From the NCBI RefSeq assembly GCF_003019035.1, contig NZ_CP027447.1: a stretch of 64,000 nt of DNA; one strand, 5' to 3'. Origin of the DNA: Escherichia coli. Its GTDB lineage: Bacteria > Pseudomonadota > Gammaproteobacteria > Enterobacterales > Enterobacteriaceae. Shown one piece after another: positions 1 to 64,000 of this stretch. Below the pieces are notes generated by a model. That model ran no database searches and was not told where the DNA came from. It saw nothing but the letters and a program-made list of their open reading frames with translations. Position 1 is the first letter of the stretch. Every line of letters begins with the position of its first letter. The position numbers were made by a program, and so were the translations under genes.

Positions 1-12
1 GTTGCGGGTTTT

Positions 13-735
13 TTAAAAAGGAAAATGAATCAGCTCAACGTCATCCGCCGTGACTTTTACCATTGAACCTTCCGTATGCCAGGCACCCAGCACGACGCGA
101 AAAGCAGGTTGCTGATTGGCGATAAGTTCATGTACCGCCGGGCGATGGGTATGTCCGTGGATCAGCCATTGCACCTGATGTTTTTCCATCGCACTGACCA
201 CCGCGTTTTGGTTAACGTCCATGATCGCCAGCGATTTACTGCTGTTGGCTTCTTTGCTGTTCGCTCGCATTCGCGCGGCAATGCGTTTACGCACAAACAA
301 CGGCAGGGCGAGGAATAGCGTTTGCAGCCAGGGTTTGTGGACTTTGGCGCGAAAAGCCTGATAACCGGCGTCATCGGTGCACAGCGTGTCGCCATGCATA
401 ATCAATACCCGGCGACCATACAGTTCGAGCACCTTTTCTTCCGGCAATAACGTCATGCCGCTTTCACGGGCAAAGCGTTTGCCGAGCAGAAAATCACGGT
501 TGCCATGAATGAAATAACAGGGAACGCCGGAATCGGACACCGCTTTGATCGCTGCCGCCATCTGGCGATGGAGTGGGTTGGGATCGTCGTCGCCAATCCA
601 CGCTTCAAACAGATCGCCAAGAATATACAGCGCGTCGGCATTGCGGGCCTCCCCCGCTAAAAATCGCAGAAAACCGGCGGTGATCGCCGGTTCTTCCACG
701 CAGAGATGAAGATCTGCAATAAAGAGTGTCGCCAC
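13..735 (-). CDS. lpxH: UDP-2,3-diacylglucosamine diphosphatase LpxH
   Basis: 240-aa ORF with GTG start at 733-735. Metallophosphoesterase motifs are present (DLHL, GDLFE, GNRD, HGHTH). Sequence and lpxH-ppiB-cysS synteny match E. coli LpxH. Confidence 0.95.
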
Positions 736-737
736 GA

Positions 738-1232
738 TTACTCGCTAACGGTCACGCTTTCAATGATAACGTCTTCTTTTGGCACGTCCTGGTGCATACC
801 GCTACGACCGGTTGCCACACCTTTGATTTTGTCTACCACGTCCATGCCTTCAACCACTTCAGCAAATACGCAGTAGCCCCAACCTTGCAGGCTTTCGCCA
901 GAGAAGTTCAGGAAGTCGTTATCAACCACGTTGATGAAGAACTGTGCAGTTGCAGAGTGCGGTGCCTGAGTACGGGCCATTGCCAGCGTACCACGGGTAT
1001 TTTTCAGACCGTTGTTGGCTTCGTTTTTGATCGGGTCTTTGGTGGCTTTTTGCTTCATGCCCGGTTCAAAACCGCCGCCCTGAATCATAAAGCCGTTGAT
1101 AACACGGTGGAAAATGGTGTTGTTGTAAAAACCTTCGCGGCAGTAGTCCAGGAAGTTTTTAACTGTTTCAGGTGCTTTATCGTCAAAAGTTTTGATGACA
1201 ATATCGCCGTGATTGGTGTGGAAAGTAACCAT
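738..1232 (-). CDS. ppiB: peptidyl-prolyl cis-trans isomerase B (cyclophilin)
   Basis: 164-aa ORF with cyclophilin signature ([14 protein letters not shown]). The stop lies 2 nt from the lpxH start. Recognised as E. coli PpiB. Confidence 0.96.
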
Positions 1233-1405
1233 TTTTGCATCCTGTTCCGTTTGATTGGTGCTTCAACCCGGTTCGGGTCATATATAGGGTGGTGTTATAG
1301 CATAACCGCACGATCGGATCATCACGCAATGTATGCTGATTCGCGCGGGAAATATGGGTATTATACGCAACTCAATTACCCACACATGTCTAAACGGAAT
1401 CTTCG

Positions 1406-2791
1406 ATGCTAAAAATCTTCAATACTCTGACACGCCAAAAAGAGGAATTTAAGCCTATTCACGCCGGGGAAGTCGGCATGTACGTGTGTGGAATCACCGT
1501 TTACGATCTCTGTCATATCGGTCACGGGCGTACCTTTGTTGCCTTTGACGTGGTTGCGCGCTATCTGCGTTTCCTCGGCTATAAGCTGAAGTATGTGCGC
1601 AACATTACCGATATCGACGACAAAATCATCAAACGCGCCAATGAAAATGGCGAAAGCTTTGTGGCGCTGGTGGATCGCATGATCGACGAAATGCATAAAG
1701 ATTTTGATGCGTTGAACATTTTGCGCCCGGATATGGAGCCGCGCGCGACGCACCATATCGCAGAAATTATTGAACTCACTGAACAACTGATCGCCAAAGG
1801 TCACGCTTATGTGGCGGACAACGGCGACGTGATGTTCGACGTACCGACCGATCCGACCTATGGCGTGCTGTCGCGTCAGGATCTCGACCAGCTGCAGGCA
1901 GGCGCGCGCGTTGACGTGGTCGACGACAAACGCAACCCGATGGACTTCGTTCTGTGGAAGATGTCGAAAGAGGGCGAACCGAGCTGGCCGTCTCCGTGGG
2001 GCGCGGGCCGTCCTGGCTGGCACATTGAGTGTTCGGCAATGAACTGCAAACAGTTGGGTAACCACTTTGATATCCACGGCGGCGGTTCTGACCTGATGTT
2101 CCCGCACCACGAGAACGAAATCGCGCAGTCCACCTGTGCCCATGATGGCCAGTATGTGAACTACTGGATGCACTCGGGGATGGTGATGGTTGACCGCGAG
2201 AAGATGTCCAAATCGCTGGGTAACTTCTTTACCGTGCGCGATGTGCTGAAATACTACGACGCGGAAACCGTGCGTTACTTCCTGATGTCGGGGCACTATC
2301 GCAGCCAGCTGAACTATAGCGAAGAGAACCTGAAGCAGGCGCGTGCGGCGCTGGAGCGTCTCTACACTGCGCTGCGCGGCACAGATAAAACTGTTGCGCC
2401 TGCCGGTGGCGAAGCGTTTGAAGCGCGCTTTATTGAAGCGATGGACGACGATTTCAACACCCCGGAAGCCTATTCCGTGCTGTTTGATATGGCGCGTGAA
2501 GTGAACCGTCTGAAAGCAGAAGATATGGCAGCGGCGAATGCAATGGCATCTCACCTGCGTAAACTTTCCGCCGTATTGGGCCTGCTGGAGCAAGAACCGG
2601 AAGCGTTCCTGCAAAGCGGAGCGCAGGCAGACGACAGCGAAGTGGCTGAGATTGAAGCGTTAATTCAACAGCGTCTGGATGCCCGTAAAGCGAAAGACTG
2701 GGCGGCGGCAGATGCGGCACGTGACCGTCTTAACGAGATGGGGATCGTGCTGGAAGATGGCCCGCAAGGGACCACCTGGCGTCGTAAGTAA
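1406..2791 (+). CDS. cysS: cysteine--tRNA ligase
   Basis: 461-aa ORF with class I aaRS HIGH-type motif (CHIGHGRT) and KMSKS motif. Recognised as E. coli CysS. Confidence 0.97.
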
Positions 2792-2801
2792 TTGCGCTAT
2801 T

Positions 2802-2826
2802 GCCGGATGCGAGTTTTCGCATCCGG
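2802..2826. terminator. GC-rich hairpin between convergent cysS and ybcI (REP-like, probable bidirectional terminator)
   Basis: Arms ccggatgcg (2803-2811) and cgcatccgg (2818-2826) flank a 6-nt loop. The hairpin lies exactly between the cysS stop (2791) and the ybcI stop (2827). Confidence 0.6.
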
Positions 2827-3348
2827 TTATCGTCTGCGCCACCACAACATTCCCATCAGTAGCATCCCCGGCAACCACACCCAGATCAATTCAGAAATAA
2901 TCACCTTGTGCCCGTACGGCGTGGTGTAACGAGACAATGCAAACGGCGCGACTTTGATCACCTGCCAGGGAGCGAAAAAGCGTTCATCTGACCACGGCCA
3001 CAGCCAGCCAACCCCTTTACCGCCAGTGGTTACCGAATCCAGCAAGCTGTGCGATAGCAACGAGACGGTTAAAAACAGCCAGCAGCGAATCAGCCCAGCC
3101 CTGAACCATCGACGTCCAATCAGCACACATAACAGCGGGACAACAAACGCAAACACCAGCGAATGGGTAAACCCGCGATGACCAAAAACATTGCCGTAAG
3201 CAACGCCAAATTTAAACGACAATACGTCGGCATCAGGCAGCATCGCCAGGACGATTCCGGCAAATAACAGGCGCGGAGGGATGACTTTTGAACCCAACCC
3301 TAAACCAATGCAAAGGGGAACGGCGGCGTGCGTAATAACGGTTGGCAT
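2827..3348 (-). CDS. ybcI: inner-membrane metal-dependent hydrolase family protein YbcI (DUF457)
   Basis: 173-aa hydrophobic ORF with several His residues. Position and sequence match E. coli YbcI. Confidence 0.9.
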   Translation of the reverse strand: MPTVITHAAVPLCIGLGLGSKVIPPRLLFAGIVLAMLPDADVLSFKFGVAYGNVFGHRGFTHSLVFAFVVPLLCVLIGRRWFRAGLIRCWLFLTVSLLSHSLLDSVTTGGKGVGWLWPWSDERFFAPWQVIKVAPFALSRYTTPYGHKVIISELIWVWLPGMLLMGMLWWRRR

Positions 3349-3412
3349 GATGGTCGCTTCGGCAAAATGTCGATGCTATCAGCATGGATGAACGGGGCGT
3401 AGAGGGCAACAG

Positions 3413-3447
3413 TCTGAAAAGAGAACCGGCCTGTTGTTACAGGCCGG
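3413..3447 (-). terminator. Rho-independent terminator downstream of folD-ybcJ
   Basis: Arms ccggcctg (3426-3433) and caggccgg (3440-3447) flank a 6-nt loop. On the minus strand the hairpin is followed by a T-rich run (ttctctttt). It sits 9 nt after the ybcJ stop. Confidence 0.65.
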
Positions 3448-3455
3448 GAAAGGGA

Positions 3456-3668
3456 TCAGGCAACAACCTGTACGCTGTGACCTGCAAAACTCACTGTCTG
3501 CCCGGCGACGATTTTGCAGCGTTTGCGCGTTTCAACCGCACCGTCGACTTTCACCTGGCCTTCGGCAATCGCGATTTTCGCCTGCGCGCCGCTTTCGCTC
3601 CAGCCTTCCAGTTTCAGCAAGTCGCACAGCTCAACGTGCGGATGTTTACCTAAAGAAAATGTCGCCAT
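3456..3668 (-). CDS. ybcJ: S4-like RNA-binding protein YbcJ
   Basis: The ORF track gives 88 aa. I chose the internal ATG at 3666-3668 (MATFSLGK...), which gives the 70-aa K-12 length and places the start 1 nt after the folD stop. Confidence 0.85.
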   Translation of the reverse strand: MATFSLGKHPHVELCDLLKLEGWSESGAQAKIAIAEGQVKVDGAVETRKRCKIVAGQTVSFAGHSVQVVA

Positions 3669-3669
3669 G

Positions 3670-4536
3670 TTACTCACCCTGTGGATCATGATATTCAACG
3701 CACGCCTGTAGCGTGTTTTCAATCAGCGTGGCAACCGTCATCGGGCCAACGCCGCCCGGAACAGGCGTAATGTATGAGGCGCGTTTAGCCGCGTCTTCAA
3801 ACACGACGTCGCCCACAACTTTGCCATTTTCCAGACGGTTGATGCCGACATCAATCACAATTGCGCCTTCTTTGATCCAGTCACCAGGAATAAAGCCCGG
3901 CTTGCCGACGGCAACGATCAGTAGATCGGCATTTTCTACGTGGTGACGCAGATTTTTAGTGAAACGGTGAGTCACGGTGGTGGTGCAACCTGCCAGTAGC
4001 AGTTCCATGCTCATCGGGCGGCCAACGATATTCGATGCGCCAATCACCACGGCGTTGAGGCCGAAGGTATCAATGTTGTAACGCTCAAGCAGCGTGACAA
4101 TACCGCGCGGGGTGCAGGGACGCAGACGCGGCGCGCGCTGGCACAGGCGACCGACGTTATAAGGATGGAAACCGTCTACGTCTTTGTCCGGGTGTATACG
4201 TTCCAGCACTTTGACGTTATCAATACCCGCCGGTAACGGCAGTTGAACCAGAATGCCATCAATGGTGTTGTCGGCATTCAGCGTATCGATAAGCTCCAGC
4301 AGCTCCGCTTCGCTGGTGGTTTCCGGGAGGTCATAAGAGCGGGAGACGAACCCGACTTCTTCACAAGCCTTGCGTTTGCTTGCGACATAAATTTGCGATG
4401 CAGGGTTACTACCCACCAGCACAACGGCCAGTCCTGGTGCCCGCAGTCCGGCTGCAATACGCGCCTGAACTTTTTGAGCAACTTCAGAGCGCACCTGCTG
4501 CGCAATCGTTTTACCGTCAATAATCTTTGCTGCCAT
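3670..4536 (-). CDS. folD: bifunctional methylenetetrahydrofolate dehydrogenase / methenyl-THF cyclohydrolase
   Basis: 288-aa ORF recognised as E. coli FolD, with the NADP-binding GxSxxVGxP region (GASNIVGRP). Confidence 0.97.
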
Positions 4537-5007
4537 CAGAGAGAGGATTCCATCTGTTACGTAGGTCGAAGGGGATGCGCCTATTTTGTCAGAAGCGGGG
4601 CGCGCTGTCAGGTTTCGTTTCAGATTTATCGCGTGAAGCGACCTCTTGCGAAGGTGAGGCGCACCGTCGCTGAGATTGAAAGCTTCATTTTTCGTCCATG
4701 ATGACGTTGTAAATCTGGAACTGATTTATTTCCTTGTCTAAGGATTAAGATAATTTAAGAAATACCTGACAATATAAAAAGAATTTTCAGCCTGGTAATT
4801 TACCGCTTCAGGTCTATATTTGTGTTGAATATATTTTGCGCGGAAATATTCATCTAACGGGGCTCTCTATTTTTTAGAATAGAGTGCATATTTTCAATTA
4901 AGACATTCTTAGAGGATAAAAAGGAATTTTACTACTATCAGTGTCTTAAATAAAGTAATCGGTTATATACGGATGTGGAGTCGATAAATGAGATTGAAGG
5001 AATATAT

Positions 5008-5550
5008 ATGAAATTAAGATTTATTTCGTCTGCGCTGGCCGCCGCACTATTCGCCGCTACGGGTAGTTATGCTGCCGTTGTAGATGGCGGTACAATTCAC
5101 TTTGAAGGCGAACTGGTGAATGCTGCCTGTTCAGTGAATACTGACTCGGCAGACCAGGTTGTCACACTCGGTCAATATCGTACCGATATTTTCAATGCTG
5201 TTGGTAATACCTCTGCATTAATTCCATTCACTATACAGTTGAACGACTGCGATCCTGTCGTTGCCGCTAATGCTGCCGTTGCATTTTCTGGTCAGGCGGA
5301 TGCAATCAATGATAATTTATTGGCCATTGCATCCAGTACTAATACAACAACAGCAACGGGTGTCGGTATTGAAATACTTGATAATACATCCGCAATTCTC
5401 AAACCTGATGGGAATAGCTTCTCAACCAACCAGAACTTGATCCCCGGGACCAACGTTCTTCATTTTTCTGCACGTTATAAAGGCACCGGTACAAGTGCAT
5501 CAGCAGGGCAAGCAAATGCTGACGCGACTTTTATTATGAGATACGAATAA
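5008..5550 (+). CDS. sfmA: type 1-like fimbrial major subunit SfmA
   Basis: The ATG at 5008 ([16 protein letters not shown]...) gives 180 aa with a signal peptide, the fimbrial Cys pair and a C-terminal beta-strand motif. An AT-rich upstream region is typical of fimbrial promoters. Confidence 0.92.
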
Positions 5551-5570
5551 TCAAAACCACGTTGTTTTGA
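5551..5570 (+). terminator. possible intra-operon attenuator hairpin after the major pilin gene
   Basis: Arms tcaaaac and gttttga flank a 6-nt loop immediately after the sfmA stop. The stem is weak and there is no clean U-run. Confidence 0.3.
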
Positions 5571-5768
5571 ATTATATATCACGTCTTATAACAAAGTAAT
5601 GTACCGGTTGTCTGAAGCGGTATGGTGGCAATGTAAATCGAAATCACGTTCACTTTGTATCATGCCGCTTTATTAAATGAAAAGGGAATGATGTGTGTAA
5701 GAAACCAAAGCAATCATTTCTTTATACTCCTTATTTTTGCCGTCAGGAATACACAAGGCGTATTAACT

Positions 5769-6461
5769 ATGATGACTAAAATAAAGTTATTGATGCTCAT
5801 TATATTTTATTTAATCATTTCGACCAGCGCCCATGCTGCCGGAGGGATCGCATTAGGTGCCACGCGTATTATTTATCCCGCTGATGCTAAACAGACTGCG
5901 GTATGGATTAGAAATAGCCATACCAATGAGCGCTTTCTGGTCAATTCGTGGATTGAAAACAGCAGCGGTGTAAAAGAAAAGTCATTCATCATTACACCGC
6001 CACTGTTTGTTAGTGAACCCAAAAGCGAAAATACTTTGCGTATTATTTACACCGGTCCACCGCTGGCGGCAGATCGTGAGTCTCTGTTCTGGATGAATGT
6101 TAAGACGATCCCTTCGGTAGATAAAAATGCATTGAACGGCAGGAATGTTTTGCAACTGGCGATTTTATCGCGCATGAAATTATTTCTCCGTCCAATTCAA
6201 TTACAAGAATTACCCGCAGAAGCGCCGGACACACTCAAGTTTTCGCGATCCGGTAACTATATCAATGTTCATAATCCATCACCTTTTTATGTCACCCTGG
6301 TTAACTTGCAAGTGGGCAGCCAAAAACTGGGGAATGCTATGGCTGCACCCAGAGTTAATTCACAAATTCCCTTACCCTCAGGAGTGCAGGGAAAGCTGAA
6401 ATTTCAGACCGTTAATGATTATGGTTCAGTAACCCCGGTCAGAGAAGTGAACTTAAACTAA
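5769..6461 (+). CDS. sfmC: periplasmic fimbrial chaperone SfmC (PapD family)
   Basis: The internal start MMTKIKLL... at 5769 gives 230 aa with a signal peptide. PapD-like chaperone sequence sits between the pilin and usher genes. Confidence 0.92.
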
Positions 6462-6491
6462 CCGAATCATCTGACAATATCAGAGCTAATT

Positions 6492-9101
6492 ATGAAAATA
6501 CCCACTACTACGGATATTCCGCAGAGGTATACCTGGTGTCTGGCCGGAATTTGTTATTCATCTCTTGCCATTTTACCCTCCTTTTTAAGCTATGCGGAAA
6601 GTTATTTCAACCCGGCATTTTTATTAGAGAATGGCACATCCGTTGCTGATTTATCGCGCTTTGAGAGAGGTAATCATCAACCTGCGGGCGTGTATCGGGT
6701 GGATCTCTGGCGTAATGATGAGTTCATTGGTTCACAGGATATCGTATTTGAATCGACGACAGTAAATACAGGTGATAAATCAGGTGGGTTAATGCCTTGT
6801 TTTAACCAGGCACTCCTTGAACGAATTGGCCTTAATAGCAGTGCATTCCCCGAGTTAGCCCAGCAGCAAAATAATAAATGCATTAATTTACTGAAAGCTG
6901 TACCTGATGCCACAATTAACTTTGATTTTGCAGCGATGCGCCTGAACATCACTATTCCTCAGATAGCGTTGTTGAGTAGCGCTCACGGTTACATTCCGCC
7001 TGAAGAGTGGGATGAAGGTATTCCTGCTTTACTCCTGAATTATAATTTCACCGGTAACAGAGGTAATGGTAACGATAGCTATTTTTTTAGTGAACTCAGC
7101 GGGATTAATATTGGCCCGTGGCGTTTACGCAACAATGGTTCCTGGAACTATTTTCGCGGAAATGGATATCATTCAGAACAGTGGAATAATATTGGCACCT
7201 GGGTACAGCGCGCCATTATTCCGCTGAAAAGTGAACTGGTAATGGGAGACGGTAATACAGGGAGTGATATTTTCGATGGCGTTGGATTTCGAGGTGTACG
7301 GCTTTATTCTTCCGATAATATGTATCCTGATAGCCAGCAGGGGTTTGCTCCAACGGTACGTGGGATTGCCCGTACGGCGGCCCAGCTAACGATTCGGCAA
7401 AATGGTTTTATTATCTATCAAAGCTATGTTTCCCCCGGCGCTTTTGAAATTACAGATTTGCACCCGACATCTTCAAATGGCGATCTGGACGTCACCATCG
7501 ACGAGCGCGATGGTAATCAGCAGAATTACACGATTCCGTATTCAACAGTGCCAATTTTACAACGCGAAGGGCGTTTCAAATTTGACCTGACGGCGGGCGA
7601 TTTTCGTAGCGGTAATAGTCAGCAATCGTCGCCTTTCTTTTTTCAGGGCACGGCACTCGGCGGTTTACCACAGGAATTTACTGCCTACGGCGGGACGCAA
7701 TTATCTGCCAATTACACCGCCTTTTTGTTAGGGCTGGGGCGCAACCTCGGGAACTGGGGCGCAGTGTCGCTGGATGTAACGCATGCGCGCAGTCAGTTAG
7801 CCGACGACAGTCGTCATGAGGGGGATTCCATTCGCTTCCTCTATGCGAAATCAATGAACACTTTCGGCACCAATTTTCAGTTAATGGGTTACCGCTATTC
7901 GACACAAGGTTTTTATACCCTTGATGATGTTGCGTATCGTCGAATGGAGGGGTACGAATATGATTACGATTATGACGGTGAGCATCGCGATGAACCGATA
8001 ATCGTGAATTACCACAATTTACGCTTTAGTCGTAAAGACCGTTTGCAGTTAAATATTTCACAATCACTTAATGACTTTGGCTCGCTTTATATTTCTGGTA
8101 CCCATCAAAAATACTGGAATACTTCGGATTCAGATACCTGGTATCAGGTGGGGTATACCAGCAGCTGGGTTGGCATCAGTTATTCACTCTCATTTTCGTG
8201 GAATGAATCTGTAGGGATCCCCGATAACGAACGTATTGTCGGACTTAATGTTTCAGTGCCTTTCAATGTTCTGACCAAACGTCGCTACACCCGGGAAAAT
8301 GCGCTCGACCGCGCTTATGCCTCCTTTAACGCCAACCGTAACAGCAACGGGCAAAATAGCTGGCTGGCAGGCGTTGGTGGGACCTTACTGGAAGGCCACA
8401 ACCTGAGTTATCACGTAAGCCAGGGCGATACCTCGAATAATGGGTATACGGGCAGCGCCACGGCAAACTGGCAGGCCGCTTACGGTACGCTGGGGGTCGG
8501 GTATAACTACGACCGCGATCAACATGACGTTAACTGGCAGCTGTCTGGCGGTGTGGTCGGGCATGAAAATGGTATAACGCTGAGCCAGCCTTTAGGGGAT
8601 ACCAATGTTTTGATTAAAGCGCCAGGCGCAGGCGGTGTACGCATTGAAAATCAAACTGGAATTTTAACCGACTGGCGCGGCTATGCGGTGATGCCGTATG
8701 CCACGGTTTATCGGTATAACCGTATCGCGCTTGATACCAATACGATGGGGAATTCCATCGATGTTGAAAAAAATATTAGCAGCGTTGTGCCGACGCAAGG
8801 CGCATTGGTTCGTGCCAATTTTGATACCCGCATAGGCGTGCGGGCGCTCATTACCGTTACCCAGGGCGGAAAACCGGTGCCGTTTGGATCACTGGTACGG
8901 GAAAACAGTACCGGAATAACCAGTATGGTGGGTGATGACGGGCAAGTTTATTTAAGCGGTGCGCCATTGTCTGGTGAATTACTGGTTCAGTGGGGAGACG
9001 GCGCGAACTCACGCTGCATTGCGCACTATGTATTGCCGAAGCAAAGCTTACAGCAAGCCGTCACTGTTATTTCGGCAGTTTGCACACATCCTGGCTCATA
9101 A
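6492..9101 (+). CDS. sfmD: fimbrial outer-membrane usher SfmD
   Basis: 869-aa ORF with usher-family length and sequence, positioned after the chaperone gene. Confidence 0.94.
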
Positions 9102-9113
9102 AGGAAATTATCA

Positions 9114-10121
9114 ATGAAGATAATCTGCAGATTATTATTGGCAATGGCATGTTTGTGTCTAGCAAACATATCCTGGGCTACTGTTTGTGCAAATAGTACT
9201 GGCGTAGCAGAAGATGAACACTATGATCTCTCAAATGTCTTTAATAGCACCAATAACCAGCTAGGCCAGATTGTTGTTTTACCGGAAAAATCCGGCTGGG
9301 TAGGTGTATCAGCAATTTGTCCACCCGGCACGCTGGTGAATTATACATACCGTAGTTATGTCACCAACTTTATTGTTCAGGAAACTATCGATAATTATAA
9401 ATATATGCAATTAAATGATTATCTATTAGGTGCGATGAGTCTGGTTGATAGCGTGATGGATATTCAATTCCCCCCGCAAAATTATATTCGTATGGGAACA
9501 GATCCTAACGTTTCGCAAAACCTTCCGTTCGGGGTGATGGATTCTCGTTTGATATTTCGTTTAAAGGTTATTCGTCCCTTTATTAACATGGTGGAGATCC
9601 CCAGACAGGTGATGTTTACCGTGTATGTGACATCAACGCCTAACGATCCGTTGGTTACACCTGTTTATACCATTAGTTTTGGTGGCCGGGTTGAAGTACC
9701 GCAAAACTGCGAATTAAATGCCGGGCAAATTGTTGAATTTGATTTTGGTGATATCGGCGCATCGTTATTTAGTGCGGCAGGGCCGGGGAATCGACCAGCT
9801 GGTGTCATGCCGCAAACCAAGAGCATTGCGATCAAATGTACGAATGTTGCTGCGCAGGCTTATTTAACAATGCGTCTGGAAGCCAGTGCCGTTTCTGGTC
9901 AGGCGATGGTGTCGGACAATCAGGATTTAGGTTTTATTGTGGCCGATCAGAACGATACGCCGATCACGCCTAACGATCTCAATAGCGTTATTCCTTTCCG
10001 TCTGGATGCAGCTGCGGCAGCCAATGTCACACTTCGCGCCTGGCCTATCAGTATTACCGGTCAAAAACCGACCGAAGGGCCGTTTAGCGCGCTGGGGTAT
10101 TTACGCGTCGATTATCAATGA
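9114..10121 (+). CDS. sfmH: fimbrial adhesin-like subunit SfmH
   Basis: 335-aa ORF with a signal peptide and two-domain size (FimH-like), positioned after the usher gene. Confidence 0.88.
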   Translation: MKIICRLLLAMACLCLANISWATVCANSTGVAEDEHYDLSNVFNSTNNQLGQIVVLPEKSGWVGVSAICPPGTLVNYTYRSYVTNFIVQETIDNYKYMQLNDYLLGAMSLVDSVMDIQFPPQNYIRMGTDPNVSQNLPFGVMDSRLIFRLKVIRPFINMVEIPRQVMFTVYVTSTPNDPLVTPVYTISFGGRVEVPQNCELNAGQIVEFDFGDIGASLFSAAGPGNRPAGVMPQTKSIAIKCTNVAAQAYLTMRLEASAVSGQAMVSDNQDLGFIVADQNDTPITPNDLNSVIPFRLDAAAAANVTLRAWPISITGQKPTEGPFSALGYLRVDYQ

Positions 10122-10131
10122 GGTACGGAGA

Positions 10132-10647
10132 ATGAGAAGAGTACTCTTTAGCTGTTTCTGCGGGCTACTGTGGAGTTCCAGTGGATGGGCAGTTGACCCT
10201 TTAGGAACGATTAATATCAATTTGCACGGTAACGTTGTTGATTTCTCCTGTACCGTAAACACAGCGGATAAGGATAAGACGGTAGATTTAGGCAGATGGC
10301 CTACGACACAATTACTGAGCGCTGGCGATACCACGGCACTCGTCCCTTTTAGCCTGCGGCTGGAGGGATGTCCTCCGGGTTCAGTTGCGATTTTATTTAC
10401 GGGAACGCCGGCATCTGATGCCAACCTGCTGGCTCTGGATGATCCCGCAATGGCACAAACCGTCGCCATCGAATTACGTAATAGCGATCGCTCCCGGCTC
10501 GCACTGGGGGAGGCGAGCTCGACTGAGGAAGTTGATGCAAATGGCAATGTCACACTAAACTTTTTTGCCAATTATCGAGCGTTAGCCAGCGGTGTTCAGC
10601 CTGGTGTGGCGAAAGCGGATGCGATATTTATGATCAATTATAATTAA
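10132..10647 (+). CDS. sfmF: minor fimbrial subunit SfmF
   Basis: The ATG at 10132 (MRRVLFSCFCGLLWSS...), preceded by GGAG, gives 171 aa with pilin-like features. The ORF-track start at 9937 lies inside sfmH. Confidence 0.9.
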   Translation: MRRVLFSCFCGLLWSSSGWAVDPLGTININLHGNVVDFSCTVNTADKDKTVDLGRWPTTQLLSAGDTTALVPFSLRLEGCPPGSVAILFTGTPASDANLLALDDPAMAQTVAIELRNSDRSRLALGEASSTEEVDANGNVTLNFFANYRALASGVQPGVAKADAIFMINYN

Positions 10648-10649
10648 TA

Positions 10650-11282
10650 TTATATTAATTCATATAATTTGGCGTAGTCGATAAGCTCTACAATTGAATG
10701 CAAACCTAGCTTGCCATAAATATTAGATTTATGTGCACTAACTGTTTTATTGCTAAGTAATAACTTATCGGCAATTTCTTTATTAGATAATCCGCTAACC
10801 AGATAACGTAATATGGTTACTTCACGATTAGATAGCACAGTGACCGTTGAACTATTCGTACTACATTTATTGCTTTTTATATAGTTGAGCGTTTCGCTGG
10901 GAAAAAAAGTGTATCCGGAGAGAATCATCTGAACGGCATGAAAAATATCATTCTGATCATTGCATTTACTGACAAAACCGTTAGCACCAGCTTGTATCGC
11001 TCTGCCAGCATAAAAGCATTCTGATTTCGATGATAAAAATAATACTTTCACTGTACTCTGAATTTGTTTGATCCTTTTTAGGAAGGTAAAACCGTCTGTA
11101 CCGGGCAAGTCTATATCCATAATGATTAAATCAACAGGACGGGTTCGGAGATAATCGATGGTTATGCGGTAATCATCCGTTTTCAGGACAATCTGCAATT
11201 CACTGTTTTTTTGCAACAGAACTTCAATAGACATTCTGATGATAGGATGAGTATCCATAATGATCACCGACGTTGGTTTCAT
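10650..11282 (-). CDS. fimZ: LuxR/FixJ-family response regulator FimZ
   Basis: The start MKPTSVIIMD... gives 210 aa with a receiver domain (DLIIMDIDLPGTDG) and a C-terminal LuxR HTH. Recognised as FimZ. Confidence 0.93.
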   Translation of the reverse strand: MKPTSVIIMDTHPIIRMSIEVLLQKNSELQIVLKTDDYRITIDYLRTRPVDLIIMDIDLPGTDGFTFLKRIKQIQSTVKVLFLSSKSECFYAGRAIQAGANGFVSKCNDQNDIFHAVQMILSGYTFFPSETLNYIKSNKCSTNSSTVTVLSNREVTILRYLVSGLSNKEIADKLLLSNKTVSAHKSNIYGKLGLHSIVELIDYAKLYELI

Positions 11283-11464
11283 AGTTACCAGTCTCATTGG
11301 ATCGGACAATTTTCCGTTAGGGCGGTAAATTGTACTTGATACATGAAAATACGGGTTTTCCTGATTCAGACGCGCAGCGGTGTGCGTTTGTTTGCCGCTA
11401 TAACGAAATAAATCAGAAAATCAGACGCGGTCGTTCACTTGTTCAGCAACCAGATCAAAAGCCA

Positions 11465-11492
11465 TTGACTCAGCAAGGGTTGACCGTATAAT
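11465..11492 (+). promoter_or_regulatory. probable sigma70 promoter of argU
   Basis: TTGACT (11465-11470), a 16-nt spacer, then TATAAT (11487-11492), about 30 nt upstream of the tRNA 5' end. Confidence 0.6.
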
Positions 11493-11523
11493 TCACGCGA
11501 TTACACCGCATTGCGGTATCAAC

Positions 11524-11600
11524 GCGCCCTTAGCTCAGTTGGATAGAGCAACGACCTTCTAAGTCGTGGGCCGCAGGTTCGAATCCTGCAGGGCGCGCCA
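11524..11600 (+). tRNA. argU: tRNA-Arg (anticodon UCU)
   Basis: 77-nt sequence GCGCCCTTAGCTCAGTTGGATAGAGCAACGACCTTCTAAGTCGTGGGCCGCAGGTTCGAATCCTGCAGGGCGCGCCA. It folds as a cloverleaf with a TCT anticodon, a GTTCGAATC T-loop and an encoded CCA end. Confidence 0.97.
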
Positions 11601-11644
11601 TTTCTTCTTCATTTAATCCCGTCTTATCCGTTCCGCTTTGCTCT

Positions 11645-12406
11645 TCACCACATCACTTTTTGTCGCTGTTTGGCGAGATAATTCAACGGTGTCAGGCCGT
11701 AAAACGCCTTAAAAACAGAGATAAAGTACGACGTGCTGCTATAGCCACATAATTGCGCCACCTGAGTGATATTTTTGTTATCCATCAATAACATCTGTAC
11801 GGCGTAACGCATACGACACTCTGTGACAATCTGGCTATAGCTGGTATTTTCGTTTTTTAATTTCTTTTTGAGCAGGCTGGGGCTTAAACATAGCGAACTG
11901 GCGACAATTCGCAGATTCCAGTAATGCTGAATATCGCTTTGAATAATGCGGCAGACGCTGTCGCGGACGCTGCTGCGTAAGATATACATCAGTAGGGCAA
12001 TAAACCGCGATTGCTCAAGAAAGTTAGACAATACGGTAAAAAGCAATGCGCGCGTCAACTCCGCTTCGCAGGGTTTGCTGGGTTGCTGCTTGCTGTGGTT
12101 GGCGGCTAGCCGGAACACTTCCGGTGTACGGCTATGACAAGCGATAACCGGGGTTGCCAGCCGCGACCAGGGCTTTATACAGGTTAAGTTCTTATTTAAA
12201 AACAACAGATAATCGTTGATGATGTTACGGTTGATGTGGGTGATTAATACGTGATTTAACGTTGAGAGTTCAATGACGTTATTGTTGCACGCGAAGGCGG
12301 CCAGGTAGTTTTTCGGAAGGGTAAACGTAGCATGGTTATTGACGCTTACCTCTACCTCTTTTTCGGTCAGGATCACCACGCAAGGTTCACTGCTGCTCAA
12401 TTGCAT
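11645..12406 (-). CDS. envY: AraC-family porin thermoregulator EnvY
   Basis: 253-aa ORF with a C-terminal AraC-type double HTH. Recognised as EnvY. Confidence 0.9.
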   Translation of the reverse strand: MQLSSSEPCVVILTEKEVEVSVNNHATFTLPKNYLAAFACNNNVIELSTLNHVLITHINRNIINDYLLFLNKNLTCIKPWSRLATPVIACHSRTPEVFRLAANHSKQQPSKPCEAELTRALLFTVLSNFLEQSRFIALLMYILRSSVRDSVCRIIQSDIQHYWNLRIVASSLCLSPSLLKKKLKNENTSYSQIVTECRMRYAVQMLLMDNKNITQVAQLCGYSSTSYFISVFKAFYGLTPLNYLAKQRQKVMW

Positions 12407-12588
12407 TTCGCACTCCTCAGATATCAGAAACTCCGCTCAAAGGATCTATGCTTCCTGCATGAGTGATCGGCCCGTTCGCCGATAACGATCTTCTTTCTTT
12501 AGCACGCTTTTTAGCAATTAATCTTGATGGAATTCTGACGAGAGCGAAAGAGGTAAGCCAGGTCGTACCCGACTTACCTGGAGGAGAT

Positions 12589-13479
12589 TTAATACTCGAG
12601 AATGCCGTGCGCGACGGGCAAATAGCGCAGAGAGAAATAGAGCGTGTCTTTACCGCAAGAGGAACGTTTCGCTAACAGCGAGGCAATTTCTGCGTCCGGT
12701 TTCGGTTTCGCTGTAAAGGTTTTGCCTTTGCCGGCGACAAACAGTTCATAAACAATGCCGCTTGCTGGGGCGGAGCTTTGGCAATCGGCGCTGGCCTGTA
12801 GATAACGTTCACGCTGTTCAGCGGTCAGTTTATCCACGCCGCTGCCATCCTGTACCCAGACATTAACGCCGGTTGCTTTAACGTGTTCCAGCAGTTGGCG
12901 ATAGCCATCGGGCGACATGTTTCCGGCGAAAAAACTACTGATATAAACCGGTTTTGCTGAAACATCGCTAATCAACCGCTGCGCGTTGTTTAACCATGTT
13001 AGCAAAGGCTGACGGGCGGCTTCGCTGCGCCAGTTCAGGTCGTCAATTTCCGCGCTGATGTACCAGCCATCCGGCGTTACGCCAGGTACGGCGCTCCATA
13101 ATCTGGCTTGCTGGAGATCGGCAGCCAGCAGGCGGTTAAGATAGCTTTCCAGCGCTGCAGACGACTGTTTCTGGTGCATAAAAAATTCCGGATCGGCATT
13201 CAGCCCGACAATCAGCTTCAGGCCAGCCTGTTGCGCAGCTGCGGCACGCTTAAACAATAACGCGTGCTGTTCTGGCTGGGTGAATGCATCGCCGTAACGA
13301 GTCCATTGCAAAACCAGGGTATCGAAGCCTTGCAAACGTAACTGACTCATCAGCCCCTGCCACTGGGTATCGGTAACCTGACTATCACGGTTTTGTGGTT
13401 GCCAGATAATACCTTTCATCGCAAAGGAAAAAGGGCTGACCAAAAGCAGTGTCAGCAATACGAAAATGAACTTACGCAT
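12589..13479 (-). CDS. ybcH: secreted uncharacterised protein YbcH (last gene of the nfrB-nfrA-ybcH operon)
   Basis: 296-aa ORF with an N-terminal signal peptide. Its start abuts the nfrA stop with 0-nt spacing. Confidence 0.88.
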   Translation of the reverse strand: MRKFIFVLLTLLLVSPFSFAMKGIIWQPQNRDSQVTDTQWQGLMSQLRLQGFDTLVLQWTRYGDAFTQPEQHALLFKRAAAAQQAGLKLIVGLNADPEFFMHQKQSSAALESYLNRLLAADLQQARLWSAVPGVTPDGWYISAEIDDLNWRSEAARQPLLTWLNNAQRLISDVSAKPVYISSFFAGNMSPDGYRQLLEHVKATGVNVWVQDGSGVDKLTAEQRERYLQASADCQSSAPASGIVYELFVAGKGKTFTAKPKPDAEIASLLAKRSSCGKDTLYFSLRYLPVAHGILEY

Positions 13480-16452
13480 TTACCAGTGCACTCCAATGGT
13501 GAGAAACGCATTGTTGCGCTCTCCGTTACGTTGATTAATCGCCTTAAAGGTATGTTGATACTCGACGCCGAGACTGACTTTGTGCGGCCAGGCGTCGTAG
13601 TGCGTCTCGCCGGTCCAGATATTCCAGCGGACCCCGACACCGCCAAGCTGCGCGCCCTGAGTGCCTTTATCACGATAGCCGTTGTCCTGAACGTGAGCGT
13701 AAGGCTCAATAGTCTGTCCGTTAGCTACCTTCTGATGCCAGCTGACGCGATAATCTGCCGTCCACGCCTGAATATCCTGGCGGATATATTGCGCTGCATC
13801 GAGGTACAGGTTTTGGGCAAACCAGCCTGAACCGTTCGGGTGCCATTCGTCGCTGTATTTGCCGCCATTAAAGAATGAGGCGCTGGCGCGCAGCATGGTA
13901 TCGGATGCGCCATTTTGCCCGTTCAGCGGCAACTGCTGTTCGACGGCGAGGAAAAAGATCTGATCGCGCAGCGGCTTCCAGCGCAGACCGGTGCCGGACA
14001 TCGGATTTTTCACCGGCATCATCACCCCGTTTTCTCCAGTATCGGCAAATACACGGCTGTAAACCGAGAGCAGGTCGCCTTCCAGCAGCATATTGCGTCC
14101 GATGCGATACTCGGCTTCCAGTTGCCCGTAGCTACGATAGCTTTTCCCTGGCGCTGCGCCGCCGACATTATTGTTAGCGGTACTCATTGCGCCGGAACGC
14201 AAGCCGATAGAAGAATCGAAACTGAACGTCCAGCGGCGACCGACCTCCTCATGCAGACGGCGGAAATTGAAGCGTTGCTGATTTTGCTCTGGGGTCAGTG
14301 GGGTTATCAGCGCCTGATTATCAATGTCATCAATCACCAGCCGGGCGTAGTGCTGCGTCGCAGGCATGTCATCCAGACGCTGGTTCACGTAGGCCAGTTG
14401 TCGGATAAGTGCCGGATCGTCCGGTAGCCCTTTATGCGCCTGTTCGAGCATTTCCCGCGACTGTGCGATATCACCGCTATCCCACAAGGCGTAACCGAGC
14501 GCTGCCTGGGTGTTGCTATTATTCGGTTCCAGTTCCAGCGCGGCGCGCAAATCACTCACCGCCGCCGGGACATTATGACGTTGGCGATAAATTGTCGCCC
14601 GCGCAACGTAAGCGTTGGCAGAAGGCGCAATATTGATTGAGCGCGTGAGATCGTTCAGTGCGAGTTCCGGCTGACCAGGAATGTAACGTTGCGCATGCAG
14701 CCACCAGTAGAGGGCATTGTTTCCCAGCCCACGTTGTTCTGCCTGCTGAAGCCAGCGATCGCGAGCCGCACCATTTCCTGCCGCCTGGGCGGTATTGGCA
14801 GCAGCAAGCAGATCCTCATTGCTCATGTCGTGAAGACTGATTTTCTGCCAGGCCGCCAGTGCGGTGGCGTAGTCCTCAACCTGATACGCCTGATAGGCTA
14901 CCGCACGATGTTGCCAGGCGTTCGGTTGTCGTTGTTCGGCCTGAAGCCATGCATACAACGCCACACCGGGTAGCGTGTCCCGATAACACTTTGCCAGACG
15001 GTTCCAGGCGGCGGCATCGTAGGAAGGCGACATATCGCCCAGCAAGCGAACTATTGCCGGGCAATTATCTGCAATACCCGGCAACTGACTTTGCCACTGA
15101 CGTTGCTCCGCCAGCGGTAAAGGTTTCGATAAAATCGCCACCTTCGCCGGCGTTGCCAGGTAAGGATGACTTTCCAGCAGAGACGCCAGTCGCGCCATTA
15201 ACGTCTGGCTGACACGCGCATCGCCCTGGAAAGGATAGCGTTGCAGCAATAAATCGGCAGCTTCGCGTGACTGCTCGTTCTGCATCAGTTGCCAGGTCAG
15301 TTGATCCAGGCGGGTAAGATTTGCCGGTTCTTGCTGATACAGCAATCGTGCCAGACGCAGAGCTTCAGCCTTGTTATGGGTCGCTACGCTAACGGTATAA
15401 CGCTCCTCAAGCATTTCATTGGCGGGGAGGGTGGCGAGCAGTTTTTGCGCTGCGTCGTACTGACCTTCTTTTAACAGCACCGGTAGCGTCGCGCCAACAA
15501 CATACTGGCGGTTATCGGCAAACTGTACCGTATAATTCGCCAACGCCTGAACGGGGTTGACGCTGTATTTAGATAACAGATAGAGCCAACTTTTCTCTTG
15601 TGCGTCCGTGGTAAACAGCGGCTTATTTTCAATGAGATAATGCTGGAGGCGCGCTTTTTCGCCACGATAAGCCAGCGCGGTCGCGTAAGTAATATATGAC
15701 TGAGGATCGGTGAAGATCCCCTGTGATTGCAGCGCCAGGATCCGATCATCCAGCTGCGCGGCAAGAAGCACGTCAAACCACTGACGGCGTTCTGCCGCGC
15801 TTAATGTGTTCTGCTGGCGTGCTTCATTATATAGCGTATCTGCCTGGGACCATTGTTTCAGGTAGATTGCGCGTTGCAGCAGATCGGTTCGCAACGTTTT
15901 TCCTTCCGGCGATGCAGCAAACGTCGCATCGTTTAGTTGCGCTCTGGCGACAGGTAATTGTGCCAGCCGCAGGGCATTCTGCCCGACTTCACTGCGACAA
16001 CGCAGGGTCGGCGCAGCGTCGCACGCTTTTTGCTGGGCAAGCAGTTCTTCAACAGTCGTAACGCTTTTCACTTCAACTGGAATAGCCGCCAGACTGCGCT
16101 CAAGTCGGGCATCTCCTGGGTGACGTTTCAGTTGATCCTCAAGCAACAGCCGCGCCCGGTCATCATGACCAAAATGGCGATAGGCTTCCGCAAGGTATAA
16201 AGTCAGCGGAATATTATCCGGCACCTGCTGGTGTATATATTCAAATTCGCGGATGGCGGTTGCTTCGTCGTTATTTTTCTGTGCCTTCAGCGCCTTGTCG
16301 AGACGGGGATAAATAACGAAATGGCGATAATCGCTCAGCCCCAGCTCTTCTGCGCTGGTGCCGATATTGTCTGCGAGTGCGCTGGTACTCAATAAAGACG
16401 TCAGCAGTAAACCAGACCATCCGATGACGCGATTAAGGTTATTCTCCTTCAT
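13480..16452 (-). CDS. nfrA: outer-membrane protein NfrA (TPR-rich periplasmic region plus C-terminal beta-barrel; phage N4 adsorption)
   Basis: The start MKENNLNRV... at 16452 gives 990 aa with a signal peptide ending ALA-DN and a C-terminal aromatic residue (..GVHW). It overlaps the nfrB stop by 14 nt. Confidence 0.93.
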   Translation of the reverse strand: MKENNLNRVIGWSGLLLTSLLSTSALADNIGTSAEELGLSDYRHFVIYPRLDKALKAQKNNDEATAIREFEYIHQQVPDNIPLTLYLAEAYRHFGHDDRARLLLEDQLKRHPGDARLERSLAAIPVEVKSVTTVEELLAQQKACDAAPTLRCRSEVGQNALRLAQLPVARAQLNDATFAASPEGKTLRTDLLQRAIYLKQWSQADTLYNEARQQNTLSAAERRQWFDVLLAAQLDDRILALQSQGIFTDPQSYITYATALAYRGEKARLQHYLIENKPLFTTDAQEKSWLYLLSKYSVNPVQALANYTVQFADNRQYVVGATLPVLLKEGQYDAAQKLLATLPANEMLEERYTVSVATHNKAEALRLARLLYQQEPANLTRLDQLTWQLMQNEQSREAADLLLQRYPFQGDARVSQTLMARLASLLESHPYLATPAKVAILSKPLPLAEQRQWQSQLPGIADNCPAIVRLLGDMSPSYDAAAWNRLAKCYRDTLPGVALYAWLQAEQRQPNAWQHRAVAYQAYQVEDYATALAAWQKISLHDMSNEDLLAAANTAQAAGNGAARDRWLQQAEQRGLGNNALYWWLHAQRYIPGQPELALNDLTRSINIAPSANAYVARATIYRQRHNVPAAVSDLRAALELEPNNSNTQAALGYALWDSGDIAQSREMLEQAHKGLPDDPALIRQLAYVNQRLDDMPATQHYARLVIDDIDNQALITPLTPEQNQQRFNFRRLHEEVGRRWTFSFDSSIGLRSGAMSTANNNVGGAAPGKSYRSYGQLEAEYRIGRNMLLEGDLLSVYSRVFADTGENGVMMPVKNPMSGTGLRWKPLRDQIFFLAVEQQLPLNGQNGASDTMLRASASFFNGGKYSDEWHPNGSGWFAQNLYLDAAQYIRQDIQAWTADYRVSWHQKVANGQTIEPYAHVQDNGYRDKGTQGAQLGGVGVRWNIWTGETHYDAWPHKVSLGVEYQHTFKAINQRNGERNNAFLTIGVHW

Positions 16453-18676
16453 TTTCGGACTCCAGTTGCGCAACCTTTTCTGTGTTTAAACCTGCTTTGA
16501 GTAATAGTGATTGCATCGAAACTTGTAATTCGCGTTGAATTGTCAGAACGCGATCCAACGTTTCCTGGCTGATAACGCCTTCGGTGACCAAAAACTTGCC
16601 GAGCGGCAGAGAACTGCGTTCATGGCGCAATAACAACACGTTAATTGCTGAACGATTAATATGACCGAGCGTGGTCAGTATTTCGGCGAACAGGAACTGA
16701 TGCGGCACATATTGCCGCCAGATTTCACCGGCCTGCTGTTCCGTGAGCCACTGATGCTGAACCGCATTGTACAACATTGCCCGCGGATCGTGACCGCGTC
16801 GGCGCGCATACCAGTGGCGTAACCCCGTGACAATTTGTCCCCGCAGAACAATGACGTAACGCACTTTGCGTCCGACTTTACGCGTCAGGGCCGCCAGCGA
16901 AACCGGGTCAATACCATCTTCACTGCCGACAATTAACTCATCATTTTCCAGACGCAGCGGCAGCACTGCATAATGCAGCGCCACGGAGGCCGGCATCTCG
17001 GCAATCAGTGATGAAGGGATCTGCCAGGCGTCGATCGACTCCCACGCCACGCCGTTTTGCTCTGCCAGCGCCTGTGCCAGCTGCTCGGCGCTAATCAGCC
17101 CCTGCATCAGCATTGAACCGCCAAGGCGTAGACCTTCGACGCGATTACGCAGTGCTGTATCGAGTTGTTCTTCAGTGATGACCTGATTTTCCAGCAGAAT
17201 TTGACCTAACGGGCGCAACGAGCGGGTATCGCCAGTCACGCTGGGGAAGTCATGCGTTGTTTTATCCCACGCCACGCGACGTGGATCGCCGTGTTGAAGT
17301 ACCTGTTTTAACGCGCGCCAGTTGGCCATGAAGTTAATCAGGTTGCCCCAGAAAAGACGCAGGACAGATAGTAGCCCCTGCGTCAGGCCGTAGTAGCCAG
17401 TGACGAAAATCACCCGCTGCACGATGCGGTTAACCATCAAGCCAAAGTTTAGCCACAGCAGGGTCATTAACCATGCGCTGCCGCTGAAAATAGAAAGGAA
17501 ATGCCAGGCATCGGGCCACAAACTTTCATACGCCAGTAACAGCAAAAGCTGGATCATCACCAGCATCGCGAGGAAGCTGACAAAGTTACTGATTGCCCCT
17601 TTGCGGTCGCGCCAGAGAAAGTAGTTCAGCGTCAGGCTGGAGGTCCATTTGTGGGTTTTAAAGCCCTGGAAAACAATGCCGATGATCCAGCGAGATTTTT
17701 GTCGAACCGCCGTCGAAAAGGTATCGGGGAAATATTCGCGCACGCAGATCATGTTTGACGTCCGCGCGTGCTGTAAAAATTTACGCTGCTCGCGTTCTTT
17801 GGCTTCGTCCACCACCGGAAAACGGACAAAAATTTCCGTCATACCTTTTTCTTTCAGGCGGAAACCAATGTCGTAATCTTCAGTAAGACTCTGCACGTCG
17901 AAAGCAATACCGTCACCGTCAGCTAACAGTGCGGTCACGGCGCGGCGGCTGAAACAAGTACCGACACCTGCGCTGGGCACCTGTCCGGCGAGGGCTTCAC
18001 GCACCGGAACATCTTTGCCATGCAGTTCTGAAAACTCATCAATGTAAGTCATGCTGGTGAAGTGCGTCCATTCGCGTTCGAATGGGTATACCGGGATCTG
18101 AATCAGATCTTTACGCTCGACCAGATAGTTGAACAGACGCAATTCCATCGGTGAAATTACGTCTTCGGCGTCATGCAGAATAAAACCAGCAAAAGCGAAA
18201 TTGGCGCTACGCTCAAACTGGGTGATGGCGTCCAGCACGTTGTTCAGGCAGTCGGCTTTGCTGGTGGGGCCAGGACGCGCGCAGACTACCTTATGCACGT
18301 TTGGGAAGCGAGCGCACACTTCGTCAACATCACGCTGAGTATCGGGGTCGTTGGGGTAGGTGCCAACAAAGATATGATAGTTTTCATAGTCGAGCGTGGT
18401 CGCCGCCAGCTCGGCCATATTGCCGATGACGCCCGTTTCATTCCACGCCGGAACCATAATCGCTAACGGTTTTTCATCTGGTTTATACAGTTCGCGGTAA
18501 CTCATTCGCGGGTAGCGGCGATAAACACTCAACTTGCGTTTAATGCGGCGTACCCAGTAGACGACATCAATAAAAAAATCGTCCAGCCCGCTGATGAACA
18601 TGATGACCGCTAACGTTATCGCGATTACTTTTAAGCCATATAGCCAGGTTGCAAAAACATCAAGAAGCCAGTCCAC
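16439..18676 (-). CDS. nfrB: inner-membrane family-2 glycosyltransferase NfrB with C-terminal MshEN-type c-di-GMP-binding motifs
   Basis: 745-aa ORF with an N-terminal TM segment and GT2 domain (DAED, QxxRW-like SRW). The 24-residue motif RLGGSMLMQGLISAEQLAQALAEQ at 17057-17128 fits the MshEN consensus. Confidence 0.93.
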   Translation of the reverse strand: MDWLLDVFATWLYGLKVIAITLAVIMFISGLDDFFIDVVYWVRRIKRKLSVYRRYPRMSYRELYKPDEKPLAIMVPAWNETGVIGNMAELAATTLDYENYHIFVGTYPNDPDTQRDVDEVCARFPNVHKVVCARPGPTSKADCLNNVLDAITQFERSANFAFAGFILHDAEDVISPMELRLFNYLVERKDLIQIPVYPFEREWTHFTSMTYIDEFSELHGKDVPVREALAGQVPSAGVGTCFSRRAVTALLADGDGIAFDVQSLTEDYDIGFRLKEKGMTEIFVRFPVVDEAKEREQRKFLQHARTSNMICVREYFPDTFSTAVRQKSRWIIGIVFQGFKTHKWTSSLTLNYFLWRDRKGAISNFVSFLAMLVMIQLLLLLAYESLWPDAWHFLSIFSGSAWLMTLLWLNFGLMVNRIVQRVIFVTGYYGLTQGLLSVLRLFWGNLINFMANWRALKQVLQHGDPRRVAWDKTTHDFPSVTGDTRSLRPLGQILLENQVITEEQLDTALRNRVEGLRLGGSMLMQGLISAEQLAQALAEQNGVAWESIDAWQIPSSLIAEMPASVALHYAVLPLRLENDELIVGSEDGIDPVSLAALTRKVGRKVRYVIVLRGQIVTGLRHWYARRRGHDPRAMLYNAVQHQWLTEQQAGEIWRQYVPHQFLFAEILTTLGHINRSAINVLLLRHERSSLPLGKFLVTEGVISQETLDRVLTIQRELQVSMQSLLLKAGLNTEKVAQLESENEGE

Positions 18677-18816
18677 ACAAAAACCTTACATTAACGCTGG
18701 TTATGTTTAGGGTGGCGTATATTAAAGTTTTTTATGAATTGTGACAGCTTTTTATCATTAATAGGTAGGATTATTGCGGCACGTTATTTTTACACTGGTT
18801 ATAAAAGTTGCCGATT

Positions 18817-20110
18817 GCGTAGAATGTAGACAAAAGCGTGGTGTCAAGGAGGGGAGGGTAACGCAGGGAAAGATTACGAAAGCCCGCTCCCCGCAAGGAC
18901 TGACGCCAGATAGTTTCTGTCCATGGCTGCTTTTCGCATCTTACGTCTTAACCCTGCCTTGAATACCTTATCATTCGTCAAAATATTAATAGCGATGTGC
19001 CGTATCCCTGAAAATAATTCTGCTGCATTTCCTCTTCTTATTTTGCAGTCGTCTTCATTCATTACCACGTCCAGACGCCAGTGCAGCTTATTCTCCACGT
19101 GCCAGTGGTTTCGGATTGCTGTGGCGAACTTCTCTGCGGTTAAATCAGCAGAACTGATATAATATCTGACCGTCATTTCGGGCTCTTTCTTTTGTTCTGC
19201 TATTATTGACCGAAAGGAGACTGCCACGCATAATTTCTTCAGACCTTTCCATTCAAACGTGAAATCAATAAGTTCATCAGGGACATCGCAAACAATGTGA
19301 AGACGGATTTCTTCTCTGCCGTGACTCTTTTCACTCATTGCGTAACTGTCATGCTCTGGATTATTTAATTCTTTCAGCGGAAATTTTTCCTCGAAGGCTT
19401 TATTTAGCCGCCCCTGGTTTCCTTTTACAGCGAATAAATAATCACCTCCCTGTTTTTGTATCTTCTCTGCAATATCTTTCTGGCAACCCATCGCATCAGT
19501 TGTGATGATTTTTCCTTTAATATCCAGCATGTTAAGAAGTTCTTGGATAGCTGTAATCTCATTGGATTTCTCATCCGTCCTGATCTGTCCGATGACCAGA
19601 CTATGCATTGTTGAGAACGCACTAATGACATGAATCGCTCCCTTGCGGCGACTCTTGTCATAAGAGTGCCGGAGCGTTTTTCCATCAATTGCAATGACGC
19701 CTTTATCATCTGAAGAATGGCAGTCACGCATCCAGTTAATAAAGCACTCGTGAAATTTTGCAGGACTGATACAGGATACAACTCTGGCAATGGTATCGTG
19801 AACAGGAATACCATTTTCAAAATCACCATATTGCTTCAAAAAATCGAGATGTGTTTCCCCAAAATCCTCTATATCTTCCCAGCCTTCTGCACCAGAAATA
19901 ACGGCACAAATAGTCAACAGTAGAATATCCGACAATTTATGTTCCACTTTCCAGGCTTGTCTGTACTCGGGAATAACAGAAATATGTTCTATCAATTTTT
20001 TAAGTACCATTTTGTTCTCCTTAATTATGTAAGGAGTATTTGATCATGTATAAGCAATAAAAAACAGCTTCAGGTAATGAGGAATATCTCAATTTTTAAA
20101 CATAAAATGC
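18817..20110 (-). mobile_element. ISAs1-family insertion sequence (Rhs-associated H-repeat, ISEc1-like); boundaries approximate
   Basis: It contains an intact 378-aa transposase. The tentative ends come from an imperfect terminal inverted repeat (gcgtagaatgtagacaaaa at 18817 versus the reverse complement of tttttaaacataaaatgc ending at 20110). By hand this matches at about 12 of 19 positions. It gives about 1.29 kb, which is the size I recall for H-repeat elements. Confidence 0.55.
18874..20010 (-). CDS. ISAs1-family transposase (H repeat-associated protein, YhhI/YdcC/YbfL-like)
   Basis: 378-aa ORF, near-identical over its whole length to the K-12 H-repeat proteins as I remember them (…[44 protein letters not shown]…[20 protein letters not shown]…). 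Confidence 0.93.
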
Positions 20111-20117
20111 GAATTAT

Positions 20118-20834
20118 TTAGTACAAAAAAGCAGCGTTACGTGATCTTTCCCTGTGTAATCCCCCAGCTAAATCATGAACTTTTTGAGCCATTTTACTTA
20201 ATTCAGGGCAGGCTCCTAAACCTAATGGATCTGTGAAGCAACACGGATTCAGCACATAACCATAAGTGTTTAGTCCACCCAATACACCCAGGGGGTCACT
20301 CACCAGATACATCCCGGTCTCCGGCTCGTAGTACCGGAACCGGTTATAGCACAGCCCTGACTCCGCATCCCGCCACTGCCCCGCATACAGCAGACCGGGG
20401 TCCGCTTCTGCGTCTCGCTCCCCGCGCGGGTCCGGGTAGTCCCTGTCTGCGCTGACGCTGAGTGCCAGCCCCCACAGGCTGGTCTGCTCCGCACGCCACA
20501 CCACGTTACCCTGACTGTTAAAGAGCATCACCGGGCGGCCTGTCAGGTCGCTTACCGCATGGCTGGTCCGCGTCACCCACTGCGGGGCCACGGACGGGTG
20601 CGGCTGCCGTACCCGGCTGAACTGCTGGCTTATCAGCTCAAAGCCGTTAAACACCAGGTACCGCACACTGTACAGTTTATCATCGCGGTATTCCCGGATT
20701 TCCGCAATAGTGTCGCCGTCCCACAGATATGTGATGCGGAGGGCTTTTTGTTTGCAGCGTTTCTCTGTCCGTCTGCCACTGGCGTCGTGGCAGTATTCCC
20801 ACTGCTCACCCCGGGCGCTGCGGTAGCCGATCAC
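20118..20834 (-). pseudogene. orphan rhs 3' fragment (core end plus a 32-codon tip), not an independent gene
   Basis: It aligns with residues near the end of the full-length Rhs core (168 of 204 residues identical by hand alignment), including DPLGV..(18)..DPLGL. Homology continues upstream of the first Met to about 20850 with no SD or start context. Only 32 codons follow DPLGL before the stop, which lies 7 nt from the tentative IS end. Confidence 0.8.
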
Positions 20835-20850
20835 GGCTGTCGTGGCGGAA
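20217..20850 (-). repeat. direct repeat copy 1 (rhs core 3' end, orphan copy)
   Basis: About 630 bp, collinear with 21694-22335 in the same orientation. It has one small indel near the upstream end. Confidence 0.8.
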
Positions 20851-20863
20851 CTTTATCTCTTTT

Positions 20864-21253
20864 TTATTTAATCCAGTAAGCTAATCTCTCACCAATCTTC
20901 AAATTTTCTCTTTTGTAATAAAATACAGTATCAAAGTTAATGGATATTTTTTTCGCAATAACTTTGAATTTCAATTCAAATTCCGAATAAAACTCTAATA
21001 CTAACATTTCACGAGCATTGTCAGTGCAACTTGATAGCTTAATAAACTCCTCATTAAGATCGCATGACCAGTCCATAACACCGCTAATATAGCATGGCGT
21101 GTCTATTATTATTTCCAGTGTGTGATAGTAAGAAAGGTCATCACTCCCGGAAATAATCAAGCGATTATGTTCATAAAGAAAAACTGAAAAATCCAACCAA
21201 CTTTCTTTCCAATTATGGTGCTTTATATCATTAATTATGTTTTGCTCACTCAT
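20864..21253 (-). CDS. putative cognate Rhs immunity protein (family unassigned)
   Basis: 129-aa ORF whose ATG overlaps the rhs stop (ATGA at 21250-21253). It shares the AT-rich composition of the toxin tip. It has no signal peptide or TM segment, and its position is typical of rhsI genes. Confidence 0.7.
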   Translation of the reverse strand: MSEQNIINDIKHHNWKESWLDFSVFLYEHNRLIISGSDDLSYYHTLEIIIDTPCYISGVMDWSCDLNEEFIKLSSCTDNAREMLVLEFYSEFELKFKVIAKKISINFDTVFYYKRENLKIGERLAYWIK

Positions 21254-24200
21254 GGAATAGTTCCTGTAGGCAATGGTATATGAGTATCATTTGCAGCTCC
21301 TGGATTATAATTCGGACTTTTAGTTTTCAAATCAGATGTATGATGCCAACTGCCATCAGGAGAACCATACTCCCAACCATAGCCTTGATTAGTCGCAGGA
21401 TTTGTTCCACTTTGGCTTCTACCAATCCTATATATGGGGCCATTGGCAGAATTACTCCCTGCTGGAGCAGTAGGGTTTACATCATGAGCCCTTACTTCAT
21501 ATTTATAATTTCCGACGGTGAATTTTTCTTTAAATTTTATAGGGTAGTTATGCCCAGACAAGCCTTGCCGATGTAAAGCATAATTTAACACATCCTGCGG
21601 TGAGGTATTTTTAATTGCTTGATGCGCTTGTGCTGCTGTCATACCTTGAGAACGATTGTATTTATACCAATCATACATCACAGGACATATAGCTAATCCC
21701 AAAGGATCAACATACCCCAGCGGATTAGGCACATACCGGTAAGTCTGCTCACCCCCCAGCAACCCCAGTGGATCACTCACCAGGTACATCCCGGTTTCCG
21801 GCTCGTAATACCGGAACCGGTTATAGCACAGCCCCGATTCCGCATCCTGCCACTGCCCCGCATACAGCAGGCCGGGGTCGGCTTCCGGGTCCAGCTCCCC
21901 GCGCGGGTCCGGGTAGCCGGTGTCTGCGGGCAGGCTGAGTGCCAGCCCCCACAGGCTGGTCTGCCCCGGTCGCCAGACGGTTTTACCTTCACTGTTAAAG
22001 AGCACCAGCGGACGGCCCGTCAGGTCGCTCACCGCATGATTCGTTCGCGTCACCCACTGCGGGGCCACGGACGGATGCGGCTGCCGTACCCGGCTGAACT
22101 GCTGACTCAGCAGCTCAAAGCCGTTAAACACCAGGTGCCGTACGCTGTACAGTTTATCATCCCGGTATTCCCGCATTTCCGCAATACTGTCGCCGTCCCA
22201 CAGATACGTAAAACGGATTTTCTTCCGGTCGCAGCGTTTTTCCGTCCGCCTGCCGCTGGCGTCGTGGCGGTATTCCCACTGCTCACCCTGTGCGCTGCAA
22301 TACCCGGTCAGCTGGTCCCGGCTGTCCCACCGGAACCGCTCTGTTTCCGGGCGGTAGCCGTCACGGTGTCTGGTGCGGCTGACCATCCGGCCTGCGGCGT
22401 CATAGCTGTAGTCTGTGTTTCCGGTCTGTTTCAGCCGGTGGCCGCGCTGATACATGTCAGTATCCACGCTTATCCGGTGCCTGCCCGCCGACTGCGCCTT
22501 CAGGTAGCCACAACTGTCATAGCCATAGGACTCATCGCCTTCGCCATAGCCCAGCCCGGTGCCTGAGGCTGTCACCGCCGTGACCTGGCCGTTCCGGTCC
22601 AGCCGGTACTCCCGCCGTGTTTCCCGTCCGTAGTCTTCCCGGCTGGTGACAGCCGACATATTGCCCGCGCTGTCGTAACGGTACTCCCGCACCAGTGAGG
22701 GGAGCAGTCCGCCCCATGTGGCTTCCGCCGGGAAAAGTCCGGCGCGCTGGCTGGTAAGCTGACCGGCTGCATTCCAGCCCTGCTCACAGGCAAAACCCCG
22801 GTTACTGTGCCGGAGCACTTCACGTCCTGCCTCATCACGGCTGAACGTCAGCGTCTCATCCCCCGGCAGGATAACCTCCGTCAGTTCTCCGGCGGCGTTG
22901 TAGCGGTAGGTGGTTTTCAGCAGGGATTCACCGGGGTGTCTGTCGCGTTCATCTTCCGGTGGCAGGATACAGCGGATGACGGTGTGTTCATCGGGGTGGT
23001 GGTATTCAATGGCCCGTCGGCCCTGAGTGGTGACATTCACCCGCCCGCGTTCGTCATAGCCGGTGCGCTGTGATGTACCGTCCGGGCTGAAGATACCCGT
23101 CAGCCTGCCGGATTTGTCATAGGCATACTGCGTTTTGCCTTCCGGCGAGATGACTTCTGCCAGGCGGCCTGCGGCGTCCCGGCTGTAGAGGATAGTTTCC
23201 TCCAGGCCGTTAACCCTGGCGGTACAAAGGCCATCGGCGTCATAGCGGTAACGCCAGACCACGCCGCCCCAGTCACGCTCTTCCGTCACCCGTCCACAGT
23301 TGTCCAGAATATAACGGTATGACTCGCCCTGCGGATTGATGACTTCTGTCAGTTGCAGCGTGTCTTTATCGTAGCGGTACTGCCAGCGGTGGCCTTCACC
23401 GTCCGTTCGCGCCACCGGCAAATCGAACGGGCCGTATTCCATCGTCCAGACAACGCCGTTGCCGTCCGTCCAGGCCAGCAGGTTGCCGTGGCGGTCATAG
23501 CGAAATCCTTCCGCGCCGGTGCCAGTGCGTTCAAGGCCGCTCAGTTTATGGTGCTGCTGCCACCGTAACCGCACTGACTGACCGCCGGGGCCGCGCATCT
23601 TCACCGGCAGGTCGTGACCGCTGTATTCGGTGTGGTGTTCACGGCCCATCACGTCGGTGAGTGTTTCCGGCCGGTTGTGGTGGTCGTACTCTATGCCCAG
23701 ACGCCGTTCATCCTGGCGGAATATCCCCGACAGCAGCCCCTGCGGCGTGTACGCCAGCCGGGTCTCTTCGCCCTGTGGCGACACCAGACTTACCGGCAGG
23801 CCGCGTTCATCACACTGCTGCGTCCACATCTGCCCGGCAGGGTCGGTGATGTTGCTGAGCAGGCCGCGCTCATCATAGCAGTACTGCCACTCCGCACCGT
23901 CTGCCGCCGTGTAACGGCTTAACTGACCGTGTGCGGCGTTGTATTCAAACTTCTCCACCCGCCCGGCAGGGGAGTGGCGGGCCAGCAGGTGATGGAATTC
24001 ATCCCATTCATACATGGTGGTGCTGCCGTCCGGCGCTGCTTCCCGCAGAATATTGCCGTCAGGATCATAGTAATAACGGTGAATGCCCTTGCCGTCCGTC
24101 ACGGTGGTGCAGCCGTCACCATAGTCCAGCGTGGCGTTGTAATAGCCCTCCGCCCCGGTGACGGTCACGCACCGGCCCTGTGCATCGTAGGTGAAACGGC

Positions 24201-26103
24201 TCCACGTCTGGTCGTTATCGGACCAGCGGATGATCCGGTCCGCAGCGTCGTACTCATAAAACAGGTGGTAGTCCAGCCGCGCATCCGCTTCTGTCAGCCG
24301 CCCCCGCGCATCCTGTTCGTAGGTCGCCAGCATCTGTATGCCGTTATCCGTACGGTGAATGGCTTTCAGGTAGCCGCTGGCATGGTACGTCAGTTTAAGC
24401 CGGATCCCGTCGGTGTGACTGACACCCATGATGCGGTACTGGCTGTCGCGCTCAAACGTGATGCGGTTGCTGGCGGTGTCGCTCATCCCGCCCAGCATGT
24501 ACATCCGGTCTGCGGGGCTGTGTGCCAGACGGTCATCGCAGGTATCGTCAGTCACCGGGTGGCGCAGGCGCATTCCCGGAAAGGCGTCATAAAAGAAGCG
24601 GCTGCTCAGTGCATCACGGTCGAACAGCTCCAGGTAATCGTCGCGGCGGCGCAGAATGTACTGGGCGTGATACGGGTTAACCGCCGTATCACTGTCACCG
24701 TCGAAGGCAAATCTCAGCGTGGTTCCCTGGCTGATGATATCCACCCGGTTTCCCTGTTCACGCACCCAGGCGTATTCGCTCCAGGAGTCGCTCCAGCCCA
24801 CGCCCGTCAGACCATGCAGCGGCAGTACAGAACTGTGGAAACGGGTGAAGGAGAGGGGGAGTGTCTGGCCCAGCGTAAAGTCGGTACGTTCGTCGCAGTA
24901 TGCGCCGGTTACCGGATCGACAGGATCTGTTACCCATCTGATGACTTTATTGGCAATACTTTTTAACGACTTACCTGTTTTCCCCAGCAACGCGCCGAGC
25001 TTTGCCCCCAGCAGCTTCCCGCTTTTCCCCAGCAGGTTTCCCAGTTTGCCGAGTTTCGCCAGATTCCCCAGTTTTCCCAGCAGTCCCGCGGGCGGCAGAA
25101 GATAGCTGGCTATCGTTATTCCCCCCAGGATCATTCTCTGCCACGGCGGGAACTCCGGCTGGATATCCAGATAGGTCACCTGTTCACCGCCAATAAAGAC
25201 GTCCGGCGAACCTTCCACGATTGCCGCGCTGCACTCCAGTTTGTCCCCTTTGCGTGCGGCAGTCTGATTGTTGATAAAGACGTTGCTGCTGCCCTGGGCT
25301 ATCCTCGGTGGTTTGTTCTCCTTGTCGCAGAGCGCCGTGTCCTCACCGGCTTCCGGGAAATCCACGTCTTTTTTGATTTCGCCACGCCCGCCCACCATGG
25401 TGGCAAACTCCATTAATACCGGACCGGCGGGAAACAGAAGCGATGCGCCGGCGCTGACGCGATCCATAATACCGGCATTGCTGTCCGTCAGGGTGATAAC
25501 AGCGTTCCCCCAGGCCTTCGCCAGTGGTACTGCTTTTTCCGCTGCCGATTCAAGCAGGTCAGTGGCAATATCACCCCATGAGGGTTCCCCCTGTGGTGGA
25601 GAGGGTATTGCTTCAGTCAGGGGAGGAGGGGGAAGGGTGACGGCGGCCCTGGCAGCGGGCTTTCCGTTAATGTTTACATTTTTAGAACCAGTATTGATGG
25701 CCCCGTCCGTGTCACAAAAACTGTTTATCCATGATTCAAGCTGGTTCTGTTTCTCCTCCACATAATCACTCGCCTTATAGCTGGCATACATCAGCGCAGG
25801 CACCAGAACCAGCGCATAAGGGCCGGTGGCACAGGCGGCCATAATCAGGCAACCTTCTGCGATGGTCACTATCGCCCCCAGCACGGCCCCTGCCAGCGCC
25901 CCCAAAAAACTCTTGTGCTGAATTTCATCGCCCAGCCTGGCTGCGGGGGGGCCAGACTTTTTTGATGCCAACATCTGTGCAATGGCTTTGTCGTTGGCTG
26001 CCCGTTTCATCTGGCTGGCGACCATCGCCTGCTGTGACAGCATTCGCATTGCCAGCGTACCGCCTGCGGTCGCTCCCTGTGGCCCGCCTGGTCCTTCACT
26101 CAT
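21250..26103 (-). CDS. rhs: T6SS prePAAR/PAAR-Rhs polymorphic toxin (1617 aa) with a 147-aa variable C-terminal toxin domain
   Basis: The N-terminus carries the prePAAR motif AARLGDEIQH and two hydrophobic helices. PAAR-like motifs follow (INGKPAARA, INNQTAARKGD, VFIGGE). The Rhs core starts at RWVTDPVDPVTGAY and contains many YD repeats. The core ends at DPLGLLGGEQTYRYVPNPLGYVDPLGL, followed by an unrelated AT-rich tip (21253-21693). Confidence 0.93.
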   Translation of the reverse strand: MSEGPGGPQGATAGGTLAMRMLSQQAMVASQMKRAANDKAIAQMLASKKSGPPAARLGDEIQHKSFLGALAGAVLGAIVTIAEGCLIMAACATGPYALVLVPALMYASYKASDYVEEKQNQLESWINSFCDTDGAINTGSKNVNINGKPAARAAVTLPPPPLTEAIPSPPQGEPSWGDIATDLLESAAEKAVPLAKAWGNAVITLTDSNAGIMDRVSAGASLLFPAGPVLMEFATMVGGRGEIKKDVDFPEAGEDTALCDKENKPPRIAQGSSNVFINNQTAARKGDKLECSAAIVEGSPDVFIGGEQVTYLDIQPEFPPWQRMILGGITIASYLLPPAGLLGKLGNLAKLGKLGNLLGKSGKLLGAKLGALLGKTGKSLKSIANKVIRWVTDPVDPVTGAYCDERTDFTLGQTLPLSFTRFHSSVLPLHGLTGVGWSDSWSEYAWVREQGNRVDIISQGTTLRFAFDGDSDTAVNPYHAQYILRRRDDYLELFDRDALSSRFFYDAFPGMRLRHPVTDDTCDDRLAHSPADRMYMLGGMSDTASNRITFERDSQYRIMGVSHTDGIRLKLTYHASGYLKAIHRTDNGIQMLATYEQDARGRLTEADARLDYHLFYEYDAADRIIRWSDNDQTWSRFTYDAQGRCVTVTGAEGYYNATLDYGDGCTTVTDGKGIHRYYYDPDGNILREAAPDGSTTMYEWDEFHHLLARHSPAGRVEKFEYNAAHGQLSRYTAADGAEWQYCYDERGLLSNITDPAGQMWTQQCDERGLPVSLVSPQGEETRLAYTPQGLLSGIFRQDERRLGIEYDHHNRPETLTDVMGREHHTEYSGHDLPVKMRGPGGQSVRLRWQQHHKLSGLERTGTGAEGFRYDRHGNLLAWTDGNGVVWTMEYGPFDLPVARTDGEGHRWQYRYDKDTLQLTEVINPQGESYRYILDNCGRVTEERDWGGVVWRYRYDADGLCTARVNGLEETILYSRDAAGRLAEVISPEGKTQYAYDKSGRLTGIFSPDGTSQRTGYDERGRVNVTTQGRRAIEYHHPDEHTVIRCILPPEDERDRHPGESLLKTTYRYNAAGELTEVILPGDETLTFSRDEAGREVLRHSNRGFACEQGWNAAGQLTSQRAGLFPAEATWGGLLPSLVREYRYDSAGNMSAVTSREDYGRETRREYRLDRNGQVTAVTASGTGLGYGEGDESYGYDSCGYLKAQSAGRHRISVDTDMYQRGHRLKQTGNTDYSYDAAGRMVSRTRHRDGYRPETERFRWDSRDQLTGYCSAQGEQWEYRHDASGRRTEKRCDRKKIRFTYLWDGDSIAEMREYRDDKLYSVRHLVFNGFELLSQQFSRVRQPHPSVAPQWVTRTNHAVSDLTGRPLVLFNSEGKTVWRPGQTSLWGLALSLPADTGYPDPRGELDPEADPGLLYAGQWQDAESGLCYNRFRYYEPETGMYLVSDPLGLLGGEQTYRYVPNPLGYVDPLGLAICPVMYDWYKYNRSQGMTAAQAHQAIKNTSPQDVLNYALHRQGLSGHNYPIKFKEKFTVGNYKYEVRAHDVNPTAPAGSNSANGPIYRIGRSQSGTNPATNQGYGWEYGSPDGSWHHTSDLKTKSPNYNPGAANDTHIPLPTGTIP
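21694..22335 (-). repeat. direct repeat copy 2 (rhs core 3' end, in the full-length gene)
   Basis: Homologous to 20217-20850; see the orphan fragment. Confidence 0.8.
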
Positions 26104-26122
26104 GTGTTATCCCTCGTTTATG

Positions 26123-26584
26123 TCAGCGCGGCTGGTCCTTTTGGATGTCATTCTCCGGTGGCAACGGGGTGAAGCTCTTTATCACCTCCAGCAGCATCGT
26201 CTTTTGACTGTTCTTCAGGGATAAGGAGGTGCTGAAAGTGAAGGTCAGCAGCGTATCTCCACGCCGCTGGAATACGGCTATCTGGCTAATCCGCCCCTGA
26301 TTCCCTTCATCTTCCGGACCGTTCCAGGAATAATCCAGCAGCCAGGCCGGGGCCTCTGCCAGAGTGATTTCCCGGCAGGCATGTTCGGTGTACCCATCAA
26401 GTTTGCCCTGGTACAGCGCCAGCGTTTCCTGGTACAGCTCTGGTGTCAGGGTTCCCTGTGGAACGGCTTCGCGGGTAATGACCAGGTTGATGCCACTGTT
26501 ATCTGTGGACACCAGGACCTGCATTGACTGATCCTGCCATTGAGACGGCAGTTGAATGTGGCCTTCATTAAAAGTGAACTGCAT
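26123..26584 (-). CDS. DUF1795 (DcrB-like) Eag-family effector chaperone
   Basis: 153-aa ORF (MQFTFNEGHIQLPSQWQDQSMQVLV...) located between vgrG and the prePAAR-Rhs gene, with an AGGGAG SD. Its size, N-terminal pattern and position are typical of EagR/SciW chaperones. Confidence 0.8.
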   Translation of the reverse strand: MQFTFNEGHIQLPSQWQDQSMQVLVSTDNSGINLVITREAVPQGTLTPELYQETLALYQGKLDGYTEHACREITLAEAPAWLLDYSWNGPEDEGNQGRISQIAVFQRRGDTLLTFTFSTSLSLKNSQKTMLLEVIKSFTPLPPENDIQKDQPR

Positions 26585-26611
26585 AAAATACTCCCTGTTA
26601 ATCTGAGTGAA

Positions 26612-28513
26612 TCAGTTGATGAAAACAGAACCGCCCACGATGGTGATGCCATCCTTCGACAGCCTGATTACCGTCGATTCCCCGACCTGTAGCTGTATGC
26701 CATCCGGCGTCAGCGCAATTTTGCTTTCCTCCACGGCCAGCAAAATTTCCTTAATCGCCGTATAAGCCTGTATACCGTCGCCTTCGCCACCATTGTTTAC
26801 AGCGTCAACATGCACCGAACCGGCAATCGTGCCTCTGTCCTGAAAGACATCCTCAGATAAAGACCCTTTCAGTACTCCGGTGATCTTGTGGCCTTTTTCC
26901 ACCGTAAGAAGGCGGTTACCTTCCTGGATCGTGACCGTCTGGTCATTTTTTACGGTTTCGCGGTGATCGTGTTTTACGGTGGTGGTACGGTCGTTGAGCA
27001 CTTCGGTATCCATGTTCTTCTGCGCGTGGATGTAGACCTGTTCTCTCCCTGTCGCATCATCAAACTTCAGCTCATTAAATCCGCTGCCCATGTACGTTTT
27101 GGAGCGGATGGTCATCTGCGTCTTTGTTCCCGGCAGGCTGCCGGGGGTGCGGTTTTCCTGGTGGTAGGTGCGCCCCATAATGATCGGCTGGTCCGGATCG
27201 CCGTTGAGGAAGTCTACAATCACTTCCTGACCCACACGCGGTATCGCCAGGTGGCCAAAACCGGTGCCTGCCCACGCCTGTGCCACACGGATCCAGCACG
27301 AACTGTCTTGGTCTGCCGGGTTATAACGGTCCCAGTTGAACTTCACCCGCACGCGACCATGTTCGTCGCAGAAGATTTCCTCGCCTGCCGGTCCTGTCAC
27401 GACAGCGCTCTGCGGGCCGTCGACCAGCGGTTTCAGCAACGGCTGTGGTCGCCATGTTCTGTCTGCCGGGATCACCGCAAAATGGTTCTCCAGCGCCGTC
27501 CCCGCTCCCTGCCGTCCTGGCACCGCCTGTGGCTGTTCGCCGTGCAGTTCACTTGCCACCACCTGCCATTCCCGGTTCAGGTTCGCCTGCGGATGCCCCG
27601 TCAGCACAATTCGTCGTCCCGGCCATATCTCCGGCGAGCGACTCATTCCCCGCGCGGTTTCTGCATTGTTTCGCCAGCCGTCCATCTGCCAGCGGGCAAA
27701 GTTCTGCCCGTGGGCACCCTTGAAACGTCCGGGGTAGTCATACACTTCATACTGCGTGCGCTGGTAGTCCTGGTGCTGGCCTTCCTGTTCAAAACGTCCG
27801 GCCCAGCCGGGGCGTTTAAAGGTGTAGTCTTTGGTCACCACGGAAGAAGGGCGGATTTGTGCGCTGTAGCGGAACTGGCTGATGCAGAGGGTGCTCACCT
27901 CGGTACGGGTGTTCGGGTTCCATGGGATTTCAAAAGATTCGGGCAGATGGCGGACTGTGTCGCACAGCACCAGGCTCTGGTCGGTACTTTTGTAAGCATG
28001 CTCCTCATAAAAGAAGATGCCTTCCTCCGCCGCCATCCGGCACAGGAAATCGTAATCAGTCTCACCGTACTGGACACAAAACTCACGGGAAGGATGCGGC
28101 TCGCTGAACAGCGGACTCCATTCGGTCACCCCGTTTTCCTGCAACATCGTGCCGAGGATGCTTTTGATGTCCTCGTTCTGGAAGATACGGAAGTTCTGGC
28201 GCAGACCGGCACGCCACAGCGGCGGGTGCACCTTCATGCTGTACAGCATCTGGTTTTTGTCGTTCTCCCCCAGTTCAAACCAGGTCACCACGCCTTTCAC
28301 CCGGCGCTGTACTTCATCGCCCTGCCATATCGTCAGGTAGGCCATTTTGTCCAGCACCTGCGCAAATTCAAGGGAGAGAAACTGCTGGCTGACCAGGGAG
28401 AGATCGAGGGAAAAGAGCGAAGAGAGTGACTGGTTCAGATGAAAGGAAACCACCGCAAAAGCATCCGGCGGCAGGCCGTCCACTTCCAGTGTGAAACGTA
28501 ATCCGGTTGACAT
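26612..28513 (-). CDS. vgrG: T6SS spike protein VgrG
   Basis: 633-aa ORF with a gp27-like N-terminus (MSTGLRFTLEVDGLP...) and a gp5-like OB and beta-helix region (VGQEVIVDFLNGDPDQPIIMGRTYH). A GGAGG SD lies 8 nt upstream. Confidence 0.93.
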   Translation of the reverse strand: MSTGLRFTLEVDGLPPDAFAVVSFHLNQSLSSLFSLDLSLVSQQFLSLEFAQVLDKMAYLTIWQGDEVQRRVKGVVTWFELGENDKNQMLYSMKVHPPLWRAGLRQNFRIFQNEDIKSILGTMLQENGVTEWSPLFSEPHPSREFCVQYGETDYDFLCRMAAEEGIFFYEEHAYKSTDQSLVLCDTVRHLPESFEIPWNPNTRTEVSTLCISQFRYSAQIRPSSVVTKDYTFKRPGWAGRFEQEGQHQDYQRTQYEVYDYPGRFKGAHGQNFARWQMDGWRNNAETARGMSRSPEIWPGRRIVLTGHPQANLNREWQVVASELHGEQPQAVPGRQGAGTALENHFAVIPADRTWRPQPLLKPLVDGPQSAVVTGPAGEEIFCDEHGRVRVKFNWDRYNPADQDSSCWIRVAQAWAGTGFGHLAIPRVGQEVIVDFLNGDPDQPIIMGRTYHQENRTPGSLPGTKTQMTIRSKTYMGSGFNELKFDDATGREQVYIHAQKNMDTEVLNDRTTTVKHDHRETVKNDQTVTIQEGNRLLTVEKGHKITGVLKGSLSEDVFQDRGTIAGSVHVDAVNNGGEGDGIQAYTAIKEILLAVEESKIALTPDGIQLQVGESTVIRLSKDGITIVGGSVFIN

Positions 28514-29249
28514 AGCAACCTCCAGTAAAATGAATAATGATCCGTACCGTACAACTGCGGATAATGTGATAAGCGGGACGACTTCAGACGTTATTAGGGA
28601 AGGAACAGAAAATGCTATGGTTATGTGAGAATTTTGTTTAAATATTACTTTACAGAAACGGGTGTCTGTTCAGTCAAAAAAATAATCACAAGCTCAACCT
28701 CTTGTTTCTTGGCGTTATTCAGGACAGGTACGCATATCACAACGAGTAACAAAAACGCAAAGTTAAACCAATATTCATAATATATTTTTATTCACAGCAA
28801 TAAATAATCCAATTAACATTATTAAAATGAATGATTGCATAAGAAATATATGCTACCGCTCCACCCTGATAACATGATCTGCACATTGCACATCTTAACG
28901 TTGTTAAATACTGGCTCAATAGTGGATATTTTAAATTAGGAATTTATCAAATTCACTTGATAAATAGATTGAGTGAATAATATAACAATTAATGATGATT
29001 AATCGCGATTAAATTATTCATTGCTTTATATGATAGATGGCTTGTTTATAACGATGAAAATTTAGAAAGGGCATTGTGATCTACAATTGGAAGAAACACA
29101 GATTTAACTAAGTTTCATATACAAACATCTCGTGAAACTTTGAAAAATAAAAGCCTTCGATATTTCATATGTTTAATAAGTTTTTCTCTAATTTGTTGAT
29201 CAACAATACCAGGAGGTGATGCACCACGCCCTGAATTTGAACTTAATAA

Positions 29250-30698
29250 TCACTCTCTCTCCGGCAGCATAATCACAAACCTTGACCCCCGCGCATCTGA
29301 CGTTACTGCAACCGTGCCTTTATGCGCGACAACAATTGATTTCACTATCGCCAGCCCAATGCCGCTACCTTCGCCTTTTCGCTGGCGGGAAGGATCAACG
29401 CGGTAGAAACGGTCAAACAATCGCGGTAAGTGTTCGGGCGCAATGGGCGTACCGGGGTTTTCGACGGAAACTTGCACCTGGTGATCGACCGTCTGGCAGC
29501 GCACAACAATTGCCTCTCCGGGTGGCGTATAACGCAGGGCGTTCGAAAGCAGGTTGCTTAACGCCCGACGCAACATCAGCGGATCGCCCGCAACCTGACA
29601 CTCGTCACCAACAAACCGCAACTCCACGCCGCGATCTTCCGCTAACGCCTCGAAAAAATCGAACACTTTGCCGACTTCATCCGCCAGGTTGAGCATTTTC
29701 TTTTCGGGGATTAACTGGTTGTTATCGGCCTGAGCGAGAAACAGCATATCGCTGACCATTTTCGCCATTCGAGTCAGCTCTTCGAGATTAGAGTAGAGCA
29801 CATCTTCCAGCTCCTTCTGACTGCGCGACTGGCTGAGGGCGATTTCCGTTTGCGTTATGAGATTCGTAATCGGCGTGCGAATTTCGTGAGCGATATCCGC
29901 TGAGAAATTGGACTGGCGGGTAAAGACATCCTCGATACGCTCGATCATATGGTTGAACGACAGCACCAGTTGTTCGAGTTCAATGGGCACGGTCTGTGGA
30001 TCGAGGCGAACGTCGAGATCTTTCGAGGTAATGTTCTGGATTTGACGGCTGACGCTGCGAATTGGCGCGTGGCCTTTATGTACCGCCAGCAGCACGATAA
30101 AGACGATCAGGATGCTGATGATCGATGCGGTCATAATAAGTTTATTCATCAAATCATTTATGTAATGAAGATGAAAATCGATCGAAAGCGCGATGTAGAG
30201 CGTATAAATCGGTTTGCCGTCCACCAACGGGCCAACCGGCAAGTTAATCATCCGCCAGTTGCTGTGTTCCATATGCCCGTGACCGTGGCCTGGCATCATA
30301 ATCGTCGGGCCGGAAAGGAGATACACCTCGCCACCCTGAGCGTCTTTATCGGGTATGGCGTCACGCGTAAACTCGCGGATATCCGGCGCACCGGGGGAGT
30401 GATACACCGTTTTGCCGTGGCTATCTGCCAGGGAAATCAACACGTTGGAATAACCACTGACGATATCTTCCAGCGTCATTAAGCGTCGGGCTTGCGTCTC
30501 GTCAGGATGATTAAGTACCCGTTCAAGGGTGGCGCTAATTTCTTTTAAATCATTAATATCCTGCTCGGCAAAATGCACTTTCACTGAGTGGATCATGATC
30601 CATGCAAAGGCGAAAAACGCCGCGATGGTGGCCAGGCTGATAAAAAAGGTCAGACGGGTTGCCAGCGAAAACGGGCGCTGAAATGGCTTACTGACCAT
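29250..30698 (-). CDS. cusS: copper/silver sensor histidine kinase CusS
   Basis: The start [10 protein letters not shown]... gives 482 aa with two TM segments, HAMP, an H-box ([12 protein letters not shown]) and N/G boxes. It overlaps cusR by 11 nt. Confidence 0.94.
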
Positions 30699-31371
30699 CC
30701 GGCACCTCAAGCATATAGCCCACGCCGCGCACGGTCTGAATCAGCTTCGGCTCAAAGTCGTTGTCGATTTTGCCGCGTAGCCGCTTCACCGCCACATCAA
30801 TGGCGTTAGTGTCGCTGTCGAAATTCATGTCCCACACCTGCGAGGCGATAAGCGAGCGGGGCAGCACTTCACCCTGATGGCGGAGGAAAAACTCCAGCAA
30901 AGTAAATTCTTTACTGGTCAACGTGATGCGCGTGCCGCTACGGGTGACTTTGCGGCTGACGAGATCGACCATCAGATCGGCAACCTGAAACTGACTTTCG
31001 ATAATCACCGCCGCCCCGCGCCGCAGTAGAGTGCGCACCCGCGCCAGCAGTTCAGCAAAAGCGAACGGCTTAACCAGATAGTCATCCGCCCCCAACTCCA
31101 GCCCCTTGACGCGATGTTCAATGGTGCCAAGCGCGGTAAGCAACAGAATCGGCATCCCCTTATTGGCGGAACGCAACATGCGCACGATATCCCAGCCGTT
31201 CACGTCCGGCAGCATAATATCGAGGATTATCAGATCATAATCACCGGTCATCGCCAGATGGTAGCCATTCAGCCCGTTGTCGGCCAAATCGACCACAAAA
31301 CCGGCTTCGGTTAACCCTTTGGTCAAGTATTCTCCGGTTTTCTTTTCATCTTCGACAATCAACAGTTTCAT
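30688..31371 (-). CDS. cusR: OmpR-family response regulator CusR
   Basis: 227-aa ORF with a receiver domain ([14 protein letters not shown]) and a winged-helix output domain. Recognised as CusR. Confidence 0.96.
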
Positions 31372-31436
31372 ATTTCCTCCGCATGTTGCCCGGGCAATTC
31401 TAGAGTAGCGGGATCAGATGGCAATCGCTTATTGGC

Positions 31437-31458
31437 AAAATGACAATTTTGTCATTTT
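31437..31458. promoter_or_regulatory. CusR box in the cusR/cusC divergent promoter region
   Basis: The palindrome AAAATGACAA-TT-TTGTCATTTT matches the published CusR-box consensus AAAATGACAANNTTGTCATTTT. Confidence 0.85.
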
Positions 31459-31527
31459 CCTGTCACCGGAAAATCAGAGCCTGGCGAGTAAAGTTGGCGG
31501 CATAAAATCACCAGAAATTATGAGCCT

Positions 31528-32916
31528 ATGTCTCCTTGTAAACTTCTGCCATTTTGTGTGGCCCTTGCGCTAACCGGTTGTTCACTGGCACCGGATTATC
31601 AGCGTCCGGCAATGCCCGTGCCGCAGCAGTTCTCACTCAGCCAGAACGGCCTGGTTAACGCAGCAGATAACTACCAGAACGCGGGCTGGCGCACCTTTTT
31701 TGTTGATAATCAGGTGAAGACGCTGATTAGCGAGGCGTTGGTGAATAACCGGGATTTACGCATGGCGGCGCTGAAAGTGCAGGAGGCACGGGCGCAATAT
31801 CGTCTGACCGATGCCGACCGCTACCCACAGCTCAATGGCGAGGGCAGCGGCAGCTGGAGCGGTAATCTTAAAGGGAATACCGCCACGACACGGGAGTTTT
31901 CGACCGGCCTTAACGCCAGCTTTGACCTCGATTTTTTCGGGCGCTTAAAGAACATGAGCGAAGCCGAGCGTCAAAATTATTTAGCTACTGAGGAAGCTCA
32001 GCGCGCGGTGCATATTCTGCTGGTTTCTAATGTCGCGCAAAGCTATTTCAATCAGCAACTGGCGTATGCGCAATTGCAAATAGCCGAAGAAACGCTGCGT
32101 AATTATCAGCAGTCATATGCATTTGTCGAAAAACAACTGTTGACCGGTAGCAGCAATGTTCTGGCGCTAGAACAGGCTCGCGGGGTGATAGAAAGTACCC
32201 GCAGCGACATCGCTAAACGTCAGGGGGAACTGGCGCAGGCGAATAATGCATTGCAACTGTTATTGGGAAGCTACGGCAAGCTGCCGCAAGCGCAGACAGT
32301 AAACAGCGACAGCCTGCAAAGCGTTAAATTACCGGCGGGCTTGTCGTCGCAAATCTTATTGCAGCGCCCTGATATTATGGAAGCTGAACACGCGTTAATG
32401 GCGGCTAATGCCAATATTGGCGCTGCACGCGCGGCATTTTTCCCGTCTATCAGCCTGACCAGCGGAATATCGACCGCCAGTAGCGATCTGTCGTCATTAT
32501 TTAACGCCAGCAGCGGGATGTGGAATTTTATACCCAAAATTGAGATCCCCATTTTTAATGCCGGACGCAACCAGGCCAATCTGGATATCGCCGAAATTCG
32601 CCAGCAGCAGTCGGTGGTGAATTATGAACAGAAAATCCAGAATGCCTTTAAAGAAGTGGCAGATGCGCTGGCATTACGTCAAAGCCTGAACGATCAAATC
32701 AGCGCCCAGCAGCGTTATCTGGCATCGCTGAAAATTACTTTGCAACGGGCGCGGGCATTATATCAGCACGGCGCAGTAAGTTATCTGGAAGTGCTGGATG
32801 CCGAGCGTTCTTTATTTGCAACCCGACAAACTTTACTTGACCTGAATTATGCCCGTCAGGTTAACGAAATTTCTTTATATACCGCCTTAGGGGCGGTTGG
32901 CAGCAATAATTTTTAA
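31528..32916 (+). CDS. cusC: outer-membrane factor lipoprotein CusC
   Basis: 462-aa ORF with a lipobox (LALTGC) and OprM/NodT-family sequence. The C-terminal residues differ from the family LGGGW ending (see findings). Confidence 0.92.
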   Translation: MSPCKLLPFCVALALTGCSLAPDYQRPAMPVPQQFSLSQNGLVNAADNYQNAGWRTFFVDNQVKTLISEALVNNRDLRMAALKVQEARAQYRLTDADRYPQLNGEGSGSWSGNLKGNTATTREFSTGLNASFDLDFFGRLKNMSEAERQNYLATEEAQRAVHILLVSNVAQSYFNQQLAYAQLQIAEETLRNYQQSYAFVEKQLLTGSSNVLALEQARGVIESTRSDIAKRQGELAQANNALQLLLGSYGKLPQAQTVNSDSLQSVKLPAGLSSQILLQRPDIMEAEHALMAANANIGAARAAFFPSISLTSGISTASSDLSSLFNASSGMWNFIPKIEIPIFNAGRNQANLDIAEIRQQQSVVNYEQKIQNAFKEVADALALRQSLNDQISAQQRYLASLKITLQRARALYQHGAVSYLEVLDAERSLFATRQTLLDLNYARQVNEISLYTALGAVGSNNF

Positions 32917-32932
32917 CTCCAGGAGAGAATAA

Positions 32933-33265
32933 ATGAAAAAAGCACTGCAAGTCGCAATGTTTAGTCTGTTTACCGTTATTGGCTTTAATGCCCAGGCTAA
33001 CGAACATCATCATGAAACCATGAGCGAAGCACAACCACAGGTTATTAGCGCCACTGGCGTGGTAAAAGGTGTTGATCTGGAAAGCAAAAAAATCACCATC
33101 CATCACGATCCGATTGCTGCCGTGAACTGGCCGGAGATGACCATGCGCTTTACCATCACCCCGCAGACGAAAATGAGCGAAATTAAAACCGGCGACAAAG
33201 TGGCGTTTAATTTTGTCCAGCAGGGCAACCTTTCTTTATTACAGGATATTAAAGTCAGCCAGTAA
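32933..33265 (+). CDS. cusF: periplasmic Cu(I)/Ag(I) metallochaperone CusF
   Basis: 110-aa ORF with a signal peptide and metal-binding H..W..M.M residues (IHHDPIAAVNWPEMTMRF). Confidence 0.96.
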   Translation: MKKALQVAMFSLFTVIGFNAQANEHHHETMSEAQPQVISATGVVKGVDLESKKITIHHDPIAAVNWPEMTMRFTITPQTKMSEIKTGDKVAFNFVQQGNLSLLQDIKVSQ

Positions 33266-33280
33266 CCCAGGTTTAATGAG

Positions 33281-34504
33281 ATGAAAAAAATCGCGCTTAT
33301 TATCGGCAGCATGATTGCGGGCGGTATTATTTCTGCGGCAGGTTTTACCTGGTTTGCAAAGGCTGAACCGCCCGCAGAAAAAACGCCGACCGCAGAACGT
33401 AAAATCTTATTCTGGTACGACCCGATGTATCCCAATACGCGGTTCGATAAACCAGGTAAATCGCCGTTTATGGATATGGATCTGGTGCCGAAATATGCCG
33501 ATGAAGAGAGTTCTGCGTCTGGTGTACGCATTGACCCGACCCAGACGCAGAATCTGGGGGTGAAAACGGCGACCGTCACGCGCGGGCCGCTGACTTTTGC
33601 CCAGAGTTTCCCGGCGAATGTCAGTTACAACGAGTATCAGTATGCCATTGTGCAGGCTCGCGCTGCCGGGTTTATCGATAAGGTGTATCCGCTTACCGTG
33701 GGCGATAAAGTACAAAAGGGCACACCGCTTCTCGACCTGACCATTCCCGACTGGGTGGAAGCGCAGAGTGAGTATTTACTGCTGCGCGAAACCGGCGGTA
33801 CGGCGACCCAGACTGAAGGCATTCTTGAGCGGCTGAGACTGGCGGGAATGCCGGAGGCGGATATTCGCCGCCTGATCGCCACGCAAAAAATCCAGACTCG
33901 CTTTACGCTCAAAGCGCCCATTGATGGCGTGATCACCGCGTTTGATCTGCGCGCGGGAATGAATATCGCCAAAGATAACGTGGTCGCGAAAATTCAGGGT
34001 ATGGACCCGGTGTGGGTCACTGCTGCGATCCCGGAGTCCATCGCCTGGCTGGTGAAAGATGCCTCGCAGTTTACCCTCACCGTTCCGGCGCGACCGGATA
34101 AAACACTCACCATTCGCAAATGGACCCTGCTACCCGGCGTGGATGCCGCGACCCGCACGCTGCAACTGCGTCTGGAAGTCGACAACGCCGACGAGGCGCT
34201 AAAACCGGGCATGAACGCCTGGTTGCAACTCAATACCGCCAGCGAACCGATGCTGCTCATTCCGTCACAGGCGCTGATTGATACCGGCAACGAACAGCGG
34301 GTGATTACCGTTGATGCTGACGGGCGCTTTGTACCGAAACTCGTTGCCGTTTTCCAGGCATCGCAAGGCGTCACCGCGTTACGCTCTGGTCTGGCGGAAG
34401 GTGAAAAGGTGGTTTCCAGCGGCCTGTTCCTGATTGATTCTGAAGCCAATATTTCTGGCGCACTGGAGCGGATGCGCTCTGAAAGTGCTACCCATGCGCA
34501 TTGA
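33281..34504 (+). CDS. cusB: membrane fusion protein CusB
   Basis: 407-aa ORF with an N-terminal Met-rich metal site (WYDPMYPNTRFDKPGKSPFMDMDL) and an HlyD-family fold. Confidence 0.96.
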   Translation: MKKIALIIGSMIAGGIISAAGFTWFAKAEPPAEKTPTAERKILFWYDPMYPNTRFDKPGKSPFMDMDLVPKYADEESSASGVRIDPTQTQNLGVKTATVTRGPLTFAQSFPANVSYNEYQYAIVQARAAGFIDKVYPLTVGDKVQKGTPLLDLTIPDWVEAQSEYLLLRETGGTATQTEGILERLRLAGMPEADIRRLIATQKIQTRFTLKAPIDGVITAFDLRAGMNIAKDNVVAKIQGMDPVWVTAAIPESIAWLVKDASQFTLTVPARPDKTLTIRKWTLLPGVDAATRTLQLRLEVDNADEALKPGMNAWLQLNTASEPMLLIPSQALIDTGNEQRVITVDADGRFVPKLVAVFQASQGVTALRSGLAEGEKVVSSGLFLIDSEANISGALERMRSESATHAH

Positions 34505-34515
34505 GGGAATAGCCA

Positions 34516-37500
34516 ATGATTGAATGGATTATTCGTCGCTCGGTGGCGAACCGTTTTCTGGTGCTGATGGGCGCGTTGTTTCTGAGCATCTGGGGCACCT
34601 GGACCATCATTAACACGCCAGTGGATGCACTGCCGGATCTCTCTGATGTACAGGTGATTATTAAAACCAGCTATCCCGGTCAGGCACCGCAAATCGTTGA
34701 AAATCAGGTGACTTATCCGCTAACCACCACCATGTTGTCGGTGCCTGGCGCGAAGACTGTGCGCGGTTTCTCGCAGTTTGGCGACTCTTATGTGTATGTC
34801 ATTTTCGAAGATGGCACCGATCCGTACTGGGCGCGCTCGCGGGTGCTGGAGTACCTCAACCAGGTACAGGGTAAGCTGCCTGCGGGAGTCAGCGCCGAGC
34901 TGGGGCCAGATGCCACGGGTGTTGGCTGGATCTATGAATATGCACTGGTGGATCGCAGCGGTAAGCACGATCTGGCCGATTTACGCTCATTGCAGGACTG
35001 GTTTCTCAAATATGAGCTAAAAACCATCCCTGACGTTGCGGAAGTGGCGTCGGTGGGCGGTGTGGTGAAAGAGTATCAGGTGGTTATCGATCCTCAGCGC
35101 CTGGCGCAGTATGGCATCAGTCTCGCCGAAGTAAAAAGCGCGCTGGATGCTTCAAACCAGGAAGCGGGCGGTTCGTCGATCGAACTGGCGGAAGCGGAAT
35201 ATATGGTGCGCGCCAGCGGATATCTGCAAACGCTCGACGACTTTAATCACATCGTTTTAAAAGCCAGTGAAAATGGCGTGCCCGTTTATCTGCGTGATGT
35301 TGCGAAGGTCCAGGTTGGCCCGGAGATGCGCCGGGGCATTGCCGAACTGAACGGCGAAGGCGAAGTGGCGGGCGGGGTGGTGATCCTGCGTTCCGGCAAA
35401 AACGCCCGTGAAGTGATCGCTGCCGTGAAGGACAAACTGGAAACGCTGAAAAGCAGTCTGCCGGAAGGCGTGGAGATAGTTACAACATACGATCGCAGCC
35501 AGCTCATTGACCGCGCCATTGACAACCTCAGTGGCAAGTTGCTGGAAGAGTTTATTGTGGTGGCGGTAGTCTGTGCGCTGTTTCTCTGGCATGTGCGCTC
35601 GGCGCTGGTGGCGATTATTTCGTTGCCGCTGGGGTTGTGTATTGCTTTTATTGTCATGCACTTTCAGGGACTGAACGCCAATATTATGTCGTTGGGTGGC
35701 ATTGCGATTGCCGTCGGGGCGATGGTCGATGCCGCTATCGTCATGATCGAGAATGCGCATAAACGGCTGGAAGAGTGGCAGCACCAGCATCCTGACGCCA
35801 CGCTGGATAATAAAACGCGCTGGCAGGTGATCACCGAAGCATCTGTTGAAGTGGGTCCGGCGCTGTTTATCAGTCTGCTGATTATCACGCTGTCGTTTAT
35901 CCCGATCTTCACCCTGGAAGGGCAGGAAGGTCGTCTGTTTGGCCCGCTGGCGTTCACCAAAACCTATGCGATGGCGGGCGCGGCGCTACTGGCGATCGTA
36001 GTGATCCCGATCCTGATGGGCTACTGGATCCGTGGCAAAATTCCGCCGGAAAGCAGTAACCCGCTCAATCGCTTTTTGATTCGTGTTTATCATCCGCTGT
36101 TGCTGAAAGTACTGCACTGGCCGAAAACCACGCTGTTGGTGGCAGCGCTTTCGGTGCTGACGGTTCTCTGGCCGCTCAATAAAGTTGGCGGGGAATTTTT
36201 ACCGCAGATCAATGAAGGCGACTTGTTGTATATGCCATCGACGCTGCCGGGGATTTCCGCAGCAGAGGCGGCGAGTATGCTGCAAAAAACCGACAAGCTG
36301 ATTATGAGCGTACCGGAAGTGGCGCGGGTATTTGGCAAAACCGGGAAAGCGGAAACCGCCACCGATTCTGCTCCGCTGGAGATGGTAGAAACGACTATTC
36401 AGCTTAAGCCGCAGGATCAGTGGCGGCCTGGCATGACGATGGACAAAATCATTGAGGAACTGGATAACACCGTGCGGCTGCCGGGGCTGGCGAATCTGTG
36501 GGTGCCGCCAATTCGTAACCGTATCGATATGCTCTCAACCGGCATTAAAAGCCCTATCGGCATTAAAGTTTCCGGCACTGTGCTGGCGGATATCGACACG
36601 ATGGCGGAGCAAATTGAAGAAGTGGCGCGAACGGTGCCAGGCGTGGCTTCTGCGCTTGCTGAGCGTCTGGAAGGTGGGCGCTATATCAACGTTGAGATTA
36701 ACCGTGAAAAAGCCGCGCGTTACGGTATGACGGTGGCGGATGTGCAGTTGTTTGTGACTTCTGCGGTGGGCGGGGCGATGGTTGGCGAAACGGTGGAAGG
36801 GATTGCCCGTTATCCAATTAATCTGCGTTATCCGCAAAGCTGGCGCGATAGCCCGCAGGCACTGCGCCAGTTGCCGATCCTCACGCCGATGAAGCAGCAA
36901 ATCACCCTGGCAGACGTGGCCGACGTTAAAGTCTCTACCGGACCGTCGATGCTGAAAACCGAGAATGCGCGCCCGACGAGCTGGATTTATATCGATGCCC
37001 GCGATCGTGACATGGTGTCGGTGGTTCACGATCTGCAAAAAGCGATAGCTGAAAAAGTGCAGTTAAAACCGGGCACCAGCGTGGCATTCTCCGGGCAGTT
37101 CGAGCTACTGGAGCGCGCCAACCATAAGCTGAAACTGATGGTGCCGATGACGCTGATGATCATCTTCGTGCTGTTATATCTGGCGTTCCGTCGGGTGGGC
37201 GAAGCGTTGCTGATTATCAGCAGCGTACCGTTTGCGCTGGTGGGCGGCATCTGGTTGCTGTGGTGGATGGGCTTTCATCTTTCCGTGGCAACGGGCACCG
37301 GTTTTATCGCCCTTGCGGGGGTCGCCGCCGAATTTGGCGTGGTGATGCTGATGTATTTACGTCACGCCATAGAGGCCGAGCCGTCGTTGAATAATCCGCA
37401 AACATTCAGCGAGCAGAAGCTGGATGAGGCGTTATATCACGGCGCGGTACTGCGCGTGCGCCCGAAAGCGATGACGGTGGCGGTGATTATCGCTGGTCTG

Positions 37501-37659
37501 CTGCCGATTCTGTGGGGAACAGGAGCAGGGTCAGAGGTGATGAGCCGGATTGCCGCGCCGATGATTGGCGGCATGATCACCGCACCTTTGCTATCGCTGT
37601 TTATTATCCCGGCGGCGTATAAGCTGATGTGGCTGCACCGACACCGGGTACGGAAATAA
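34516..37659 (+). CDS. cusA: RND heavy-metal efflux pump CusA
   Basis: 1047-aa ORF with 12-TM RND architecture. Recognised as CusA. Confidence 0.97.
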
Positions 37660-37760
37660 AAGCAGGATACCCCGTTTAACCGTGTGGATTGTGTCTTGCG
37701 ACGATGGGCACTAAATGTTAAAAGGTGCCCCTCAACAAAAAAGACACACAGGGGAAAGGC

Positions 37761-39137
37761 GTGAAAAACGCGTCAACCGTATCGGAAGATACTGCGTCGA
37801 ATCAAGAGCCGACGCTTCATCGCGGATTACATAACCGTCATATTCAACTGATTGCGCTGGGTGGCGCAATTGGTACTGGTCTGTTTCTTGGCATTGGCCC
37901 GGCGATTCAGATGGCGGGTCCGGCTGTATTGCTGGGCTACGGCGTCGCCGGGATCATCGCTTTCCTGATTATGCGCCAGCTTGGCGAAATGGTGGTTGAG
38001 GAGCCGGTATCCGGTTCATTTGCCCACTTTGCCTATAAATACTGGGGACCGTTTGCGGGCTTCCTCTCTGGCTGGAACTACTGGGTAATGTTCGTGCTGG
38101 TGGGAATGGCAGAGCTGACCGCTGCGGGCATCTATATGCAGTACTGGTTCCCGGATGTTCCAACGTGGATTTGGGCTGCCGCCTTCTTTATTATCATCAA
38201 CGCCGTTAACCTGGTGAACGTGCGCTTATATGGCGAAACCGAGTTCTGGTTTGCGCTGATTAAAGTGCTGGCGATCATCGGTATGATCGGCTTTGGCCTG
38301 TGGCTGCTGTTTTCTGGGCACGGCGGCGAGAAAGCCAGTATCGATAACCTCTGGCGCTACGGTGGTTTTTTTGCCACCGGCTGGAATGGGCTGATTTTGT
38401 CGCTGGCGGTGATTATGTTCTCCTTCGGCGGGCTGGAGCTGATTGGGATTACTGCCGCTGAAGCGCGCGCTCCGGAAAAAAGCATCCCGAAAGCAGTGAA
38501 TCAGGTGGTGTATCGCATCCTGCTGTTTTATATCGGTTCACTGGTGGTTTTACTGGCACTCTATCCGTGGGTGGAAGTGAAATCCAACAGTAGCCCGTTT
38601 GTGATGATTTTCCATAATCTCGACAGCAACGTGGTAGCCTCTGCGCTGAACTTCGTCATTCTGGTAGCATCATTATCGGTGTATAACAGCGGGGTTTACT
38701 CTAACAGCCGCATGCTGTTTGGCCTTTCTGTGCAGGGTAATGCGCCGAAGTTTTTGACTCGCGTCAGCCGTCGCGGTGTGCCGATTAACTCGCTGATGCT
38801 TTCCGGAGCGATCACTTCGCTGGTGGTGTTAATCAACTATCTGCTGCCGCAAAAAGCGTTTGGTCTGCTGATGGCGCTGGTGGTAGCAACGCTGCTGTTG
38901 AACTGGATTATGATCTGCCTGGCGCATCTTCGTTTTCGTGCTGCGATGCGACGTCAGGGACGTGAAACACAGTTTAAGGCGCTGCTTTATCCGTTCGGCA
39001 ACTATCTCTGCATTGCCTTCCTCGGCATGATTTTGCTGCTGATGTGCACGATGGATGATATGCGCTTGTCAGCGATTCTGCTGCCGGTGTGGATTGTATT
39101 CCTGTTTGTAGCATTTAAAACGCTGCGTCGGAAATAA
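37761..39137 (+). CDS. pheP: phenylalanine-specific APC-family permease PheP
   Basis: The GTG at 37761, preceded by GGGGAAAGG, gives the 458-aa K-12 length (VKNASTVSEDTAS...). Amino acid permease signature is present. Confidence 0.93.
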   Translation: MKNASTVSEDTASNQEPTLHRGLHNRHIQLIALGGAIGTGLFLGIGPAIQMAGPAVLLGYGVAGIIAFLIMRQLGEMVVEEPVSGSFAHFAYKYWGPFAGFLSGWNYWVMFVLVGMAELTAAGIYMQYWFPDVPTWIWAAAFFIIINAVNLVNVRLYGETEFWFALIKVLAIIGMIGFGLWLLFSGHGGEKASIDNLWRYGGFFATGWNGLILSLAVIMFSFGGLELIGITAAEARAPEKSIPKAVNQVVYRILLFYIGSLVVLLALYPWVEVKSNSSPFVMIFHNLDSNVVASALNFVILVASLSVYNSGVYSNSRMLFGLSVQGNAPKFLTRVSRRGVPINSLMLSGAITSLVVLINYLLPQKAFGLLMALVVATLLLNWIMICLAHLRFRAAMRRQGRETQFKALLYPFGNYLCIAFLGMILLLMCTMDDMRLSAILLPVWIVFLFVAFKTLRRK

Positions 39138-39167
39138 GGCATTCACGCTACATCCGACAAAACGATG

Positions 39168-39201
39168 TCCGCTCTCATCCATTCGATGAGAGCGGTTTTT
39201 T
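39168..39201 (+). terminator. Rho-independent terminator of pheP
   Basis: Arms ccgctctcat (39168-39177) and atgagagcgg (39185-39194) are followed by T7 (39195-39201). Confidence 0.85.
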
Positions 39202-39204
39202 TAA

Positions 39205-40500
<1,296 letters not shown>

Positions 40501-40559
40501 TTATGCAAATCAGGAGAATCTGAGGGGAAATAGCCGGGCAGATGCCCGGCAAGAGAGAA

Positions 40560-41213
40560 TTACACTTCGGTTAAGGTGATGTTTTGCGGCAGACGAGATT
40601 TCGGCAGCGTAGCGTTAAAATCTTCAACGCTGTGATGTCCCACCGGAACAACCACCAGACTGGTGTAGCCTTTCTCTTTCAGACCAAATTCTGCATCGAG
40701 GATTGCGGCGTCAAAACCTTCGATGGGTACCGCGTCCAGACCCAGCGCTGCAACGCCGAGCAGGAAGTTACCGACGTTGAGATAAACCTGTTTTGCCATC
40801 CACTCTGCATCATCATGCAGATCTTTACGGTGCATATCGGCGAAGAACTTGCGACCTTTATCGTTCGCGGCTTTCGCTTCCGGCGTGGCAAAGCGGCCAT
40901 CGGCATCTTCCTGGTCAACAACCAGCTTCAGCCAGGCATCGTCCATCGCGGTTTTTGCACAGAACACCACGACGTGCGAGGCATCAAGCATTTTACGCTC
41001 GTTGAACACGTAATTACCGGCAGCGGATTTGGCAACACGCGCTTTACCTTCTTCCGTGCTGGCAACAATAAAATGCCACGGCTGGGAGTTGGTGCTGGAT
41101 GGGCTGTATTGCAGTAGCGTTTTGATCTGCTCGGCCTGTTCCGGGGTAAGTTTTTTGCTGGCATCAAATGCCTTAGTGGAATGACGCTTTAAGGCGACAG
41201 AAATGATATCCAT
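40560..41213 (-). CDS. nfsB: oxygen-insensitive NAD(P)H nitroreductase NfsB
   Basis: The start [16 protein letters not shown]... gives 217 aa. Recognised as NfsB/NfnB. Confidence 0.96.
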
Positions 41214-41306
41214 AAAGACTCCATGTGAAAGTAATTTTGCGTGCCAGCAGATTACAAGGTTCAACGAGAAATGGTAAGCGAGAAAAATGCGCTATAGATT
41301 TCCGCT

Positions 41307-41675
41307 TTAGCCTGGACGCACTCTTTTTTGATCGCGTTTAGCCAGACCATCAACCACCAGATTCCACGAATCGTTGATCAGATCGCTAAGTAACGCTTCG
41401 GAGATTTCCTCGCCGGGATACACTGAAATCCAGTGCTTTTTATTCATGTGATATCCTGGCTTAATGCTCGGGTATATCTGCTGATTTAACAGGGATTTTT
41501 GTGGATCGGACTTCAGATTGATAAAGGGGACGCCGCGCAGCTCCGACGACAGCATAAAAATCTTGCCGCCAATTTTAAAAACATCGAACTCCGGGCCAAA
41601 AGGCCAGCAAAGCTCGACAAAGGGTAACTCAAGGGCCAGGCGTTTCGCCGTTTCGTGCAGTGATTGCTTATCCAT
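41307..41675 (-). CDS. ybdF: MmcQ/YjbR-family protein YbdF
   Basis: The internal start [13 protein letters not shown]... gives the 122-aa K-12 length. The 162-aa track ORF would overlap ybdJ. Confidence 0.88.
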
Positions 41676-41739
41676 AAACGTTCCTTTAGGCGAAGGAGAA
41701 TAAGCAAAGTATGCCGCGAAGTTCGGCGATAATCGACGT

Positions 41740-41988
41740 TTAATCCGCCAGCGAGAACCAGCGTCGCCAGATAAAGCGCAGAACAAAATACTCAATAGCG
41801 CCCAGCACTAAAAACCACAGACAAAACAATAAAGTGTAAAACTGGCTAAGATCCATCAGATGGAACATGGTCACCAGTTTTTGTGCCAGCGTCAGCCCCA
41901 GTGCGGGGGCGGGAAGCAGCAGGCAAGAGAGGAAAGCCATCAGCAAAATGCCTGCTGCGGTGGTCAAGGTTTCTAAAGGGTGTTTCAT
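41740..41988 (-). CDS. ybdJ: small inner-membrane protein YbdJ
   Basis: 82-aa ORF with two hydrophobic helices, in the K-12 position. Confidence 0.85.
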
Positions 41989-42053
41989 AACATTGTTAAA
42001 TGTAAGTTAAAACACCATTGTCAGGGATATTCTTCTGTAAGGCAATTCCCGGC

Positions 42054-43181
<1,128 letters not shown>

Positions 43182-43587
43182 TTATGTTGGCGTTTTCTAT
43201 TCAGTATAGAAGTGGGAGCGACTGGGCGAGATGCGGAAGTTCTGGAATATTTCTTTTTTTGGTGATGGTGAACTGATTGTGAGTGAAGCAATTTAGCTAC
43301 TTTTTCAATGTGGCAAGTTATGGCACAGCTGGCTGGTGGCGAAGAATTTTGACGATTGAGGCATGCAGAAAAAACGGGCTCAGCTTCAGTTGATCAAATG
43401 GGGAGTGAGAAGTCCGAAACAGGATTCACTGTATAAATAAACAGCTATTTTGCTGAGGAAGCGTAAGATAACGGCGGGTGCCTGAAGCTTTCCGGTTTCA
43501 GGTTAACTCTGAGGTCTGGAAAGATGAAGCCCCAGGACGATATTTCTATCAACCCTGGGGCTGCCACTCCAAACCCGAACAATTTGG

Positions 43588-43776
43588 ATGGTAGTCCCTT
43601 CTTCGCATGGAGGCAATATAAACATGCTGACGAAATATGCCCTTGTGGCAGTCATAGTGCTGTGTTTAACGGTGCTGGGATTTACGCTTCTGGTCGGCGA
43701 CTCGCTGTGTGAGTTTACGGTGAAGGAACGTAATATTGAGTTTAAGGCTGTTCTCGCTTACGAACCGAAGAAGTAG
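43588..43776 (+). CDS. mokE: mokE regulatory reading frame (N-terminally extended, in frame with hokE)
   Basis: An ATG at 43588 opens a 62-codon frame that contains hokE. This matches the arrangement in other chromosomal hok/mok loci. Confidence 0.5.
43624..43776 (+). CDS. hokE: Hok-family type I toxin HokE
   Basis: 50-aa ORF ([50 protein letters not shown]) with a single TM helix and the conserved Hok C-terminal pattern. Confidence 0.9.
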
Positions 43777-43897
43777 CCGTTGTGCGGGGAGCAATCCCCG
43801 CATATCCGGTTGTCAGGTCAGGATGGTAAGGCACCTGCTTTACACTTTCGCCCGTGGTCAGTGATGGCTGCGGGCGAATCGTACCAGATGTTGTCAA

Positions 43898-44518
43898 TTA
43901 ATCGTGTTGGCACAGCGTTATGACTATTTTTTCTTTTATCTGCCAGTGCACAGCAAACTGCTCATCCTCTAGTCGAATGATGATCTGCTGTTTATTCCAG
44001 CTAATTATCTGATAATCCAGAAAACCTTGAGCGGCCTGTATCTTGCTTGCCTTAAATGCGCTTTCTTTGGCGGAAAATGCCAGTGTCAGCGCCAGAGAAA
44101 AGGTTAAACCGCATTCTGCGAGTCGCTCGTGTTCTGCTGGTGTAATAATGTTGTCTGTCAATTCTCTTGCGGTTTGTACAGAGAAAATCTCTTCGATATC
44201 AATGCCAATCGGTTGACGAGATACCACGGCTAATGCCGTAGTCCCACAGTGACTAATGCTGCCGTATACCCCCGCAGGCCACACAGGTTGGCGTAGCTCG
44301 CCGATTGCGGGCACACATTTATAGCCATATTCCCGCAGCGCATAAACTGCAGCGATCCGTCCGGCTAAATGCTCTGTTTTACGTTTACGTCCAGCGTGTT
44401 GCAGTTGCGCGTAGTGTGGCAGCCAGAGTAAATCCTGCTCACAAAAACTCGCCGGATCAAACTCAACAAAATGCAGCGTATGTCCTACAAAGGGGAGGGC
44501 GGTATGCGTAGTTTTCAT
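43898..44518 (-). CDS. entD: 4'-phosphopantetheinyl transferase EntD
   Basis: The start MKTTHTALPF... gives 206 aa; an alternative ATG at 44527 gives 209 aa. The PPTase motif (GIDIE ... FSAKESAFK) is present. The 256-aa track ORF runs into REP sequences. Confidence 0.9.
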   Translation of the reverse strand: MKTTHTALPFVGHTLHFVEFDPASFCEQDLLWLPHYAQLQHAGRKRKTEHLAGRIAAVYALREYGYKCVPAIGELRQPVWPAGVYGSISHCGTTALAVVSRQPIGIDIEEIFSVQTARELTDNIITPAEHERLAECGLTFSLALTLAFSAKESAFKASKIQAAQGFLDYQIISWNKQQIIIRLEDEQFAVHWQIKEKIVITLCQHD

Positions 44519-44555
44519 GTCGACCATATTAGAGACTGATGACAAACGCAAAACT

Positions 44556-44653
44556 GCCTGATGCGCTACGCTTATCAGGCCTACGTGGTCCTGCAATATA
44601 TTGAATTGGCAAGATTTTTGTAGGCCGGATAAGGCGTTCACGCCGCATCCGGC
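44556..44653. repeat. BIME: two inverted REP (palindromic unit) elements between entD and fepA
   Basis: The two elements are gcctgatgcgctacgcttatcaggcctac (44556-44584) and gtaggccggataaggcgttcacgccgcatccggc (44620-44653), both matching the canonical E. coli REP consensus. Confidence 0.85.
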
Positions 44654-44692
44654 GTGAACGACGCGCACTTTGTCAACAATCTGACGTTAGCA

Positions 44693-46933
44693 TCAGAAGT
44701 GAGTATTAATGCTCATATACCACGTACGTCCCGGCTCGTTATAGGTATACGCGCCGGCACCGGCGATATAGTTGGCTCCTGCCAGATCGCCCGTGGTCTG
44801 GGCATTACCTGCACGCCACAAACGTTTGTCGAACAGGTTGTCCACGCCGCCGGTCAGACTGACATTCTTCGTCACATCCCAGGTCGCGCTCAGACCCACA
44901 ATGCTGTAAGGACTAATTTCTTTGGTTTCCGGGCCAACCGCTGGCTGACCTTTATAGTTGTATTTTTTCGGCTGCTGCTTGCCGTACCAGGTGAAGGTCG
45001 TTTGCATCGACAAATCTTCCCGTGCCTGCCAGCTCAGCGTTGAGTTCAACGTATATTCCGGGATGATCGACAAACGGTCGCCCGTGGTTTTGTTTTCACT
45101 CTTCAGCATATAAGTGATGTTATTGGTCCACATCACCGTTTCGCTAACCGGTACGTTTAACGATCCTTCCAGACCTTCAACCACCGCTTTCGGCACGTTA
45201 TCCCACTGATAGAGATCGGTGCCGACTGCGTTTTGCCCTACAGCCACATAGCCCGCTTCAATCTTATTGCGATAATCGTTACGGAACCAGGTGACGCCCG
45301 CCAGCCAGCCGTCGCGTTTGAACTCCAGACCAATCTCCTTGTTGATACTGGTTTCCGCTTTCAGGTCATCATTACCTTGCAGATAGCAGCCGCCCGCGCT
45401 GGCATAGCAACCCTGACCTTTACTGTAGAGAATGTAGTTCGGGTTAGTCTGGTACAGGCTCGGCGCTTTATAAGCACGGGCGATGCCCATTTTCAGCGTG
45501 AAGTCATCGCCTAAACCTTGCGATATGTTCAGCGCCGGGCTCCAGTTATTGCCGACTATACTGTGATGATCGAAACGCAGCCCCGGCGTTACGATGGTGC
45601 TGTCAGTCAGCTCCATGTTGTTTTCGGCAAACAGCGAGAAAATTTCTGCTTTTGAATACGGGCTACGGTCGGTGGCACTCACACCATCAATAGCGCCGCC
45701 GGTGTTCGTCCCGGTCAGCGCCTGGGTATTGGAACTCAAGTCCTTCATCCGCTGCTGATTCCACTCCGTACCCAGCGTCAGCGTCTGGTTAACGAGGAAA
45801 TCAATCGGCAGGTTAACTTCGCTATGCAGCATCACGTCATCGAGATCGATATCGACGAAATCCTGTGTCGCTTTTTCGTTAAATTTCCCTTCGGTACCGC
45901 CCGCCAGACCTTCCGGAATACGCGAGTTACGGGTGTGTTCGTACTGCACCCAGTTGCTGGTGGTCACGCCGTTATCCCAGCCACCGTTCCAGGTCAGCGC
46001 GTAGTTCTGGCGATACAGGCGGTTGGTTTCATCGCCATATTTCGAGCGAGTGTAAGCGTCAGAGTTGGTGTTCTGGGTATCGCCCGCATACAGGTTACCC
46101 TGGCGGCTGTAACCCGCTTCCAGTTCCAGCGATTGCAATGGTGCGAAGTCCCAGCGCACCACGCCGTTAATATCTTTATTGATCACCCCTTCGCGCCCGG
46201 CTGGTAACGTCGTGGCATACGTTCCGGCACGCGCGGACTGATGGCCTTGGTTGATATCCCACGCGTCAGCCTGGGTTTTGTCGAGGTTGCCATACAAGCG
46301 GAAGCTGAATTCGTCGCCCAGCGGACCGGTCAGGCTGAAGTTGGTGCGTTTGGTGGCACCTTCCTCTTTATGTTCTGGCGCATTGAAATAAGCATCCCAG
46401 GAGCCGTGCCACTCACCACTGCCTTTTTTGGTAATGATGTTAACCACGCCGCCCGCCGCGCCGTTGCCATAACGCGCAGCTGCCGGACCACGCAGAACTT
46501 CAATACGTTCAATCATTTCAGGTGGCACCCAGGAGGTATCACCACGGGTATCGCGCTCACCACGCCAGCCCTGACGCACCGAATTACGGCTGCTTACTGG
46601 CTTGCCGTCAATCAAAATCAGCGTGTTTTCCGGACCCATGCCGCGAATATCAATCTGGCGGTTATTACCACGCTGACCACTGGTGGAGTTACCGGTCAGG
46701 TTAACGCCTGGCATGGTACGGATGATCTCCGACACATCGCGGGCAACTGGGTTTTTGCGGATTTCATCTGCGGTGATGGTCGAAACGCCAGGCGCCTGTA
46801 AGTTCTGCTCAGCGGCGGTAACGACAATGGTATCGTCATGTGAAACAGGAGTATCGGTTGGCTCTTGTGCCTGTGCTACCCCATAAATCCCCAGATTGAC
46901 CAACAAGGCCAGGGAATGAATCTTCTTGTTCAT
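44693..46933 (-). CDS. fepA: TonB-dependent ferric enterobactin receptor FepA
   Basis: The start MNKKIHSLALLVNLG... gives 746 aa with a TonB box (DDTIVVTA) and a C-terminal ...NTHF. Confidence 0.96.
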   Translation of the reverse strand: MNKKIHSLALLVNLGIYGVAQAQEPTDTPVSHDDTIVVTAAEQNLQAPGVSTITADEIRKNPVARDVSEIIRTMPGVNLTGNSTSGQRGNNRQIDIRGMGPENTLILIDGKPVSSRNSVRQGWRGERDTRGDTSWVPPEMIERIEVLRGPAAARYGNGAAGGVVNIITKKGSGEWHGSWDAYFNAPEHKEEGATKRTNFSLTGPLGDEFSFRLYGNLDKTQADAWDINQGHQSARAGTYATTLPAGREGVINKDINGVVRWDFAPLQSLELEAGYSRQGNLYAGDTQNTNSDAYTRSKYGDETNRLYRQNYALTWNGGWDNGVTTSNWVQYEHTRNSRIPEGLAGGTEGKFNEKATQDFVDIDLDDVMLHSEVNLPIDFLVNQTLTLGTEWNQQRMKDLSSNTQALTGTNTGGAIDGVSATDRSPYSKAEIFSLFAENNMELTDSTIVTPGLRFDHHSIVGNNWSPALNISQGLGDDFTLKMGIARAYKAPSLYQTNPNYILYSKGQGCYASAGGCYLQGNDDLKAETSINKEIGLEFKRDGWLAGVTWFRNDYRNKIEAGYVAVGQNAVGTDLYQWDNVPKAVVEGLEGSLNVPVSETVMWTNNITYMLKSENKTTGDRLSIIPEYTLNSTLSWQAREDLSMQTTFTWYGKQQPKKYNYKGQPAVGPETKEISPYSIVGLSATWDVTKNVSLTGGVDNLFDKRLWRAGNAQTTGDLAGANYIAGAGAYTYNEPGRTWYMSINTHF

Positions 46934-47090
46934 TGTTTTATTCCTGCATTTTTGCCACGAATTGCAACTGTCGGGCATGGTCGTCATCAATACGACGCAC
47001 CCCGCTACCGCGAAAACCTTTGATCCTGAAAGACACGCAGTGCAGTTGGTTAATTAATGTCCGCGCTTCCCACGGCGCGCCATTACGCTA

Positions 47091-47135
47091 TTGCAAATGC
47101 AAATAGTTATCAATAATATTATCAATATATTTCTG
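47091..47135. promoter_or_regulatory. Fur-binding region of the fepA / fes-ybdZ-entF divergent promoters
   Basis: An AT-rich stretch with overlapping GATAAT-like hexamers (tgcaaatgcaaatagttatcaataatattatcaatat) lies between the two divergent iron-regulated operons. Confidence 0.65.
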
Positions 47136-47175
47136 CAATCAATAAAAAATTGCACAGTAAACATGGGGTTATGGT

Positions 47176-48378
47176 GTGACGGCGTTAAAAGTAGGAAGTG
47201 AGAGCTGGTGGCAGTCGAAACATGGCCCGGAATGGCAGCGTCTGAATGACGAAATGTTTGAGGTCACTTTCTGGTGGCGTGATCCCCAAGGTTCTGAAGA
47301 ATACTCGACGATAAAGCGCGTATGGGTCTACATCACTGGTGTGACCGATCACCATCAGAACAGCCAGCCCCAGTCGATGCAGCGAATTGCAGGCACCAAC
47401 GTCTGGCAGTGGACGACACAGCTCAATGCCAACTGGCGCGGCAGCTACTGCTTTATTCCCACCGAACGCGATGACATTTTTTCTGCACCATCCCCCGATC
47501 GCCTCGAATTACGTGAAGGCTGGCGAAAACTATTACCCCAGGCGATAGCCGATCCGCTGAATCCACAAAGCTGGAAAGGCGGGCGAGGGCACGCTGTTTC
47601 TGCACTCGAAATGCCGCAAGCGTCTCTGCAACCGGGATGGGATTGTCCGCAAGCGCCAGAAACGCCTGCCAAAGAAATTATCTGGAAAAGTGAACGGTTG
47701 AAAAATTCACGCCGTGTATGGATTTTTACCACCGGCGATGCAACAGCAGAAGAACGCCCGCTGGCAGTTTTGCTTGATGGTGAATTTTGGGCGCAGAGTA
47801 TGCCCGTCTGGCCTGCGCTAACTTCGCTGACCCATCGTCGGCAACTTCCTCCCGCCGTGTATGTGTTGATCGATGCTATCGACACCACGCACCGCGCCCA
47901 CGAACTGCCGTGTAATGCGGATTTCTGGCTGGCAGTACAGCAAGAGTTATTACCCCTGGTGAAAGCTATTGCCTCTTTTAGCGATCGCGCCGATCGCACC
48001 GTGGTCGCCGGGCAGAGTTTTGGTGGGCTTTCCGCGCTGTATGCCGGACTGCACTGGCCTGAACGCTTTGGCTGTGTATTAAGCCAGTCAGGATCGTACT
48101 GGTGGCCGCATCGGGGCGGGCAGCAAGAAGGTGCTTTACTTGAGCAACTTAAAGCTGGTCAAGTTAGTGCCGAAGGTCTGCGCATTGTGCTGGAAGCGGG
48201 TATTCGCGAGCCGATGATCATGCGGGCCAATCAGGCGCTGTATGCGCAATTACACCCCATAAAAGAATCCATTTTCTGGCGTCAGGTTGACGGCGGACAT
48301 GATGCGCTTTGTTGGCGCGGTGGCTTGATGCAGGGGCTAATCGACCTCTGGCAACCACTTTTCCATGACAGGAGTTGA
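47176..48378 (+). CDS. fes: enterochelin esterase Fes
   Basis: 400-aa ORF with a GTG start. Esterase motif GQSFGG is present. Recognised as Fes. Confidence 0.93.
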   Translation: MTALKVGSESWWQSKHGPEWQRLNDEMFEVTFWWRDPQGSEEYSTIKRVWVYITGVTDHHQNSQPQSMQRIAGTNVWQWTTQLNANWRGSYCFIPTERDDIFSAPSPDRLELREGWRKLLPQAIADPLNPQSWKGGRGHAVSALEMPQASLQPGWDCPQAPETPAKEIIWKSERLKNSRRVWIFTTGDATAEERPLAVLLDGEFWAQSMPVWPALTSLTHRRQLPPAVYVLIDAIDTTHRAHELPCNADFWLAVQQELLPLVKAIASFSDRADRTVVAGQSFGGLSALYAGLHWPERFGCVLSQSGSYWWPHRGGQQEGALLEQLKAGQVSAEGLRIVLEAGIREPMIMRANQALYAQLHPIKESIFWRQVDGGHDALCWRGGLMQGLIDLWQPLFHDRS

Positions 48379-48380
48379 AT

Positions 48381-48599
48381 ATGGCATTCAGTAATCCCTT
48401 CGATGATCCGCAGGGAGCGTTTTACATTTTGCGCAATGCGCAGGGGCAATTCAGTCTGTGGCCGCAACAATGCCTCTTACCGGCAGGCTGGGACATTGTG
48501 TGTCAGCCGCAGTCACAAGAGTCCTGCCAGCAGTGGCTGGAAGTCCACTGGCGTACTCTGACACCGGCGAATTTCACCCAGTTGCAGGAGGCACAATGA
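48381..48599 (+). CDS. ybdZ: MbtH-like protein YbdZ (EntF adenylation partner)
   Basis: The ATG at 48381 gives 72 aa. MbtH signature residues are present (NPFDD...SLWP...P.GW). The stop overlaps the entF start (ATGA). Confidence 0.93.
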   Translation: MAFSNPFDDPQGAFYILRNAQGQFSLWPQQCLLPAGWDIVCQPQSQESCQQWLEVHWRTLTPANFTQLQEAQ

Positions 48600-51500
48600 G
48601 CCAGCATTTACCTTTGGTCGCCGCACAGCCCGGCATCTGGATGGCAGAAAAACTGTCGGATTTACCCTCCGCCTGGAGCGTGGCGCATTACGTTGAGTTA
48701 ACCGGAGAGGTTGATGCGCCATTACTGGCCCGCGCGGTGGTTGCCGGATTAGCGCAAGCAGATACGCTGCGGATGCGTTTTACGGAAGATAACGGCGAAG
48801 TCTGGCAGTGGGTCGATGATGCGCTGACGTTCGAACTGCCAGAAATTATCGACCTGCGAACCAACATTGATCCGCACGGTACTGCGCGGGCATTAATGCA
48901 GGCGGATTTGCAACAAGATCTGCGCGTCGATAGCGGTAAACCACTGGTCTTTCATCAGTTGATACAGGTGGCGGATAACCGCTGGTACTGGTATCAGCGT
49001 TATCACCATTTGCTGGTCGATGGCTTCAGTTTCCCGGCCATTACCCGCCAGATCGCCAATATTTACTGCGCATGGCTGCGTGGCGAACCAACGCCTGCTT
49101 CGCCGTTTACGCCTTTCGCTGATGTAGTGGAAGAGTACCAGCAATACCGCGAAAGCGAAGCCTGGCAGCGTGATGCGGCATTCTGGGCGGAACAGCGTCG
49201 TCAATTGCCGCCGCCCGCGTCACTTTCTCCGGCACCTTTACCGGGGCGCAGCGCCTCGGCAGATATTCTACGCCTGAAACTGGAATTTACCGACGGGGAA
49301 TTCCGCCAGTTGGCTACGCAACTTTCAGGTGTGCAGCGTACCGATTTAGCCCTTGCGCTGGCGGCTTTGTGGCTGGGGCGATTGTGCAACCGCATGGACT
49401 ACGCTGCCGGATTTATCTTTATGCGTCGACTGGGCTCGGCGGCGCTGACGGCTACCGGACCCGTGCTCAACGTTTTGCCGTTGGGTATTCATATTGCGGC
49501 GCAAGAAACGCTGCCGGAACTGGCTACCCGACTGGCGGCTCAACTGAAAAAAATGCGTCGCCATCAACGTTACGATGCCGAACAAATTGTCCGTGACAGC
49601 GGGCGAGCGGCAGGTGATGAACCGCTGTTTGGTCCGGTACTCAATATCAAGGTATTTGATTACCAACTGGATATTCCTGATGTTCAGGCACAAACCCATA
49701 CCCTGGCTACCGGTCCGGTTAATGACCTTGAGCTGGCCCTGTTCCCGGATGAACACGGTGATTTGAGTATTGAGATCATCGCCAATAAACAGCGTTACGC
49801 TGAGCCAACGTTAATCCAGCATGCTGAACGCCTGAAAATGCTGATTGCCCAGTTCGCCGCGGATCCGGCGCTGTTGTGCGGCGATGTCGATATTATGCTG
49901 CCAGGTGAATATGTGCAGCTGGCGCAGATCAACGCCACTCAGGTTGAGATTCCAGAAACCACGCTGAGCGCGCTGGTGGCAGAAAAAGCGGCAAAAACAC
50001 CGGATGCTCCGGCGCTGGCAGATGCGCGCTACCAGTTCAGCTATCGGGAAATGCGCGAGCAGGTAGTGGCGCTGGCAAATCTCCTGCGTGAGCGTGGCGT
50101 TAAACCGGGCGACAGCGTAGCGGTGGCGCTACCGCGCTCGGTCTTTTTGACTCTGGCGCTACATGCAATTGTTGAGGCTGGTGCGGCCTGGTTACCGCTG
50201 GATACCGGCTATCCGGACGATCGCCTGAAAATGATGCTGGAAGATGCGCGTCCGTCGCTGTTAATCACCACCGACGATCAACTGCCGCGCTTTAGCGATA
50301 TCCCCAATTTAACCAGCCTTTGCTATAACGCCCCGCTTACACCGCAGGGCAGTGCGCCGCTGAAACTTTCACAACCGCACCACACGGCTTATATCATCTT
50401 TACCTCTGGCTCCACCGGCAGGCCGAAAGGGGTAATGGTCGGGCAGACGGCTATCGTTAACCGCCTGCTTTGGATGCAAAACCACTACCCGCTTACAGGC
50501 GAAGATGTCGTTGCCCAAAAAACGCCGTGCAGTTTTGATGTCTCGGTGTGGGAGTTTTTCTGGCCGTTTATTGCCGGGGCTAAACTGGTGATGGCTGAAC
50601 CGGAAGCGCACCGCGACCCGCTCGCTATGCAGCAATTCTTTGCCGAATATGGTGTAACGACCACGCACTTTGTGCCGTCGATGCTGGCGGCATTTGTTGC
50701 ATCGCTGACGCCGCAAACCGCTCGTCAGAATTGCGCGACGTTGAAACAGGTTTTCTGTAGTGGTGAGGCCTTACCGGCTGATTTATGCCGCGAATGGCAA
50801 CAGTTAACCGGCGCGCCGTTGCATAATCTATATGGCCCGACGGAAGCGGCGGTAGATGTCAGTTGGTATCCGGCTTTTGGCGAGGAACTGGCAGAGGTGC
50901 GCGGCAGCAGTGTGCCGATTGGTTATCCGGTGTGGAATACGGGCCTGCGCATTCTCGATGCGATGATGCATCCGGTGCCGCCGGGTGTGGCGGGAGATCT
51001 CTATCTCACCGGTATTCAACTGGCGCAGGGGTATCTTGGACGACCCGATCTGACCGCCAGCCGCTTTATTGCCGATCCTTTTGCCCCAGGTGAACGGATG
51101 TACCGTACCGGCGATGTGGCCCGCTGGCTGGATAACGGCGCAGTGGAGTACCTCGGGCGCAGTGACGATCAGCTAAAAATTCGCGGGCAGCGTATCGAAC
51201 TGGGCGAAATTGATCGCGTGATGCAGGCGCTGCCGGATGTCGAACAAGCCGTTACCCACGCCTGTGTGATTAACCAGGCGGCAGCCACTGGTGGTGATGC
51301 GCGTCAGTTGGTGGGCTATCTGGTGTCGCAATCAGGTCTGCCGTTGGATACCAGCGCATTACAGGCGCAGCTTCGTGAAACATTGCCACCACATATGGTA
51401 CCGGTGGTTCTGCTGCAACTTCCACAGTTACCACTTAGCGCCAACGGCAAGCTGGATCGCAAAGCCTTACCGTTGCCTGAACTGAAGGCACAAGCGCCGG

Positions 51501-52477
51501 GGCGTGCGCCGAAAGCGGGCAGTGAAACGATTATCGCCGCGGCATTCTCGTCGTTGCTGGGTTGTGACGTGCAGGATGCCGATGCTGATTTCTTTGCGCT
51601 TGGCGGTCATTCGCTACTGGCAATGAAACTGGCAGCGCAGTTAAGTCGGCAGTTTGCCCGTCAGGTGACGCCGGGTCAGGTGATGGTTGCGTCAACTGTC
51701 GCCAAACTGTCAACGATTATTGATGGTGAAGAAGACAGCACCCAGCGCATGGGATTCGAAGCCATTCTGCCGTTGCGTGAAGGTAATGGCCCGACGCTGT
51801 TTTGTTTCCATCCGGCCTCCGGTTTTGCCTGGCAGTTCAGCGTGCTCTCGCGTTATCTCGATCCACAATGGTCGATTATCGGCATTCAGTCGCCGCGCCC
51901 TCATGGCCCCATGCAGACGGCGGCAAACCTGGATGAAGTCTGCGAAGCGCATCTGGCAACGTTACTTGAACAACAACCGCACGGCCCATATTACCTGCTG
52001 GGTTATTCACTTGGCGGTACGCTGGCGCAGGGTATTGCGGCGCGGCTGCGTGCCCGTGGCGAACAGGTGGCATTTCTTGGCTTGCTGGATACCTGGCCGC
52101 CAGAAACGCAAAACTGGCAGGAAAAAGAGGCTAATGGCCTGGACCCGGAAGTGCTGGCGGAGATTAACCGCGAGCGCGAGGCCTTCCTGGCGGCACAGCA
52201 GGGAAGTACTTCAACGGAGTTGTTTACCACCATTGAAGGCAACTACGCTGATGCTGTGCGCCTGCTGACGACTGCTCATAGCGTACCGTTTGAAGGTAAA
52301 GCGACGCTGTTTGTTGCTGAACGCACGCTTCAGGAAGGTATGAATCCCGAACGCGCCTGGTCGCCGTGGATTACGGAGCTGGATATCTATCGTCAGGATT
52401 GTGCGCATGTGGATATTATCTCGCCGATGGCGTTTGAAAAAATAGGGCCGATTATTCGTGCGACGCTAAATAAGTAA
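48596..52477 (+). CDS. entF: enterobactin NRPS EntF (C-A-T-TE; serine-activating)
   Basis: The start MSQHLPLVAAQPG... gives 1293 aa. Domain motifs are HHLLVDGFS (C), TSGSTGRPKG (A), the GGHSL carrier Ser, and GYSLGG (TE). The track start at 48458 lies inside ybdZ. Confidence 0.96.
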   Translation: MSQHLPLVAAQPGIWMAEKLSDLPSAWSVAHYVELTGEVDAPLLARAVVAGLAQADTLRMRFTEDNGEVWQWVDDALTFELPEIIDLRTNIDPHGTARALMQADLQQDLRVDSGKPLVFHQLIQVADNRWYWYQRYHHLLVDGFSFPAITRQIANIYCAWLRGEPTPASPFTPFADVVEEYQQYRESEAWQRDAAFWAEQRRQLPPPASLSPAPLPGRSASADILRLKLEFTDGEFRQLATQLSGVQRTDLALALAALWLGRLCNRMDYAAGFIFMRRLGSAALTATGPVLNVLPLGIHIAAQETLPELATRLAAQLKKMRRHQRYDAEQIVRDSGRAAGDEPLFGPVLNIKVFDYQLDIPDVQAQTHTLATGPVNDLELALFPDEHGDLSIEIIANKQRYAEPTLIQHAERLKMLIAQFAADPALLCGDVDIMLPGEYVQLAQINATQVEIPETTLSALVAEKAAKTPDAPALADARYQFSYREMREQVVALANLLRERGVKPGDSVAVALPRSVFLTLALHAIVEAGAAWLPLDTGYPDDRLKMMLEDARPSLLITTDDQLPRFSDIPNLTSLCYNAPLTPQGSAPLKLSQPHHTAYIIFTSGSTGRPKGVMVGQTAIVNRLLWMQNHYPLTGEDVVAQKTPCSFDVSVWEFFWPFIAGAKLVMAEPEAHRDPLAMQQFFAEYGVTTTHFVPSMLAAFVASLTPQTARQNCATLKQVFCSGEALPADLCREWQQLTGAPLHNLYGPTEAAVDVSWYPAFGEELAEVRGSSVPIGYPVWNTGLRILDAMMHPVPPGVAGDLYLTGIQLAQGYLGRPDLTASRFIADPFAPGERMYRTGDVARWLDNGAVEYLGRSDDQLKIRGQRIELGEIDRVMQALPDVEQAVTHACVINQAAATGGDARQLVGYLVSQSGLPLDTSALQAQLRETLPPHMVPVVLLQLPQLPLSANGKLDRKALPLPELKAQAPGRAPKAGSETIIAAAFSSLLGCDVQDADADFFALGGHSLLAMKLAAQLSRQFARQVTPGQVMVASTVAKLSTIIDGEEDSTQRMGFEAILPLREGNGPTLFCFHPASGFAWQFSVLSRYLDPQWSIIGIQSPRPHGPMQTAANLDEVCEAHLATLLEQQPHGPYYLLGYSLGGTLAQGIAARLRARGEQVAFLGLLDTWPPETQNWQEKEANGLDPEVLAEINREREAFLAAQQGSTSTELFTTIEGNYADAVRLLTTAHSVPFEGKATLFVAERTLQEGMNPERAWSPWITELDIYRQDCAHVDIISPMAFEKIGPIIRATLNK

Positions 52478-52492
52478 ATTTATATTATCTAT

Positions 52493-52535
52493 AAACCCAT
52501 AATTACAATAAATGATTATGGGTTTATTATTTATT
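52493..52535 (+). terminator. Rho-independent terminator after entF
   Basis: Arms aaacccataat (52493-52503) and attatgggttt (52515-52525) are followed by a T-rich tract. Confidence 0.75.
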
Positions 52536-52691
52536 TAATTTATCAATTTAACGGATATTTCTCTGAAATAGAGTGAATGTTGCATTCAGTGGGAGGAATT
52601 TACAAACTTCAGCTTCGGATAAATCTCACCAACTGGTAAAGTGGGGGCCGTGGAGATTTACTCTTATTGGACCCATTTCAGGTTATATCGC

Positions 52692-53825
52692 ATGTCATCA
52701 CTGAATATTAAACAGGGAAGTGACGCTCATTTTCCCGAGTATCCTCTGGCGTCGCCCAGTAATAATGAAATTGATTTACTTAATCTAATCGACGTTTTAT
52801 GGCGGGCAAAAAAAACGGTCATGGCGGTCGTTTTTGCGTTTGCCTGCACAGGATTGCTGATCTCTTTCATCCTGCCGCAAAAATGGACCAGCTCCGCCGT
52901 CATTACTCCCGCAGAGGCTATTCAGTGGCAGGACCTGGAGAAAAACTTTACTAAACTGCGCGTTCTGGATCTTGATGTTAATCTCGATCGTAATGGAGTA
53001 TTTAATCTATTTATCAAGAAGTTTCAGTCTATTAGCTTACTGGAAGAGTACCTGCGCTCATCACCTTATGTGATGGACCAATTAAAAGAGGCGAAAATCG
53101 ACGAACTGGATTTGCATCGCGCTATCGTCGCATTGAGCGAAAAAATGAAAGCGGTTGATGACAATGCCAGTAAGAAAAAAGATGAACCGTCACTGTATAC
53201 CTCCTGGACGCTAAGTTTCACCGCGCCAACCAGTGAAGAGGCGCAGACCGTTTTGAGCGGGTATATCGATTATATCTCTGCGTTGGTGGTGAAAGAGTCG
53301 CTAGAAAACGTCCGTAATAAACTGGAGATCAAAACCCAGTTTGAAAAAGAAAAACTGGCTCAGGATCGCATTAAAACGAAAAATCAACTTGATGCAAACA
53401 TTCAGCGCCTCAATTATTCACTCGACATTGCCAACGCGGCAGGAATTAAAAAGCCCGTATACAGTAATGGTCAGGCCGTTAAAGATGACCCCGATTTCTC
53501 TATTTCTCTCGGTGCAGACGGTATTGAACGCAAACTGGAAATTGAAAAAGCGGTTACTGACGTTGCGGAATTGAACGGTGAATTACGTAATCGTCAGTAT
53601 CTTGTTGAGCAGCTAACAAAAGCAAATATCAACGATGTGAATTTTACACCGTTTAAATATCAGTTAAGACCGTCATTGCCAGTGAAAAAAGACGGTCCGG
53701 GTAAGGCGATTATTGTGATCCTTTCTGCGATGATCGGCGGGATGGTGGCTTGTGGTGGCGTGCTGTTGCGCCATGCGATGGCATCCAGAAAACAGGATGC
53801 CGTGATGGAAGAGCACTTAGTTTAA
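52692..53825 (+). CDS. fepE: polysaccharide co-polymerase (Wzz family) FepE
   Basis: The start MSSLNIKQGSD... gives 377 aa. The PCP topology has N- and C-terminal TM helices and a long coiled periplasmic region. Confidence 0.93.
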   Translation: MSSLNIKQGSDAHFPEYPLASPSNNEIDLLNLIDVLWRAKKTVMAVVFAFACTGLLISFILPQKWTSSAVITPAEAIQWQDLEKNFTKLRVLDLDVNLDRNGVFNLFIKKFQSISLLEEYLRSSPYVMDQLKEAKIDELDLHRAIVALSEKMKAVDDNASKKKDEPSLYTSWTLSFTAPTSEEAQTVLSGYIDYISALVVKESLENVRNKLEIKTQFEKEKLAQDRIKTKNQLDANIQRLNYSLDIANAAGIKKPVYSNGQAVKDDPDFSISLGADGIERKLEIEKAVTDVAELNGELRNRQYLVEQLTKANINDVNFTPFKYQLRPSLPVKKDGPGKAIIVILSAMIGGMVACGGVLLRHAMASRKQDAVMEEHLV

Positions 53826-54637
53826 ATCTTGGCAGTTGAAGGTGCCGTTCGTCCGAGCGGCACCACGAGCGGAGTTCCGGCTACCGGATCGTCAATAATC
53901 ATGCAGCGCAGACCATAAATGCGCTCGATCAATTCAGCAGTGACAATCTCCTTCGGCGCTCCCTGAGCAACAATTTTCCCTTCCCGCAATGCAATCAAAT
54001 GGCTGGCGTAACGACAGGCCTGATTAAGATCGTGCAGCACCGCCGCCAGGGTATAGCCTTTCTCGCGGTTCAGTTCGCTTAACAGTTCCAGCAAATCAAT
54101 CTGATGACTGATATCCAGCCAGGTCGTGGGTTCATCGAGCAGCATAATCGCCGTTTCCTGGGCCAGCACCATCGCGATCCACGCTCGCTGGCGTTGTCCG
54201 CCAGAAAGGGTATCCACGCTTTGATCTGCCAGATGGGTGATTCCCGTGGCCTGCATCGCTTTTGTGACTGCCTCTTCATCTTCTTTCCGCCAGCGGGTAA
54301 ACAGCGGTTGATGCGGATAACGCCCACGCGCCACCAGCTCCTGCACGGTGATATCGCCCGGCGTGGTAGCATTTTGCGCCAACAGACCAATCCGCCGGGC
54401 AACTTCTTTACTGGCGTAATGTTGAATGTGCTCGCCATCCAGCCAGACATGCCCGTGAGCAGGCGTCATCAGGCGGCTTAAAGTACGCAGTAAAGTGGAT
54501 TTACCGCAGCCATTTGGCCCGATAATTGCCGTGAAGTGACCATCAGGTATTTCTACAGTCAGATTCTCCGCAACGGTATATTTGCCATATCCGAGGGTTA
54601 ACTGTTCGCCACGCAAACGGGCTACTGATTCGGTCAT
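53822..54637 (-). CDS. fepC: ferric enterobactin ABC transporter ATPase FepC
   Basis: The start MTESVARLRG... gives 271 aa. It has Walker A (GPNGCGKST), the LSGGQRQR signature and Walker B (LLLDEPT). There is a 4-nt overlap with the fepG stop. Confidence 0.96.
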   Translation of the reverse strand: MTESVARLRGEQLTLGYGKYTVAENLTVEIPDGHFTAIIGPNGCGKSTLLRTLSRLMTPAHGHVWLDGEHIQHYASKEVARRIGLLAQNATTPGDITVQELVARGRYPHQPLFTRWRKEDEEAVTKAMQATGITHLADQSVDTLSGGQRQRAWIAMVLAQETAIMLLDEPTTWLDISHQIDLLELLSELNREKGYTLAAVLHDLNQACRYASHLIALREGKIVAQGAPKEIVTAELIERIYGLRCMIIDDPVAGTPLVVPLGRTAPSTAKI

Positions 54638-55626
54638 TTTTTGCGAGACTCCTGAATTAACAAGACGATAAGGTAAATACCGCCGAGGCTGACGGTAACG
54701 ACGCCAACCGGAAGTTGATACGGCATAAACAGTTGTTGGGCGCAGAGATCGGCCGCCAGTAATAACAACGCCCCGCACAGCGCCGCCTGGGTCAGCCCCC
54801 AGCGAGCGGTGCCGCTAATGCGGCGGGCAATGTGTGGCGCGACTAAAGCAATAAAGGAAATCGGCCCCGCCAGGGCAGTGGCAGCTGCGGTAAGCACTAC
54901 GGCGACCAGCATCATTAACAGCCGCGAACGTTCGACGCTGACGCCCAGCGCACATGCGGTATCATCGCCCATTTCCAGCAAGCGCATTCGCCGCACCAGC
55001 AAGGCGGCGGCAATGAGCATCAATATAATGATGGGTGCGGAAGGCGAGGTTTTTGCCCACGTCAGGCCGTTGAGCGATCCGGCATTCCACAAACCCGCTG
55101 TTAGCGCCGTTTCTAAAGACGCTTTCAGCAACAGCCAGGTATTAAAGGCCACCAGCATGGCGCGAACACCGATACCGATAATAATCAACCGAAAGGTGTC
55201 GATACCGTTACGCCAGGCGAGCAGCCAGACCAGCAGCGAGGTGACAATACCCCCCGCCATTGCTGCCAGCGCGATAGCCGTCAGATCCTGACCAAACAGC
55301 ACCATCGCCACCAGTACGCCGCTCCACGCCCCGGTGTTAAAGCCCATTACGTCAGGGCTGCCGAGCGGGTTACGCATCAGCGACTGAAAAATCGCGCCGC
55401 TGACGCCCAGTGCCGCGCCAATCAACAGCGCCATCAGCACGCGTGGTAAACGCCATTCGGTGACCACCTTCGTCATACTGCGCGGCGCATCGCCCATCAG
55501 AGCGGCGAATACCTGCGAGGTTTCCAGCGTGACGGCACCGCTACGTAATCCCCAGATACCTGCAACCACACAGGCGGAAATCAGCAGCAAACAGGTGATG
55601 AGTAATCGGCGAGAGACGTAAATCAT
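54634..55626 (-). CDS. fepG: ferric enterobactin ABC transporter permease FepG
   Basis: 330-aa polytopic FecCD-family ORF, translationally coupled to fepD and fepC. Confidence 0.95.
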   Translation of the reverse strand: MIYVSRRLLITCLLLISACVVAGIWGLRSGAVTLETSQVFAALMGDAPRSMTKVVTEWRLPRVLMALLIGAALGVSGAIFQSLMRNPLGSPDVMGFNTGAWSGVLVAMVLFGQDLTAIALAAMAGGIVTSLLVWLLAWRNGIDTFRLIIIGIGVRAMLVAFNTWLLLKASLETALTAGLWNAGSLNGLTWAKTSPSAPIIILMLIAAALLVRRMRLLEMGDDTACALGVSVERSRLLMMLVAVVLTAAATALAGPISFIALVAPHIARRISGTARWGLTQAALCGALLLLAADLCAQQLFMPYQLPVGVVTVSLGGIYLIVLLIQESRKK

Positions 55627-56627
55627 GCACCACCTCGCGTTTTACGTCGCACGAGGAAGATCAGCACCGGTGCACCAATAAACGCACTGACCACAGAAAC
55701 GCGCAGCTCGCCGGGCACAATCACCCGCCCGATGATATCGGCAAACAGCAGCAGGGCAGGGGTAGCAAGTAGCGTGACGGGCAGCGACCAGCGATGATCG
55801 GCACCCACCAGCCAGCGCGCCATATGCGGCATCATCAGGCCAATAAAGGCAATCGGGCCAACTACCGCCGTCGCACTACCACAAAGCACGGTAATCGCCA
55901 GCAGGCCAATTAACTGCGTCCGTGCCACGCGACTACCCAGCGCCGTCGCGGTGTCGCTGCCGAGGCTTAAACTATTCAGCGCGCGGCTCAGTAATAGCGC
56001 GGTTGCTCCGGCGATCAGCACTGGGATCAGCACCACTTTTAAGGTGTGCAGATTACGAATATCCAGCGAACCGGCTTGCCAGAAACGCAACTGATCGTAG
56101 ACGTCAGGGTTGAGCAGGGCGATGCCGCTGGTCAGCCCTTCAAGCACCGCCGCCAGCGCCACGCCCGCCAGGGTTAAACGCACCGGACTTAACTGCCCGC
56201 CGCCCTGGCTGCCGGTAAAGGCAACAATCAACGAGGCCACCAGCGCCCCGGCGAAGGCCATCGCCAGTTGTTCCTGCGCGGATGAGTAACCAAACAGCGC
56301 AGCACCCAGCACAATGGCAAAGCTGGCTCCGGCGTTCACACCAAGCAAGCCGGGGTCGGCAAGTGGGTTTCGGGTGAGGGTTTGCATCAACGCCCCGGCA
56401 AGGCCAAGCGCACCGCCGGCCAGTAAACCGGCAAGGGTGCGCGGCAGTCGCGCGTCGAGCACGATGGTGCAGTCGGCGCTCTGGCAGGTGCCGGAGAGGG
56501 CCTCCAGCACTACGGAAGCGGGGAGTGATTTTGCCCCAATGAGCAGGCTTAATGCCGTCGCGATAATCAGTAATAACAGCAATCCGGGCACGGCAATGGC
56601 GCGTGTCACGGCAACAGAACCAGACAT
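55623..56627 (-). CDS. fepD: ferric enterobactin ABC transporter permease FepD
   Basis: The start MSGSVAVTRA... gives 334 aa. FecCD-family permease. Confidence 0.94.
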   Translation of the reverse strand: MSGSVAVTRAIAVPGLLLLLIIATALSLLIGAKSLPASVVLEALSGTCQSADCTIVLDARLPRTLAGLLAGGALGLAGALMQTLTRNPLADPGLLGVNAGASFAIVLGAALFGYSSAQEQLAMAFAGALVASLIVAFTGSQGGGQLSPVRLTLAGVALAAVLEGLTSGIALLNPDVYDQLRFWQAGSLDIRNLHTLKVVLIPVLIAGATALLLSRALNSLSLGSDTATALGSRVARTQLIGLLAITVLCGSATAVVGPIAFIGLMMPHMARWLVGADHRWSLPVTLLATPALLLFADIIGRVIVPGELRVSVVSAFIGAPVLIFLVRRKTRGGA

Positions 56628-56639
56628 ACGAACTTCCAT

Positions 56640-56658
56640 GATAATGAAATTAATTATC
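56640..56658. promoter_or_regulatory. Fur box in the fepDGC / entS divergent promoter
   Basis: GATAATGAAATTAATTATC matches the 19-bp consensus GATAATGATAATCATTATC at 16 of 19 positions (hand count). Confidence 0.8.
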
Positions 56659-56737
56659 GTTATCGATCTTATTTGGATATGTTAGCATGTGCAGCCCAAG
56701 AATAGGTATTTAAAATATTTGATGGCAAGGCATTGTA

Positions 56738-57988
56738 ATGAATAAACAATCCTGGCTGCTTAACCTCAGCCTGTTGAAAACGCACCCGGCGTTTCGCGCA
56801 GTATTCCTCGCTCGTTTTATCTCAATTGTGTCTCTGGGCTTGCTCGGCGTCGCGGTGCCGGTGCAGATCCAGATGATGACGCATTCTACCTGGCAGGTGG
56901 GGCTTTCGGTGACGCTGACCGGCGGCGCGATGTTTGTTGGCCTGATGGTCGGCGGTGTGCTGGCGGATCGCTATGAACGCAAAAAAGTGATTTTGCTGGC
57001 GCGCGGCACCTGTGGCATTGGCTTCATTGGACTGTGCCTGAACGCGCTGCTGCCGGAGCCGTCATTGCTGGCAATCTATTTACTTGGTTTATGGGATGGT
57101 TTTTTCGCATCGCTTGGCGTTACGGCGCTACTGGCGGCGACACCTGCACTGGTAGGGCGTGAAAACTTAATGCAGGCCGGGGCGATCACCATGTTGACCG
57201 TGCGTCTGGGATCGGTGATTTCGCCCATGATTGGCGGTTTATTGCTGGCGACCGGAGGCGTAGCCTGGAACTACGGACTGGCGGCGGCGGGCACGTTTAT
57301 TACCTTGCTACCGTTGTTAAGCCTTCCGGCGTTGCCACCACCGCCGCAGCCGCGTGAGCATCCGTTGAAATCATTACTGGCAGGATTTCGTTTTCTACTC
57401 GCCAGCCCGCTGGTGGGAGGGATTGCGTTGCTGGGTGGTTTATTGACGATGGCGAGCGCGGTGCGGGTCCTGTATCCGGCGATGGCTGACAACTGGCAGA
57501 TGTCGGCGGCACAGATTGGTTTTCTCTATGCGGCGATTCCGCTCGGCGCGGCTATTGGCGCGTTAACCAGCGGGAAGCTGGCACATAGCGCGCGACCAGG
57601 GTTATTGATGCTGCTCTCCACGCTGGGATCGTTCCTCGCCATTGGTCTGTTTGGCCTGATGCCGATGTGGATTTTAGGCGTGGTTTGTCTGGCGCTGTTC
57701 GGCTGGCTGAGCGCGGTCAGCTCACTGCTGCAATATACAATGCTGCAAACGCAAACCCCGGAAGCGATGTTAGGGCGGATTAACGGTTTGTGGACGGCGC
57801 AAAACGTGACGGGCGATGCCATAGGCGCGGCGCTGCTGGGCGGTTTGGGAGCGATGATGACACCGGTTGCTTCCGCAAGCGCGAGCGGTTTTGGTTTGTT
57901 GATTATCGGCGTGTTGTTATTGCTGGTGCTGGTGGAGTTGCGACGTTTTCGCCAGACGCCGCCGCAGATGACAGCGTCCGACAGTTAA
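56738..57988 (+). CDS. entS: MFS enterobactin exporter EntS
   Basis: 416-aa 12-TM ORF recognised as EntS (YbdA). Confidence 0.95.
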
Positions 57989-57991
57989 TGC

Positions 57992-58948
57992 TTAAAACAG
58001 CGCCTTAAGTCGTTCCAGCACTTGCATGGCGCTGTAGTAATCCAGGCGGAACGTCTCGGTTCCCAGCGCATAAACCTGCTTGTTTTGTACTGCAGGCAGG
58101 TGCGCGAGCAGTGGATTGGCATAAATCGCATCGGCATCTTTCTGATCACCAGCGAACAGGAATAGTGAATCGCCATTTAACCCTGCAGCCAGATTTTCTC
58201 CACCAAGCTGAATGATGTCATGGCGTTTGCCCTGGCTTTGGCTGGCGTTTAACCCTGCGGGCAATTTCGCCAACGTAAAGCCGAGTTGTTCCAGCATCTG
58301 CCCTTGTGCTGATTCCGGCGTCCAGAGATTGGCACTGTGTGCAGCGGCGGTATAGACAATGGCAGTGACCGGCTGCGGCGGTAATTTGATTTGCTCTTTC
58401 GCCGCCGCCAGTTGCTTATCAAACTGCGCAATCCGCTCTGCCGCTTGTTTCTCATGCCCGGTAATTTCGCCAAGCTGCGTTAACAGCGACTGCCAGCTTT
58501 TGTCGTCGTAATTGATGATTAATGTTGGGGCGATGGTAGAAAGCTGATCGTACAGCGCCAGCGCCGAATCCCCGCCGGTTGCGCTAATTAAAATCAGATC
58601 CGGCATTTGCGCGGCAACGGCTTCTGCACTCGGTTCGCCGATATAGAGCCGTTGCAGTTTGCGTTCTTTCGCCACCTTGCTCCACTGGCGTAAAAAGCCC
58701 TGGTCATCCGCGACGCGGTTATTTGGCGTGGTCGCGCCGCTGGCGATCACCGGAGCATCAATCGCCAGCAGTGAGCCGGTCAGGGTGACGCTGGTGGAAA
58801 CTATACGCTGCGGCTGGCTTTCCAGGGTATGAGTGCCACGGCTGTCAGTAATCTGACGCGGCCAGTCGGCGGCCTGAACTGCGGCTATTCCTGAAAGCAA
58901 AAGTCCTGTTAATAGAAGGGCGTTGCGGTAGAGCGGGGCGAGTCTCAC
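57992..58948 (-). CDS. fepB: periplasmic ferric enterobactin-binding protein FepB
   Basis: 318-aa ORF with a signal peptide. Cluster A substrate-binding protein, convergent with entS (3-nt gap). Confidence 0.95.
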
Positions 58949-59088
58949 AAGTCAGCTTCCTGTTATTAATGAAGTTAATGCTTCTCATTTTCATTGTAAC
59001 CACAAACAGATGCAACCCCGAGTTGCAGATTGCGTTATCTCAAGAGTTGACATAGTGCGCGTTTGCTTTTAGGTTAGCGACCGAAAAT

Positions 59089-59107
59089 ATAAATGATAAT
59101 CATTATT
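59089..59107. promoter_or_regulatory. Fur box in the fepB / entCEBAH divergent promoter
   Basis: ATAAATGATAATCATTATT matches the Fur consensus at 15 of 19 positions (hand count). It lies about 30 nt upstream of the entC start. Confidence 0.8.
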
Positions 59108-59136
59108 AAAGCCTTTATCATTTTGTGGAGGATGAT

Positions 59137-60312
<1,176 letters not shown>

Positions 60313-60321
60313 GGAGCGAGG

Positions 60322-61932
60322 ATGAGCATTCCATTCACCCGCTGGCCGGAAGAGTTTGCCCGTCGCTATCGGGAAAAAGGCTACTGGCAGGATTTGCCGC
60401 TGACCGACATTCTGACTCGCCACGCTGCGAGTGACAGCATCGCGGTTATCGACGGCGAGCGGCAGTTGAGTTACCGGGAGCTGAATCAGGCGGCGGATAA
60501 CCTCGCCTGTAGTTTGCGCCGTCAGGGCATTAAACTTGGTGAAACCGCGCTGGTACAACTGGGTAACGTCGCTGAACTTTACATTACCTTTTTCGCGCTG
60601 CTGAAACTGGGCGTTGCGCCGGTGCTGGCGCTGTTCAGCCATCAGCGTAGTGAACTGAACGCCTATGCCAGCCAGATTGAACCGGCGTTACTGATTGCCG
60701 ATCGCCAACATGCGCTATTTAGCGGGGATGATTTCCTCAACACATTTGTTGCAGAGCATTCTTCCATTCGCGTGGTGCAGCTGCTCAACGACAGCGGTGA
60801 GCATAACTTGCAGGATGCGATTAACCATCCGGCTGAGGATTTTACTGCCACACCGTCACCTGCCGATGAAGTGGCCTATTTTCAGCTTTCCGGCGGCACC
60901 ACCGGCACTCCGAAACTGATCCCGCGCACTCACAATGACTATTACTACAGCGTACGTCGTAGCGTCGAGATTTGTCAGTTCACGCAACAGACACGCTACC
61001 TGTGCGCGATCCCGGCGGCTCATAACTACGCCATGAGTTCACCGGGATCGTTGGGGGTATTTCTCGCTGGCGGCACTGTCGTTCTGGCTGCCGATCCTAG
61101 CGCCACGCTTTGCTTCCCATTGATTGAAAAACATCAGGTGAACGTCACCGCGCTGGTGCCACCGGCAGTCAGCCTGTGGTTGCAGGCGCTGACCGAAGGT
61201 GAAAGCCGGGCGCAGCTTGCCTCGCTGAAACTGTTGCAGGTCGGCGGCGCACGTCTTTCTGCCACCCTTGCGGCGCGTATTCCCGCTGAGATTGGCTGCC
61301 AGTTGCAGCAGGTGTTTGGCATGGCGGAAGGGCTGGTGAACTACACCCGACTTGATGATAGCGCGGAGAAAATTATCCATACCCAGGGTTACCCAATGTG
61401 TCCGGACGATGAAGTGTGGGTTGCCGATGCCGAAGGAAATCCACTGCCGCAAGGGGAAGTTGGACGCCTGATGACCCGCGGTCCGTACACCTTCCGTGGC
61501 TATTACAAAAGCCCGCAGCACAATGCCAGCGCCTTTGATGCCAACGGTTTTTACTGTTCCGGCGATCTGATCTCTATTGATCCAGAGGGGTACATCACCG
61601 TGCAGGGGCGCGAGAAAGATCAGATCAACCGTGGCGGTGAGAAGATCGCTGCCGAAGAGATCGAAAACCTGCTGCTGCGCCACCCGGCGGTGATCTACGC
61701 CGCACTGGTGAGCATGGAAGATGAGCTGATGGGCGAAAAAAGCTGTGCTTATCTGGTGGTAAAAGAGCCGCTGCGCGCGGTGCAGGTGCGTCGTTTCCTG
61801 CGTGAACAGGGTATTGCCGAATTTAAATTACCGGATCGCGTGGAGTGTGTGGATTCACTTCCGCTGACGGCGGTCGGGAAAGTCGATAAAAAACAATTAC
61901 GTCAGTGGCTGGCGTCACGCGCATCAGCCTGA
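60322..61932 (+). CDS. entE: 2,3-dihydroxybenzoate-AMP ligase EntE
   Basis: 536-aa ORF with adenylate-forming motifs ([21 protein letters not shown]-like SGDL). Confidence 0.96.
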
Positions 61933-61945
61933 AGGAGAGAACACG

Positions 61946-62802
61946 ATGGCTATTCCAAAATTACAGGCTTACGCACTGCCGGAGTCTCACGATATTCCTA
62001 AGAATAAAGTCGACTGGGCCTTTGAACCGCAACGTGCCGCGTTGTTAATCCATGATATGCAGGACTATTTTGTCAGCTTCTGGGGTGAGAACTGCCCGAT
62101 GATGGAGCAGGTGATCGCGAATATTGCGGCACTACGCGACTACTGCAAACAGCACAATATCCCGGTTTATTACACCGCCCAGCCGAAAGAGCAGAGCGAT
62201 GAAGATCGGGCGCTGTTGAATGATATGTGGGGGCCAGGCCTGACCCGTTCGCCGGAACAGCAAAAGGTGGTGGATCGCCTGACGCCAGATGCCGACGACA
62301 CGGTGCTGGTGAAGTGGCGCTACAGCGCGTTTCATCGTTCCCCGCTGGAGCAAATGCTCAAAGAGAGTGGACGTAACCAGCTGATTATTACCGGGGTATA
62401 TGCCCACATTGGCTGTATGACCACCGCAACGGACGCATTTATGCGCGATATTAAACCGTTTATGGTGGCAGATGCGCTGGCCGATTTCAGCCGTGACGAG
62501 CATTTGATGTCGCTGAAATATGTGGCCGGACGTTCTGGTCGGGTGGTGATGACCGAAGAATTGCTGCCAGCACCTATCCCCGCCAGCAAAGCGGCGCTGC
62601 GTGAGGTGATCCTGCCGTTGCTGGACGAGTCCGATGAACCGTTCGATGACGACAACCTGATCGACTACGGTCTGGATTCGGTGCGGATGATGGCGCTGGC
62701 GGCGCGCTGGCGCAAAGTGCATGGCGATATCGACTTTGTCATGCTGGCGAAAAACCCGACCATCGACGCCTGGTGGAAGCTACTTTCCCGCGAGGTGAAA
62801 TA

Positions 62803-62803
<1 letters not shown>
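61946..62803 (+). CDS. entB: isochorismatase / aryl carrier protein EntB
   Basis: 285-aa ORF with an N-terminal isochorismatase domain and a C-terminal carrier domain (GLDSVRMMAL). Confidence 0.96.
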
Positions 62804-63965
<1,162 letters not shown>

Positions 63966-64000
63966 ACCCGACAGAATTATATGAGATTGCAGGAAAACTC

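What the first reader, a model, noticed from the sequence alone, without database searches (positions are those of the whole stretch)
20118..22335. Displaced orphan rhs 3' end forming a ~630-bp direct repeat with the active gene; its toxin tip is only 32 codons and abuts the IS
Seen in the sequence: 20217-20850 is collinear with 21694-22335 in the same orientation. By hand alignment 168 of 204 residues are identical, including both DPxGL motifs. The toxin/immunity pair lies between the two copies. The orphan has no start or SD context. Only 32 codons (GACPELSKMAQKVHDLAGGLHRERSRNAAFLY) follow its DPLGL before a stop that lies 7 nt from the tentative IS terminus. Established knowledge: this is the classical footprint of Rhs tip replacement, in which an incoming core-end/toxin/immunity cassette displaces the previous tip downstream. 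Inference: the earlier toxin and its immunity gene were probably deleted or truncated when the H-repeat element arrived. The repeat remains a substrate for RecA-mediated deletion of the current toxin/immunity pair or for tip switching.
Basis: partly seen in the sequence, partly recalled or inferred. Interest (0 to 1): 0.55.

Follow-up and report, generated by a model that had tools for sequence, protein, structure and literature searches.

The report
IS-truncated orphan Rhs toxin remnant
Just downstream of an intact type VI secretion Rhs toxin gene in this E. coli window lies a dead, displaced copy of the gene's 3' end, whose former DNA-deaminase toxin is cut off after 20 codons at the end of an ISEc1 (H-repeat) insertion sequence; this is ordinary debris at an rhs locus that has already been described.

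Summary
The repeat is real. Window 20205-20828 and 21682-22305 (- strand, offset 1477) align without gaps: 516/624 nt and 170/208 aa identical. The Ntox30 toxin tip and its immunity gene lie between the copies.

This is E. coli rhs "position 4" (nfrB-cusS, clade IV rhs), the locus Jackson et al. 2009 used to illustrate C-terminal displacement. RefSeq already marks the orphan as a pseudogene.

One correction matters. The IS is ISEc1 at 18864-20154 (1291 bp, CAGGGAAAGAT ends), so its end lies inside the orphan reading frame. Only 20 codons plus 2 nt of the "32-codon tip" are native. The tail RERSRNAAFLY and the stop codon are IS sequence.

The intact ancestor exists elsewhere: a 151-aa protein identical through ...AGGLH that continues into an MsddA-like DNA deaminase (HAE/PCxxC), followed by a 182-aa putative immunity gene. 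Homology with the window stops exactly at the IS end, so the truncation is shown.

"When the IS arrived" is doubtful. ISEc1 sits at this end of the island in 788 genomes, with at least five different left junctions, which points to IS-end-anchored deletions.

Recombination between the repeats is possible but disfavoured: longest exact run 31 bp, and 0 of 82 genomes carry the deletion. Ordinary; low interest.

The parts
26612..28513 (-). vgrG (T6SS spike protein), first gene of the island between cusS and nfrB
   Evidence: ORF; RefSeq annotation of the identical locus in FDAARGOS_497
26123..26584 (-). DcrB/Eag-type chaperone gene
   Evidence: Pfam DcrB, 1.4e-27; RefSeq 'DcrB-related protein'
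21250..26103 (-). Full-length prePAAR-PAAR-DUF6531-RHS repeat effector gene (1617 aa) with an Ntox30 C-terminal toxin
   Evidence: Pfam hits: RHS_repeat 7.7e-76, PAAR 1.4e-14, DUF6531, Ntox30 1.3e-10. The prePAAR_I hit (22.4 bits) is below the 25-bit cut-off
21682..22305 (-). Repeat copy in the active gene (3' core, aa 1267-1474, including both DPLGL motifs)
21253..21693 (-). Current toxin tip (147 aa after DPLGL, Ntox30); low G+C (0.40) against 0.61 for the core
20864..21253 (-). Immunity gene candidate for the Ntox30 tip (129 aa, no Pfam hit, G+C 0.31); its start overlaps the rhs stop by 4 nt
   Evidence: Found together with the toxin in 120 E. coli genomes
20217..20852 (-). Orphan rhs core fragment. 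The frame is open from 20852 and ends with DPLGL at 20217-20231. This is the second repeat copy (20205-20828)
   Evidence: RefSeq pseudogene
20155..20216 (-). Surviving stub of the former toxin tip: GACPELSKMAQKVHDLAGGL plus 2 nt. These are the first 20 residues of an MsddA-like deaminase toxin
   Evidence: 100% identical to P0001 residues 1-34, counting the core end. DNA homology to L007 ends at 20155
20118..20154 (-). IS-encoded tail of the chimeric ORF (third base of the His codon, RERSRNAAFLY, TAA)
18864..20154 (-). ISEc1 / H-repeat (ISAs1 family), 1291 bp, terminal CAGGGAAAGAT inverted repeats, intact 378-aa DDE transposase gene at 18874-20010. No target-site duplication
   Evidence: Ends fixed; IR; Pfam DDE_Tnp_1_assoc and DDE_Tnp_1; annotated as ISAs1/ISEc1 family transposase
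18819..18863 (-). 45 nt of island-specific sequence between the IS right end and the backbone shared with K-12-type genomes. It lacks 67 nt that EDL933, M10 and FORC_043 have next to the IS

Best explanation
This is the distal end of the E. coli 'position 4' T6SS Rhs island (vgrG, Eag, PAAR-Rhs, immunity gene, orphan, ISEc1, between cusS and nfrB).

The proposed history has three steps.
1. The rhs gene, or an earlier orphan, once carried an MsddA-like DNA-deaminase tip with its own immunity gene.
2. An incoming cassette (core fragment, Ntox30 tip, immunity gene) recombined into the core and pushed the old core end and tip downstream. That created the ~600-bp direct repeat. This is the C-terminal displacement model.
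3. Everything from codon 21 of the deaminase tip onward was later lost, including the catalytic HAE/PCxxC region and the immunity gene. One end of that loss lies exactly at the left terminus of the ISEc1 copy at the nfrB end of the island.

The most likely mechanism for step 3 is an IS-end-anchored deletion. That means either transposase-mediated adjacent deletion, or insertion of a second copy followed by IS x IS recombination.

The remaining ORF is a non-functional chimera. It has no start context, 20 native tip codons, and 11 codons plus the stop read from the IS.

Shown: the repeat, the IS ends, the truncation point, the identity of the lost toxin, and the variable left junctions. Inferred: the order of events and the deletion mechanism.
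For: - Repeat: 86% DNA and 82% protein identity, collinear, same strand.
- Locus identity: annotated vgrG, DcrB-related, RHS, pseudogene RHS, ISAs1 transposase, nfrB. Described as position 4 / clade IV rhs with arrays of dissociated tips in PMC2935791.
- IS ends at 20154 and 18864: alignments to IS copies in other E. coli genomes begin or end there. Length 1291 bp with CAGGGAAAGAT inverted repeats.
- Intact ancestor: P0001 is 100% identical over the 31-aa query and continues as PF24174 MsddA-like (1.7e-28), with NHAER...PCPHC conserved in relatives.
- On L007 it is followed by a 182-aa ORF. Window-L007 DNA homology (96.5%) ends at 20155. No other part of the deaminase or its neighbour is found anywhere in the window.
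- The stub occurs in 82 of 5426 complete genomes, always with the same IS junction.
- Resident IS with a variable left side: 788 genomes have the IS next to this nfrB flank. Left junctions differ: window type 82 genomes, EDL933 type 317, M10 type 17, which cuts an rhs core, DETEC-S792 and FORC_043.
- EDL933 equals FORC_043 minus 315 nt ending exactly at the IS terminus.
- The window-type right junction is shared by DETEC-S792, which has a different left side.
- No target-site duplication flanks the IS.
Against: - The order of events cannot be read from one sequence.
- A fresh ISEc1 insertion into the tip, followed by loss of downstream DNA, gives the same end product.
- I did not verify that ISEc1 normally makes target duplications. 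The 8-10 bp figure for the ISAs1 family is from memory. The E. coli W genome paper states that H-rpt transposition has not been observed (PMC3032704).
- The host of the intact deaminase module is unknown. It is known only from short Logan contigs. It is absent from 185,579 species-representative genomes and from all complete E. coli genomes. It is therefore an inference that this lineage's ancestor carried that exact arrangement.
- The window orphan's core is only 83-91% identical to the orphan core at the same place in M10, so the orphan is a mosaic and its history may involve further exchanges.
Confidence: 0.85

Rival explanations
1. ISEc1 newly transposed into the orphan deaminase tip. Its arrival truncated the toxin, and the downstream toxin remainder and immunity gene were lost at that moment or soon after, for example by recombination with an older ISEc1 copy at the island end.
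For: - The junction is exactly at an intact IS terminus.
- DETEC-S792 shows an ISEc1-like copy sitting inside the first 119 nt of another copy, so insertion events do seem to happen at this locus.
- The end product cannot be told apart from an adjacent deletion.
Against: - No target-site duplication.
- The IS right flank is the conserved island end next to nfrB, not the rest of the deaminase gene. A simple insertion is therefore excluded and a further deletion step is needed anyway.
- The same right junction occurs with a different left side in another lineage.
Confidence: 0.3
2. The 32-residue tip is a complete, natural short C-terminus, or a small functional peptide, and not a truncation.
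For: It is conserved at 99% or more in 82 genomes. A 238-aa ORF can be called mechanically, and that ORF is present in protein collections (P0009).
Against: - The last 11 codons and the stop are IS sequence shared by IS copies in other E. coli genomes.
- The intact 151-aa homologue continues past the junction into a deaminase domain.
- There is no SD or start context, and RefSeq calls it a pseudogene.
- All 82 genomes share one junction, so the conservation reflects common descent.
Confidence: 0.01
3. The 600-bp repeat is a working recombination substrate. RecA-mediated crossover between the copies regularly deletes the Ntox30/immunity pair or switches tips, as in Salmonella LT2 (PMC3967940).
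For: - Direct orientation, ~600 bp, and five exact runs of 26-31 bp. These are at or above the ~25-bp minimal processing segment, a value I give from memory.
- Recombination between the homologous parts of the main and orphan rhs genes was shown experimentally in S. Typhimurium.
Against: - Divergence is 14-17% and the runs are short.
- All 82 genomes with the orphan stub still have the toxin/immunity pair. The counts 82 + 38 = 120 match the immunity-gene count.
- The recombinant would carry no toxin and would lose immunity to the toxin made by its siblings, so it should be selected against.
Confidence: 0.07

Closest known systems
E. coli rhs position 4 (nfrB-cusS, clade IV rhs) arrays of dissociated C-terminal tips; Jackson et al. 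2009, BMC Genomics 10:584 (PMC2935791)
   Same: Same chromosomal site, same clade of rhs, and the same architecture: a full gene followed by core-fragment and tip modules in the same orientation. [quoted passage not shown]
   Different: In the passages I searched, that paper does not mention the IS or H-repeat at the array end ('H-rpt', 'transposase' and 'insertion sequence' had 0 occurrences). Here the tip loss is mapped to the base at the ISEc1 terminus, and the lost tip is identified.
Salmonella Typhimurium LT2 rhs-main / rhs-orphan locus; Koskiniemi et al. 2014 (PMC3967940)
   Same: The orphan CT module lies downstream of the main rhs gene and shares core homology with it. Recombination between the homologous regions can fuse the main gene to the orphan tip.
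   Different: The Salmonella orphan has a complete toxin and immunity gene, so switching gives a new weapon. Here the orphan toxin is destroyed and its immunity gene is gone, so switching would only disarm the cell.
H-repeat / ISEc1 elements of E. coli K-12 Rhs elements (RhsB, RhsE; Zhao and Hill, 1990s; from memory) and the ISAs1 family
   Same: A 1291-bp element with a 378-aa DDE transposase and CAGGG ends, lying at the distal end of an Rhs element. Copies elsewhere are annotated 'ISAs1-like element ISEc1 family transposase'.
   Different: No target duplication here. The flanks on both sides differ from those in other lineages by losses that end exactly at the IS termini. Transposition of H-rpt is said not to have been observed (PMC3032704).
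MsddA-like DNA cytosine deaminase toxins of polymorphic toxin systems (Pfam PF24174; Vaisvila et al. 2023 preprint, 10.1101/2023.06.29.547047)
   Same: The intact homologue P0001 matches the family over residues 22-138 (1.7e-28) and has the HAE and PCxxC zinc motifs. The family is described as coming from polymorphic toxin systems.
   Different: The window keeps only the first 20 residues of the tip, which lie upstream of all catalytic residues. The window copy is therefore a remnant of a family member and not a functional one.

Membership tests
Rhs orphan ('dissociated') C-terminal module | Lies downstream of a full-length rhs gene, on the same strand | tested here: met
   Orphan at 20155-20852 and main gene at 21250-26103, both on the - strand
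Rhs orphan ('dissociated') C-terminal module | Starts with a 3' core fragment homologous to the main gene's core end, including the PxxxxDPxGL boundary | tested here: met
   170/208 aa identical, both DPLGL motifs aligned; 516/624 nt identical
Rhs orphan ('dissociated') C-terminal module | Lacks the N-terminal delivery part and its own translation start | tested here: met
   The frame opens only at 20852, 11 nt after the immunity stop. No SD before GTG 20834. RefSeq: 'missing N-terminus and C-terminus'. Expression itself was not tested.
Rhs orphan ('dissociated') C-terminal module | Carries a distinct toxin tip followed by a cognate immunity gene | tested here: not met
   Only 20 native tip codons remain and no immunity gene is present. 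The intact relative on L007 has both. This is a truncated remnant of such a module.
ISEc1 / H-repeat (ISAs1 family IS) | About 1.3-kb element with terminal inverted repeats beginning CAGGG | tested here: met
   1291 bp. The first 11 nt are identical at both ends, with further matches beyond. The ends coincide with BLAST boundaries in other E. coli genomes.
ISEc1 / H-repeat (ISAs1 family IS) | Single DDE transposase ORF of about 378 aa | tested here: met
   ORF 18874-20010, 378 aa; DDE_Tnp_1_assoc 1.1e-32 and DDE_Tnp_1 4.2e-30; annotated as ISAs1 family transposase
ISEc1 / H-repeat (ISAs1 family IS) | Flanking target-site duplication (8-10 bp for the family, from memory) | tested here: not met
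   Flanks are ...GGGGGATTACA | IS | CGTTACCCTCC..., with no direct repeat. This fits a deletion or recombination after insertion and does not argue against IS identity.
MsddA-like deaminase toxin (PF24174) | Deaminase domain with HAE and PCxxC zinc-binding motifs | tested here: not met
   The window stub ends 20 residues into the tip. The motifs are present in the intact homologue P0001 and in relatives P0002-P0008 but are found nowhere in the window.
T6SS PAAR-Rhs effector locus | vgrG, Eag/DcrB chaperone and prePAAR/PAAR-Rhs gene in a row | tested here: met
   (DcrB 1.4e-27, PAAR 1.4e-14; prePAAR_I at 22.4 bits is just under the 25-bit cut-off)

The most novel reading that the evidence does not exclude
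ISEc1 (the H-repeat) has long been treated as an immobile relic of Rhs elements. It may instead be an active trimmer at the distal end of rhs orphan arrays. From a fixed position next to nfrB, it would repeatedly generate deletions whose endpoint is exactly its own terminus. On the left these deletions cut into orphan toxins, immunity genes and rhs core fragments. On the right there is the 67-nt loss. That would set the length and content of the orphan and immunity arsenal in different E. coli lineages.
Probability: 0.3. Interest if true: 0.35.

Novelty: already known. Interest (0 to 1): 0.17.

Why it matters
It matters little beyond correct annotation. The orphan is a dead remnant at a well-described locus.

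Two small points are useful:
- The 3' end of the ORF is IS-encoded. Anyone mining Rhs "tips" from this lineage should not treat the 32-residue tail as a toxin type.
- The stub is a fossil of an MsddA-like DNA-deaminase Rhs toxin. The intact form is absent from all 5,426 complete E. coli genomes searched. This shows that this lineage, or its donor, once had access to a deaminase effector.

The comparison of junctions also hints that ISEc1 prunes orphan arrays. That would be of modest interest to people who study Rhs and immunity-gene turnover.

Tried and rejected
- A word-indexed protein search with the tip failed twice. The 29-aa query was too short, and the 42-aa query had no candidate sharing three words. 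The exhaustive HMMER scan then found the intact homologue.
- A scan of 185,579 species-representative genomes with P0001 confirmed no relative, so the host of the intact module stays unknown.
- L007 against complete E. coli genomes matched only the truncated stub and generic rhs core.
- One hit looked like a 590-nt insertion in most genomes (H162, two pieces). This was an artefact of joining the two repeat copies; the locus is identical to the window.
- I looked for a target-site duplication and found none.
- The 11 nt outside each IS end are 7/11 complementary (I1). I judged this to be chance, because the EDL933 flanks do not show it.
- A literature search for ISEc1 returned a paper about ISEc12, which is irrelevant.
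- A search for the ISAs1 'CAGGG' ends gave no directly usable source. The family's target-duplication size is therefore quoted from memory.
Full report
**What is there.**
All genes below are on the - strand of the window, in this order:
- cusS, 29250-30710
- vgrG, 26612-28513
- a DcrB/Eag chaperone gene, 26123-26584
- a 1617-aa rhs gene, 21250-26103
- a 129-aa ORF whose start overlaps the rhs stop, 20864-21253
- an rhs 3' fragment, frame open from 20852
- a 378-aa transposase gene, 18874-20010
- nfrB, 16439-18676

The identical locus in strain FDAARGOS_497 is annotated in RefSeq as VgrG, DcrB-related protein, RHS core protein, hypothetical protein, an RHS pseudogene "missing N-terminus and C-terminus", ISAs1 family transposase, NfrB and NfrA. 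Pfam places PAAR, DUF6531, ten RHS repeats and a C-terminal Ntox30 toxin domain on the long protein. A prePAAR hit falls just below its cut-off. This is therefore a T6SS PAAR-Rhs effector island inserted between nfrB and cusS.

**The repeat is real.**
- A local DNA alignment pairs 20244-20839 with 21721-22314 at 509/589 = 86.4%. The repeat finder reports the 300-nt core of it with spacing 1477.
- In codon register the two copies align without any gap over 208 codons (20205-20828 vs 21682-22305). That gives 516/624 nt and 170/208 aa identical, including both DPLGL motifs. 64 of the 108 mismatches are at third codon positions.
- The Ntox30 tip (21253-21693, 147 aa after DPLGL) and the putative immunity gene lie between the copies.

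- I used a 271-nt query across the orphan/IS boundary. The IS copies in other E. coli genomes begin to match at query position 177, which is window 20154.
- A query across the other side shows IS copies ending at window 18864.
- The element is thus 18864-20154, 1291 bp. It has CAGGGAAAGAT at both ends and further inverted-repeat matches beyond. It carries an intact DDE transposase. Closely similar copies in other genomes are annotated "ISAs1-like element ISEc1 family transposase".
- This is the H-repeat of the classical Rhs literature (name and history from memory; PMC3032704 mentions H-rpt at rhs tips).
- The orphan's stop codon (20118-20120) is therefore 34 nt inside the IS, not 7 nt from its end.
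- Of the "32-codon tip", GACPELSKMAQKVHDLAGGL plus the first two bases of the His codon (20155-20216) are native. The third base of His, RERSRNAAFLY and TAA are read from the IS.

**The truncation is shown.**
- The native stub DNA occurs in 82 of 5426 complete E. coli genomes, always at 99% identity or more. The same number of genomes carries the IS junction. No IS-free version exists in that set.
- A word-indexed protein search found nothing.
- An exhaustive HMMER scan of 1.84 billion representatives with the 31 residues across DPLGL and the stub returned one protein, P0001 (E = 1.3e-13, 100% identity).
- P0001 is 151 aa: MLNPCCFTDPLGLGACPELSKMAQKVHDLAGGLH, then APDLRAIRNS...NHAERIILRNL...PCPHCEPFVRDAGG....
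- It matches Pfam PF24174, the MsddA-like bacterial deaminase domain, at 1.7e-28. Its HAE and PCxxC motifs are conserved in seven relatives of 50-59% identity.
- MsddA-like enzymes are DNA cytosine deaminases from polymorphic toxin systems (10.1101/2023.06.29.547047).
- P0001 is encoded on three short Logan contigs. On L007 it is followed, 6 nt later, by a 182-aa AT-rich ORF, the expected immunity gene. Another rhs core fragment comes after that.
- Window-to-L007 DNA homology is 96.5% over window 20298-20155 and stops exactly at the IS end.
- By tblastn only residues 1-34 of P0001 are present in the 64-kb window. Nothing of its neighbour is present.
The lost toxin was a deaminase of about 117 residues.

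**Was it "the arrival of the IS"? Probably not in the simple sense.**
- The nfrB-side flank of the IS is common backbone and island end.
- ISEc1 lies next to that flank in 788 genomes.
- The left junction, however, varies:
  - In EDL933 the IS follows a complete orphan zincin toxin and its small immunity gene. This junction is present in 317 genomes.
  - In FORC_043 the same sequence runs 315 nt further, into an N-proximal rhs core fragment, before meeting the IS. EDL933 thus equals FORC_043 minus 315 nt ending exactly at the IS terminus.
  - In M10 the IS cuts an rhs core fragment at the equivalent of window 20365. This junction is present in 17 genomes.
  - In DETEC-S792 the IS follows a 119-nt remnant of another IS left end.
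  - In the window it cuts the deaminase tip.
- On the right side, the window lacks 67 nt that EDL933, M10 and FORC_043 have between the IS and the shared flank.
- That window-type right junction is found in 88 genomes, including DETEC-S792, whose left side is different.
- No target duplication flanks the window's IS.
- Taken together, an intact IS with fixed position and variable flanks whose breakpoints lie exactly at its termini is the signature of IS-end-anchored deletion. The mechanism could be adjacent deletion, or a second-copy insertion followed by IS x IS recombination.
- A plain new insertion is excluded, because the rest of the deaminase gene is not on the other side of the IS.
- Which of the two deletion routes acted is an inference that I cannot resolve.

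**Displacement history.**
- The Ntox30 tip, its immunity gene and the 11-nt spacer are 99-100% identical between the window and strain M10.
- The orphan cores that follow start at the same base but are only 83-91% identical. From about 20298 onward they are unrelated.
- In M10 and O111:H21 strain 15A the orphan at that position carries a complete AHH nuclease tip and an immunity gene.
- The last ~80 nt of the window orphan's core, plus the stub, match the L007 deaminase module instead. The orphan is thus a mosaic.
- This is what the circular-intermediate model of Jackson et al. predicts. That paper uses exactly this site, "position 4, nfrB-cusS, clade IV rhs", as its E. coli example. It already notes strains with a terminal core fragment lacking a tip (PMC2935791).

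**Recombination potential.**
- The repeats are direct and about 600 bp long, but 14-17% diverged. The longest exact runs are 31, 29, 29, 26 and 26 bp. These are at the lower limit for efficient RecA-dependent exchange (threshold from memory).
- The immunity gene occurs in 120 genomes, and 120 genomes cover at least 80% of the toxin-immunity-orphan query. Of these, 82 are in the identity bands of 95% and above, and 38 are M10-like at 90-95%. The stub occurs in 82 genomes.
- The counts leave no room for a stub-bearing genome that has lost the toxin/immunity pair, so 0 of 82 carry the deletion.
- A crossover would also produce an Rhs protein with no toxin in a cell that had lost immunity to its siblings' toxin. 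Tip switching as seen in Salmonella LT2 (PMC3967940) has no payoff here.

**Verdict.**
The interpretation (a displaced orphan, truncated at the IS) is right in substance and is now documented with the intact ancestor. The timing claim and the recombination claim are weak. The feature is an ordinary, already annotated pseudogene at a published model locus. The only mildly new points are the identity of the lost toxin (an MsddA-like deaminase absent from complete E. coli genomes) and the comparative hint that ISEc1 trims the array from its own ends.

Noticed in passing
window 18819-18863 and the IS right junction at 18863/18864: The window lacks 67 nt that EDL933, M10 and FORC_043 carry between the ISEc1 right end and the shared nfrB-side flank. 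The loss ends exactly at the IS terminus. This right junction is present in 88 of 5426 genomes. K-12-type genomes without the island join the backbone at about 18818.
   Followed up: partly
window 20155-20165 and 18853-18863: The 11 nt just outside the two IS ends are 7/11 complementary to each other (GGGGGATTACA vs the reverse complement GGAGGGTAACG). This extends the apparent inverted repeat to 36 nt (I1). The EDL933 flanks do not show it, so it is probably chance.
   Followed up: partly
L004 (E. coli DETEC-S792) 7616-7760: A 119-nt remnant of an ISEc1 left end is followed directly by a complete ISEc1-like copy whose first ~25 nt after CAGGGAAAGATCA differ from the window's. It looks like an IS-into-IS insertion. 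A symE fragment and three orphan rhs modules lie upstream.
   Followed up: partly
L005 (E. coli M10) 13560-14293 and L010 (FORC_043) 6175-6355: Two further rhs fragments are cut exactly at the ISEc1 left terminus. One is a C-proximal core piece in M10. The other is an N-proximal core piece (…AHSPADRMY) in FORC_043.
   Followed up: partly
L006 (E. coli O111:H21 15A) 12820-13982: An IS3 copy occupies the island end next to nfrB instead of ISEc1. It sits a few nt inside the 67-nt segment.
   Followed up: no
NZ_LR890334.1 (E. coli MINF_9A), hits H110 and H154: The nfrB-side flank matches for only 35 nt, and a phage terminase gene is annotated next to the ISEc1 right junction. This suggests a prophage insertion or rearrangement at this point.
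   Followed up: no
window 20853-21693 vs L005 7554-8425: The Ntox30 tip, its immunity gene and the 11-nt spacer are 99-100% identical in lineages whose downstream orphans differ (deaminase stub here, AHH nuclease in M10). Both orphans start at the same base. This fits one cassette type integrating in front of different resident tips.
   Followed up: partly
window 20864-21253; L007 1463-2011: Neither the 129-aa Ntox30-linked ORF nor M10's 177-aa AHH-linked ORF has a Pfam match. The 182-aa ORF after the intact deaminase was not scanned. All are called immunity genes by position only.
   Followed up: no

Follow-up and report, generated by a model that had tools for sequence, protein, structure and literature searches.

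A predicted immunity gene of a broad uncurated family behind an Ntox30-tipped Rhs effector in Escherichia coli

Background

Toxin-immunity pairs of the Rhs and T6SS kind decide which strains of E. coli displace others in the gut. The locus studied here raises the question of what is encoded by a 129-aa ORF that lies directly behind an rhs effector gene on an E. coli chromosome. A preliminary description of this DNA had proposed that the ORF is coupled to the Rhs toxin and provides cognate immunity to it, its family being unrecognised. We examined this proposal in the window, that is, the whole stretch of 64,000 nucleotides that was analysed, as well as in complete E. coli genomes, in large collections of protein sequences and in predicted and solved structures. 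The answer is approached through the locus, the toxin in front of the ORF, the loci at which the two genes recur, the copies that occur without a toxin, the predicted fold and finally the extent of the family. The rival explanations are weighed where the evidence bears on them.

Results

The vgrG-eagR-rhs island

A vgrG-eagR-rhs-immunity-orphan-ISAs1 island (18874-28513, with flanks to about 31000) sits between nfrB and cusS, two genes that are adjacent in E. coli K-12. In the PGAP annotation of strain FDAARGOS_497 the order is cusS, VgrG, DcrB-related, RHS repeat-associated core and a hypothetical protein, namely the 129-aa ORF, and it continues downstream with a partial RHS pseudogene, the ISAs1 transposase, nfrB and nfrA. 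The features of the locus are as follows.

18874..20010, minus strand: ISAs1-family (H-repeat) transposase at the island end, bordering the truncated orphan tip (Pfam DDE_Tnp_1)
20118..20851, minus strand: orphan rhs C-terminal fragment (homology to the main rhs gene)
20864..21253, minus strand: predicted immunity ORF, 129 aa (ORF call, homologues and model)
21250..26103, minus strand: effector gene, 1617 aa, prePAAR/PAAR-DUF6531-RHS-repeat-Ntox30 (Pfam; the prePAAR match is weak)
21253..21693, minus strand: toxin tip, 147 aa, C-terminal to the DPLGL cleavage motif (Pfam Ntox30 domain)
21262..21265, minus strand: AGGA, a candidate Shine-Dalgarno-like motif read from the sequence, within the 3' end of the toxin gene and 8 nt 5' of the predicted immunity ATG
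26123..26584, minus strand: DcrB/DUF1795 (EagR-type) chaperone gene (Pfam DcrB)
26612..28513, minus strand: VgrG spike gene of the orphan vgrG-eagR-rhs module (Pfam Phage_GPD/Gp5 domains)

The orphan rhs fragment is 86.5% identical to the main gene (20833..20287 against 22310..21764, ungapped blastn). An 8-nt deletion at its start (20851) shifts the frame, and its toxin tip continues for only some 35 aa beyond DPLGL before it is cut off, beside the ISAs1 transposase. Between this truncated tip and nfrB we saw no orphan immunity gene. No T6SS core cluster was found in the 64,000-nt window, and delivery of the effector by this strain is therefore an assumption. As to the flanking gene nfrB, its homologue at 12125-14362 of locus L001 (NZ_CP033850.1) bears the RefSeq gene name 'nrfB' together with a product text of c-di-GMP-activated glycosyltransferase, which looks like an annotation naming slip.

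Start signal, composition and charge of the 129-aa ORF

The ATG of the ORF (21253-21251) shares the tetranucleotide ATGA at 21253-21250 with the TGA stop codon of the rhs gene (21252-21250), and the coordinates of the ORF, its 129-aa translation and the sequence of the overlap were all recovered as the preliminary description had given them. GC content is 31% for the ORF and 40% for the toxin tip, which makes up the final 441 nt of the rhs gene, whereas the rhs core reaches 61% and the window as a whole 52%; this bears out the remark that ORF and tip are alike AT-rich. The ORF was also said to end 13 bp before the orphan rhs homology, and indeed its stop codon ends at 20864 while the homology resumes at 20851, with 12 bases in between. 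The encoded protein, with a pI of 5.0, is predicted to be acidic and cytoplasmic. No hydrophobic segment was found in it with a 19-residue Kyte-Doolittle window, whose maximum is 0.84, in agreement with the earlier statement that it lacks a hydrophobic helix.

A sigma-70-like hexamer pair, TTGTCT-16-TAAAAT, is located in the toxin tip at 21534-21561 on the minus strand, about 280 nt upstream of the ATG of the ORF, and judging by its sequence could be an internal promoter for toxin-independent expression of the putative immunity gene. Promoter-like sites in the region number 7 against 3.5 +/- 1.8 in shuffles, and the scan of the region for promoters and terminators gave nothing clearly exceeding expectation.

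The toxin tip carries an Ntox30 domain

In a Pfam search at E<=1, the last 183 residues of the Rhs protein match PF15532 (Ntox30) only, with an E-value of 3.9e-12 and 46.8 bits against a cut-off of 25. Ntox30 was defined by the signature RxH, R and THIP and predicted to be a metal-independent RNase, and its row in the 2012 table is without an immunity family (Zhang et al. 2012, PMC3482391); a 2023 review still counts it among the uncharacterised toxins. The whole signature is present and conserved in the tip as R68-A-H70, R89/R92 and T137-H-I-P140. When the tip is aligned with nine of its homologues, R68, H70, GSNS 79-82, R89, R92, W107, E108, K123, N135, D136 and HIP 138-140 are all seen to be kept. 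The tip is basic (pI 9.2), and its close homologues carry the NCBI name 'polymorphic toxin type 30 domain-containing protein', a term for which a literature search returned nothing useful. When the PDB was searched with a profile of the toxin alignment, the sole match was to the end of the Rhs core.

The preliminary description had taken the toxin to be of the WHH type, and this has to be given up, for Pfam assigns Ntox30 and yields no WHH match at E<=1. A WHH nuclease was considered on the motif SWHHTS and rejected: across the toxin alignment W116 is conserved while positions 117/118 vary (HH, YH, DH, HK, YK). As the toxin is Ntox30 and not WHH, the expectation of a SUKH partner never applied.

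Homologues of the ORF follow Ntox30 across scaffolds and phyla

The same arrangement, with a homologue of the 129-aa protein downstream of an Ntox30 tip and on the same strand, was found in seven other lineages, which are listed below.

Kosakonia cowanii: VgrG-DcrB-PAAR-Rhs-Ntox30, then a family member, with a 4-nt overlap
Lonsdalea quercina: Rhs-Ntox30, then a family member, with a 4-nt overlap
Citrobacter sedlakii and Pectobacterium sp.: Ntox30 tip, then a family member, with a 4-nt overlap
Microbulbifer sp.: orphan Rhs-CT-Ntox30, then a family member of 36% identity, with a 6-nt gap
Polyangium aurulentum (Myxococcota): Rhs-Ntox30, then a family member of 32% identity
Coral-metagenome contig (L025, 1-6894): a very large PT-HINT, non-Rhs toxin with an internal Ntox30 domain, then a family member

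The family therefore tracks the Ntox30 domain and not the scaffold that carries it, since the scaffold may be PAAR-Rhs, orphan Rhs-CT or PT-HINT and the hosts range over Enterobacterales, Microbulbifer, Polyangium and the source of the coral metagenome. The coral-metagenome toxin has about 190 unassigned C-terminal residues after its Ntox30 domain. The gene 5 nt downstream of it encodes 297 aa, in which the immunity-family domain is C-terminal and follows about 170 unassigned residues; the two genes may represent a double-toxin, double-immunity fusion.

Of 5426 complete E. coli genomes, 120 carry the toxin tip, always at 99% identity or more, and the 1.1-kb toxin-plus-immunity segment is present in the same 120 of 120 genomes, being 100% identical in many complete chromosomes. 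The module is thus carried by about 2% of complete E. coli genomes, among them human, animal and wastewater isolates. Over 21 pairs from 7 syntenic loci, the pairwise identities of toxin and immunity proteins co-vary with r = 0.95, although this co-variation, like the co-occurrence in 120/120 genomes, is partly owing to physical adjacency and shared phylogeny. In pairs of Enterobacterales the immunity protein diverges more than the toxin, for example 71% against 86% identity.

These observations bear on the idea that the protein is an immunity protein with another target, left over from an earlier tip that was displaced by recombination. Rhs loci do swap their tips by recombination and orphans of the family exist, which lends the idea some initial appeal. 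However, the pairing with Ntox30, often with the very same 4-nt overlap, recurs in at least seven independent lineages and with the coral-metagenome toxin, and a leftover would not follow one toxin domain through all 120 toxin carriers of E. coli. We therefore regard this explanation as improbable.

Toxin-less copies

Immunity genes often occur as orphan copies, and copies of the present family without a toxin are found in several settings. Within arrays of rhs C-terminal fragments they occur in Pectobacterium, Brenneria and Kluyvera (loci L003, L005, L006 and L008). Upstream of the Kluyvera orphan (L003, 5900-6420), an Ntox30 tip survives as its final 34 residues. In the variable region of its protein, this Kluyvera copy also has an expanded (SD)n repeat (…EFYSDSDSDSDSDSDSELKF…). 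In E. fergusonii (L016, L017) an orphan of 54-56% amino-acid identity adjoins an ISAs1 element, and 13 further E. coli genomes contain only a toxin-less, diverged copy with 60-80% nucleotide identity. The toxin-less copies of E. coli and E. fergusonii give the impression of orphan immunity genes that were acquired. Solitary members of Providencia and of metagenomic contigs are situated distant from recognisable toxins, which is consistent with orphan immunity without proving it.

Predicted structure

An AF2 model of the 129-aa protein, built from a 34-sequence alignment, has a pLDDT of 82 and a pTM of 0.75. In it a helix at the N-terminus (residues 3-11) precedes some nine beta strands. Confidence is lowest, with a pLDDT of about 55, in the conserved segment 111-129 at the C-terminus (20864-20920, minus strand); on the evidence of this model, this segment may become ordered only upon toxin binding.

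A Foldseek search, which had been suggested as a check of the immunity proposal, gave as the best structural relative a solved immunity protein, PIM7 (PDB 8OWU), at an E-value of 1.3e-2. The likeness holds at the level of the fold only, with 11-13% sequence identity. In profile searches of the PDB with family alignments of 34 and of 103 members, 8OWU was not matched at E<=10 and no meaningful match appeared overall. Another structure, PDB 5V77, is an uncharacterised protein of Neisseria gonorrhoeae with 8-15% identity to the 129-aa protein, and our literature search found no paper on it.

PIM7 is the immunity protein of the polymorphic toxin PT7 of Bacillus cereus, and PT7 is a Mg-dependent endo-DNase without RNase activity on tRNA (Nachmias et al., bioRxiv 10.1101/2021.10.19.465003). 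A negative surface of PIM7 occludes the active site of PT7, with D17 in the alpha1-betaA loop contacting the catalytic residues, and the binding residues of PIM7 are only partly conserved (bioRxiv 10.1101/2021.10.19.465003).

The fold and the toxin-less copies together bear on the suggestion that the protein serves the effector as an accessory factor, such as a chaperone, an adaptor or an activator of the tip, rather than as an inhibitor. A position in the effector operon is compatible with such a role, and the most conserved segment (110-127) is modelled at low confidence, as is the case in proteins that fold on a partner. But a DcrB/EagR chaperone is already encoded upstream in the module, a delivery factor would not be expected to occur as toxin-less orphans, as this gene does in arrays and 13 E. 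coli genomes, and the nearest structure, PIM7, is that of an immunity protein. The gene moreover stands behind Ntox30 on PT-HINT as well, so that its distribution goes with the toxin domain rather than with the delivery machinery. Only a slight chance can be given to an accessory role.

A broad family outside the curated libraries

A word-indexed search identified 67 homologous protein clusters at 47-99% identity, all from Enterobacterales, all called 'hypothetical' and all without Pfam domains. These are full-length homologues in which start and stop are conserved and conservation acts at the amino-acid level. The close homologues come from Escherichia, Kluyvera, Citrobacter, Yersinia, Lonsdalea, Kosakonia, Pectobacterium and Brenneria, to which a further search adds Budvicia. 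When 1.84 billion representatives at 50% identity were searched exhaustively with a profile, 300 proteins came out with E<=1e-3, of which 91 had E<=1e-10; other phyla are included, and most of the 300 are 125-150 aa long. Two motifs characterise the family, L-x-I-x-G-S-x-D-x-x-Y-Y-H-x-x-E at residues 32-47 and V-Y-Y-Y-x-R-E-N-L-x-x-G-E-R-I-A-x-W at residues 110-127. The variable parts of the protein are residues 1-20 and 60-95, and indels occur at 66-69 and 75-85. Judged from this sequence conservation, the ORF is a real conserved gene of a broad uncurated family, and the notion of a chance ORF in AT-rich DNA without a protein product, in spite of the short length, the AT-richness and a PGAP label of merely 'hypothetical protein', is effectively refuted by the conservation in the 67 clusters, by the 300 representatives that reach other phyla and by the confident AF2 fold.

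The 129-aa protein has no match in Pfam (E<=1), NCBIfam, PHROGs or PADLOC. Searched against Pfam, 103 distant relatives have no family in common and give only six scattered single-member matches. The SUKH/SMI1_KNR4 models match neither the protein (Pfam, E<=1) nor any of the 103 relatives (E<=0.01), and the Pfam models of Imm families and barstar likewise match neither the protein nor 102 of its relatives. The SUKH fold is of the alpha+beta type and is thus unlike the model of the 129-aa protein, which is mostly beta strand. The preliminary description, which had seen neither a barstar-like nor a SUKH pattern in the sequence, was right in this respect. Its further conjecture of an undescribed immunity family stands insofar as the family is absent from the curated libraries, and has to be qualified insofar as the fold, resembling PIM7 (PDB 8OWU), has a precedent.

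Discussion

We take the 129-aa ORF, with a probability of roughly 0.85, to encode the cognate immunity protein of the Ntox30 tip on the adjacent T6SS prePAAR/PAAR-Rhs effector. The reading is drawn from genome sequences and predicted structure and is favoured for several reasons: the ATGA overlap, the AGGA motif and the low GC content in common with the tip; the linkage to Ntox30 across scaffolds and phyla; the orphan copies that are typical of immunity genes; the co-occurrence in 120/120 E. coli genomes with the co-variation of toxin and immunity identities; and an acidic protein opposite a basic toxin, with a fold like that of a solved immunity protein. As far as such evidence goes, synteny, orphans, co-occurrence, fold and the empty libraries all agree with the original proposal, both as to cognate immunity coupled to the Rhs toxin and as to the unrecognised family.

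Under the immunity reading, toxin and immunity protein would be made from one mRNA by stop/start coupling at ATGA, so that every toxin-making cell would also make the antidote. By analogy, the acidic soluble protein might bind the basic tip at about 1:1, and the bound protein might block the active or the substrate-binding site of the toxin. The producer and its kin would then be protected from toxin made internally or injected by sister cells. The determinants of specificity are likely the variable N-terminal helix and loop (1-20) and the loop 66-86. The motifs GSxDxxYYHxxE (36-47) and VYYYxRENLxxGERIAxW (110-127) may be the core of the family or contacts to conserved catalytic residues.

A more far-reaching picture can be drawn in which the 129-aa protein is the founder of an immunity family for Ntox30 toxins alone, one that spans phyla and is absent from the catalogues, the pair being a remote homologue of PT7-PIM7 and Ntox30 a Mg-dependent DNase of the PT7 fold whose active site is occluded by the variable N-terminal helix-loop. 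We hold this picture as a whole to be doubtful and offer it tentatively. If it were true, the tie to PT7-PIM7 would question the RNase prediction of 2012 for Ntox30. Apart from this picture, a weak structural hint to the DNase PT7 makes DNA a possible target of the toxin.

The gain from defining the family is incremental. Absent from Pfam and NCBIfam, the family is labelled 'hypothetical protein' by annotation pipelines. A definition would enable automatic annotation of Ntox30 immunity genes and of orphan immunity islands, would offer a marker for toxin-immunity profiling of metagenomes, and would give a handle to purify the otherwise toxic Ntox30 domain as a complex for determination of its activity.

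Comparison with known systems

Against PT7-PIM7, the present pair agrees in the fold of the immunity protein and differs in the partner, which there is an LXG/T7SS Mg-dependent DNase and here is a T6SS Rhs tip with Ntox30, a predicted metal-independent RNase. The negative surface that PIM7 turns toward the active site of its toxin is paralleled here by the charge complementarity of the two proteins (pI 5.0 against 9.2).

With the Imm and SUKH families (Zhang et al. 2012, PMC3482391), the 129-aa gene has the functional class and the genomic logic in common, without a family match.

A precedent in layout is given by the vgrG-eagR-PAAR-Rhs-CT/CTI modules of E. coli (Ma et al. 2017), to which the locus is identical in arrangement. 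As outlined in two articles (PMC6730261, PMC9635880), such a module consists of an orphan vgrG, a DUF1795/EagR chaperone, a PAAR-Rhs protein with a variable toxin C-terminus and a small immunity gene. Ntox30 is named among the toxin domains tied to that work. According to a review of it, only Rhs-CT1, CT3 and CT5 with their immunities were put to experimental test. The Ntox30 pair may already be listed by number in Ma et al. 2017.

A gene of this kind, with the logic behind it, is textbook matter, and position alone marks the 129-aa ORF as an immunity gene to a T6SS specialist. What is new, and modest, is a broad family outside the curated libraries that would supply the missing immunity partner of Ntox30.
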